Shown: piece after piece, positions 1-32,000 of the stretch
How positions within the stretch are numbered: the stretch's first letter is position 1
Layout of the letters: the number at the start of each line of letters is the position of its first letter
NCBI GenBank assembly: GCA_048882505.1
Contig: JBHLRO010000028.1
Coordinates: forward strand, 1-32,000
DNA: 32,000 nt
Direction: 5' to 3'
Source of the DNA: Candidatus Thorarchaeota archaeon
Lineage (GTDB): Archaea > Asgardarchaeota > Heimdallarchaeia > Hodarchaeales > Hodarchaeaceae
The notes under the pieces: model-generated
The model's input: the letters and a program-made list of their open reading frames with translations, nothing else
Databases searched by the model: none
What the model was told of the DNA's origin: nothing
Position numbers and translations under genes: made by a program

Positions 1-63
1 TTCAGCAACCGTCATGAACTCCTCATATGCTGGTACTTGATCCAGAATCTCATCTAAGTTCAT
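1..63 (-). CDS. 5' end of a gene running off the left edge; N-terminus resembles archaeal M14-type zinc carboxypeptidases
   Basis: Not in ORF track. ATG at 63-61 with GGAGG RBS (cctcc at 71-75). Translates MNLDEILDQVPAYEEFMTVAE, open to the window edge. Family call rests on recall of the VPxYxEFxTVxE N-terminal pattern only. Confidence 0.5.
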   Translation of the reverse strand, partial: MNLDEILDQVPAYEEFMTVAE

Positions 64-175
64 TTCATTACCTCCGAATTTTAAGACGTGAAGAAGAAGG
101 GGATTTAGAGCCCATAAAAAGGTTAACCAGAAATGACGATGTTTCTCCGAAATAATTTCGGAGGGGGTGTTTTGG

Positions 176-448
176 CTAGTACTCCCGAAGAAAAACCGTA
201 GATAGCTTGAATTTTTCGGGTAATATCACGTCTATTTCCAGTAAAACCTTTTCTAAAAGGGTTTTGAACTTTTTCATTTCTTGCTTTTGGCCGTGAATGG
301 GAATGGAGAGTTGGGGTTCTCGGGAGAACATGCCCTGGCTGTACCGACCAGAACAAAAGTAATATCGGCTCCAAAATGGCTTTGCATAATCGGTTTTAGG
401 GAATGGAAAATTCATATGATTCCTCATCCTTAAAATCCAGTAGTACAC
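176..448 (-). CDS. small hypothetical protein (start uncertain)
   Basis: 90-aa ORF filling the gap between the edge gene and 496; no recognisable motif. Confidence 0.25.
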   Translation of the reverse strand: MYYWILRMRNHMNFPFPKTDYAKPFWSRYYFCSGRYSQGMFSREPQLSIPIHGQKQEMKKFKTLLEKVLLEIDVILPEKFKLSTVFLREY

Positions 449-495
449 TTACCTTTATAGCAAGAGTAATAGGACTACGGTCATAGAATTTACAT

Positions 496-1824
496 ATGAG
501 CTTGCAGCAAAAAACTACGTGCTTTTACTGTAAAAAGATAAGTAGTTATGAATCTGATTATCCTTCTCGTGAAGGGGGCTTTACTACAGATGAAACAGCT
601 TTGAGGTGTGCGTTACATTCCCAATTCAAGTGTTTATATTGTAAAAAGTTTCATCATTTCAGCTGGCTATATTGGTGTCAAAATAAGCGACAACTCACCT
701 GTGGAGACTGTAATCCTCCCATTCTGAAACCACTAAAATTCTGGAGTACGACATATACGTACAGTTTTCACTGCTCACTATGTGAGGAGAATCACTATGA
801 TTTGTACTACGCTGAATACCAGGGTACACACCCCTGGCAAAATAGAATGAAGCGGTACGCAAAAGCAATCATAAAGGAAACTTCTAACAAAGAAGGATGG
901 ACCCCAAACCAGCCACGTGGAGGAAAGAAAATTTCACTCGAAGAGGCGTTAAGAATCCCAAATTCCACCTTAGATTTGAGAGAACCTTTCACAACAACTA
1001 AATTCCACTCTGTTCTAATAGATCAAGAGCAGCTCAAGCAATCCGATGTTCAGGACCAATGGGAAGAAACAAGCAACCAATGGATCGAATTAATAGATAA
1101 AACTACCCAAGAAGACAAAGGGGATCTGAACAGACAACTGATCATTGATCCTGCTATGTGGGAGATCATAGGAGACGTCAAAGAATTAGCGGTTTTGGAT
1201 GCAGGATGTGGGAATGGATATTTCAGTCGTATCCTTGCTCAAAAAGGGGCCATCGTATCAGGAGTCGATCAATCAAGGGTATTTATTGATTTTTGTAAAA
1301 AAAGAGAGAAAGAGGAAGCCCTTGGGATAAAATACCATGTCCAAAGTCTAGAAGACCTAGTAATATTTGAGAATGATAGCTTTGATCTAATTGTATCAAA
1401 CATTGTGTTTGTAGACGTCCTAGATTATAAGACTGCATTCAAAGAAATGGGAAGAATATTAAAGTCGTCGGGGAGGTTTGTATGGTCAAATTTACATCCT
1501 ATCTTCGGTCGGGTTAGTAACCTCTTTTATCGTATACCTTCGGACACTCCTCGGAATGAAGAACGGTTATATGTGATGATTGATAGATATTTTGATTCAG
1601 GAGGGACTTTAATATCCTGGGGAACTCTAAAGCCAATATGGCAATTCGATCGAACGTTATCCGAATATGTCACGGCCTTGAAAGAAGCAGGTTTTGTAAT
1701 TCGTGATATAGTTGAGCCAAAACCGAGTATTGATGTAATTAAAAAGCATCCCCGAAATCTTGCCTTCGATACTGACAGAATTCCATTCTTCATAATCTAT
1801 GAGTGTGTAAAATTTGCCGATTAA
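496..1824 (+). CDS. class I SAM-dependent methyltransferase with N-terminal Cys/His-rich zinc-binding domain
   Basis: SAM motif I VLDAGCGNGY, motif II SGVDQS, SFDLIVSN, and GRFVWS. The first 100 aa contain CxxC, CxxH, CxxC, CxxC and CxxC-x3-H. Confidence 0.85.
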   Translation: MSLQQKTTCFYCKKISSYESDYPSREGGFTTDETALRCALHSQFKCLYCKKFHHFSWLYWCQNKRQLTCGDCNPPILKPLKFWSTTYTYSFHCSLCEENHYDLYYAEYQGTHPWQNRMKRYAKAIIKETSNKEGWTPNQPRGGKKISLEEALRIPNSTLDLREPFTTTKFHSVLIDQEQLKQSDVQDQWEETSNQWIELIDKTTQEDKGDLNRQLIIDPAMWEIIGDVKELAVLDAGCGNGYFSRILAQKGAIVSGVDQSRVFIDFCKKREKEEALGIKYHVQSLEDLVIFENDSFDLIVSNIVFVDVLDYKTAFKEMGRILKSSGRFVWSNLHPIFGRVSNLFYRIPSDTPRNEERLYVMIDRYFDSGGTLISWGTLKPIWQFDRTLSEYVTALKEAGFVIRDIVEPKPSIDVIKKHPRNLAFDTDRIPFFIIYECVKFAD

Positions 1825-1826
1825 AT

Positions 1827-1858
1827 AAGAGAAGAAGAAATTTCCTTGTTTCCTCTCT
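1827..1858. terminator. possible bidirectional terminator between convergent genes
   Basis: Purine tract (agagaagaagaaa) directly followed by a pyrimidine tract (tttccttgtttcctctct) between the stops at 1824 (+) and 1890 (-), giving a T-rich run on each strand. Confidence 0.3.
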
Positions 1859-1889
1859 GAGGAGGGAAATGACTGAGCATGTTGCTCAA

Positions 1890-2660
1890 TCAATTCCGGC
1901 TATTATAGAAATTGTTGAAATTTTTACCGACGATAGTTAAAAGAATAATCAAGGTAAACAATCCTGCGGTTCCAGCAACGATAGTACTTGTCGCGAATTG
2001 TTTGACAATAATTCCTATGAATGCCCAAACAGCAACTAATCCGTATGCAACGTCATTTCTGGTCATAACTAAAATCATTGCGAGAACAGTCGCGACAAAT
2101 AGCACGATTCCTGTCCAAATTTCAGCCCCAACACCGAATCCATCCCAATCTATTGATAAGAAGAATACAGTAGTGTTGGCTATTGTGGCTACGGAGATCC
2201 AACCCAGATATACACTGAAAGGGACGTGAACTGCCCACTTTGTTCGTGGGTCAACCTCTATCAGTCCTATTTTTAATCGCCAATAGATCCCAATCAGAGT
2301 AAACAGAAGTCCAATCATTACGACCAAGGAGAGGAAGATCTGTTCGTAATGCCATAGAAAGATCCAAAGTGAATTAAAGATATTACTGATAATAAAAAGA
2401 CCTGAAAGAGCCGAATCGAATACTTTTTCTCTATTAACGGTCTGATAGAGCACGAAGACAATTAATAACGTATATATTATGCTCCAAATCGAAAAGACAT
2501 ATCCAGCTGGCGTAAAGGGGTTAGGATAGCCATCGGATAGTTCTTGGGTCGTTTTACCATTTAATGGGAGTGTAATTGCCAAAAAGTTGACAATTACCGT
2601 CATAATTAATGATATTATGTTTCCTATTGTAAACAACGAATTTTTTTCAGTTGATAACAT
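1890..2660 (-). CDS. TspO/MBR-related tryptophan-rich sensory membrane protein (long, about 8-TM form)
   Basis: PNPFTPAGYVFSIWSIIY, FNSLWIFLWH, and PFSVYLGWISVATIAN motifs; Trp-rich TM helices; AGGAG RBS upstream of ATG 2660. Confidence 0.75.
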   Translation of the reverse strand: MLSTEKNSLFTIGNIISLIMTVIVNFLAITLPLNGKTTQELSDGYPNPFTPAGYVFSIWSIIYTLLIVFVLYQTVNREKVFDSALSGLFIISNIFNSLWIFLWHYEQIFLSLVVMIGLLFTLIGIYWRLKIGLIEVDPRTKWAVHVPFSVYLGWISVATIANTTVFFLSIDWDGFGVGAEIWTGIVLFVATVLAMILVMTRNDVAYGLVAVWAFIGIIVKQFATSTIVAGTAGLFTLIILLTIVGKNFNNFYNSRN

Positions 2661-2714
2661 GCGCGTTTGCTCCTAATTTTGTAATCTGTGGTTTTTTCAC
2701 GTGTTTTACCCAAT

Positions 2715-3665
2715 CTATGGTTTTACTGAATTGGGAAGAATATCGTGAATGAATACAAACAAATGATGATCTGAGGTGATCTGAGTATCTACTTCACCGA
2801 AAATATTTCCATGTTTTTGTAGGGCTTGTCCGCCTACTGCGATTTTTATCCTATCCTTGAAATGGGCTTTAATCTCCCTTATTTCCCGCAACAAGGTTCC
2901 GATAAATGCGTCAATAGTGACTGAAAAGCATATCCAGTCAGGTTTGATAGCCTGATCTTCTATATACTGAATTAATGATTTTATTGGTAGGGTTCTCCCC
3001 AAATTGACAACTCGATGTCCATTTTCACGCAGTAATAGCTCCAAGGCCAGTAATCCTATTACATGCTCTTCTCCCTCAACGGTAACCAATAGAACTGTTG
3101 CCTTGCTTTTATCCAGTTTTTGGGGAATCAACTGGATGATAAATTTCTCCAGCCTTGACGAAATGACATGTTCTTCGGCTGTCGTGAGAATTCCTTCCTC
3201 CCATCGTCTCCCTACTTCAACTAATAATGGTTTAATGAATGCGGTAACCAGCTGAAAGTGATCACTATATCTATCAGCGATTTCCTTGTTGAATATCACC
3301 ATATCATAGTCGTCGGAGATCAGGTTCTCGATATACGTGTCAAGAAGCTCTTGAAAGGAATGGTTTACATCATCTTGTAAGACAGTTTCTGATTTGGGCG
3401 GCACATCTCCAGGGGGCGGATTGTATTCTTTGGGATGAATATATCGGTGTTCAATGATATCATTTGCAAGTGTGATAACTGTATACTTACCCCGCTTGAG
3501 TGGTCGTCTTTCAATATTGATTAAGTTACGATATTGAAGTTCCTTGATCGCGTTAGAGATTGTTGAAAGTTTAAGGTTACAGGATACTTTGATTTCTGAA
3601 ACGGGGATTTCTCTTCCTCTATTTAACCTAAGATAATTTAGGATGACTTCTTTTGATGATGTCAA
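2715..3665 (-). CDS. cobalamin-binding transcriptional regulator, CarH/LitR-like sensor with N-terminal winged HTH
   Basis: aa 5-67 wHTH (VSEIKVSCNLKLSTISNAIKELQYRNLINIER), then a Pro-rich linker. Cap domain W155-x9-E165-H166. Rossmann B12 motif E199-x-H201-x2-G204, S248-x-T250, G278-G279. TTG start. Confidence 0.85.
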   Translation of the reverse strand: MTSSKEVILNYLRLNRGREIPVSEIKVSCNLKLSTISNAIKELQYRNLINIERRPLKRGKYTVITLANDIIEHRYIHPKEYNPPPGDVPPKSETVLQDDVNHSFQELLDTYIENLISDDYDMVIFNKEIADRYSDHFQLVTAFIKPLLVEVGRRWEEGILTTAEEHVISSRLEKFIIQLIPQKLDKSKATVLLVTVEGEEHVIGLLALELLLRENGHRVVNLGRTLPIKSLIQYIEDQAIKPDWICFSVTIDAFIGTLLREIREIKAHFKDRIKIAVGGQALQKHGNIFGEVDTQITSDHHLFVFIHDILPNSVKP

Positions 3666-3708
3666 GAGGTGTTCCCGCAGTTATTGTTCAATATCGGATA
3701 TGATTTAA

Positions 3709-4653
3709 CTAAATTTTCCTTAGGTATTCTAGTCTTACTTTAGAGGCGAGAACAAGTTTTCGAACCTTTGATACAACAGCCCTCTGGGTTAAAATTTGAT
3801 AATCTTGCCGTTTGATCTCATTCAAAATCTCACCATAAACTCTTGAGGCAACTTTAACCGTGTAAGCGGCTGCAGGTGGTAAATCATCAATTCCCAGATC
3901 TGCCTGCTTATAATAGCTATTCGCTCTTTCTGATTCATATCGGATTAATCGTTTCAAATCCTCAGTGACTACGTCCTTTTCAAGATCTACCGTTGAAACA
4001 TTATACATTTTTCTAGTTTTTTCAGGCAGATAAATACGTCCTTTATTGAAATCTTCCTTAATATCACGTAGTATATTTGTCAGTTGCATGGCTTTACCAA
4101 GATCTGATGCCCTTGCCAATGTACTAGGGGCAGGGTTGTCTAGAAAGATATAGGTCATCATTAGGCCAACAGTGCTAGCGACGCGGTACATATACAGGTC
4201 TAATTCTTCATCAGTTTTGTATTCCTTCTTTATTAAGTCCATACGAACACCTTCTATTAATTCATGCATGTATTCGATCGGAATACGATGTTTACGAATT
4301 GTGTCTCCGAAGGCCTGTAAAATCGGCTCCGATGACGTGTACCCGTGAGCTAATCGTGTAATCGTTTCTTTGAGATTATCTAGTTCCGCATTAATAGCCT
4401 CATTGGATGTGCCGTCCGGCGTCTCATCTACGATGTCATCGGTCAAACGACAGAATGCATATAACGCGGCAACAGATTTACGTTGCTCTGAGGGGAGAAA
4501 CCGGGACGCGAAGTAGAAAGACTTACTGTGGATTTCCATCCACTCCAGACAATGATTATAGCTTTCTTCAAGAGATTCCTTGACAAGATTGAACCTATTA
4601 TTCCAAGTTTCTGGAATTAACCCATAGTTCGTCTGTTCATGTGTTGAATACAT
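3709..4653 (-). CDS. crtB: phytoene synthase
   Basis: HSKSFYFASRFLP, YAFCRLTDDIVDE (first Asp-rich motif), YMYRVASTVGLMM, LGKAMQLTNILRDIKED (second motif), and GRIYLP. Confidence 0.95.
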   Translation of the reverse strand: MYSTHEQTNYGLIPETWNNRFNLVKESLEESYNHCLEWMEIHSKSFYFASRFLPSEQRKSVAALYAFCRLTDDIVDETPDGTSNEAINAELDNLKETITRLAHGYTSSEPILQAFGDTIRKHRIPIEYMHELIEGVRMDLIKKEYKTDEELDLYMYRVASTVGLMMTYIFLDNPAPSTLARASDLGKAMQLTNILRDIKEDFNKGRIYLPEKTRKMYNVSTVDLEKDVVTEDLKRLIRYESERANSYYKQADLGIDDLPPAAAYTVKVASRVYGEILNEIKRQDYQILTQRAVVSKVRKLVLASKVRLEYLRKI

Positions 4654-4707
4654 CGTTTTGTCACTTACGAGAGTTTTATTTCTTGAGTAGGGCTTTTTTC
4701 CACATTA

Positions 4708-4763
4708 TTTATAAACTTCATGAAGCGATATTCATTTCATGAAATATATGAATTTTCATGTAA
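4708..4763. promoter_or_regulatory. divergent crtB/crtI promoter: palindromic TATA box plus three-fold palindromic operator array
   Basis: TTTATAAA at 4708-4715. CTTCATGAAG at 4716-4725, TTTCATGAAA at 4735-4744 and TTTCATGTAA at 4754-4763, with centres exactly 19 bp apart. Confidence 0.6.
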
Positions 4764-4784
4764 TCAGGGTCAGTAGAAAATAAA

Positions 4785-6383
4785 TTGATGAAAATACCTA
4801 AAACTGAAATAAATACTATCGGAGACGTATTTCCAATGATTAAGGAAGAAAATGGAAGATTTAAAACCCACAAAGACCAGGTCATCATTATTGGTTCGGG
4901 TTTCGGGGGTTTAGCAGCAGGAATCCGTATGCAGAATGCTGGTTTCAAGGTTAAAATACTGGAAAGGCGAGATCAAATCGGTGGTAGAGCTGGAGTCTAT
5001 AAGATTGATGGATTCAGCTTTGATGCTGGACCAACAGTGATAACGGCGCCTTTTATATTTGAAGATTTATTCAAATTGGCAAACCGTGATATAAATAATT
5101 ATATGGAGCTTTTACCGGTAACACCGTATTATCGAATTCATTTTGATGATCAAACTTATTTTGATTATGGTCATCCCGAAGATAATATTCCTCAAATCGC
5201 GGAAATGAGTCCAAAGGACGTAGAGGGGTATGAAAAGATGCTGGAAGCCATTGAACCTATATTCAAAAAAGGGTTCCAAGAGCTCTCGTTTAAACCCTTT
5301 ACAACGTTCTCTAGCATGCTTAAGGTTGCTCCTTCGTTACTTAAGCTTCAATCATATCGCTCCAATTACAATTTTGTATCAAAGTACATCAAAAATGAAA
5401 AATTACGCCGTGTTTTCTCATTTCATCCCCTCCTCATAGGGGGAAATCCCTTTACTGTCCCTTCAATTTACAGCTTGATCCAGTATTTAGAAAAGACATA
5501 TGGGGTTTGGTTTGTCAAGGGTGGAACGACAAGTCTTGTTCACGGACTTGCTACTCTTTTTACCGAATTAGGTGGAAAAATCATATTAAATGCTGAAATC
5601 TCAGATATTAACATAGAGAATGGCCGAGTTACTGGAGTAACAACTGAGGATGGGCATAAATATCCGTCTAATACTGTGATTTCGAATGCCGATGTTGCAT
5701 TTACCTACACCAAACTGATAGAGAGCAAATGGCGTAAAAAGAATTCAGATAAACGCTATAAAAAGGCAAAATATAGTATGGGACTCGTGGTCATCTACTT
5801 TGGAACCAAAAAACAATATCCAGACATGAAACACCACACAATACTTCTAGGAAGTCGTTATAAAGGATTACTTGAGGATATATTCAAGAATAAAGTTTTA
5901 TCGGATGATTTTTCTAGTTATTTGCATGTTCCAACTCGAACAGACCCCAGCCTAGCTCCAGAAGGCCATGAAACCTTTTACATCCTAATTCCAGTACCTC
6001 ATCTGGATTCGGGAGTGAATTGGGAGGAGTTAGCTGAGCCCTTCAAAGAAAAAGTCTTTACTTTTTTGGAGGAGAATTACCTTCCTGATCTCAAGGAAAA
6101 TTTGGTTGTCGAAAAGGTGTTCACTCCGCTAGATTTTCACACCGAATACCTCGCTACCAAAGGATCGGGATTCTCTCTTGAACCTATTTTTACTCAATCG
6201 GCTTGGTTCAGACCTCATAATCGATCAGAAGATATAGAGGGTCTTTACTTCGTGGGAGCTGGAACTCATCCCGGTGCTGGCCTCCCTGGCGTTGTTTCAA
6301 GTGCTAAAATCACCACAGATCTAATTCTGGAAGATCTTAATGGTGGTTCACCTAATCTTGCCCCTGGAGCTTCCATTAATTAA
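4785..6383 (+). CDS. crtI: phytoene desaturase (CrtI-type FAD-dependent carotenoid desaturase)
   Basis: IIIGSGFGGLAAG FAD motif, FDAGPTVIT, FSFHPLLIGGNPF, and C-terminal YFVGAGTHPGAGLPGVVSSAK signature. Start may be ATG 4788. Confidence 0.95.
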   Translation: MMKIPKTEINTIGDVFPMIKEENGRFKTHKDQVIIIGSGFGGLAAGIRMQNAGFKVKILERRDQIGGRAGVYKIDGFSFDAGPTVITAPFIFEDLFKLANRDINNYMELLPVTPYYRIHFDDQTYFDYGHPEDNIPQIAEMSPKDVEGYEKMLEAIEPIFKKGFQELSFKPFTTFSSMLKVAPSLLKLQSYRSNYNFVSKYIKNEKLRRVFSFHPLLIGGNPFTVPSIYSLIQYLEKTYGVWFVKGGTTSLVHGLATLFTELGGKIILNAEISDINIENGRVTGVTTEDGHKYPSNTVISNADVAFTYTKLIESKWRKKNSDKRYKKAKYSMGLVVIYFGTKKQYPDMKHHTILLGSRYKGLLEDIFKNKVLSDDFSSYLHVPTRTDPSLAPEGHETFYILIPVPHLDSGVNWEELAEPFKEKVFTFLEENYLPDLKENLVVEKVFTPLDFHTEYLATKGSGFSLEPIFTQSAWFRPHNRSEDIEGLYFVGAGTHPGAGLPGVVSSAKITTDLILEDLNGGSPNLAPGASIN

Positions 6384-6397
6384 ACGGAGGAGGATAT

Positions 6398-7231
6398 ATG
6401 TTAACCTACTTAGATTTTCTTATCTATTTCATTTTTTTACCCTTTTTTGGGGTTTTCCTCATAAATTTATTTGAATCACGTAGGAAAAAAGGCAAAAAAC
6501 AGACGTTATTAGGAATTAATCCCGTGATGGGGCTTTTTATTTTAAGTACAATTGCTTTAATTTATACTACGCCTTGGGATAATTATTTGGTGGCAACAGG
6601 TGTTTGGTTTTATGAACTAAATCAGATTTTGGGGATCATCATTGGTTTTGTACCAGTCGAGGAGTACATCTTTTTTGTTGTCCAACCCCTATTGGTCGGT
6701 TCAATCGTCATATGGGGTCTAAATTATTATCAACCCAGCTCAATACAACCAAAAAGCAGATCCTTAATAAGATCAATCGGTTTCTTGACGTTTTTCTTAC
6801 CGTGGATTCTCTCTCTCATCATTTTTATTTTAGATTTTCCGAATGGAACGTATTTAGCGTTAATCATTATGTGGTTTTTCCCTCCTATTCTACTCCAATT
6901 GGGATTTGGAGCTGATATTCTCTGGAGTCATCGAAAACTCGTTTTACTCGCGATCCTCATTCCATCCCTTTATCTCTCCGTGGTTGATGCATACGCAATC
7001 TTCAATGGTGTGTGGACGATAGCTCCAACAACCTCTTTAGGCATTTTGATTGGTGGAGTTCTGCCATTAGAAGAAATGGTTTTCTTTTTTGTCACAAACA
7101 TTCTGATTGTCTTTGGTTTTATACTACTGATGGATGTTCATAGTCAAAAACGGATGAGATCATTAGTAACGTTCCTGAAAAACGTGTTATTATACAGATT
7201 TATTGGTAAAGAAAAGAGAACCGTGTCATAA
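6398..7231 (+). CDS. crtY: lycopene beta-cyclase, fused two-repeat membrane (CrtYcd) type
   Basis: Two repeats: YTTPWDNYLVATGVW...GFVPVEEYIFF and VVDAYAIFNGVW...GVLPLEEMVFFF. GGAGGAGG RBS 15 nt after the crtI stop. Confidence 0.9.
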   Translation: MLTYLDFLIYFIFLPFFGVFLINLFESRRKKGKKQTLLGINPVMGLFILSTIALIYTTPWDNYLVATGVWFYELNQILGIIIGFVPVEEYIFFVVQPLLVGSIVIWGLNYYQPSSIQPKSRSLIRSIGFLTFFLPWILSLIIFILDFPNGTYLALIIMWFFPPILLQLGFGADILWSHRKLVLLAILIPSLYLSVVDAYAIFNGVWTIAPTTSLGILIGGVLPLEEMVFFFVTNILIVFGFILLMDVHSQKRMRSLVTFLKNVLLYRFIGKEKRTVS

Positions 7232-7243
7232 GAGTGAATAATC

Positions 7244-7720
7244 ATGTCTAAAGTGCAATCCAACTCGATTTTGAGAATAAATCTATCTAAATCTTATTTT
7301 CGGGTAGTAATTCTCCTCACATATCTATTGGGGATATCATTAATGCTGGTGCGGATTATCACCAACAGTACGTTTGCTGAGCTTATACCTTTCTGGTACG
7401 ATGCATTAGTAGCATTAGGAGGGATTTACGGAGGTGGATTATTACTATTGGCGCTAAGGAAATCAAAAATAGTCATTTCTCACCCCGTAGACAGATTTGC
7501 TTTCTATTTAATTGCATTTCACTTATTGGCGGCAACAATTGGGCATGTTGCTATGATTTTAATCCAAAACCATGAGATACTGAACCTCATTTCTCTTGAA
7601 ATGGTATATCTCCTTCTCGGAGGAATGATCACACTAACATTGTACAGTTTCAGAATCAAAGGGGATTACCACAAGGAAAAGTCCACGAAGATTCCCAGTA
7701 TTAATCCGTACAAACAGTGA
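7244..7720 (+). CDS. hypothetical 4-TM membrane protein, likely last gene of crtI-crtY operon
   Basis: Starts 12 nt after the crtY stop; four hydrophobic segments; overlaps the convergent gene by 55 nt. Confidence 0.65.
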   Translation: MSKVQSNSILRINLSKSYFRVVILLTYLLGISLMLVRIITNSTFAELIPFWYDALVALGGIYGGGLLLLALRKSKIVISHPVDRFAFYLIAFHLLAATIGHVAMILIQNHEILNLISLEMVYLLLGGMITLTLYSFRIKGDYHKEKSTKIPSINPYKQ

Positions 7721-8112
7721 TTTCCTATACTTATGTAAACAAATTTTGGATAGGAGAAAAGATTATTGCCAGTTAACCATTTATGGACAGGTGCTAACGT
7801 TACCAGCCACACAATCAGTGCATATGTTACCCCTACCACCACTAATATGTTTTCCATTTTCAACAAACTTACTAGAACAAGAAAGGGAATGGCGAGTAAT
7901 CCCCCATTGAAGAAATGGAGCAGATATACCAAGATGTTCGTTTCTTGGATTGGCCTTCCGAGGAATTTTTCTATCATACCTTTCGACTCATCCCACTCTA
8001 AAACACCTTGAAATCCCCATTTACGCCAAACGAGAATATTTCCAATTGACATAATCCCAGTCGCTAATATTCCCATTATAAATCCTTTAACGATTAGAAA
8101 AAAAATGTCCAT
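7666..8112 (-). CDS. 4-TM membrane protein with conserved His (DUF6789-like), paralogue 1
   Basis: GILATGIM, LLHFFNGG, YALIVW, HKWLTGNN, NHCLYGLILG. Confidence 0.7.
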   Translation of the reverse strand: MDIFFLIVKGFIMGILATGIMSIGNILVWRKWGFQGVLEWDESKGMIEKFLGRPIQETNILVYLLHFFNGGLLAIPFLVLVSLLKMENILVVVGVTYALIVWLVTLAPVHKWLTGNNLFSYPKFVYISIGNHCLYGLILGIFVDFSLW

Positions 8113-8129
8113 ACAAGCGCCACTTCATG

Positions 8130-8543
8130 TTAGAATAGCCATAGAAGAATTCCGGAATAAAGAAGGTGTGAAAAGAAGCTCGTAAGAAGCTGTCCTCTTT
8201 GTTGGAGGATATTCTCTCCAGTAATGGGTTTATGAATTAGAAGGAGTCCAATCCATAACATTAGGGCATAAACAAGTGCAAGCAAAGGAGTCATTGTAAT
8301 TTCAAATACCCACAGAACTATACCTAAGGCGGTTGCCCCTAACACTCCATGAAGATAATGTAAAGGAGTTGCTTTCCAATATAATTCTTCCCAAGAGTAG
8401 CTCGGAAATATTTTAGTCAGCAAATGGGCATTTTCATAGAATTCGGGGACAATTCTTTTGTCATAACGCCAGATTAACACCAGCTGTGGGATTGTCATGC
8501 TCGTAGTAGCTAGGATACCAATAATAACCCATCTGATTATCAA
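8130..8543 (-). CDS. 4-TM membrane protein with conserved His (DUF6789-like), paralogue 2
   Basis: GILATTSM, LHYLHGVLG, YALMLW, HKPITGEN, SHLLYSGILL; same motif order as the 7666-8112 product. Confidence 0.7.
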   Translation of the reverse strand: MIIRWVIIGILATTSMTIPQLVLIWRYDKRIVPEFYENAHLLTKIFPSYSWEELYWKATPLHYLHGVLGATALGIVLWVFEITMTPLLALVYALMLWIGLLLIHKPITGENILQQRGQLLTSFFSHLLYSGILLWLF

Positions 8544-8602
8544 TTGTAGTTTACTCTCCTTATAGAAAAAAAAATCCGAAATAATTCTCTGGAGAACCCA
8601 TT

Positions 8603-9037
8603 ATGATTCCATCCTCATCCAAAATGATTTATAAGACTCCTTATTTTTGGCCTCGCTTTTGGCTTCTGCTGGCTGGCCTCCATCCAATAGTTGTTGGAAT
8701 TTTATTATTGCTTCGGGATCTGTTTTTCTCGTGGCCATTGATCAACCTACAAATACCCAGTCCACGATTATATGGTGATGTATCAGCGGCCTTCTTAATT
8801 TCCATAGGTGTGTGGCTCATTTTTACAGCCTATAAATACCCCGATCCTGGTGCAGTGCATCTTTGGATCATTCCTGCTGGTTCAGCTTTAGGCCGGGTAG
8901 TTTACTTTTCATTTACAGTTGTTGGGCTTTTTAATAGAACTAACGAGTTCATTTACTTTCTTTTAGGTCTCTCAGACGTCCTTTTTGCTATCATTTTGCT
9001 CTGGGTCACCTATATAATGCGTAAGACCTTGAAATAA
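8603..9037 (+). CDS. hypothetical 4-TM membrane protein
   Basis: 144 aa, four hydrophobic helices, GRVVY and SDVLFA segments; no confident family. Confidence 0.6.
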   Translation: MIPSSSKMIYKTPYFWPRFWLLLAGLHPIVVGILLLLRDLFFSWPLINLQIPSPRLYGDVSAAFLISIGVWLIFTAYKYPDPGAVHLWIIPAGSALGRVVYFSFTVVGLFNRTNEFIYFLLGLSDVLFAIILLWVTYIMRKTLK

Positions 9038-9076
9038 ATTCTTGATGATACCGAGATCACCGATATAAATCGCTAC

Positions 9077-10066
9077 TTACCTTAAATGGTTGCCAGTTTG
9101 ATTTTCAGCATCGTCAGTATGGCAAATCTCCATGATGGTTCGACCAATGAGAGGAATAAATTGCCATCTATAAGGTGTCTTGCGAAAAGGAAAATTCTGA
9201 ATTGTGGTAGGATATTTTTGATACATTCGAAAAGCCACAAATGCTAGGTACGGTCCAAAGATGAGGCCAAACGCTAATGCTGTCAGAAAGTTCCAACCAT
9301 AAGTAAAAGTTGTTCCTCGTAGTGTAAGTGCCTGGGCATACTCTGGCCGACCGTGGGTGGTCGGGTAAGTGAAACCCACCCCAATCTGGGAGGCTCTAAA
9401 CCCTCTGAGCTTTGCAGATGCAAAACTAGTAGCTAGAAGAATTCGATTTCTAATGGCGATGAAGTGAACAGGGGTTGCATGGATTGTTCCAAAGCGATTG
9501 ATTACAGCAATGTAAAGAAAGTGAGCTCGCCGTAAAACGGATTGCTGGCTGGATGTAAGAAGATTCTTAGTTCTGAGTCTTGGAAGGACCGTTATTGGAA
9601 AGAAATTTCTGGGCAAGTTCTTAGGAAGAGGCCGCCATCGATAACTACCAAAACGAATCCCCGACCAGTAACTTGCACGATAAGGATTCAAAGTCACACG
9701 AACTAGCTCCCGACCCGCCCACATTGATTTGAATGCTTTAAAGTGTTTATTTCCCCTGAGGAGGGTGTCAAAAGGATAAGCTTCCCATGATTCAATGGAA
9801 GCGATTAAAAAAAGGCCTTTATTGTCATTGGGATTGGATTTTGTGGATTTATGAGTCACTAGTGTGACAGTTCGGTAGTATGTTTTACTCAAATAAAGAG
9901 TGGAAAGGGTATCCTTTGGAAGCAGGATCTCAAGAGCGGTGGAATGAATTATATGAACGTAGACGGGCGAAAAGACAATTTGCTTTCCAGGATCACGTTG
10001 ACACAGAACAGCTTCGGGGTTACCCCTAAACCAGGTAATCAACTGCTTTGGTATGTGAATTCTCAA
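9077..10066 (-). CDS. pyridoxamine 5'-phosphate oxidase-like split-barrel protein, very basic
   Basis: FLYIAVINRFGTIHATPVHF...ILLATSFASAKLR matches the PNPOx-like barrel pattern. Only long ORF in the interval; TTG start. Confidence 0.55.
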   Translation of the reverse strand: MRIHIPKQLITWFRGNPEAVLCQRDPGKQIVFSPVYVHIIHSTALEILLPKDTLSTLYLSKTYYRTVTLVTHKSTKSNPNDNKGLFLIASIESWEAYPFDTLLRGNKHFKAFKSMWAGRELVRVTLNPYRASYWSGIRFGSYRWRPLPKNLPRNFFPITVLPRLRTKNLLTSSQQSVLRRAHFLYIAVINRFGTIHATPVHFIAIRNRILLATSFASAKLRGFRASQIGVGFTYPTTHGRPEYAQALTLRGTTFTYGWNFLTALAFGLIFGPYLAFVAFRMYQKYPTTIQNFPFRKTPYRWQFIPLIGRTIMEICHTDDAENQTGNHLR

Positions 10067-10236
10067 CTTAAAAAGCCTATATAAGCGAAGAAAACACCTG
10101 TTTTATAAGAATCAAGATGCTTAGTCAGGTTCTCCCAATAACGATACTATTTAGAAACTTAAAATGTCTACATTCGCTTTGCTGATTTAGGTACTTTTAC
10201 GGTAGAACCAGCAGATATAAGATTAAGAGAACCAAC

Positions 10237-11121
10237 TTGCTAGAATGGGATTTAACTGTGAAGAATTTTGTTGTAGATATTCTAGATGAAGATACTTTTC
10301 ACCTAGCCCTGCCTCCATTCATCAAAGCCATGGGTTTTGCAGAATACTATGGAGACGAGCAAGAAATAGAAGAATGGATAGCAAACAGCATTAGGATGTT
10401 TTATAAGAAAGGACGTTTTCATTGTGTGGGAGTGCGAGAGAGTCAAGGTGGAAACTCTGCCAATTATGTAGGGTTTTCCTCATTGATTCCAGTAGAGACG
10501 ACAGGGTGGATTCCATATGTAGGGGTAGATTCCAATTTTCAGGGTAGGGGATTAGGAAGAAAACTAATGCTGAAGGTATTGGAAATAGCTCGAGAAATTC
10601 CATTAGAAACAATTGAACTCTGTTCATCCCAAGCGGGAATTCCGTTTTACCAGTCTCTAGATTTCAAGGCAAACTATCCGATCTGTGGATATGATATTGT
10701 AGAACCAAGGAAGAACTCCAAGCAGGAGTTGCAGATTGACACGACAATGCCTGATTGGATTCTTAAAAAGGACAGAGAGGTGGTAGGTATTGACCGCCAG
10801 AAATTATTTCAGATCCATAGATACGACCAGGTGCCAATTATCAATGATCCAGGCCATGGTTATGGTTTTTTATACAAAACAAGAATCGGCCCCATCATAG
10901 CGGATTCTCTAAGCTTGGCTCAGGAGATCCTTCTGAAAGCCATTGAATTGGGAGCCACATCGTTAATTTTGGTTGAAGACGCTCCCCTGAAAAAACAATT
11001 AAAAGACGTCGCGACCTTAAAACCTCAGCCATTGTTAGATAATTTAAAAATGACCTTTGGAACCCCACTTCAACAAGATTTATCACGGTTATATGGTCTC
11101 AGAAGTGTAGCATACGGATGA
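10237..11121 (+). CDS. GNAT family N-acetyltransferase with C-terminal accessory domain (YitH-like)
   Basis: VGVDSNFQGRGLGRKLM acetyl-CoA motif A, GIPFYQSLDF, C-terminal DREVVGIDRQKL and RIGPIIAD. Confidence 0.85.
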   Translation: MLEWDLTVKNFVVDILDEDTFHLALPPFIKAMGFAEYYGDEQEIEEWIANSIRMFYKKGRFHCVGVRESQGGNSANYVGFSSLIPVETTGWIPYVGVDSNFQGRGLGRKLMLKVLEIAREIPLETIELCSSQAGIPFYQSLDFKANYPICGYDIVEPRKNSKQELQIDTTMPDWILKKDREVVGIDRQKLFQIHRYDQVPIINDPGHGYGFLYKTRIGPIIADSLSLAQEILLKAIELGATSLILVEDAPLKKQLKDVATLKPQPLLDNLKMTFGTPLQQDLSRLYGLRSVAYG

Positions 11122-11414
11122 CTCCCAGGAAAACGACACTCATACAATAATAAATACGATTGGCGAAAATGAGATCAATCCAGAGTGTGGCACCCCTCTT
11201 TTAACCACAATACTGGTATTATCAATGATTCGATTCTGTAAATGTTGCACCGAGTCTTTTGAGATGGCCCCAGCTGAAGGGCCTTTCTTTTCTCGCGCAC
11301 GTACCTTTCTGCATCTGTCCACCTAGGTTTTACTATTGAAATAGTAAATAAATACATATACAGGAAGGATTGACAATTTATAGAAGCAAAAAAAGGATAA
11401 ACGAGTAGGAAATC

Positions 11415-12140
11415 ATGCAAAGTGAAAAAGATAGGTCATTTCTAAAATATGAGATAACCGGCGGGCCAGCATTTTCGATAGTCAGAATTTTCCTCGAACA
11501 ACCTGGTCAACAAGTGCGCGCGGAAGGGGGTGCGATGGTTTATATGGACGGCCATATCCAGATGGAAACAAAATCAGCAGGGGGAGTTATGAGAGGATTG
11601 AAACGCAAGTTTTCAGGAGAATCCATGTTTCAAAACTTCTTCTCACTTCCTGATGGAGTTCCTCCTGGGATGGTGGCATTTGCTCACGGAGCACCAGGTG
11701 ATATTATTCATCTCCATCTAGAAAAAGGTGAAGAATGGGTACTCAGCCAGGATGCGTATATTTGTGGAACTCCCAGTATTGAGGTAACTTCGAGATGGGG
11801 AGGCGCAAAAGGTTTGTTTGGGGGAGAAGGTCTCGTATTGACCAAGATAATGGCAGAGGCTGAAGGTGATGTTTGGATAGGGGGGTATGGCTTTGTAGAA
11901 CGTCACGATCTAGAATCCAACCAAGAGTTCGTAGTAGATAATGGAGTTTTGATGGCAGTACCGGCCGATATGCACGATAATGCAAGAATCTCTAAAGTTG
12001 GGGGTACTAAAAGCTTGGTATTAGGAGGAGAAGGAATTGTTATACGATACACGGGTCCAGGTGTTGTTTACACCCAAAATCGTGAGATAGGCCTGTTGGC
12101 CGCACTTCTAAAACCCTACCTACCAGTACCTAGGGGATGA
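11415..12140 (+). CDS. AIM24 family protein (TIGR00266-like)
   Basis: VRAEGGAMVYMD, KRKFSGESMFQN, DAYIC, GLFGGEGLVL, FVVDNG, GGEGIVIRYTGPGVVYTQNR. Confidence 0.9.
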   Translation: MQSEKDRSFLKYEITGGPAFSIVRIFLEQPGQQVRAEGGAMVYMDGHIQMETKSAGGVMRGLKRKFSGESMFQNFFSLPDGVPPGMVAFAHGAPGDIIHLHLEKGEEWVLSQDAYICGTPSIEVTSRWGGAKGLFGGEGLVLTKIMAEAEGDVWIGGYGFVERHDLESNQEFVVDNGVLMAVPADMHDNARISKVGGTKSLVLGGEGIVIRYTGPGVVYTQNREIGLLAALLKPYLPVPRG

Positions 12141-12224
12141 TTTCCCCTTGTTTTACTTTGACCGAATCTTAAAAGATATCAGAAAGGAGATATGACCACA
12201 GGATAAGAGACGGGGAATGAACTT

Positions 12225-13172
12225 ATGAAATTTTGTCCTGCCTGTGGAATGGAAAATTTCGAGGGAAGTGTTTATTGTGGAAACTGTGGTCATAAATTTC
12301 CTGGAGAACAACAGGAAAGTAGTCCTCAGCCGATTCAAACTCCATCTCAATCTTTTCTATCAGTCGATTCGTCAAGGATATCCTATGCCAGACCTTCACC
12401 TTACATTCGACCTCCTCGTATCCAGTATATGAATTTGATAACCCACAGGAACTATCAAAATCTAATTAATGGCAGCACAGCTTTTGCACTCGGACCGATT
12501 ATATCTCTGGTCCTTGGAATAATCTTGGTCGGAGATGAAAGTAGTTTATCTACATTTGTGAATCAATTAGTCGATCTTAGCGCATTAGCTCTGTTTGCAT
12601 TTGGAATTTACTCGATATCTCAATTAGAACCAGTTTCATTAAACAGACAAGTCAAGTATGTACCGCTCTTAATAATACTCCATGCAGGGATTGGATTTAT
12701 CGGGGCTGTAATGACCGAATCCATCCTCACGATTCCCGAGGACGTATCTTTAGAGGGGCTGAGATCGTTTATTTATCAAGGAATATTGATTTCAATACTT
12801 ATGACAGGTTCAGCCTTTATTTTCCTGATAGGAGCCCATAGCTTCACTCAATGGTTTGAAGAATTCATAACCTTCTTGGGAGCTCCCCATAATGCTACGA
12901 CAAGCCGCATCAGGTGGTGTGCCATATGCGAGGTAATGGGGTCATTATTACTCGTGGCAACATATGTGATGTTTCTAAGTGGATTGGAAACCCTCTCACT
13001 ATCGACTATCCAAAATGGCCAAACAGTTTTAGTTTTAGCAACCTTAATTTTCTTTGCAGCAATTATTCTACAAGTAGCAGGGGGATATAAGGTTTTCACA
13101 CAGTTAAATAATATAAAAATGGGGAAGTATGATGGAACCTATCAAGAACATATCATCGAAAAATATAGATAG
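12225..13172 (+). CDS. zinc-ribbon domain membrane protein
   Basis: N-terminal CPACG-x8-CGNCG, Pro/Ser/Gln linker, then about 6 TM helices. Confidence 0.75.
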   Translation: MKFCPACGMENFEGSVYCGNCGHKFPGEQQESSPQPIQTPSQSFLSVDSSRISYARPSPYIRPPRIQYMNLITHRNYQNLINGSTAFALGPIISLVLGIILVGDESSLSTFVNQLVDLSALALFAFGIYSISQLEPVSLNRQVKYVPLLIILHAGIGFIGAVMTESILTIPEDVSLEGLRSFIYQGILISILMTGSAFIFLIGAHSFTQWFEEFITFLGAPHNATTSRIRWCAICEVMGSLLLVATYVMFLSGLETLSLSTIQNGQTVLVLATLIFFAAIILQVAGGYKVFTQLNNIKMGKYDGTYQEHIIEKYR

Positions 13173-13216
13173 GGTTTAATTCTGAGTCATGTTTTGGTAA
13201 AGATTCCTACGTCCTC

Positions 13217-13900
13217 TTATCTTAAATTCGTTCCGCATTTTTCGCAGAACAGCCCATCGGACCGAGTCCCACAGAGTGGACAGATGACCCATCGAGAACT
13301 CTTGGGATATGATGGAGAATCGTCAAATACGAAATCTCCGGGATCTCTCCCTGATACATGCTCGAGGGGATCATCTGAGGGGATAGAACGGTCGCGAGAA
13401 GTGACTGCCCAGATGATGGCCAATATGATACTACTGATAAGGACGCCAGTACTGTAAAACACAAAGGTAAGTTCAGTGATTCCGAACAGACCGGCAATGA
13501 ACGACTGCTGAAGGGTGATTTTCACCGTTCCGATTCTATCAGATTGAAATTCATCATACTGAAGGTAATAGTCCCCCTCTTTCTCAATTCTGACCGAGGT
13601 AAGCATGACCACTGAGAAAGTACTCTCTCCGTCAAATGAGAATGAAATGAAAATAGGAGAAACGGTACCTGACCCATCAATCGAGATGAGAATGATTTCA
13701 CCTGAACTGAATCCATATACGTGATTCTCACCTACGGCATTAATCGAATAATACCCTTCTTTCAGATGGAATGTAGGGCTAATTGAGGATTGACCAATAT
13801 CTAGCACTCCAAAGGTGGTCTGAAAGAGAAATAAGTTTAAGAATCCGAATATCATTCCAAATATACTAATACCAATCAGCAATTTTGGTAACGATCTCAT
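13217..13900 (-). CDS. membrane-anchored protein with C-terminal zinc ribbon
   Basis: N-terminal TM, beta-rich middle, second TM, C-terminal CPLCG-x7-CEKCG. Confidence 0.7.
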   Translation of the reverse strand: MRSLPKLLIGISIFGMIFGFLNLFLFQTTFGVLDIGQSSISPTFHLKEGYYSINAVGENHVYGFSSGEIILISIDGSGTVSPIFISFSFDGESTFSVVMLTSVRIEKEGDYYLQYDEFQSDRIGTVKITLQQSFIAGLFGITELTFVFYSTGVLISSIILAIIWAVTSRDRSIPSDDPLEHVSGRDPGDFVFDDSPSYPKSSRWVICPLCGTRSDGLFCEKCGTNLR

Positions 13901-14010
13901 GTCATCGCCTTTCCAAAGAAGAAAATTGAATTGATAAAGTAGATCAAGTAATAACCTATGAATTTGGCTAATAAGAATTTCGATATCCGACCACTGTAGA
14001 TTGTGAGTAG

Positions 14011-15069
14011 GTGGTAGAAATTAAAGTTACGACATTTGAAGACGTAAAAGACCTTCTAAGGATGAACATTGTTTCAGCAGCCTTAGGAACTGCCTTTGAA
14101 CTGAAGTTATTTGAGATAATCAATAACCACCCCCAAGATGCGCGAAAAATCGCGGAGACCTTTGATATACCACTAGATCGTGTTTACTGGTGGCTCGAAT
14201 TGCTAGTTGGATTAGGGCTTTTAGAACAGGACAGTGGTACTTATTCCATTTCTCCTATCACGCGATCTGCCGTTTTTGAGAGCTACAGCGCAGAAACCTG
14301 GGCGCAATTGGCCCAGTATGCACGAGAAGGGTATCGAATAGGTGATAATCTCGTATTCCACATTTCCCATCCGAAGTCGGTGTGGGCATCTCAGGGATTG
14401 AGTCCACCTGATTGGTTTAAACAAATCCAAAAGGATCCGACGCGTGCACGACGTTTTACATATCTACTTTACGAACTGCATCTTCCGTTGGCAAAAACGC
14501 TGGCCCAAACATTAGAAATGACGGGTGTGAGACAAATGATGGATTTAGGTGGGGGATCAGGGGTCATGTCGTTAATGTTACTAGAACAACATACTAGTCT
14601 CAAAGCAGTAGTCGTAGACATACCAAATGTTTGCGTTGTAGGGAGGGAAATCGCCGATAATACAATCGTAGCGAATCGTATTGAATATAGGGCACTGGAC
14701 TTCATTCATGATGAATTACCAACTGGTTTTGATCTGATACTTCAATGTGATGCGGGAATTCATACTGAAACTTTCTTTCAGAAGTTGTATAACGTGTTGA
14801 ATAAAGGGGGGCAGTTGGTAATTGTTGATTGGTGGAATCGTGGAATTACAGACTCTCAACCCGTACCTGACACTTCTCTCCAACGGAGAATGAAGCAATT
14901 TGAAAGTTCACTACAAGTTCCCAGATTGCCTATTACAACTGGAACAGAGGTGGCGACAAATATTAAAAGCCGTTTATTTCAGGTTGGATTTAGGGATATC
15001 TCATTAGACACACTAGAGGATGAAACTACAATTATTAGGTCTAAAAAACCGAGACAAGGTGTAGAATAG
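14011..15069 (+). CDS. class II O-methyltransferase (dimerisation wHTH + Methyltransf_2; ASMT/CrtF/BchU-like fold)
   Basis: LGTAFELKLFE N-terminal domain, MMDLGGGSG SAM motif, VVVDIP, LDFIHDELPTGFDLI, LNKGGQLVIVD. GTG start. Confidence 0.85.
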   Translation: MVEIKVTTFEDVKDLLRMNIVSAALGTAFELKLFEIINNHPQDARKIAETFDIPLDRVYWWLELLVGLGLLEQDSGTYSISPITRSAVFESYSAETWAQLAQYAREGYRIGDNLVFHISHPKSVWASQGLSPPDWFKQIQKDPTRARRFTYLLYELHLPLAKTLAQTLEMTGVRQMMDLGGGSGVMSLMLLEQHTSLKAVVVDIPNVCVVGREIADNTIVANRIEYRALDFIHDELPTGFDLILQCDAGIHTETFFQKLYNVLNKGGQLVIVDWWNRGITDSQPVPDTSLQRRMKQFESSLQVPRLPITTGTEVATNIKSRLFQVGFRDISLDTLEDETTIIRSKKPRQGVE

Positions 15070-15072
15070 AGC

Positions 15073-15438
15073 ATGGCGGGTATTATCTTCTTAAAAACAC
15101 AAAACCTAGAAAAAATTCGCGATTTCTACACATCAATGATTGAAGCAACTGTGTGGGTCGATCAAAAAGATTGTATCATCTTTAAGCATGATAACTTTCT
15201 GTTTGGATTTTGCGAAGGATTTAGGATAGATAAATACGGGTTGTTAACATTCTTCTATCAAACTATCGAAGAAGTAGATCGAATGTATGACAGACTGCGA
15301 AATATTACGACTACCCAACCAACAAGAAATGAGAGATACCGAATTTACCAATTCTTTGCCAAGGATCCAGAAGGCAGAGACTTAGAATTCCAAAATTTTT
15401 TGCATGAAATCGATTTTAGCTGGGATTTTTATAGCTAA
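15073..15438 (+). CDS. VOC (glyoxalase/bleomycin-resistance) family protein
   Basis: NLEKIRDFY, EEVDRMYDRL, FFAKDPEGRDLEFQ. Confidence 0.85.
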   Translation: MAGIIFLKTQNLEKIRDFYTSMIEATVWVDQKDCIIFKHDNFLFGFCEGFRIDKYGLLTFFYQTIEEVDRMYDRLRNITTTQPTRNERYRIYQFFAKDPEGRDLEFQNFLHEIDFSWDFYS

Positions 15439-15459
15439 AAAATCATAAAACATCACTAT

Positions 15460-15975
15460 TTGATGTTTCAAGGGCCAACAAGGATTTTGACCAGAGTGAA
15501 AGTAATTCAAGAACAATTAAAGAAATATGACGTCGTACAAATAGAAAATTTACTGCGAGGGAGTAAGAATCCTGTAACATTAACGTATCTATCAAAAGCA
15601 AAAAATATTCCTGTTACTGTTCCCATTTGGACTTTTTTTTATGAAAATAAGTTCTACTGTTTTGCAGGAGGTAAATCCAAGAAAGTTCAAGCAATTAGAT
15701 CAGGAAATACTGCTGTTTCCCTTCTAATTATTGATAGAAAGTTTTACCCTCATCCTGAATCCGATTTTATGCCATATCTAGGAATCATGGGAGAAGCTAG
15801 AATCTGCACCTACCTGGATAATCCCAAAACGGCATGGATCCATCAGCAGTTGCTGTTAAAATATGACCCCAATCTTTCTCAAGAATGGATAAGAGTATTA
15901 TACGATAAAGTTGAAGGTAGACCTGAGGAGGATTGGTTGATAGAAATAACTCCCACTGATTACTTCTCGTATTAG
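15460..15975 (+). CDS. pyridoxamine 5'-phosphate oxidase family (PPOX-class flavin/F420-binding) protein
   Basis: PVTVPIWTFFYENKFYCFAGGKSKKVQAIRSGNTAVSLLI, GIMGEARI, LIEITP. Confidence 0.75.
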   Translation: MMFQGPTRILTRVKVIQEQLKKYDVVQIENLLRGSKNPVTLTYLSKAKNIPVTVPIWTFFYENKFYCFAGGKSKKVQAIRSGNTAVSLLIIDRKFYPHPESDFMPYLGIMGEARICTYLDNPKTAWIHQQLLLKYDPNLSQEWIRVLYDKVEGRPEEDWLIEITPTDYFSY

Positions 15976-16032
15976 GAACTCACAAACGCGGTTCCTAGGC
16001 TTTGTTTGTATCTGGCAGGATGATGAAAGGAA

Positions 16033-16743
16033 TCAAGGGATCGATTCATCTAGTTTTACCAACCAATGATGGATGGGAGCCATCTTTTGGCAATGATTAA
16101 AACATTGGTCAACCAGCTCAACTGTTTTGAGTGTAGATACGCTGATCTGCGGAGAAATAACATAAAGACCATTGTATTTCAACAAATCAGCTCGCGGGTG
16201 AGAGGAATCAAATCCTCTTGGAACCCGCTTGTAGTGACTCCCCCCAATTTTATAGTCTCCGGCTTGGTGGACAGAATCAATGGCTTCGACTAATTCGTGT
16301 CCCGTATCATCGGAAACAACTGCTTCACGAAAAGCAGCTAGATGTTGTTTGGAAAAAGCATGCATACCCAGATATAGTCCTGCTCCAGTCATGTCCATGC
16401 CAAAAAAGATACCAGGATGTTGCATTTTCTTGCCCAGGCCTTCCCAGAAAATCACACGAAAACGGGTATTATACGGGGACTTATCCTTACTAAAACGAAT
16501 ATCTCTGTGAACTCGCATAATCGAACCACGTCCATTTGTTTGAGGATCATAGCGAAGACCAGAGGAGATCTTTTTGAGCCGCTCGCCTAAGGTAATTACA
16601 AAACTTTGCCCAGGATCAAGGAGGTACTTTTGATAGTCCGCCTTACGCGCTTGAAACCATTCTCGGCTATTATTTAATTTCAGATCAGCTAAAAACTGCA
16701 ACCCTTCTTCAGGAAACCCATCAAAGGTATTATTACTTGACAA
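16033..16743 (-). CDS. DUF2461 family protein (TIGR02453-like)
   Basis: FLADLKLNNSREWF, RVHRDIRFSKDKSPY, YKRVPRGF, DLLKY; GAGGT RBS before TTG. Confidence 0.9.
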   Translation of the reverse strand: MSSNNTFDGFPEEGLQFLADLKLNNSREWFQARKADYQKYLLDPGQSFVITLGERLKKISSGLRYDPQTNGRGSIMRVHRDIRFSKDKSPYNTRFRVIFWEGLGKKMQHPGIFFGMDMTGAGLYLGMHAFSKQHLAAFREAVVSDDTGHELVEAIDSVHQAGDYKIGGSHYKRVPRGFDSSHPRADLLKYNGLYVISPQISVSTLKTVELVDQCFNHCQKMAPIHHWLVKLDESIP

Positions 16744-17065
16744 TCGAATACCTCAAGATATCGAGTTGGTTTAATCAATAGGTTCCTATTTATATCCGAC
16801 CAACTAAGAGAGAGATCAGTGTAACGCTATATATCTACCCTTTCTTACCAGAATTTAGAGAATTCTGTCCATTATTCGAAAATCCTGGCAAATCTGACAG
16901 AAAAGGCCTTGAAATCCTTATCTAACTAATCATTTAACTAAGGACCAAGGATTAATTCATCTGTGTGAAAAGAACTCGAAAAGGGTTTAGCTACACGGGT
17001 CTTATCGTGGAAAGAAAAAAGCAATTTACGATTACATTCCATTTGGGACTTTCGAAACTGGTTTT

Positions 17066-17260
17066 CTAACGGATTTTTTCGTACTCTCGATACCTGTCAT
17101 AACGCTCCCTTTTCCGATAGTACTTTCCCAGTTTGTGTTTTGTCAGCAGATAGGATATCGATCCAGGATTCATCCCGAACAGGGCTCCTATCAGGGCATG
17201 GAAGGCGCTTCTGGTGACTTCTTTTTCCAATTCTCCCTTTTTCTTCTTCATTGGTTCCAC
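17066..17260 (-). CDS. small basic protein (copy A of the duplication)
   Basis: Intact 64-aa ORF; codon-level similarity to copy B (GELEKE...NPxSxSYLLxKHKL) suggests the frame was under selection. Confidence 0.45.
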   Translation of the reverse strand: MEPMKKKKGELEKEVTRSAFHALIGALFGMNPGSISYLLTKHKLGKYYRKRERYDRYREYEKIR

Positions 17261-17381
17261 TCTCGAGAATTGCTGCGTGAAGAGAACCTCTTCATGTCTG
17301 GCATTATCAATGATATTTCATTTAATTTGAGAGTTTTGAAACTAGTTTTCTAACGGATTTTTTCGTACTTTGGATACCTAA

Positions 17382-17530
17382 TTATCGCTCCTTCTCCCCA
17401 TAGCGCTTTCGCAGCTTATGTTTAGCAAGCAGATAGGATAATGACGCCGGATTCTTGAAAGATAGACCAAAAAACTCTCCGAAGGATGTACTAGCTAGTT
17501 CCTTCTCTAGTTCTCCTTTTTTTTCTTCAT
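17382..17530 (-). pseudogene. frameshifted paralogue (copy B) of 17066-17260
   Basis: ATG at 17530 is thrown out of frame by an A8 run. The main frame reads GELEKELASTSFGEFFGLSFKNPASLSYLLAKHKLRKRYGEKER and stops at TAA 17384-17382 after a 1-nt deletion relative to copy A. Confidence 0.55.
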
Positions 17531-17905
17531 TGGCTTTTGCTCTTGGCCTTTTTAGTTTAAGAGTTATTGGTTCTTTGTAACACTAGGCATAATCGGCGGC
17601 TTAAATATGCTGTCATTCCGGAATTACTCTTAAAATGCTTTTGATCGATCTTTTTTGTCTAGTAAGTCCTTTAAGTCTTTTCGTTTTCTCAAGTTCTTCT
17701 ACTTCCAGTTAGGCTTCCATGAATCCATCACCTAATGCCAGCTGGTTCAGCTCTGTGAATTTTTCTCCATAGTTGCCATGCTGTTGAGATGCTCATGACA
17801 TGAAAAGGTATGGAAACTCCCTGCCTAAATTTTCTGTCTGGGACCCCCGATTCTGAAAAATGTCGGGTCATCCTTAAATTCATTGAAATTACATGATGCC
17901 ATGGA

Positions 17906-20368
17906 ATGACACAGGCACTAGTTGAAAGGTTGAATGCAAGAACGATTGAAGGGGATCTGTATCGTTTAATACCTGAGAAACCTGAATTCGTTCAATGTTA
18001 TGCGTGTGCTCATTACTGTAAAATTAGGAACAATCGTTCTGGCATATGTAAAATCAGATTCAATGACAATGGGGTCCTGAGAGTTCCGTATGGCTATGTG
18101 GGCGCATGGCAGTGTGATCCGATTGAAAAAAAACCCTTTTTTCACGCGTTTCCTGGAACCCATGCCATGTCCTTTGGAATGCTGGGATGCGATTATCACT
18201 GTGGGTATTGTTTTACAGATGATACTGTTGTCATAACTGATAAAGGCCCTGAAACATTTAAACAGTTATTTAACTCTGTTGATGCTATTCAAGAAACTCA
18301 CGATGGATACATTGGTTTTAAAAACGACCTTAGAGCTATCACTTCTTCTGGTAAATTGAGAGATGTAAAGGGTATATTTAAACATAAATATAAAGGGAAG
18401 ATGGTAAAAATAAATCCCCTATATTTACCAGAAATAAAGTGTACAAGTGATCATGAAATTTATGCCACCACTAACCCTAATATTAAACCAGGAAAAGTTA
18501 AAGCGAAACAATTAACAAAAAATCACCTTCTTGCAATTCCACGAAGCTATTCTTTTTCTTCGCCCCAGCTTGTTAAAGTCGATCAAGTCCTAAATCAGCA
18601 TGAATTCAACTTCAATCCTAGGTGGAAATTATCTGTTGAAGAACGTAATTTTATCATGTCCGAAACTGAAAAAGGAAAATCATCTAATGAAATAGGAGAA
18701 ACACTAGGGAAAAGTGGTTCATATATTCGGCATGTTAGAAGCAAAATGAGGAAGGGATTAGGCTTAGATAAAAGAAAAGGAAAAATCATCATTGAAGATA
18801 ATAAAATGAGATTTTCTAACGAACGTAGACCAGGAATCCCTGTTGAAATTCAATTTGATGTTGACACTGCGAGGTTATTTGGACTTTACTGTGCGGAAGG
18901 ATGTGTTGTAACTGATGAAAGCAGACCTAATAGCTATAAAACCAATTTCACTTTTTCACATGAGGAAGAACATTTTGTAAAGGAAGTACGAAATTTAATT
19001 ACAAAAATTTTTGGCATTAGTGCAAGGAAAGTAATTAGAGAAGATACCATAGCGGTTGCGGCAGGGAAAACTTCGATTGGACTATTATTCAAATATTTAG
19101 TTGGAGTTAAAGCTCTTGAAAAGAAAGTTCCGGAGTATTTATTCGATGCTCCAAGAGAAGTGGTTGAAGCCTTTGTTAATGCATATATAGATGGTGATGG
19201 CCATAGGTACGAAAGTAGTAAGGTTTCATCTAGTACTGTTTCAATTGATCTAGCTTATGGTATTGCTTGGCTAGTTTTAAAACTAGGATATTTACCCTCC
19301 ATATATATTAATAAAATGCCAGAAAAAACAGAAATACTAGGAAGGGAAGTAAATCAAGCTGAATTTTTGTATAATGTGGTTTGGTATGAGAATTCAAATG
19401 TTGAAAGAGAATTTCATGTTACTGATGAGTATTTTTTGATACCAATTAGATCATTGAGTCAATTTGACTTTGATGATTATGTTTACAATATGGAAGTAGA
19501 GAATGAACACAATTATCTAGCAGGATTCTTTTTGGTAGCTAATTGTCAAAATTGGCTTACGTCTCAAGCTCTAAAGGATCCCCGAGCGAGCGCCAGATCG
19601 ACGGTTAATGATATCACCCCACAGGAGTTTGTAAACAAAGCCCTGGATCTTGATGCGAGAGTGGTAACATCTACGTATAATGAACCGCTGATTACGTCTG
19701 AGTGGGCTGTAGCAATCTTCAAAGTGGCACGGGAAAAGGGACTAGCGACTTCGTACGTATCTAACGGGAATGCCACCCCCGAAGTTTTAGACTATCTAAA
19801 ACCCTATTTGGATCTATATAAAATTGATCTGAAGACGTTTCAAGATAAGAACTATCGAAAGTTAGGGGGAACGTTAGAAGCGGTTCTTAAAGGGATCAAA
19901 GGTGTCTTTGAGAGAGGAATGTGGTTAGAAATAGTTACATTAATTGTCCCGTCTTTTAATGACTCTGATGAGGAACTACAACAAATCGCGGAATTCATTG
20001 CAAACATTTCCCCTGATATCCCGTGGCATGTGACCGCATTTCATAAAGATTATAAAATGACAGATCCAGACAACACTTCTGTCGAAACTTTAGTTCGTGC
20101 TGCAAAAATTGGCGAAAAGACTGGATTAAATTATGTATATGCAGGCAATTTGCCTGGTCAAGTGGGTAAGTTTTCTCATACACGATGTCCTCAATGTGAG
20201 CATACGTTAATTGCGAGACACGGTTTTGAAATCACCGACTTCGCATTAAACGTGAATTATGAAGAAAAAAAGGGATATTGTCCTAAATGTGGAGAACAAA
20301 TTCCAGGGAGATGGGAAGAACCTCCAGAAAGAAACTCACGGCTTCATTTTAGTCGATTTCTCAGTTGA
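17906..20368 (+). CDS. amrS: AmmeMemoRadiSam system radical SAM enzyme, intein-containing precursor (375 aa after splicing)
   Basis: VQCYACAHYC, DPIEKKPFFHAFPG, GCDYHCGY-[intein]-CQNW, TYNEP, YVSNG, KIDLK, WLEIVTL, PWHVTAFH, YVYAGN, and C-terminal CPQC...CPKCG. Confidence 0.93.
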   Translation: MTQALVERLNARTIEGDLYRLIPEKPEFVQCYACAHYCKIRNNRSGICKIRFNDNGVLRVPYGYVGAWQCDPIEKKPFFHAFPGTHAMSFGMLGCDYHCGYCFTDDTVVITDKGPETFKQLFNSVDAIQETHDGYIGFKNDLRAITSSGKLRDVKGIFKHKYKGKMVKINPLYLPEIKCTSDHEIYATTNPNIKPGKVKAKQLTKNHLLAIPRSYSFSSPQLVKVDQVLNQHEFNFNPRWKLSVEERNFIMSETEKGKSSNEIGETLGKSGSYIRHVRSKMRKGLGLDKRKGKIIIEDNKMRFSNERRPGIPVEIQFDVDTARLFGLYCAEGCVVTDESRPNSYKTNFTFSHEEEHFVKEVRNLITKIFGISARKVIREDTIAVAAGKTSIGLLFKYLVGVKALEKKVPEYLFDAPREVVEAFVNAYIDGDGHRYESSKVSSSTVSIDLAYGIAWLVLKLGYLPSIYINKMPEKTEILGREVNQAEFLYNVVWYENSNVEREFHVTDEYFLIPIRSLSQFDFDDYVYNMEVENEHNYLAGFFLVANCQNWLTSQALKDPRASARSTVNDITPQEFVNKALDLDARVVTSTYNEPLITSEWAVAIFKVAREKGLATSYVSNGNATPEVLDYLKPYLDLYKIDLKTFQDKNYRKLGGTLEAVLKGIKGVFERGMWLEIVTLIVPSFNDSDEELQQIAEFIANISPDIPWHVTAFHKDYKMTDPDNTSVETLVRAAKIGEKTGLNYVYAGNLPGQVGKFSHTRCPQCEHTLIARHGFEITDFALNVNYEEKKGYCPKCGEQIPGRWEEPPERNSRLHFSRFLS
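18209..19543 (+). mobile_element. intein with LAGLIDADG homing endonuclease, 445 aa
   Basis: Starts CFTDDTVV (Cys1), block B TSDH, blocks C/E LFGLYCAEG and FVNAYIDGDG, block F VYNMEVENEHNY, ends FLVAN before Cys+1. Removal restores CxxxCxxC. Spot counts suggest lower GC than the flanking exteins. Confidence 0.96.
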
Positions 20369-20400
20369 TCATTTATGGGAAGACGTAGGATTAAGGACGA

Positions 20401-21216
20401 TTATTTCAAAATTTCATTGAGAGAGGCAATTTCATTCGGGAAATTCTTCTTCAATCGGTTTTTCTTAAGATTCTCCCTAACAATAAAATTGATATCGGGG
20501 TCATTAACTCCTATCAGGTGTTTCATATAACTGAAGCCTTCTTCAGGGATTGCTTGGGTGACAACACTTAACGTATAACATAGTCCTTTTCTCAAAACCT
20601 TGAATTTTTCGGACTTACGTTTCCTTGTCTCATTGATCCTTTGGAAGATAGACTTATGCAAATTTAACGCTAATTGGGGAATATTATTATTGCCTAATGC
20701 ACTAGGATGAGCCACTGCGGCCGCGACTGCTCGCATTTCGAGCCAATTGCTATTATTAATCCAATGTTCAAGCTCATGAATCAGTAGTTGTCCTCTCTGT
20801 AATAGGATTCTGCCCAGTGCAGCCGCAACTGCCTCCCTCATTCGCCATCGCGGATCACTAGCCAATTCTCTTAATATGATGATTGATTTTTTGAAGTAAT
20901 CATCGGAAATCGCTCCTATCGAGCCAAGAGCTCGTGTCCCACAAAAAGGAATCATTTCTCTTGGATCATTTGTCGGAGCTTCCGTCGAAGACATCTTAGT
21001 CAATCCTACGCTCAGATTCCATATACCATCTAAATGATCTGTAAATTCCTCTTCAATGATATTAACGAAAGCTGATGCCATTTCAAGGTTGCCTCTACGG
21101 CCAGGGAGGTTACTATTCTGTATAAAATATTGAGTAATCGGGATATCGTCCCAGGTACTCAAAAAATCAGTGAGAAGATCTTTAAGGTCTTTTTTATGGG
21201 TATCAGTTTTTCTCAA
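20401..21216 (-). CDS. HEAT-repeat protein (DNA alkylation repair AlkC/AlkD-like superfamily)
   Basis: SNLPGRRGNLE, LASDPRWRMREAVAAAL, DPDINFIVRENLKKNRL; GAAGGT RBS before TTG. Confidence 0.7.
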   Translation of the reverse strand: MRKTDTHKKDLKDLLTDFLSTWDDIPITQYFIQNSNLPGRRGNLEMASAFVNIIEEEFTDHLDGIWNLSVGLTKMSSTEAPTNDPREMIPFCGTRALGSIGAISDDYFKKSIIILRELASDPRWRMREAVAAALGRILLQRGQLLIHELEHWINNSNWLEMRAVAAAVAHPSALGNNNIPQLALNLHKSIFQRINETRKRKSEKFKVLRKGLCYTLSVVTQAIPEEGFSYMKHLIGVNDPDINFIVRENLKKNRLKKNFPNEIASLNEILK

Positions 21217-21450
21217 GTCATTACCTTCTCAAAAAAGAGGGATCCTTAAGGTAGGCATCCATTCCTTCGGGGTGTGATAAAACCTACTGAAAGTTTGCTT
21301 TTGGGAAACAGACTTCAAACGATCCTCTAAGTTCCAAAAATCCTAGAAGAAGAAATTATAAGAGGATTTGTAAGAACAGGTGATTTTGTTGAGAATATCC
21401 TTGGGAATGCATTACAAACAGGCCATTAGAACAATAGATAGGCAATACGA

Positions 21451-22944
21451 ATGCCTGGAGGTCAGTTCATGGAAACAAAACATAGATATCAATGGTATCA
21501 AAGCATATATGACAATTTTTCCAAGATAAAAGAAGAAGCACGAAGAATAGCCGACGAACTCGGCGTAACTAAGGTCAAAGATCGTTTTGGATTATATCCT
21601 GGCGCATCTTCTTCACCAGGTCCCCTGCCAAATTATGTACTCAACGAGATAATTGAAGCTAACAAGCGAGTCATCCCCGTGCGAAAAGTAGAGGATGACC
21701 TCCGTAATGTCGTTAAGGACATTTATGGAGATGAATATGACGCAGCAGCAACAAACACTTGTGAAGCCGCTCTTCGAGTAGCGTTTGAGCTATTATTTGC
21801 TCCTCCAATATTAAGAGCAGGTGAGACATATAAAGGTAGATACATTACTCCGTATGGTGAAGATTCAGAATATATTGCAGGATATGGAAGACCTTTCCCC
21901 CCCAAATACAAAAACATATTTGTAGATAGGTCGGTAACAGGCGGAGAAGTTGCAGTAGAAGCGAAAAGCCTTCCTAACTTAGAATCAGTACTTGTGAGAT
22001 TTGTAGGGGCCAAATACGAAGTTCATGGAATAAAATACAACCCAATTCCACTATTAACCCGTACTAAAACCAGCCAAACGCTAGAACGGATTGCCAAGGT
22101 GGCAGATCGCCATAAGTTGCTTTTAACAGGATTTGCCACCTTGGGGTACGATACCCCAGGATATGGATACGCGGAAAAAGACCAAAATGGAATTTCAGTT
22201 CTAAAGAAGGGCATTGGCAAATTGGCAGAAGGTTACGATCTGCCTTACTTATTGGATGGGGGAGGTGGGATGCCTGTGATTGGACTGGGTCCTCAAGATG
22301 TGAACGGGGATATTATGATGTGGAGTATGGATAAATCAGCTCGGGCACCTGCCAGTGGTTTAGTTGTTGGTAAAGAGGAAATCATGGTTCCTATTCGAAA
22401 AGGATTAGGATTAGGGGGACAACGATATGGTGAGGTCTCATCGCATGGAAAAGCACGCTATAGTATGATGGATCCTGGTCGCGACACGGTTATAGGCTTG
22501 ATTGCTGTTTTAAAGATGCTTCGCGATAACCCAATGAAAATTAAACGCCCAATCGATGAATACCATAAAATTATCGTGAATGAATTCAAGGCCTTGGAAC
22601 CGAGCAGATTTCGTGAGAAGTTGATTATAACCAAGAGCTACACGATGGGAGGCACCGAATTAAATTATGAACAAACCTGGGATGGGGAACGCAGGGGGAT
22701 TCCACTCTTTAACATGGAGGATATGTTTGCAAACACCAATCCAATAATGGTGGCTCTCGATGAGATGGGTGTGGGCCTTGGGGCAACTATTTATAGTGGA
22801 AATATGTTTCTAACACCAGGTCTGGGAACCCTTGATGAAGAAGGAGACCTTGTGAAAGAAAGGGCGAGTTTGGCGATTCAAGCTCTTGTTAAATCGGTAG
22901 AAATAACCTGCAAATACGCGGGGTTGAACGTATCAAGGGTTTGA
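21451..22944 (+). CDS. fold-type I PLP-dependent enzyme, SelA-like
   Basis: DIMMWSMDKSARAPASGLVVGKEEIM resembles the SelA D-x3-SGDK-x3-P-x2-G-x3-G PLP-Lys motif; LLDGGGG; ATNTCEAAL. Probable start ATG 21469 (GGAGG at 21457-21461). Confidence 0.65.
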   Translation: MPGGQFMETKHRYQWYQSIYDNFSKIKEEARRIADELGVTKVKDRFGLYPGASSSPGPLPNYVLNEIIEANKRVIPVRKVEDDLRNVVKDIYGDEYDAAATNTCEAALRVAFELLFAPPILRAGETYKGRYITPYGEDSEYIAGYGRPFPPKYKNIFVDRSVTGGEVAVEAKSLPNLESVLVRFVGAKYEVHGIKYNPIPLLTRTKTSQTLERIAKVADRHKLLLTGFATLGYDTPGYGYAEKDQNGISVLKKGIGKLAEGYDLPYLLDGGGGMPVIGLGPQDVNGDIMMWSMDKSARAPASGLVVGKEEIMVPIRKGLGLGGQRYGEVSSHGKARYSMMDPGRDTVIGLIAVLKMLRDNPMKIKRPIDEYHKIIVNEFKALEPSRFREKLIITKSYTMGGTELNYEQTWDGERRGIPLFNMEDMFANTNPIMVALDEMGVGLGATIYSGNMFLTPGLGTLDEEGDLVKERASLAIQALVKSVEITCKYAGLNVSRV

Positions 22945-23178
22945 GGATCTGTTAAAACACATTCTAGCTGAAAATACTGGCCTTGACACTTGTTTAATCG
23001 TACTTAGGTTGTTTTCTACCAAACTAGTGCTCTTAAATTCACAGCCTTTAGGTTAGAGTACTTCATTCTCATTTTCGGTACCCATAAAAACGAGAAATTC
23101 AAAACAAGTTTTTTAACCAGACGGGGGAAAGATGGGAAAATTGTCCTCATAATAAGTTAGAAAAGGTGAAATCGAATT

Positions 23179-24522
23179 TTGAGAATAACTACGAAGAAAT
23201 TTTTTGTTCTGTTGTTTGTAATGTTTCTGATTACGTCTTTTGGGCATGTATCTGCGGCTCAAAATCCGTTCAGAGGTATAACCACAACAACAGATGGACA
23301 TCCCACATGGGACTCCGATATGATCAATATCGAACAAGTTGAGGAAACGGGGAAAGGTGTGTATGTTGCCGTCCTTGATACGGGTCTTGTGCCAAACTGG
23401 ATGGATTATTTTCCTGAAGAACGAATTGCAACTGAGTTCGGGATAGGATTTTATCAACCAGTGACCATTCGACCTGATGGATCGGATTTTGAAGTAGGTG
23501 AGTTACACACCACGACGTACATTGGGAGCGTGGGCTCAACTCATGGTACGCATGTTACCAGTACGATCATTGGTTATTTCTATGATGCAAATGCGGATAC
23601 ATTTGGTGGTTGGCCTTTAGATCCGCTAATTGTCAGAGGTATCGCCCCTGATGTTACCATCATTCCAGTAAAAGTCCTAGCAGATTATACTTTTCCAGGA
23701 TTGGGTGCTGGACTGGGTCAAAAGATCGTGTTTGGGACTGATAGTATGGTAGCCGCAGGTATAGACTATATCACGGACCTTAAACTCAGTGGAGCCCTTG
23801 GAGATTCCCCTGTTGTCATTTCAATGAGCCTAGGTGGCCCGTCTCTTTCACCAGTTGAGAAAAATGCTATTGATAACGCCATTGCAAATGGAGTTATTGT
23901 GGTTGCTGCCGCTGGTAACGAAGGAACAGATGGAATGAGTTTTCCAGGCGCTTATGCCCCAGTAATCTCTGCAGGTGCATCTGGTTGGACTAAGGAATGG
24001 TTGCTACCTGATGATGGCCCATTTTACCGTCTATGGTGGCTCCAAGAGAATCCATATGGTTGGAATGACATTCCAGAACCTGCTCCTGTGGATGAGGTTT
24101 ATGTTACTAATTTCAGCAGCCGAGAGTTGCCTGGACAAGAATTGGATGTGCTAGCCCCTGGGAGTTGGGTTCGTGGACCGTTTCCTGGATTTCCAGGTTA
24201 CAGCCATCTCCCATGGTGGTCGGAAGGAATAGGTGACTTTGCAGGTCTTAATCCGGGTAACTTCTACTATGTAGGTGGGACCAGTATGGCGACCCCGCAC
24301 GTATCTGCAGTGGCAGCGTTGATGCTTGAAAAAAACCCCACACTAAACCAAGCAGACATTGAATCTATCCTGAAGTCTACAGCTCTTCCCATTCCAGCTC
24401 CTGATAGTCGATCTGGTGTTTTTGTACCATTTGCCCCATTTTTTGTAACTTTCGCATGGGATACCGATGCAACTGGAGCGGGATTAATCATGGCAGACGC
24501 GGCTCTAGCTGCGATACCTTGA
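23179..24522 (+). CDS. secreted subtilisin-like serine protease (S8)
   Basis: Signal peptide; catalytic VLDTG, HGTH and GTSMATPH motifs; oxyanion AAGNEG; AAGGTGA RBS before TTG. Confidence 0.95.
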   Translation: MRITTKKFFVLLFVMFLITSFGHVSAAQNPFRGITTTTDGHPTWDSDMINIEQVEETGKGVYVAVLDTGLVPNWMDYFPEERIATEFGIGFYQPVTIRPDGSDFEVGELHTTTYIGSVGSTHGTHVTSTIIGYFYDANADTFGGWPLDPLIVRGIAPDVTIIPVKVLADYTFPGLGAGLGQKIVFGTDSMVAAGIDYITDLKLSGALGDSPVVISMSLGGPSLSPVEKNAIDNAIANGVIVVAAAGNEGTDGMSFPGAYAPVISAGASGWTKEWLLPDDGPFYRLWWLQENPYGWNDIPEPAPVDEVYVTNFSSRELPGQELDVLAPGSWVRGPFPGFPGYSHLPWWSEGIGDFAGLNPGNFYYVGGTSMATPHVSAVAALMLEKNPTLNQADIESILKSTALPIPAPDSRSGVFVPFAPFFVTFAWDTDATGAGLIMADAALAAIP

Positions 24523-24546
24523 TTAATCTACTAGAATCCCCCTTCC

Positions 24547-24563
24547 TTTTTTTCTTTTTTTTT
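24547..24563 (+). terminator. archaeal-type oligo(T) terminator after S8 gene
   Basis: T7-C-T9 tract 25 nt downstream of the stop codon. Confidence 0.6.
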
Positions 24564-24782
24564 GTCCATAGCATGCTTAAGCGGATTAAGATAACATACA
24601 TTTACACGATGGAATCAAGAGAGGAAAGCAATTCAAGAGGGAGGTTATGAATGACGATCCCAGAACTAGTTAAGTCCTTAATACTTATTTTGGTCAAGAA
24701 TGTGCATCTGCTGGCCTTGTCGTGTCCCCCCAGATATGTCTTATTTAAGTTAATGCGAGAATCTGTGGTTAAAAGAGGGAAT

Positions 24783-26084
24783 TTAAGCGTTTCTAGAGTG
24801 TGGGTACTTGATAAAGTAGAAGTTCAAACCGCCAATGAAACGAAAGATCATCACGACAATAAGCATGGCATATATTGTTTCCCATTTGCCAATAATAGTT
24901 ACCAAAAGTTCTGTAGTTATTCCCATTAATAAAGATCCAACGAATGTGGACAATCCCATGATTAGGGAAAAAACTCCGATATACTGTCCTTTAGATTCTT
25001 CTGGAGCAGAATCGATGATATGAGCGTTCATTGCTATGTAATACAGTCCAAACCCAAATCCTCCAGCCAGATTGGCGAGCGCCATTTCATACCAGTTTGT
25101 TGCAAAAAACAAGACTAGAGGAATCAAGAACATCAACCTTCGGCCCCAAAAACCAATTCTTTTTCCATATCGGTCAATAGCTGATCCACCTATCATCAAC
25201 GAGATGATCTGAAATCCCATAAAGGTTGCCCACATCAATGAGTTTTCGGAGGGCGACGCATATCGTTCCCGTATGAATCCAAAGATTGGCCAACCGAGAG
25301 ACATGCTAAAGTCCATAAATGCGCAGATAATTATAAACCGCCGAAAATCACGGTTTTCCTTTAATGGAGATAGTAGCCTTTTGATTTGATCCAGATAACT
25401 AGATTTCGAAGAAACTATTCCCGTTTTCCTATTCATGTCAGCAGATCTCCCCAAGAATAGGGAAGAAATCCCAGCAAGTAAGAACGCAATTGAAGCAATA
25501 CGAAAAATAATGGCGTATTGGGCGGCATAATCTACATTAAGCAAACCAACTCCCCAGCCCATGACAATTAATGCGAGGAATGCACACAAAACCCCTATAG
25601 TGGAGATTTTCCCTAGAAATGATCCCCGATTTTCCGAGGTCGAGATATCTCCCAAATACGCAATCCAGGCGGGGGCAAAAATGCCAAATGCGGTCGAATA
25701 AATAATCATTGCTAATAAAAATACGAAGGGATCCGTGATATCGGGAAAGATGAAACTAATAAAGGCCGAAACAAGCAACCCCACCAATAAGAATATTTTC
25801 CGCCCAGATTTGTCCGACCACCTCCCGAAGATCGATTGAGTAGCCAATTGAAGCAGATTTCGAAGACTTATCATGATTGAGATAAGGAAGGGGGAAGTCT
25901 GAATAAAAACGGCGTAAATCAGAGCATAGGTTCTATTGATCCCATCACCTAGAACTCGGCCAATTTCAACAAGGGAAATGACTGAAAATCGGCCATTGGA
26001 AGAAGGCAAGGGTAGAGAATGTTCGCTTAATGGGGGTTCCAAGTCTAAAGATCTGATTCTATCCACATCAGAGAGCCTAGTCAA
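24783..26084 (-). CDS. MFS transporter
   Basis: Motif A GRWSDKSGRK, GENRG-like STSENRGSFLG, second-half AIDRYGK, about 12 TM helices. Confidence 0.92.
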   Translation of the reverse strand: MTRLSDVDRIRSLDLEPPLSEHSLPLPSSNGRFSVISLVEIGRVLGDGINRTYALIYAVFIQTSPFLISIMISLRNLLQLATQSIFGRWSDKSGRKIFLLVGLLVSAFISFIFPDITDPFVFLLAMIIYSTAFGIFAPAWIAYLGDISTSENRGSFLGKISTIGVLCAFLALIVMGWGVGLLNVDYAAQYAIIFRIASIAFLLAGISSLFLGRSADMNRKTGIVSSKSSYLDQIKRLLSPLKENRDFRRFIIICAFMDFSMSLGWPIFGFIRERYASPSENSLMWATFMGFQIISLMIGGSAIDRYGKRIGFWGRRLMFLIPLVLFFATNWYEMALANLAGGFGFGLYYIAMNAHIIDSAPEESKGQYIGVFSLIMGLSTFVGSLLMGITTELLVTIIGKWETIYAMLIVVMIFRFIGGLNFYFIKYPHSRNA

Positions 26085-26415
26085 TAAGGCTTTAACTCTT
26101 AGGACGATGTGAGCAGAGAGAGACGGAGGAAAATGAAGAGACTAGTAGAAAGATAATATTAAAAATGGTATTTTTAAGAGAATAATCTTAAAGTAGAAAC
26201 TTCTAGGAGGATTTTGATATATCCTTCTCACATATCGGTGTGTTTCTTCATATTCAAGCGAAATTCAGCCAATATTAGTGCTGACATTTACATTTAGTTC
26301 CAAATTTAATCCAATGTCAGGATTAAAAGTCAAAAAAGTGATTTCTACAATCGTGAACTCAGTTTAGACGAAAGATTTTCTATGAAGCTGGGATAATAAG
26401 AGGAGAAAGCATGGT

Positions 26416-29328
26416 TTGGCAAGTAAAAAATTAAGGAACAGATTAAAACTTGTTTTAAAGAAGATCTTTCAATTTGAGGATATGGATCTGGATTTTGGGA
26501 TTTATCGTATCCTTAATATCAAGAAAAAGGAAATTTCCGATTTTATTGATAAGGAATTATTTGAGGTAATTGAAAAGGAATTAGGGAAATCAGAGACGGA
26601 AGAGGTAGTCGAAAGGCAGATTTGTGACCATATGATCAATTTCTTTTTACGATACTACGACAATGGCGATTTTATATCTAAACGACGATATTCTAAAACG
26701 AAGAAGTATGTAATACCCTATAACGGAGAAGAAGTTTATCTATATTGGGTAAACAATGACCAATATTATGTGAAAACAAGTGAGGATTTTAAAAATTACA
26801 GATTCATGATCGACGGCCTAACAGTTGAATTTAAACGGATCAATGACGAATTTGAAGTAAGAGGAATTAGTATTACGAATTCGGAAAAGAGATATTATAT
26901 TTTTAGGGGATTAGGATTTGAAAAATCTGTTAACACATTGGAACTGAAATTTGCCTATCGTGGATTGACAGAAAAGGAAATTGAAGCGATCAAAACTACC
27001 CTAAACAAGAATTCTATAAAAAAGGAATATGTCAACGCCTTCAACATCAAGAATGTTCTTGATCAAACCAAAACCACGGTTTTTCCCAAACTAGCCAAGA
27101 AGCACCTCAAAATGAATGGGGAGGAATCAGAGCTTTCTGAGCTCGCCTGGCATTTAAACAGATATACAACCAAAAACACTTCTGATTATTTTATTCACAA
27201 GGATTTGAGAGGTTTCTTAAATCAAGAATTGGACTTCTATATTAAGAGCGAGATATTTTCTATTACCGATTTCGAATTAGAAGCAGAAAAATCTCTTATA
27301 ACGAAAATTGTCCCCGCGTTCAAAACTATATGCCAAAAACTAATAATATTCCTGGCTCAAATAGAGGATTTTCAGAAAAGACTGTGGGAAAAGAGGAAAT
27401 TTGTCATTTCAACGAATTATTGTTTGACTTTGGATCATATTCATGAAAAGCACTACCCTGAGATTCTGGCGAATGAAGAACAACTAAGGGAATGGAGAAC
27501 GTTATTCAATATTGATTTCGAGGAAATAAAGAGAGAACGGGGATCCAAGAACATAACTGACAATGGTGGATACCGTAACATTGATTTTCTTAAGAGATTT
27601 CCAACATTAGTTCTCGATACCAGATTCTTTGATTCGGAATTTAAATATCGGATACTAAGTGAAATTAGGGAATTGGATAGCAGCATTAATGGAATATTAA
27701 TCAAGTCCAATAATTACCATGCATTAAATCTAATTCTCAACAAATACAGAGAAAAGGTAAAATGCTGCTATATTGATCCCCCGTACAACACTGGCAATGA
27801 TGAATTCCTATATAAAGATAATTATCGTCATTCCAGCTGGCTTACGATGATGTATGAGCATTTGATGTTGGGGAGGGAACTTCTTAACGATGAAGGGTCT
27901 CTTTTTGTGAGTATCGATGATAATGAAATGGACCATTTACGGTTATGTCTTGATCACGTTTTTGGTCGTGATAATTTTATCGAGCAATTGACTATTGTAT
28001 CAAATCCCAGAGGGAGATCTTTAAGAAAATACATTTCTTCGGTTCATGAGTACTGTTTGGTATGCGCAAAGAACATTGAAGCCGAATCAATCTATGGACA
28101 AGAGCCAGATAAAAAAAGGAGAGCACACTATAACGAAATTGATGAGCTGGGACAGTTTCGATGGTTAGAATTACGAAACAGAAATCCAAAATTCAATGCC
28201 AAAAATAGGCCAAACCTGTTTTTTCCTATTTATGCCAATCCTGTTACATATGAAGTATCTTTGACTGAAAAGGAAGATTGGATTAAAGTAGAACCGCTAG
28301 ATAGCAAGGGGACTGAAGATTGTTGGACTTGGGGGAAGGAAAAGGTACGTAACAATCTCAAATTTCTAAGGGCGAAGAAAACAAAGAATATGAACTGGAT
28401 TATCCAAAGAAAAGATTATTTACATAAAGAAGATGGTACAATTAAGTTGAAAAAGCCGTTTTCGGTTTGGGATGAGCGAGAGATGAATACTGAAAAGGGT
28501 ACCGAGATATTACGACATCAATTTGGCTATTTACCTTTTGATTTTCCAAAATCCCCATTTTTCATACAAAAAATTGTCGAGATATCCACTCGTTCAAATA
28601 ATCAGGAGATAATTCTAGATTACTTCGCTGGTTCAGGGACAACTGGGCAAGCCGTACTTAATCAAAATAAGAAGGATAAGGGAACACGAAAGTTTATATT
28701 GGTGGAAATGGCGCAATATTTCGAATCTATTCTATTGCCAAGAATAAAGAAGGTGATTTTCTCAGAAAATTGGTTAAATGGTGAGCCACAAGATAAAAAT
28801 GGGATTCCTAGGCAAATCCTCAAATATCAATCTTTGGAACAATACGAAGATTCATTGCTCAATATCGAGTTTGTTGAGCCAAGATCAAGTGTAAAGGAGT
28901 CTAAAGATTATAAATTAAAATATATGTTGGATTATGAAACGAGTACCAATAATATCTTCTTGAATCTTGATTTTCTAGACAATCCCTTTGGTTACAAGCT
29001 AAAAATAGAAGAGAACGGCAAAACAAGGGAGGTTAACGCGGATCTCGTTGAAACATTCAACTATCTTGCAGGAATCGATGTTAATTTCATTTATTTAAAA
29101 AATGATGCCGAAATTAGGTATATTTTTATAAAAGGACAACAAGGAGAAAAGTCAGTATTTGTGGTCTGGAGGAACAAGCCTGAATCCTTCAATCCTGAGC
29201 GTGATAAAGAATTTGTTGAACGAGAGATCGCTAATGACAAATACGATGAAGTGTTTGTCAATGGTAACTCTCTCATCAGAAATGCCAAACCAATCGATGT
29301 TGTTTTTAAGGAAGAACTGTTCAGGTGA
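26416..29328 (+). CDS. mod: type III restriction-modification DNA adenine methyltransferase (Mod, beta class)
   Basis: LDFGIYRI N-terminus, YWVNNDQYYVKT, YIDPPYNTG (motif IV), LDYFAGSGTTGQA (motif I), LEQYEDSL. Confidence 0.92.
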   Translation: MASKKLRNRLKLVLKKIFQFEDMDLDFGIYRILNIKKKEISDFIDKELFEVIEKELGKSETEEVVERQICDHMINFFLRYYDNGDFISKRRYSKTKKYVIPYNGEEVYLYWVNNDQYYVKTSEDFKNYRFMIDGLTVEFKRINDEFEVRGISITNSEKRYYIFRGLGFEKSVNTLELKFAYRGLTEKEIEAIKTTLNKNSIKKEYVNAFNIKNVLDQTKTTVFPKLAKKHLKMNGEESELSELAWHLNRYTTKNTSDYFIHKDLRGFLNQELDFYIKSEIFSITDFELEAEKSLITKIVPAFKTICQKLIIFLAQIEDFQKRLWEKRKFVISTNYCLTLDHIHEKHYPEILANEEQLREWRTLFNIDFEEIKRERGSKNITDNGGYRNIDFLKRFPTLVLDTRFFDSEFKYRILSEIRELDSSINGILIKSNNYHALNLILNKYREKVKCCYIDPPYNTGNDEFLYKDNYRHSSWLTMMYEHLMLGRELLNDEGSLFVSIDDNEMDHLRLCLDHVFGRDNFIEQLTIVSNPRGRSLRKYISSVHEYCLVCAKNIEAESIYGQEPDKKRRAHYNEIDELGQFRWLELRNRNPKFNAKNRPNLFFPIYANPVTYEVSLTEKEDWIKVEPLDSKGTEDCWTWGKEKVRNNLKFLRAKKTKNMNWIIQRKDYLHKEDGTIKLKKPFSVWDEREMNTEKGTEILRHQFGYLPFDFPKSPFFIQKIVEISTRSNNQEIILDYFAGSGTTGQAVLNQNKKDKGTRKFILVEMAQYFESILLPRIKKVIFSENWLNGEPQDKNGIPRQILKYQSLEQYEDSLLNIEFVEPRSSVKESKDYKLKYMLDYETSTNNIFLNLDFLDNPFGYKLKIEENGKTREVNADLVETFNYLAGIDVNFIYLKNDAEIRYIFIKGQQGEKSVFVVWRNKPESFNPERDKEFVEREIANDKYDEVFVNGNSLIRNAKPIDVVFKEELFR

Positions 29329-29334
29329 GAATAA

Positions 29335-31779
29335 ATGGGAAAAAGGGATCATAGAAAACTTCAGAACTATCTGATCTTGAACAGATTCATCTCTTCATTT
29401 TTCTCATTAAAGAACATGGCAGAATTTAGAAAAGAACTAAAAAACGTACAGAAAGGGATTAGTTCGAACAAAAAGTTTTTCTTTACCGAAATTGTGCAAA
29501 CCCTGCCCATTTCTGATGAATTTCGTCTCAAGCTGGATTTTTATGATGAGAATATTCAACAATATCTCAAAAGGATTAATACCAAACGAAAACCTCCTAT
29601 TGACCTTACGTATTTTCAATATCTAGCGATTTTGTTCACAGAAATCTACCTTGATAACTTCTTCAACAATTTTGATTTGTTCTATCACGACTATGTACGA
29701 TTTGTCGTTGAACAAAACCATATAGAAACCCCAAATAGTTCTAATCCATATCCCAAACCTAAGAAGGGAAATATGCGAAAATTATGTTATTGGTCTGCCA
29801 CGGGTAGTGGTAAGACCCTTATCATGCATTTTAACATGCTTCAGATTTTAAAATACACGAATCACAAATTCGACAACATGCTTCTTGTTACCCCTCCTGG
29901 TGACACTCTATCTTCGCAACACATTGACGAATTAGTCCATAGTAGCATCAAGAATAAACGGTTTGATAAGAAACAATCAGACATAGCAGATTATTTTACG
30001 GATATGTATGTTCAAGTTATAGAAATTTCTAAAATAAAGGAGGAGGTCACCTCTCAAGACGGATTATCAGTCCCAGTGGAGGTTTTTGGGGAAAACAATC
30101 TGGTTTTTGTTGACGAAGGGCATAAAGGGCATTCTTCGGAAGCCAAGGTTTGGCGAAGTTTAAGGGAACAATTAGTGGGCGAAAAGGGCTTTACATTTGA
30201 GTATAGTGCGACGTTCGCTGAAATTTCAGGGAAGGATGAGACATTTAATGAATATGCGTCCACAATTATTTTTGCCTATCGTTATCGATCTTTTTACGAG
30301 GATGGATATGGTAAAGATTATTCAATCCTTAATTTAAAGAATGCGAGAGACTATGGAGATGAATATTTTACAGGAGCCCTACTTTCGTTATATGAGCAAA
30401 AACTTTACTTTAAGAATTATCAAACGGCGGCTAAAGAATTTTTAATTAATAATCCCTTAATGATCTATGTTGGAACCTCGGTGAGTGGGAAAAGAAATCG
30501 GTCCGATGTTTTTTTTGCGTGTAAGTTCTTTTCTCAATTTATCAGGGGTAGGAATAAGTATGAGAACTATATTAAAGATATTCTAACAAATAAATCTAGT
30601 CTACTGGATGAAAATAACAAATCCATTTTCCAATATAAGTTTCAATATCTGAAAGACCTTATTGGAACGAACCAATTACAGCTCGGTGACATTTATGCTG
30701 ATATGCTTGAATTATTGTTTCATTCAACAACCTCAACCAAGATCCGCTTTATAGAGATTAAAAAAGTAGAGGGAGAGATTGGATTAAAATTGGGGCCGAA
30801 ATATTTCGGATTAATCAATATTGGGGATGTTGCGACATTCTTAAAACTCGTTGAACAGGAAGATGATTTTATACATGGGCAACCAACCCACCTAGAAGAA
30901 TCATTGTTCAAACAAATAGAGGAAGAAGCATCACCAATAAATTTCCTCCTTGGCTCCAAGAAGTTTAGTGAAGGGTGGAATTCATATCGTGTCTCGTCAA
31001 TGGGGTTACTAAACATCGGAAAAAAGCGAGGCGCCCAAATCATGCAAATATTTGGACGCGGTGTACGTTTGAAGGGTTATAATAATCTTCTGAAGCGTTC
31101 TTATGCAATCAAAAGCGATCCACACGGTAACATCAGTATAAATATTCCCCAATATTTCACTATTCTTGAAACCCTGAATATTTTTGGTCTTAATGCCGAT
31201 TATATGGCGATATTCCGAGAAAATTTGAAAGAAGAAGGATTAGCAGAATTCGGGATCTCCAACGGTTTAAGAAAGTTTGATGGTTTAAAAGAAGCTCAAA
31301 CTTATTTAAATTCGCCTAAAATGTCTAGTATGTTCGAAAATCAGGTACAAATCACCTCATTGCAGCATTCAATCCCTGAAGTTAGAATTGATCTGGGTTC
31401 AAAGATAGGCTTTCTTGATTCTCGGAGAAATGATCCCTCTTCCTATCTGGAAATGCCCCAAGAACGGATTCGATTAAGCGACAATATCCTTGAAATTGTT
31501 GATTTTCAGGAAGTTTATCTCGAACTTCTCAAGTATAAATCCCTGAAAAAATATTTTAACCTTTATTTTACTCAGAAAGACTTGATTCATTTTTTAAAAT
31601 CAGGTAATTACTCCATTTATGGCAATAAAGCGGTTTTTACTCTACATGCTTTCGAAGACTTGGATAAGATCAATAAAATCCAAGGTTACATTATCCAACT
31701 ATTAAAAGCCGTTATTGATAGCTTGTATAGATACAACAAGTCACTTTGGCATGAGAAAACCAAACCTAGACCTAATTAG
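29335..31779 (+). CDS. res: type III restriction SF2 helicase subunit (Res), apparently C-terminally truncated
   Basis: SATGSGKT (Walker A), VDEGH (II), YSAT (III), FSEGWN (V), QIFGRGVRL (VI); 6 nt after mod. No PD-(D/E)xK motif seen at the C-terminus. Confidence 0.85.
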   Translation: MGKRDHRKLQNYLILNRFISSFFSLKNMAEFRKELKNVQKGISSNKKFFFTEIVQTLPISDEFRLKLDFYDENIQQYLKRINTKRKPPIDLTYFQYLAILFTEIYLDNFFNNFDLFYHDYVRFVVEQNHIETPNSSNPYPKPKKGNMRKLCYWSATGSGKTLIMHFNMLQILKYTNHKFDNMLLVTPPGDTLSSQHIDELVHSSIKNKRFDKKQSDIADYFTDMYVQVIEISKIKEEVTSQDGLSVPVEVFGENNLVFVDEGHKGHSSEAKVWRSLREQLVGEKGFTFEYSATFAEISGKDETFNEYASTIIFAYRYRSFYEDGYGKDYSILNLKNARDYGDEYFTGALLSLYEQKLYFKNYQTAAKEFLINNPLMIYVGTSVSGKRNRSDVFFACKFFSQFIRGRNKYENYIKDILTNKSSLLDENNKSIFQYKFQYLKDLIGTNQLQLGDIYADMLELLFHSTTSTKIRFIEIKKVEGEIGLKLGPKYFGLINIGDVATFLKLVEQEDDFIHGQPTHLEESLFKQIEEEASPINFLLGSKKFSEGWNSYRVSSMGLLNIGKKRGAQIMQIFGRGVRLKGYNNLLKRSYAIKSDPHGNISINIPQYFTILETLNIFGLNADYMAIFRENLKEEGLAEFGISNGLRKFDGLKEAQTYLNSPKMSSMFENQVQITSLQHSIPEVRIDLGSKIGFLDSRRNDPSSYLEMPQERIRLSDNILEIVDFQEVYLELLKYKSLKKYFNLYFTQKDLIHFLKSGNYSIYGNKAVFTLHAFEDLDKINKIQGYIIQLLKAVIDSLYRYNKSLWHEKTKPRPN

Positions 31780-32000
31780 AAGCTTTATGAAATGAATTGA
31801 GGAGGATGGGGGGCAAATAGCCAGTTGTTGATGCTGCTGACTCATTAAATCAACCAATCTAGCAAGGATCAGTTCTTTCACAATTGGTAACGTCAAAATC
31901 CTGATGAGAGATTCTAAACATGAAGCATCTGGTTTAACCTATTTTTGACGCACAAATATTATTCAGGTTTTTTCTGAAAATTCTGCCTAAGCTTTTCTAG

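Follow-up and report, generated by a model that had tools for sequence, protein, structure and literature searches.

A carotenoid gene cluster with a putative light-responsive B12-binding regulator in Hodarchaeales

The host of this locus is a member of Hodarchaeales (Heimdall-group Asgard archaea) with a genome of 4.3 Mb. Same-genus genome records are assigned to Candidatus Hodarchaeota or Heimdallarchaeota, which bears out the Asgard affiliation that the sequence-only reading of this DNA had considered. The source sample is a sediment metagenome, where light is possibly scarce. Within the window (the whole stretch of 32,000 nucleotides that was analyzed), positions 1890–7720 contain two divergent strings of genes. 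The leftward string encodes CrtB, a B12-binding regulator, and a TspO-like membrane protein; the rightward string encodes CrtI, a fused CrtYcd, and a 158-aa product. The features are as follows.

1890..2660, minus strand: TspO-like seven-helix membrane protein, assigned by remote homology and an AF2 overlay; final gene of the leftward string
2715..3665, minus strand: regulator with a B12-binding domain (PF02310, 46 bits vs. cut-off 32, E 4.7e-12) and an N-terminal HTH
3709..4653, minus strand: CrtB, phytoene synthase (PF00494, SQS_PSY, E 9.5e-78, 262 bits vs. cut-off 26)
4708..4763, no strand: divergent promoter/operator, with TATA-like TTTATAAA at 4708–4715 followed by three TTCATG(A/T)A palindromes
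4785..6383, plus strand: CrtI, phytoene desaturase (TIGR02734, 598 bits vs. cut-off 238)
6398..7231, plus strand: CrtYcd, fused heterodimer-type lycopene cyclase (two TIGR03462 domains, 114 bits vs. cut-off 39)
7244..7720, plus strand: orf158, 158-aa four-helix membrane protein with no family matches in domain searches

The open reading frames coincide exactly with those drawn in the sequence-only reading, and its enzyme calls and divergent arrangement are confirmed by the family matches of CrtB, CrtI, and CrtYcd. The core of the locus, with regulator and crtB on one side and crtI and crtYcd on the other, is present in the loci of all 12 relatives compared, a second family included.

The carotenoid enzymes themselves are ordinary, not new. 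The CrtB translation contains both Asp-rich DxxxD motifs (DDIVD and DIKED) and is 67–76% identical to its same-genus orthologs. Among the NCBIfam models, those for cyanobacterial CrtB and HpnD score alike (216–237 bits, all below the equivalog cut-offs) and do not discriminate, such that GGPP rather than FPP as the substrate is suggested by the neighboring genes. CrtI probably starts at ATG 4836 rather than at TTG 4785, and the FAD dinucleotide-binding motif GSGFGG is seen in its N-terminal translation. Its orthologs, annotated as phytoene desaturase, are 60–95% identical across Hodarchaeales and Kariarchaeaceae. The crtYcd gene starts 14 nt downstream of crtI. Its PWDN and two PxEE(Y/F)xFF motifs are invariant, as are the PxE(E/D) motifs VPVEEY and LPLEEM, one per CarR-type domain, across 11 homologs. 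This CrtYcd is a long branch, with 42% identity to same-genus orthologs compared to 72% for CrtI. The three enzymes would yield gamma- and/or beta-carotene as the end product. Two polyprenyl (GGPP-type) synthase genes are located elsewhere in the genome, and these explain the absence of crtE from the cluster much as the sequence-only reading had supposed. A CruF-type hydratase (PF04240) of the C50 bacterioruberin route was not found in the genome, whereas the Haloferax volcanii control was positive.

At one end of the cluster, the TspO-like gene follows the regulator gene after a gap of 54 nt. The "tspO-like" call holds only as a remote relationship; the protein itself does not match PF03073 even at E 10 and a PDB profile search with it finds nothing. 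PF03073 is matched by seven of 20 close homologs (best E 3.8e-7), the NCBI names among its 7,676 homologs are TspO/MBR or tryptophan-rich sensory protein, and a 94%-identical ortholog is a TspO/MBR family protein at NCBI. The AF2 model (pLDDT 87) overlays BcTSPO 4ryi over its first five helices with TMt 0.71 (probability 0.99, Foldseek E 0.5) and 4uc1 with TMt 0.67. This gene accompanies the crt core in G016, G009, G017, and WORE3 and heliorhodopsin in G007. At the other end, orf158 lies 12 nt past crtYcd and is probably co-transcribed with crtI and crtYcd. Its presence in the module is not conserved, as only one of 41 relatives (G016) has it. A search of 1.84 billion representatives returned 10 matches, and homologs elsewhere are not close to crt genes.

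The regulator consists of a winged-helix HTH (residues about 1–70), a disordered linker, and a CarH-type four-helix bundle with a Rossmann B12-binding domain. Two motifs that define CarH homologs (PMC9304148; PMC8156234), namely the Wx9EH signature (W155-x9-E165-H166) and the His-on lower-ligand motif (E199-x-H201-x2-G204), are invariant in 12 Asgard homologs. The rest of the D/ExHx2G...SxT/V...GG motif is present as S248-x-T250 and G278-G279, with the SxT block 43 residues past the G of ExHxxG compared to the 41 expected. The top Foldseek matches of the AF2 model (pLDDT 84) are the B12 photoreceptors 8j2w, 8jbs/8jbt (TMt 0.76–0.78), 7te2, and 5c8d. No MerR match was found for the DNA-binding domain, and homologs of the regulator carry HTH_11, MarR_2/MarR, or TrmB domains instead. 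This combination of winged helix and B12-binding domain was found almost only in Asgard archaea. Judging from these sequence features, the regulator may work like CarH, yet it is not a canonical member of that family; it would bind AdoCbl, act as a repressor, and respond to light. For the cofactor, the genome encodes eight ORFs with a B12 domain and two corrinoid adenosyltransferases, one PduO-type and one CobA-type. Neither CobS nor a BtuF-type cobalamin uptake protein was found in the genome. Nevertheless, access to AdoB12, which the sequence-only reading had implied, is supported, as the adenosyltransferases would allow it to be made from salvaged corrinoid.

The spacer between crtB and crtI contains paired TTCATGAA palindromes that are conserved next to the TATA box. 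Read directly from the sequence, the palindromes of this genome are at 4716–4725, 4735–4744, and 4754–4763, with a spacing of 19 bp. Most spacers of the 12 relatives have two or three such palindromes, 18–19 bp apart, by a TATA-like box. The paired site occurs once in this genome. Among 22 genomes of the genus, 11 of the 13 exact paired sites are located at crt promoters, every one of these in a cyclase-positive genome, and a reversed-pattern control gave 0. Relative to the TATA box, the palindromes of this genome are on the crtI side, whereas those of most relatives are on the crtB side, indicating that the geometry of repression is not uniform.

With a probability of roughly 0.65, we consider this locus to be a light-induced carotenoid module in its Hodarchaeales form, producing beta/gamma-carotene for photoprotection and with retinal supply as a possible second role. 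Such a light-inducible photoprotection module had been proposed from the sequence alone and is now backed by the conserved operator, the fold, and the CarH motifs of the regulator; the carotenoid product and the light response are predicted. Gene identities, motifs, fold, operator conservation and exclusivity, cofactor-activating genes, and distribution are direct observations, and the physiological role is what they suggest. The lipid pathway would supply GGPP, which CrtB would convert to phytoene and CrtI to lycopene, and the fused CrtYcd would then form gamma- and/or beta-carotene. Transcription would run in two divergent units, crtB-regulator-tspO-like and crtI-crtYcd(-orf158), which share one spacer with its TATA box and two to three palindromes. 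The regulator combines a DNA-binding winged helix of archaeal type with a CarH-type domain predicted to bind adenosylcobalamin. In darkness, its oligomeric, AdoCbl-loaded form is predicted to occupy the palindromes; because these sites adjoin the TATA box and transcription start or overlap with them, TBP/TFB/RNAP would be blocked. UV, blue, or green light would cleave the Co-C bond and dissociate the oligomer, and both units would then be transcribed, including the regulator's own gene. The main role would probably be protection of the membrane from photo-oxidative damage, and a retinal pool for the heliorhodopsin of this genome may be a second one.

An unlikely alternative is that the module mainly makes beta-carotene as a retinal precursor for heliorhodopsin, with cleavage by an enzyme of unknown family. 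No opsin, Blh/Brp, or C50 gene was found among the window's ORFs of at least 100 aa, in line with the sequence-only reading. The rhodopsin that it had supposed to lie elsewhere does exist, as the genome encodes a heliorhodopsin whose Schiff-base lysine context is intact; no type-1 opsin was found in this genome. Within the genus, cyclase and heliorhodopsin are both present in 13 genomes and both absent in six, whereas one genome has only the cyclase and two have only the heliorhodopsin. In G007, the two genes are 4.8 kb apart and a TspO-like gene adjoins the heliorhodopsin gene, and in some other phyla heliorhodopsins are flanked by carotenoid genes (bioRxiv 10.1101/2021.02.01.429150). However, the genomes that share this pattern are close kin, and it may do no more than mark light-exposed lineages; outside the genus, 15 genomes have heliorhodopsin without the cyclase and two have the cyclase without heliorhodopsin. 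Moreover, a PF15461 search run without a positive control found no Blh/Brp in this genome and none above the cut-off in 83 genomes of the class, and no RPE65-type oxygenase (PF03055) was found in this genome with a search that detected its positive controls. Retinal uptake has also been reported for heliorhodopsin hosts, and the sole extra gene of the operon, orf158, is unlinked to crt genes elsewhere. The suggested supply of a retinal precursor is therefore upheld with respect to the heliorhodopsin but not with respect to cleavage, for which no known enzyme was found in the whole class. A quite improbable extension combines both ideas: an archaeal-built B12 photoreceptor switches on beta-carotene, part of which is converted to retinal for heliorhodopsin by a cleavage enzyme of a new family. 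Candidates among the variable genes flanking the core are a Rieske/VanA-type oxygenase, a 399-aa His/Trp-rich membrane protein, and orf158.

It is very unlikely that the regulator is instead a dark-acting sensor of cobalamin availability or redox state, with carotenoids that stiffen the membrane or act as antioxidants without light control. B12-binding domains also occur in proteins that are not photoreceptors, and a PDB sequence search with the regulator finds CarH (5c8a/5c8d) but ranks corrinoid proteins at the top. The sediment origin of the sample, together with a DNA-binding domain and operator type unlike those of CarH, would also suit such a sensor. However, the invariant Wx9EH (12 of 12 homologs) caps the adenosyl group and is missing from MetH-type domains (PMC8156234). 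By Foldseek TM-score, photoreceptors rank above methyltransferase corrinoid proteins, and the nearest sequence relatives outside Asgard archaea are MerR-type CarH proteins.

Regarding the origin of the genes, the best CrtYcd matches outside Asgard archaea in 185,579 species genomes are from Chloroflexota (40–49% identity). Among its 120 best matches, CrtI is 60–95% identical to about 45 Asgard-labelled proteins and at most 59% identical to bacterial ones; identities to Chloroflexota are 52–59% for CrtI and only 32–39% for CrtB. In the CrtYcd tree, the Asgard sequences form a side of their own with 96 SH-aLRT, and in the CrtI tree the Heimdall clade is separate and Kariarchaeaceae CrtI groups with that of this genome. 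For transfer from bacteria, which such trees were proposed to reveal, Chloroflexota are indeed the nearest non-Asgard relatives, but the Heimdall sequences form clades of their own, suggesting that any transfer is old. Mis-binning of a Chloroflexota contig with an ordinary crt cluster, which the CrtYcd matches and a contamination estimate of 3.7% might suggest, is extremely improbable and was rejected based on synteny with G016 over 20 genes (77–99% identity), the CrtI identities and CrtYcd tree, the Asgard-restricted regulator family, a contig GC of 0.394 vs. 0.411 for the genome, and a four-gene core shared with 12 relatives, one of them the closed 4.94-Mb Heimdallarchaeota chromosome CP070695.1.

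No archaea are placed closer to eukaryotes than Hodarchaeales, and it is debated whether light and oxygen are part of their life. If a pigment pathway has its own conserved light-control circuit, comprising sensor, operator, and cofactor-activating enzymes, this would be a stronger sign that the cells are regularly exposed to light than an isolated rhodopsin gene. The literature searched does not connect CarH with Asgard archaea, and a CarH-type B12 photoreceptor on an archaeal transcription chassis may thus be described here for the first time. Because the operator is short and defined, the circuit is testable in vitro at once and may serve as a light switch. The locus also sharpens the question of where heliorhodopsin hosts obtain retinal; if true, the carotene-to-retinal reading would mean that the closest archaeal relatives of eukaryotes make every part of a light-sensing chain themselves.

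Several known systems resemble parts of this locus. In Rhodobacter, TspO/CrtK is encoded in the crt cluster and is a TSPO-fold membrane protein within a carotenoid cluster, much as is predicted here, but the Hodarchaeales protein, a putative counterpart, is longer, with seven helices, and escapes the Pfam model. The crtI-crtB-crtYcd operons of Chloroflexota (Anaerolineae, Ardenticatenaceae, and Caldilineaceae) encode the closest non-Asgard CrtYcd and CrtI. Some of these loci also have a MerR-type B12 regulator or a TspO-like gene, although their crt genes are mostly co-directional rather than divergent. Similar archaeal C40 routes are the retinal branch of Halobacterium salinarum (CrtB1, CrtI, fused CrtY, and Brp/Blh) and the Sulfolobus crt cluster with a fused CrtY, in which GGPP from the lipid pathway likewise passes through CrtB, CrtI, and a fused CrtYc/Yd-type cyclase to beta-carotene. 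Another common feature is that the genome encodes a retinal protein, here a heliorhodopsin. The Hodarchaeales locus differs in its B12-sensor regulation and in that no Brp/Blh or CruF/C50 branch was found; no haloarchaeal CrtI is among the 120 best CrtI matches. Published Heimdallarchaeia genes of the same CrtB/CrtI lineage include a lycopene pathway in cold-seep MAGs (PMC11193907) and crtB-crtI of Ca. Kariarchaeum (PMC12137139). The accessible text of these two reports describes linear carotenoids only, concludes that retinal is taken up, and mentions no cyclase, B12 regulator, or operator such as those found here.

The closest parallel in regulation is provided by the CarH/LitR-controlled carotenoid clusters of the non-phototrophic bacteria Thermus thermophilus, Myxococcus xanthus, and Bacillus megaterium, in which the gene of a B12-binding repressor likewise adjoins the crt genes and is divergent from them. 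The Wx9EH and ExHx2G...SxT...GG motifs, the four-helix bundle and Rossmann fold, and an operator that overlaps with the promoter are common to both, and the expected logic is dark repression and release by light. CarH tetramers bind direct repeats via their MerR domains. The CarH/LitR sites are 11-bp direct repeats, whereas those of Hodarchaeales are 8-bp palindromes at 18–19 bp spacing, and the MerR domain is replaced by an HTH_11/MarR/TrmB-like winged helix, such that the oligomer and DNA-binding mode of CarH is not simply transferable. Finally, unlike the CarH/LitR clusters, the Hodarchaeales locus has a promoter of the archaeal TATA type and a regulator family found almost only in Asgard archaea.

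The sequence-only reading described a self-contained carotenoid module of the beta-carotene type, serving photoprotection or the supply of a retinal precursor; the module is confirmed and that interpretation is supported. The genome that holds the window (4.32 Mb in 83 contigs; 94.6% complete, 3.7% contamination) carries the cluster as a leftward and a rightward unit, and the ORF calls agree exactly with the positions that had been proposed.

Genes of the carotenoid cluster in the window
1890-2660, minus strand: TspO-like membrane protein, 256 aa; 54-nt gap from the regulator gene
2715-3665, minus strand: regulator, 316 aa; PF02310, 46 bits against a cut-off of 32; 43-nt gap from crtB
3709-4653, minus strand: crtB; PF00494, E 9.5e-78
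4785-6383, plus strand: crtI; TIGR02734, 598 bits against a cut-off of 238
6398-7231, plus strand: crtYcd cyclase, 277 aa; two TIGR03462 domains, 114 bits against a cut-off of 39; 14-nt gap from crtI
7244-7720, plus strand: orf158, membrane protein, 158 aa; 12-nt gap from crtYcd

The families of CrtB, CrtI, and CrtYcd are known, and the three enzymes are unremarkable within them. Neither the 256-aa nor the 158-aa protein matches a Pfam or NCBIfam model. Orthologs of CrtI have a length of 515 aa and begin at a residue that corresponds to ATG 4836, which is therefore the likelier crtI start. The window CrtYcd is about 42% identical to its same-genus orthologs, compared with about 70% for CrtI and CrtB; it forms a long branch, yet every conserved motif is intact. 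Family searches of the window ORFs bore out the absence of an opsin, Blh/Brp, and a C50 enzyme from the window. The suggestion that GGPP is available without a crtE in the cluster also holds, with two polyprenyl synthase genes in the genome that can supply it. Elsewhere in the window, two tandem DUF6789-like membrane proteins are encoded at 7666-8543 on the minus strand, the first convergent with orf158 (the 3' ends overlap by 55 nt). At 17906-20368, Pfam matches indicate a radical SAM protein split by an intein that carries a LAGLIDADG endonuclease domain. At 26416-31779, where local GC is lower (0.34-0.36), genes for a DNA methylase (N6_N4_Mtase; 970 aa) and then a ResIII/SNF2 helicase (814 aa) resemble a restriction-modification pair of type III.

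For three cluster proteins, orthologs with 92-95% identity carry the label Candidatus Heimdallarchaeota, and the same-genus genomes include a closed chromosome of 4,943,496 bp (CP070695.1). One relative, G016, shares 20 genes with the window in a common order (77-99% identity). The core, with the regulator gene and crtB leftward and crtI and crtYcd rightward, was found in 12 of 12 relatives' loci, including two genomes of a second, distant family of the same class. This synteny and the recurrence of the four-gene core exclude contamination for the contig. The flanks of the core differ between loci: nearby genes encode the TspO-like protein (five loci plus the window), a PNPOx-like protein of 150 aa (six loci), a Rieske/VanA_C oxygenase (four loci), an MFS transporter (four loci), and an NmrA-DUF2867 protein with a membrane protein of 240-256 aa (three loci). 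A search of the window's genome for the relatives' Rieske oxygenase, NmrA-DUF2867, u120, u139, and u399 genes found zero homologs. The Rieske [2Fe-2S]/VanA_C oxygenase lies near crtYcd in four same-genus relatives (L019:6528-7556, L020:8069-9079, L024:1487-2485, and L027:627-1592) and is a candidate carotenoid-oxidising enzyme; its likeness to the sterol 4beta-methyl monooxygenase SdmA is weak (E 1e-25, far under the cut-off). In one relative (G010, L019:8034-9233), a 399-aa His/Trp-rich membrane protein without a family is encoded directly 3' of crtYcd, and a homolog with 41% identity adjoins crtYcd in an Anaerolineae genome (L047, Chloroflexota). A further relative (G009, L017:15415-17917) has, 3 kb from its main cluster, another crtI/crtB pair that has diverged (58% and 70% identity).

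Among about 40 relatives, orf158 occurs in G016 alone, and 1.84 billion representative proteins yielded 10 matches. Its homologs elsewhere adjoin FtsZ/AAA or ADH genes with no crt genes nearby. Given this distribution, orf158 is not counted in the pathway; with an Atlas feature search score below 0.9 as well, a role as a carotenoid enzyme is unsupported. The TspO-like protein has 7,676 homologs, which Asgard and Nitrososphaerales records call either TspO/MBR or tryptophan-rich sensory protein, and PF03073 was matched by seven of 20 homologs. A search of PDB sequences with the family profile gave nothing at E 1 or better. In the predicted model (pLDDT 87), the first five helices superpose on TSPO (TM 0.71 for 4ryi and 0.67 for 4uc1), and two helices lie beyond these five. 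The relationship of this 256-aa protein to TspO is remote, and real enough for the label "TspO-like" to be kept.

For the origin of the cluster, a CrtYcd scan with one genome per species gave best matches that are almost all from Chloroflexota (40-49% identity), which are as near to the fast-evolving CrtYcd of the window as its same-genus orthologs. In a CrtYcd tree without an outgroup, one branch (SH-aLRT 96) splits 13 Asgard from 68 bacterial sequences. In a paralog-rooted CrtI tree, Hodarchaeales, the second family, and Kariarchaeaceae form a group (support 82) that is sister to Chloroflexota plus Balneolales (support 83), and the best 120 CrtI matches include no other archaea. The idea of a transfer from bacteria is borne out in part: these trees suggest an old exchange with bacteria, in either direction, followed by vertical descent within Heimdallarchaeia. 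CrtB of the second family is 36-38% identical to that of the window, compared with 63-67% for CrtI, a difference that a single replacement of CrtB may explain.

The expectation of a rhodopsin encoded elsewhere was borne out by a single heliorhodopsin (HeR) gene in the genome (C1:363764-364525; E 1e-81), and the surroundings of its Schiff-base lysine are identical to those of TaHeR (6is6). Within the genus, 13 genomes have both cyclase and HeR, one has the cyclase only, two have HeR only, and six have neither, a pattern that may only mark light-exposed lineages because these MAGs are incomplete and closely related. Beyond the genus, 15 genomes have HeR without the cyclase, and both genomes with the cyclase have no HeR. 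In the relative G007, the two genes are 4.8 kb apart. The neighbors of HeR there (L016:12676-16829) are a divergent TspO-like gene and genes for an NmrA+DUF2867 protein and for a membrane protein of 256 aa that contains an HxxxH motif. A trio of TspO-like, 240-256-aa, and NmrA-DUF2867 proteins comes after crtYcd in G009, G017, and WORE3. In the window's genome, PF01036 (searched without a positive control) gave no type-1 or schizorhodopsin-like match, Blh/Brp (PF15461, likewise without a positive control) was not found, and neither an RPE65-type oxygenase nor CruF was found in searches with positive controls. Across 83 genomes of the class that were searched, again without a positive control, no Blh scored above the cut-off. 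Two weak BCD (Blh) matches (20-23 bits) were rejected: the one in G019 contains stop codons, and the one in G005 was taken as chance because it lies in a 404-aa membrane ORF without homology to any cluster protein. In most HeR-only genomes the retinal pathway is reported to be incomplete, and import of retinal is considered possible for them (bioRxiv 10.1101/2021.02.01.429150); for Ca. Kariarchaeum, PMC12137139 concludes on genes for linear carotenoids only. Based on the lack of any match to a cleavage enzyme, the distribution of HeR and cyclase, and the published work on HeR, photoprotection is ranked first as the probable role of the cluster and retinal supply second.

The predicted access to AdoB12 is supported. 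The genome has a PduO-type (C8:102309-102830) and a CobA-type (C26:36879-37388) adenosyltransferase and eight ORFs with a B12-binding domain; searches for CobS and a BtuF-type binding protein found neither. From these patterns, the organism probably salvages corrinoids and then adenosylates them, and it looks like a heavy cobalamin user living on salvaged cofactor.

The spacer between crtB and crtI contains TTTATAAA at 4708-4715, followed by CTTCATGAAG, TTTCATGAAA, and TTTCATGTAA with 19-bp spacing. Most relatives' spacers have two such palindromes 18-19 bp apart beside a TTTAAATA box, and the second family retains a degenerate pair. In the 4.3 Mb of the window's genome, the close palindrome pair is unique, besides an unrelated repeat with 17-bp spacing. 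A search of the genus (22 genomes) for the exact pattern TTCATGAA-N9-12-TTCATGAA gave 13 sites, 11 of them at crt promoters, every one in a cyclase-positive genome; the reversed pattern, used as a control, has zero sites in the same genomes. The remaining two, both in relatives, are intragenic and at a gene 3' end, and a wider B12 regulon was rejected on this distribution. Adjoining one of these two is a stretch of about 3 kb without an ORF of at least 60 aa (L115, G007:C4:91800-94790). This phylogenetic footprint points to a dedicated operator, and the regulator gene, being within the leftward unit, would therefore be autoregulated.

Among 12 Asgard homologs of the regulator, W155-x9-E165-H166 and E199-x-H201-x2-G204 are invariant, and S248-x-T250 and G278-G279 are likewise kept. 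The Wx9EH and classic B12 motifs define CarH homologs and set them apart from MetH-type domains (PMC9304148, PMC8156234). A PDB sequence search found TtCarH (5c8a/5c8d) at E about 1e-5 amid corrinoid proteins, and the best Foldseek matches of the predicted model (pLDDT 84) are B12 photoreceptors: photocobilin (8j2w), the Chloracidobacterium MerR-family B12 domain (8jbs/8jbt; TM 0.76-0.78), AerR (7te2), and TtCarH (5c8d). At the N-terminus the domain is of another kind than MerR, and homologs match HTH_11, MarR_2, or TrmB. The family is small, with 44 matches in 5.8 billion clusters, of which about 41 are full-length homologs, and all of those named by organism are Asgard-labelled. The next-ranked matches are bacterial MerR-CarH proteins aligned over the B12 domain only. 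The regulator is predicted to work like CarH, and all functional statements on the cluster are likewise inferred from sequence. Runs containing this DNA are sediment or other metagenomes from three studies, one being the probable source, and no RNA run is listed among them. Carotenoid genes of Heimdallarchaeia are already described in two articles (PMC11193907, PMC12137139), and a literature search found no paper connecting CarH and Asgard archaea. New here would be a cyclase predicted to extend the pathway to cyclic carotenes and, above it, a control layer that would pair a conserved, defined operator with a CarH-type B12 sensor apparently rebuilt around a winged helix of archaeal type; the sensor differs from the CarH family in one defining feature, the MerR DNA-binding domain that it lacks.

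Follow-up and report, generated by a model that had tools for sequence, protein, structure and literature searches.

The presence of a gene for a predicted cobalamin-binding regulator inside an archaeal carotenoid operon raises the question of what its product senses and how the signal might reach the carotenoid promoters. The gene (2715..3665, minus strand; 316 residues, TTG start) was defined from its open reading frame and translation, and the starts of homologues match its N terminus. It lies in the window, i.e. the whole 32,000-nucleotide stretch of DNA analysed here (39% G+C), which represents contig C28 of a 4.32-Mb, 83-contig genome estimated to be 94.6% complete. The database proteins nearest to the regulator are from Asgard metagenome-assembled genomes (MAGs) labelled Heimdallarchaeota, Hodarchaeales and similar names. 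Four parts follow one another in the protein, i.e. a winged helix, a disordered linker, a four-helix bundle and a Rossmann B12 domain; an AlphaFold2 (AF2) model of the whole chain, with 24 homologues as input, has a pLDDT of 84.7. The answer that we consider likely is that the regulator is an adenosylcobalamin (AdoCbl)-dependent photoreceptor-repressor, which would be DNA-bound in the dark and would release carotenogenesis in the light.

The sensory part comprises the four-helix bundle (B12-binding_2; residues 102-179, 3129..3362, minus strand), as assigned from Pfam, a motif check and the model, with G152xxW155 and E165-H166 (codons 3168-3203), and the Rossmann B12-binding domain (residues 190-309, 2739..3098, minus strand), as assigned from Pfam and the motif check, with E199xH201xxG204 (codons 3054-3071), G223xxxP227, S248xT250 and G278G279. 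The Pfam B12-binding model matches with an E value of 4.7e-12 and B12-binding_2 with one of 3e-4, slightly short of its cut-off. A pattern check located W155-x9-E165-H166, E199-x-H201-x2-G204, S248-x-T250 and G278-G279, and because W155, E165, H166, H201, T250, G278 and G279 are invariant in 24 family members of 35-92% identity, the sensor motifs are not chance occurrences. In an alignment with the Thermus thermophilus carH gene of plasmid pTT27 (NC_005838), which served as the residue reference, W131, H132, E141 and H142 of TtCarH correspond to W155, E156, E165 and H166 of the regulator, and R176, H177, D201 and P203 to E200, H201, T225 and P227, H201 thereby taking the position of the lower axial ligand His177. 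The initial annotation had claimed that the Trp-to-His and His-to-His spacings equal those of W131/H142/H177, and that the TtCarH light-state ligand His132 and the Arg176-Asp201 pair are absent, with E156, E200 and T225 in their places; the alignment agrees on both points, and all of the motif positions it gave, as well as E156, E200, R224, T225 and the linker stretch YNPPPGDVPP, proved exact. Position 156 is Glu in the regulator and is His in no family member, nor is the Arg176-Asp201 salt bridge conserved, so the TtCarH light state and oligomer switch are not simply transferable to the regulator.

According to PMC9304148, Wx9EH contacts the Ado group and distinguishes B12-dependent CarH from B12-independent CarA, in agreement with the proposal that the motif marks AdoCbl-using sensors. 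The same source ascribes the light-state His next to the Trp to 'many', not all, CarH homologues (PMC9304148), so this residue is not strictly defining for CarH. The signature published for light-responsive cobalamin-binding domains (CBDs), i.e. GxxW, EH, GxxH and GxxxP (SignatureFinder, PMC11796333), is present in the regulator in all four of its elements (G152xxW155, E165H166, G198xxH201 and G223xxxP227), of which G198 and G223 vary within the family.

At the level of fold, the best Foldseek matches of the regulator in the PDB are photocobilin (8j2w), AerR (7te2, ranked second), the Chloracidobacterium MerR-B12 protein (8jbs) and TtCarH (5c8d), these B12 photoreceptors having E values of 5e-9 to 1e-7 and standing above MttC and MetH (methionine synthase). 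When two CBD copies were submitted to complex prediction, the score was 0.60 (best control, 0.00), a result that may reflect likeness to CarH rather than independent support, since CarH dimers have already been solved. Of 30 proteins solved as pairs of one chain, 20 attain this value, as against 1 of 23 whose solved structures are single chains. The CBD pair runs agreed in at least 92% of contacts, with partner pLDDT values of at least 84. The predicted interface, which is symmetric and head-to-tail, places helix 161-184 against residues 220-241; the positions that align with TtCarH dimer residues are part of it.

With respect to cofactor supply, an ATP:cob(I)alamin adenosyltransferase of the PduO type (E value of 9e-52) is encoded in the genome, together with seven B12-domain proteins besides the regulator. 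Neither CobS nor a PF00875 photolyase was found in the genome, although, because it is 94.6% complete, these absences are not proven; like the B12-binding_2 score below its cut-off, they weigh against the photoreceptor reading. Import of B12 is probable because CobS was not found; the gene content suggests that cobalamin is probably imported and then adenosylated. A search for rhodopsin (PF01036) gave no match in this genome, but as it gave none in the control genomes either, the negative carries no information.

The N-terminal domain is a winged helix-turn-helix (residues 1-66; 3468..3665, minus strand), assigned from an AF2 domain model and from Foldseek matches in the PDB, with helices H1 (4-14) and H2 (22-29), a recognition helix (33-45, TISNAIKEL) and a beta-hairpin wing (49-66, RRPLKRGKYTV). 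Modelled alone it has a pLDDT of 91.7 and the canonical H1-H2-H3-wing topology, with a DSSP order of H4-14, H22-29, H33-45, E49-56 and E60-66. Its structural matches in the PDB are MarR, PadR, ArsR and other archaeal winged-helix proteins, e.g. 3r0a, 1ub9, MarR (5h3r) and CzrA, at TM scores of 0.6-0.7 and an E value of 5e-3, with no MerR protein among them. The Pfam MarR and MarR_2 models match residues 8-54 weakly (E values of 0.03-0.04), the MarR_2 value being 0.03 in the regulator but 3e-6 in the homologue P0055; neither MerR nor MerR_1 matches the regulator at an E value of 1 or below. There is no alignment between the N-terminal domain and TtCarH's DNA-binding domain, and the NCBIfam model for CarH (NF052513, TransRegCarH) scores 39 bits against a cut-off of 400 bits, in the CBD region only. 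The initial annotation had assigned a MarR/ArsR-like winged helix rather than a MerR domain, a view upheld by the MarR, PadR and ArsR folds and by the absence of Pfam MerR; the profile scan also came out as it had anticipated, with both B12 domains (B12-binding_2 just under its cut-off), weak MarR and MarR_2 matches and no MerR. As modelled, the domain is a member of the MarR/ArsR/PadR-like winged-helix clan that falls outside the MarR family proper, because the classical MarR dimerisation helices are absent.

Within the family, the winged helix is conserved more strongly than any other region of the regulator. Its recognition helix and wing are almost wholly invariant across the family (ISNAIKEL...RRPLKRGxYT), including I36, S37, N38, A39 and I40 of the recognition helix. 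A second N-terminal winged helix is present in some family members, and an insert of 65 residues in one; a search for the winged helix as a separate protein found only six short proteins on short contigs, which are probably fragments. The linker that follows (residues 67-101; 3363..3467, minus strand) is variable and not conserved among homologues; it includes the Pro-rich YNPPPGDVPP (residues 81-90), and residues 82-100 are disordered in the model (pLDDT below 50).

The regulator gene is embedded among carotenoid genes. The first gene of its operon is crtB (phytoene synthase; 3709..4653, minus strand; Pfam SQS_PSY, E value of 9.5e-78) and the last is probably that for a TspO-like membrane protein (1890..2660, minus strand), with 43 nt from the crtB stop to the regulator start and 54 nt from the regulator to the TspO-like gene, all on the minus strand. 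The TspO-like protein has no Pfam TspO match; its identity rests on comparison with a protein from the carotenoid/carH cluster of T. thermophilus pTT27, the 'tryptophan-rich sensory protein' (42% identity, E value of 1e-45). Diverging from crtB is a gene for a crtI-type phytoene desaturase (4785..6383, plus strand; Pfam Amino_oxidase, E value of 1.6e-35, and NAD_binding_8), the start of which may be the ATG at 4788, along with genes for further membrane proteins. One of these (6398..7231, plus strand) directly follows crtI, has no Pfam match and is assigned by position, homologous loci having a candidate lycopene-cyclase-like gene there; in three such loci (L003, L004 and one more) the gene at this position has a weak match to PF18916 (Lycopene_cyc).

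This arrangement recurs. The regulator directly follows crtB in eight of nine homologous loci from metagenomes and MAGs, including members that are only 30-32% identical in the CBD, and a divergent crtI is present in seven of the nine, all among the eight linked to crtB; one homologous locus also carries photolyase and UvdE genes. Among 22 related genomes, which, being kin, provide a pattern and not a statistical test, 15 have crtB and 14 have the regulator; every one of these 14 has the two genes side by side, and the seven genomes that lack crtB all lack the regulator as well. The placement of the gene inside a crtB operon, as first proposed, is thus borne out by the same-strand start 43 nt after the crtB stop, and the survey of homologues found them confined to Asgard MAGs and almost always linked to crtB/crtI (8/9 loci; 14/14 genomes).

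It might be argued from the sensor that the protein is a B12-responsive, and not a light-responsive, regulator at the crt promoter, reporting on cobalamin availability or redox state, or that it is an AerR-like binder of hydroxocobalamin with photolysis occurring elsewhere, or a CarA-like, B12-free protein. AerR is indeed the second-best structural match, the light-state His of TtCarH is missing, and the organism probably depends on imported B12; further, CarA, which according to PMC9304148 has lost the Trp of Wx9EH, demonstrates that B12 dependence can be lost within this fold. That very Trp, however, is part of a motif that is invariant in the regulator family, all four elements of the light-responsive signature are present, the PduO adenosyltransferase is encoded, and it is carotenoid genes, rather than those of B12 uptake or B12-dependent enzymes, that show the tight, conserved linkage. 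Nor does the missing bis-His count against photoreception, since CtMerR (8jbs) and the photocobilins (8j2w; PMC10979010), which are top structural matches of the regulator, also have no bis-His light state. We consider a regulator of this non-photosensory type unlikely, and continue to favour the light-released repressor.

The family is narrowly distributed. A word-indexed search of 5.8 billion proteins returned 44 matches, of which about 41 are full-length relatives of 300-380 residues; every named full-length relative is from an Asgard MAG, and bacterial MerR-CarH proteins come next at an E value of 1e-11. Judged from these searches, the regulator is a member of a small, Asgard-only family. 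It was found in only 16 of 400 genomes of the phylum: 14, that of the window included, come from the group of 22 related genomes, and two from one other family. The B12 domain alone has many more relatives (5503 in an exhaustive HMMER search). G152 and W155 do not vary among the 142 nearest B12-domain representatives, and conservation of E165/H166 is at least 90%; the partner domains in this set are MerR (34), XRE-type HTH_3 (30) and single cases of GGDEF, HD and others, with many domains standing alone. The winged-helix proteins group as a single clade (SH-aLRT 95) in a maximum-likelihood tree built from 156 B12 domains; the sister group (joint support 98), which carries the name Thaumarchaeota/Nitrososphaerota in NCBI, is a family with a conserved N-terminal domain of about 55 residues that has no Pfam match.

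The 131-bp spacer between crtB and crtI contains three TTCATG(A/T)A palindromes at an exact 19-bp spacing (4717-4762), which are candidate operator sites, given without strand. Site 1 (TTCATGAA, within CTTCATGAAG; 4717..4724) abuts a TATA-like box, TTTATAAA (4708-4715), on the crtB side; site 2 (TTCATGAA; 4736..4743) is 19 bp from site 1 and is followed by a TATA-like box, AAATATAT (4742-4749), on the crtI side; site 3 (TTCATGTA, with one mismatch; 4755..4762) is separated from site 2 by the same 19-bp spacing and lies upstream of the crtI start codon by 23-30 nt. The palindromes in the window flank the TATA-like boxes, assigned by eye, of both divergent promoters. There are 176 exact copies of TTCATGAA in the 4.3-Mb genome, and the crtB/crtI spacer is the only place with two or more within 45 bp.

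Each of the eight other loci examined has the palindrome in its equivalent promoter, often in the longer form ACTTCATGAAGT, and an unbiased 8-mer survey identified TTCATGAA as the most widely shared word among the nine promoter regions. Promoters make up 1.2% of the 142 kb examined but contain 16 of the 25 exact copies (binomial P ~2e-25), and two further copies are at promoter edges, overlapping a flanking start codon. Pairs spaced by 18-19 bp are present in six loci. In L018, the only member without crt linkage, ACTTCATGAAGT lies 44 nt upstream of the start codon of the family member itself and is the sole copy in its 11-kb locus. The combination of an invariant recognition helix with an invariant site fits the picture expected, on sequence grounds, of a cognate regulator-operator pair.

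The length of the site may also be considered, in that an 8-bp palindrome is short for a winged-helix dimer, a point that counts against the main reading. A regulon scan, for which a symmetrised 16-nt matrix from 18 sites was run over the genome, gave 41 matches, mostly inside long ORFs, with a few intergenic single sites near genes for TPR, ferredoxin and Rce1-like proteins; because these cannot be told from chance, no regulon beyond the crt promoters is claimed.

The positions of the sites also bear on the direction of control, it being conceivable that the B12-bound or photolysed form on TTCATGAA sites recruits TBP/TFB to the crt promoters, i.e. that the regulator is a light-dependent activator. 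Site 1 of the window, immediately upstream of the crtB TATA-like box, is on the BRE side, where some archaeal activators act. By contrast, the palindromes, which are 3-105 nt upstream of crtB, lie in most loci between an AT-rich TATA-like box and the start codon; this is so for L001, L002, L016 and L017, and is the usual position for an archaeal repressor. In L016 one site abuts the ATG, and site 3 of the window is downstream of the crtI TATA-like box. All characterised CarH/LitR proteins, in the portion of the literature covered, are repressors. Activation is, on this evidence, improbable, and repression relieved by light is the better account.

It is very hard to credit that the protein serves a methyltransferase system as its corrinoid carrier, or is some other enzyme subunit, with an incidental helix-turn-helix and a fortuitous crt linkage. 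Although its best PDB and NCBIfam sequence matches include MttC, MtgC and MetH, and JGI labels homologues 'methanogenic corrinoid protein MtbC1', no methyltransferase genes were found nearby, in the window or at homologous loci, conservation in the protein peaks in the winged helix, the palindrome of the promoter is likewise conserved, and the structural matches favour photoreceptors. The sequence-level scores of the B12 domain (MttC 3e-8 and MtgC 1e-9, versus CarH 8e-6 and 5e-10) illustrate that photoreceptors and corrinoid carriers are inseparable by plain sequence search, but are separable by their motifs; scores this even count against the photoreceptor reading at sequence level. Assignment to the MtaC/MttC/MtbC carriers was rejected on the lack of methyltransferase neighbours and the presence of a conserved winged helix. 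A CarH-like switch accords better than any of these rivals with the conservation of the motifs, the positions of the sites and the gene context.

The CarH-like switch may be envisaged as follows. In the dark, AdoCbl-loaded B12-binding domains would pair head-to-tail as in CarH, and would probably assemble further, so placing winged helices on two or three TTCATGAA palindromes over the TATA/BRE/start regions of the crtB and crtI promoters, where the bound regulator would block formation of the archaeal pre-initiation complex (TBP/TFB/RNAP). Green, blue or UV light would cleave the Co-C bond, the four-helix bundle would move, the oligomer would loosen and the repressor would leave the DNA; transcription of the operon genes, i.e. 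crtB, the regulator and the TspO-like gene, and of the crtI operon would then rise, leading to photoprotective carotenoids. Because its own gene sits in the crtB operon, the regulator would also limit its own level.

The regulator shares with the CarH/LitR proteins of T. thermophilus, Myxococcus xanthus and Bacillus megaterium the two-subdomain B12 module, the Wx9EH and ExHxxG...SxT...GG motifs with their spacings and, as predicted here, the head-to-tail dimer surface. Common to both are a location at crtB/crtI and multiple operator repeats over a carotenoid promoter (candidate sites in the present case), and the TspO-like neighbour of the regulator has its 42%-identical counterpart in the Thermus carH cluster. 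By contrast, its DNA-binding domain is a MarR/PadR/ArsR-like winged helix, where theirs is MerR, and its host is archaeal; therefore the target would be a TBP/TFB promoter. With respect to TtCarH in particular, the regulator lacks the light-state His132 and the Arg176-Asp201 pair, and its candidate operator is an 8-bp palindrome repeated at ~19 bp, whereas the TtCarH operator reportedly consists of tandem 11-bp direct repeats (2015 structural work).

CtMerR and the SignatureFinder CBD proteins have the same GxxW, EH, GxxH and GxxxP signature as the regulator (PMC11796333), yet these proteins and the photocobilins are bacterial, with MerR, globin-like/biliverdin or diguanylate cyclase partners, whereas the regulator is archaeal and has a winged helix. 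SignatureFinder does describe, in general, light-responsive B12 domains fused to 'HTH' and other domains; its main text mentions no archaeal or winged-helix member, although its network may hold such sequences without comment (PMC11796333). CrtR of Corynebacterium glutamicum (PMC5401885, PMC6739363) is also a winged-helix repressor encoded beside, and acting on, a crt operon promoter, but it is a classical MarR dimer, senses isoprenoid pyrophosphates according to the title of its paper and, unlike the regulator, is without a B12 domain. Further relatives of the sensor are the XRE(HTH_3)-CBD fusions and the thaumarchaeal family, which combine the same photoreceptor-type CBD, with the Trp and EH kept, with a non-MerR N-terminal domain; their DNA-binding domains differ, however, from that of the regulator, and the two examples examined are without crt linkage. 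No paper characterising either group was found.

The statement in the initial annotation that it knew of no described system with this architecture accords with the literature searched, as far as that was available; no archaeal or winged-helix B12 photoreceptor was found in the work on CarH in myxobacteria, in a review on M. xanthus, or in the work on SignatureFinder or on photocobilins, coverage of reviews being partial. The regulator is probably an undescribed archaeal light switch for carotenoid genes. There is a somewhat better than even chance, in our estimation, that it is the first archaeal B12 photoreceptor and light-dependent transcription factor, in which a CarH-like sensor has been joined independently to a family-specific winged helix and gates a TBP/TFB promoter via TTCATGAA, and that, together with its thaumarchaeal sister, it points to an archaeal lineage of cobalamin light sensors with non-MerR outputs.

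If this is correct, the CarH light module would be shown to be transferable between domains of life and between classes of DNA-binding domain, and optogenetics would gain a switch for green light, the operator of which is new, short and defined and the DNA-binding domain of which has no relation to MerR. How light regulates transcription in archaea is poorly understood, and within the literature searched no description of it in Asgard archaea, the closest prokaryotic relatives of eukaryotes, was found. With a sensor, an operator and a target operon that can be named, the question can be addressed in vitro without culture. The proposal further implies that this Heimdallarchaeia-type lineage encounters light and oxygen at levels that call for inducible carotenoids, and that its light sensing relies on B12 from outside; perception of light, with a transcriptional response to it, would then be a property of Asgard archaea of this clade.

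The membrane protein encoded downstream of the winged-helix/B12-binding regulator (window 1890-2660, minus strand) has no match in a Pfam search, but is 42% identical (E 1e-45) to a 'tryptophan-rich sensory protein' of Thermus thermophilus, the gene for which lies on pTT27 inside the carotenoid/carH cluster. Given this counterpart, three kinds of gene are therefore common to the archaeal and bacterial light-response clusters, i.e. crtB, the B12 regulator, and the membrane protein, and gene transfer between the two may be the source of the shared set.

Within the Asgard regulator family, two homologous loci carry an additional exact copy of the palindrome TTCATGAA at the 3' end of crtB (L003, position 5973; L016, position 5981), 20-28 nt upstream of the start codon of the regulator, where it may act as an internal operator or promoter for the regulator itself. 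The domain organization also varies, with an N-terminal extension forming a second winged-helix-like domain ahead of the conserved one in P0027, P0033, P0045, and P0046, and, in P0020, ~65 residues inserted after the winged helix and before the B12 domain.

With regard to cofactor supply, CobS (PF02654) was not found in the genome (estimated to be 94.6% complete). The genome does encode an adenosyltransferase of the PduO type, along with eight B12-binding domains; cobalamin is probably imported by the organism. DNA photolyase (PF00875) was likewise not found in this genome; at the related locus L001, photolyase and UvdE genes are present beside the crt cluster. Elsewhere in the window, the class I SAM methyltransferase encoded at 496-1824 (plus strand; Methyltransf_11, E 2e-20) is extended at its N-terminus by ~200 residues, a segment with many Cys pairs and a zinc-ribbon-like appearance.

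Among the 142 nearest representatives of the B12 domain, ~30 (P0060-P0063 and ~26 others) have an XRE/Cro-type HTH_3 domain in place of MerR, a class for which our literature search found no characterizing paper. In the one example examined (L019, 541-1434), the gene adjoins a GGDEF/AraC-type gene, not crt genes.

The Asgard B12 domains have as their sister group a thaumarchaeal (Nitrososphaerota) family, whose proteins (P0098, P0072, P0125, P0155, and relatives) are 282-307 residues long, retain the Trp and the EH pair, and have a conserved N-terminal domain of ~55 residues (MVYIRxKKIKGxDYAYLVxSxW...QxxIKYLG) without a Pfam match. At the one locus examined, the thaumarchaeal gene (L020/L021, 6001-6858) diverges from an epimerase/DUF1731 gene, not from crt genes. 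A DUF6789 protein is encoded near the B12 regulator both in the window (7666-8112, minus strand) and in the thaumarchaeal L020 (4051-4515), which may be coincidence. The thaumarchaeal proteins could represent additional archaeal B12 sensors.

Follow-up and report, generated by a model that had tools for sequence, protein, structure and literature searches.

Among the closest described systems is the MoaA intein of Pyrococcus abyssi (Callahan et al.), in which, as summarised in two reviews, a native Cys(-3)-Cys1 disulfide blocks splicing until it is reduced. According to the same reviews, which thus carry the precedent named in the initial annotation of the locus described here, MoaA belongs to the oxygen-labile enzymes of the radical SAM type and has a C-x-x-C over the N-terminal splice junction, as in our case. 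The two hosts differ, however, MoaA being a GTP 3',8-cyclase and the present enzyme being of the PflA-like AmmeMemoRadiSam type, and of the two inteins only that of MoaA is known to be under redox control. When intein-bearing MoaA proteins were sought with the MoaA of the same archaeal genome as query, the longer relatives among the 120 matches listed were only eukaryotic MOCS1 fusions.

Two curated NCBIfam 'exception' models also deal with inteins in radical SAM proteins, NF045703 (intein-containing tetraether lipid synthase Tes) and NF038136 (intein-containing Rv2578c family radical SAM). Residues 95-613 of the protein studied here are colinear with positions 149-672 of NF045703, and this protein and four others start their alignment with the model at the cysteine motif. 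Since the alignments begin there, the intein of NF045703 appears to start directly after C-x3-C-x2. Nevertheless, both models represent other host families and the scores lie far under their cut-offs (48 vs 1700 bits); the resemblance is one of intein and motif, not of enzyme.

The window, that is, the whole stretch of 32,000 nucleotides of Asgard archaeal DNA that was analysed, contains an open reading frame at 17906-20368 (+ strand; 820 aa plus stop) for a radical SAM enzyme split by an intein. The precursor reads C95-D-Y-H-C99-G-Y / C102...N546 / C547-Q-N-W, with the intein lying between Tyr101 and Cys547, so that intein Cys1 is Cys102 and the final intein residue is Asn546 in precursor numbering. 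Rfam and tRNA scans found no RNA genes in the window. The features of the locus are as follows.

17906-18208, + strand: N-extein, 101 aa, ending in C95-D-Y-H-C99-G-Y101 (motif at 18188-18208)
18209-19543, + strand: class 1 intein, 445 aa, from Cys1 (TGT, 18209-18211) to Asn445 (AAT, 19541-19543)
18440-18454, + strand: block B TxxH, C78-T79-S80-D81-H82 (T79-S-D-H82 itself at 18443-18454); C78, T79 and H82 at least 95% conserved in the family
18626-18721, + strand: HTH insert, intein residues 140-171; weak match to PF13936 HTH_38 (E 0.0018-0.0035, below cut-off)
18875-18901, + strand: LAGLIDADG motif 1, L-F-G-L-Y-C-A-E230-G (PF14528); G225, Y227, C228, A229, E230 and G231 conserved
19172-19201, + strand: LAGLIDADG motif 2, F-V-N-A-Y-I-D-G-D330-G; A325, G329, D330 and G331 conserved
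19481-19543, + strand: blocks F and G, VYNMEVENEHNYLAGFFLVAN (TIGR01443); V425, N427, E429, V430, H434 and N445 conserved
19544-19546, + strand: Cys+1 (Cys547), predicted splice nucleophile and third cysteine of CxxxCxxC; empty alleles read C..HC.Y/CQNW
19544-20368, + strand: C-extein, 274 aa plus stop, remainder of the radical SAM core (PF04055, 61.3 bits)

Four profiles recognise the intein above their cut-offs, namely PF14890 (44-46.4 bits; cut-off 35.8), TIGR01445 (33.5-37.4 bits; cut-off 24.5), TIGR01443 (16.4 bits; cut-off 15.6) and PF14528 LAGLIDADG_3 (43.9-45.8 bits; cut-off 22.5). An alignment of 135 homologous inteins has 96 columns with at least 95% conservation, and the present intein agrees with 90 of these, including every catalytic position. 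Both LAGLIDADG motifs carry a putative acidic catalytic residue, E230 in one and D330 in the other, and the HTH insert, for which PF13936 HTH_38 is precomputed in several homologues too, is probably a DNA-recognition region. The penultimate residue is Ala and not the common, though not obligatory, His; across 150 family inserts this position holds Ser in 126, Lys in 10, His in 7, Ala in 6 and Asn in 1. Moreover, block F has Asn427 where Asp is usual. Owing to Asn427 and to the lack of the penultimate His, the chemistry is not fully canonical, although it is conserved within the family.

A syntenic contig from a genome of the same genus (G016, contig C14) carries the empty allele CDYHCGY/CQNWLTSQ, which is exactly the predicted spliced junction, and lacks exactly these 1,335 nt within a neighbourhood of 75-85% nucleotide identity. 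This precise difference, together with the finding that 150 of 150 homologous inserts read Cys...Asn/Cys, indicates that the insert is not a product of chance. The initial annotation had placed an intein inside the radical SAM CxxxCxxC motif, and the reading of the frame, the profile matches and the exact empty allele in G016 all agree with it; its coordinates, 18188-19546, take in the motif, the intein (18209-19543) and Cys+1. It was also right that the third cluster cysteine is Cys+1, as intein-less orthologues demonstrate, G016 and the bacterial empty alleles aligning without interruption at the junction, and that the second ligand, Cys99, stands at -3, with C-G-Y-C over the N-junction. Its statement that no cluster can form until splicing occurs went too far, because, at the level of sequence, intein Cys1 takes the third position and the precursor thus retains an intact C95-x3-C99-x2-C102 string.

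The precursor matches TIGR04337, the model for the radical SAM enzyme of the AmmeMemoRadiSam system, with 255.7 bits (cut-off 220), in two stretches on either side of the insert, and the intein-less G016 orthologue does so with 259.2 bits. The N-extein, which also has an N-terminal Cys cluster (CYACAHYC...GIC), is 76% identical to residues 1-102 of that orthologue, and the C-extein, with a C-terminal CxxC...CxxC, is 80% identical to it. Removal of residues 102-546 would leave a mature protein of 375 aa with CDYHCGYC as its CxxxCxxC motif and ...GCDYHCGYCQNWLTSQ... as the predicted peptide at the spliced junction. A second TIGR04337 paralogue, intact and free of intein, lies on contig C30 of the same genome (353.8 bits). 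The genome encodes AMMECR1 and Memo once each, on contigs C11 and C4 respectively and not on that of the window, and neither gene is adjacent or fused to the one under study; in this subfamily, only 3 of about 85 loci have an AMMECR1 or Memo partner in the flanking DNA that was retrieved (up to 6 kb per side). The 820-aa frame should be annotated as a radical SAM enzyme of the AmmeMemoRadiSam type that contains an intein and is 375 aa long when mature.

No paper describing the insertion was found in a literature search on inteins in radical SAM, CxxxCxxC, tetraether, PflA and AmmeMemoRadiSam contexts. The suggestion in the initial annotation that it was undescribed in the AmmeMemoRadiSam family stands to that extent, but not for public databases, in which more than 1,000 proteins match the precursor and the junction is present in 119 of the best 120. 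Those best 120 matches belong mainly to Chloroflexota and Acidobacteriota. All 150 inserts examined at this site begin with Cys and end with Asn followed by Cys; 142 are full-length inteins (425-474 aa) and 8 are mini-inteins (154-248 aa). Dozens of the bacterial loci have empty alleles, and near-identical exteins occur in all three states, for example in L026 (451 aa), L040 (154 aa) and L071 (0). The coexistence of full, mini and empty alleles in close relatives, with no intein in the same-genus orthologue, is the distribution of a mobile homing element.

Related inteins occupy the same position in radical SAM proteins of other subfamilies. In the best 150 representative clusters, 44 N-junctions were resolved and 42 of them fall directly after C-x3-C-x2; these 42 include canonical TIGR04337 proteins, an HpnJ-like B12-radical SAM protein and radical SAM proteins without classification. 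Of 300 Asgard genomes, four have inteins 34-35% identical to this one, likewise at this site but in different radical SAM paralogues. Leaving aside the window's own genome, in which two intein models detect only the window's intein, no close copy was found in 60 class-level relatives searched (20 of them of the same genus), and no related intein in those 20 same-genus genomes. Across the radical SAM superfamily, the third-cysteine site is a recurrent intein target.

With regard to the origin of the gene and of its insert, a recent bacterial import of the host gene was rejected, given that the exteins of six Asgard genomes fall outside a bacterial clade (SH-aLRT 83) and that the contig is syntenic with a genome of the same genus. 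A recent import of the intein from the sampled bacteria, or an assembly chimera, was rejected as well, in view of its GC3 of 21.6%, against 38-94% in the bacterial copies. In the 31 bacterial loci scored, the GC of each intein tracks that of its host, and is lower than that of the host gene in all except the two mini-intein loci L039 and L040. The composition of the window's intein has become adapted to its host, which points to long residence and would also be compatible with retention for benefit. A quick tree nests the intein within the bacterial intein radiation (SH-aLRT 98), but an AU test keeps the alternative (p = 0.121); the terminal branch leading to it is long (0.63).

Taken together, we consider it probable, at roughly 70%, that this is a mobile class 1 intein, most likely spliced constitutively in the reducing cytoplasm and with no evolved regulatory role. 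According to this proposal, a mobile intein with a LAGLIDADG endonuclease entered an AmmeMemoRadiSam-type (PflA-like) gene just before the third Cys of its [4Fe-4S] motif, CxxxCxxC. Once the precursor is translated, Cys102 (Cys1) would start an N-S acyl shift, Cys547 (+1) would then attack and Asn546 would cyclise, and the exteins would be joined to give the 375-aa enzyme with CDYHCGYC restored. We observe the anatomy, the exact empty allele and the distribution across the family, and infer that the intein is competent for splicing, that its endonuclease is active and that regulation is absent. The intein would occupy this site because few stretches of the superfamily, in DNA or in protein, are as conserved, and a site of this kind would offer a stable endonuclease target while supplying the required Cys+1 nucleophile. 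Were the intein lost imprecisely from this position, the loss would be lethal for the enzyme. Cys(-3)-x-x-Cys1 is a by-product of the site, and may give rise to oxidation-sensitive splicing in vitro, like that of the P. abyssi MoaA intein.

The initial annotation went further and saw in the C99-G-Y-C102 geometry, which is indeed present across the N-junction, an adaptive redox trap, in which oxidation would form a Cys99 (-3)-Cys102 (Cys1) disulfide and block the N-S acyl shift, so that an O2-labile enzyme matures only if the cytoplasm is reducing. Reviews report that a Cys-3/Cys1 disulfide controls splicing in the P. abyssi MoaA intein and in an engineered Ssp DnaE intein, Cys1 is invariant in the 150 inserts, and the composition of the intein suggests long residence in low-GC hosts. 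However, C-x-x-C is forced by the insertion site, given that it arises automatically over the N-junction with any Cys1 intein located before the third Cys. The conservation of Cys-3 reflects its role as a cluster ligand, and that of Cys1 its role as the catalytic nucleophile in one homologous intein lineage; neither is thus independent evidence of an evolved redox switch. Neither the same-genus orthologue nor any other class-level genome searched contains the intein, and the occurrence of full, mini and empty alleles side by side in close relatives implies that hosts do well without it. The photo-oxidative defence locus that the initial annotation had regarded as fitting context consists of a carotenoid cluster and a B12-binding protein (2715-6383); it lies about 12-15 kb from the intein gene, and no link between the two was detected. 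An adaptive trap of this kind seems to us unlikely, and a redox-switch role of the intein is plausible but unsupported. It is very unlikely that splicing is instead delayed by, or tied to, iron-sulfur supply through binding of a cluster or of Zn/Fe by C95, C99 and C102 of the precursor, the catalytic thiol included. Divalent metals can inhibit inteins, and the CxxxCxxC string exists in precursor and product alike, but the argument is one of geometry only, the 445 residues inserted in the precursor displace the helix that PflA-like folds have after the third Cys, and the distribution of alleles weighs against metal gating just as it does against the redox trap. That splicing is gated by thiol or iron-sulfur status, with Cys1 either locked in the Cys99-Cys102 disulfide or bound by a metal or cluster, and the mature enzyme appearing only when an intact [4Fe-4S] cluster is possible, is quite unlikely in our judgement. 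If it were true, third-cysteine inteins (in MoaA, Tes, QueE, PflA-like enzymes and others) would be more than selfish DNA, as the whole population of them would share the role of a checkpoint in the maturation of oxygen-labile enzymes.

An intein that no longer splices, and hence a functionless paralogue, would be a different explanation for the non-His penultimate residue, the Asn in block F and the long terminal branch on the intein tree, and the intact intein-free paralogue on contig C30 could be counted in its favour. Nevertheless, the frame of 820 codons is open, the family-conserved columns are kept (90 of 96, catalytic positions among them), the residues that look unusual are typical of the family, in many genomes with the gene, and the exteins are still 76-80% identical to the G016 orthologue. 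A dead insert is, in consequence, very improbable. Constitutive splicing of a mobile intein is the reading that we favour, and the intein-bearing gene and the empty allele of G016 form a natural pair for a splicing and redox test. For conditional protein splicing, the best candidates in nature are inteins located at the catalytic cysteines of enzymes that are oxygen-labile; the present case does not settle regulation in vivo.

As regards solved structures, the nearest relative of the extein is E. coli PflA (PDB 3c8f/3cb8, 8fo0; E 3e-8 with the intein-less G016 orthologue as query). In both, the radical SAM core begins with the CxxxCxxC cluster loop, but PflA is a distant relative and the window's enzyme has additional N- and C-terminal Cys motifs. 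For the LAGLIDADG domain, the closest structure by sequence is PI-PkoII, the DNA polymerase intein 2 of Thermococcus kodakarensis (PDB 2cw7, E 6e-19), and archaeal VMA inteins (7qss, E 1e-11) are also among the closest; these matches are confined to intein residues 214-365, and the hosts and insertion sites are others. Among the nearest counterparts are the bacterial AmmeMemoRadiSam-type copies (unpublished entries, e.g. P0002-P0120), which share the host subfamily GCD[YFL]HC.Y/C...N/CQNW and the site, and whose loci L006-L040 come from Anaerolineae, Blastocatellia, Planctomycetota, Bipolaricaulota and Omnitrophota. They are colinear over the 445-aa length, with the same HINT, HTH and LAGLIDADG layout and a penultimate Ser or Ala, but have a mean identity of only 49% (52% at most) to the window's intein, which resides in an Asgard archaeon, between exteins outside the bacterial clade, and has the lower GC3 (21.6% vs 38-94%). 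What is new is the Asgard host, in whose genome two models detect no further intein, and the lack of a close copy in the 60 class-level relatives searched, whereas public bacterial genomes commonly carry the same insert at this site.

Our analysis favours, with a probability of about 0.7, a mobile homing intein that occupies a radical SAM site repeatedly targeted by inteins and splices constitutively. The gene comprises:

17906-20368, forward strand: long ORF, the precursor of 820 aa
18188-19546, forward strand: first motif Cys to the +1 Cys, the span given in the initial annotation
18209-19543, forward strand: intein proper, 445 aa

The precursor reads ...MLG-C95-D-Y-H-C99-G-Y101/C102-F-T-D-D-T...F-L-V-A-N546/C547-Q-N-W-L-T-S-Q.... 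Pfam finds Radical_SAM, Intein_splicing, LAGLIDADG_3 and, weakly, HTH_38 in the ORF, the N- and C-terminal intein models of NCBIfam both exceed cut-off, and TIGR04337, the model of the AmmeMemoRadiSam system radical SAM enzyme, matches at 255.7 bits (cut-off 220) in two stretches flanking the insert. The splicing domain has Cys1 and T79-x-x-H82 of block B, the two LAGLIDADG motifs retain acidic residues (E230, D330), and blocks F and G end in Asn445. The penultimate residue is Ala, not His, and Asn427 (window 19481-19543) occupies the block F position, which is typically Asp. Ser or Ala for the penultimate His, and Asn427, are each shared by most of the lineage or by at least 95% of it, which suggests slightly non-canonical splicing chemistry. 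All 150 inserts examined start with Cys, end with Asn and are followed by Cys; 126 of them have Ser in the penultimate position, and the non-His residue of the window is therefore a family trait. A dead insert is considered very unlikely.

The initial annotation had the intein splitting the CxxxCxxC cluster motif before its third Cys, and this is confirmed by the empty allele of a same-genus genome (G016). Contig C14 of that genome and window 13000-25000 are syntenic, with a nucleotide identity of 75-85%, and the N-extein and C-extein matches abut there. The 375-aa orthologue, 76% identical to the N-extein and 80% to the C-extein, matches TIGR04337 in one stretch (259.2 bits) and reads CDYHCGY/CQNWLTSQ at the junction, the exact predicted spliced product. 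Dozens of bacterial orthologues are likewise empty, and the window element is an insertion rather than a domain. Upstream of the gene, window 15982-17884 holds ~1.6 kb more than G016 (~290 nt there), with a 1.1-kb stretch without a long ORF and these features:

16033-16743, reverse strand: DUF2461 gene
17031-17254 and 17315-17533: tandem duplication of ~283 nt, 75-95% identity, in the gap before the gene
17066-17260, reverse strand: 64-aa basic ORF inside duplication copy 1

In copy 2 no ORF of at least 35 aa corresponds to it.

A search for the same site in other genomes had been proposed; the site does recur, and the insertion is not rare. With the precursor as query, a 5.8-billion-protein collection yielded 1,062 matches among proteins of 451-1435 aa, and the best 120 are ~800-aa proteins, 51-66% identical, with the junction C..HC.[YF]/CF... 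in 119; named sources among them are Chloroflexota (Anaerolineae) and Acidobacteriota (Blastocatellia). In contig sets of one genome per species, the 80 best loci include full-length inteins from Anaerolineae, Blastocatellia, Planctomycetota, Bipolaricaulota, Omnitrophota and Rokubacteriota, mini-inteins of 154-248 aa and empty alleles. Full, mini or no intein occurs within near-identical exteins (loci L026, L040, L071), and this is the textbook course of homing, with invasion, decay of the endonuclease and then loss.

The window's genome (G000; 4.3 Mb, 94.6% complete) carries an archaeal SSU rRNA gene and an actin match of 440 bits, and the window's intein is the only one that two intein models detect there. 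Its MoaA (L110, G000:C1:118223-119206) shows 39-45% full-length identity to the MoaA region of MOCS1 from eukaryotes, and these MOCS1 proteins dominated the matches among longer MoaA relatives. The closest solved relative of the host enzyme is E. coli PflA. AMMECR1 and Memo genes are present on contigs other than the window's; their adjacency is rare in the subfamily (3 of ~85 loci), so that the enzyme is assigned to the AmmeMemoRadiSam system only by its TIGR04337 score. The genome also encodes an intein-free TIGR04337 paralogue (L001, G000:C30:11325-12494; motif GCNMRCLHCQNHSIS, 353.8 bits), of a type found in nearly all related genomes. The window type is patchy, occurring in six of the 41 class-level genomes searched, the window's own included, and the other five copies lack the intein. 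Elsewhere in the window lie:

26416-31779: N6/N4 DNA methylase (970 aa), then ResIII/SNF2-type helicase (814 aa), probably type III-like restriction-modification or a related defence

The extein tree places the six Asgard sequences outside a bacterial clade (SH-aLRT 83), and a recent bacterial import of the host gene is therefore rejected. In the intein tree the window intein falls inside a Chloroflexota/Acidobacteriota clade (SH-aLRT 98), and its placement outside all bacterial copies is not rejected by the AU test (p = 0.121); it is on average 49% identical to the bacterial copies, against a median of 57% among themselves. Bacterial intein GC is below that of the host gene in all 31 loci scored except L039 and L040, which are mini-intein loci, and each intein tracks the GC of its host. 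The GC3 of the window intein, 21.6% against 38-94% in bacterial copies, points to long residence in low-GC genomes. An assembly chimera is rejected, as is a recent arrival from any of the bacteria sampled. By parsimony, a single acquisition since divergence from G016 is preferred to at least three exact losses.

The cited precedent for redox control is borne out by two reviews: a native Cys-3/Cys1 disulfide controls splicing of the P. abyssi MoaA intein, whose host is oxygen-labile. The window intein has the same C-x-x-C over its N-junction (C99-G-Y-C102). An adaptive trap gated by a Cys99/Cys102 disulfide is nevertheless unlikely, since this geometry is automatic for any Cys1 intein before the third Cys of CxxxCxxC; the conservation of Cys-3 reflects its role as a cluster ligand, and that of Cys1 lies within one homologous lineage, so neither counts as evidence for an evolved switch. 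Cys547, which must lie close to Cys102 in the folded intein, and Cys78, which adjoins block B, are possible alternative disulfide partners. That the cluster cannot form until splicing is an inference: in sequence the precursor retains an intact C95-x3-C99-x2-C102 string, with Cys1 filling the third position, which raises the idea that a metal or cluster holds the catalytic thiol and gates splicing; we consider this very unlikely. The photo-oxidative locus invoked for the redox trap is a real carotenoid/B12-binding cluster (2715-6383), but it lies 12-15 kb away and shows no detectable link to this gene:

2715-3665, reverse strand: B12-binding-domain protein
3709-4653, reverse strand: phytoene synthase
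4785-6383, forward strand: phytoene-desaturase-like flavoprotein

The third-Cys site is an intein target across the radical SAM superfamily. Exhaustive HMMER searching, with just the intein as query, gave 4,804 representative clusters (E <= 0.001); the N-junction was resolvable in 44 of the best 150, and in 42 it directly follows C-x3-C-x2 of a radical SAM motif. Besides the window's GCD.HC subfamily, the hosts comprise canonical TIGR04337 proteins (GCNxxCxx/C...N/CQNxxIS), an HpnJ-like B12-radical SAM protein and unclassified radical SAM proteins. Same-site inteins, 34-35% identical, occur in other radical SAM paralogues of four of 300 sampled Asgard genomes. A 946-aa metagenome representative (P0154, TIGR04337 293 bits; fragment P0177) carries two inteins in one CxxxCxxC, as TTGCNWL/C(mini-intein, ~172 aa)...VVHN/CRY/C(second intein)...N/CQNFDIS, and the second and third cluster Cys are therefore both +1 splice nucleophiles.

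The filled and empty alleles form a natural pair usable for experiments; this and the Asgard host add modest interest. NCBIfam 'exception' models already cover intein-containing radical SAM proteins, namely Tes (NF045703) and the Rv2578c family (NF038136). Window residues 95-613 are colinear with NF045703 positions 149-672, and four other proteins begin at positions 144-149; the intein of NF045703 therefore starts at the same motif position.
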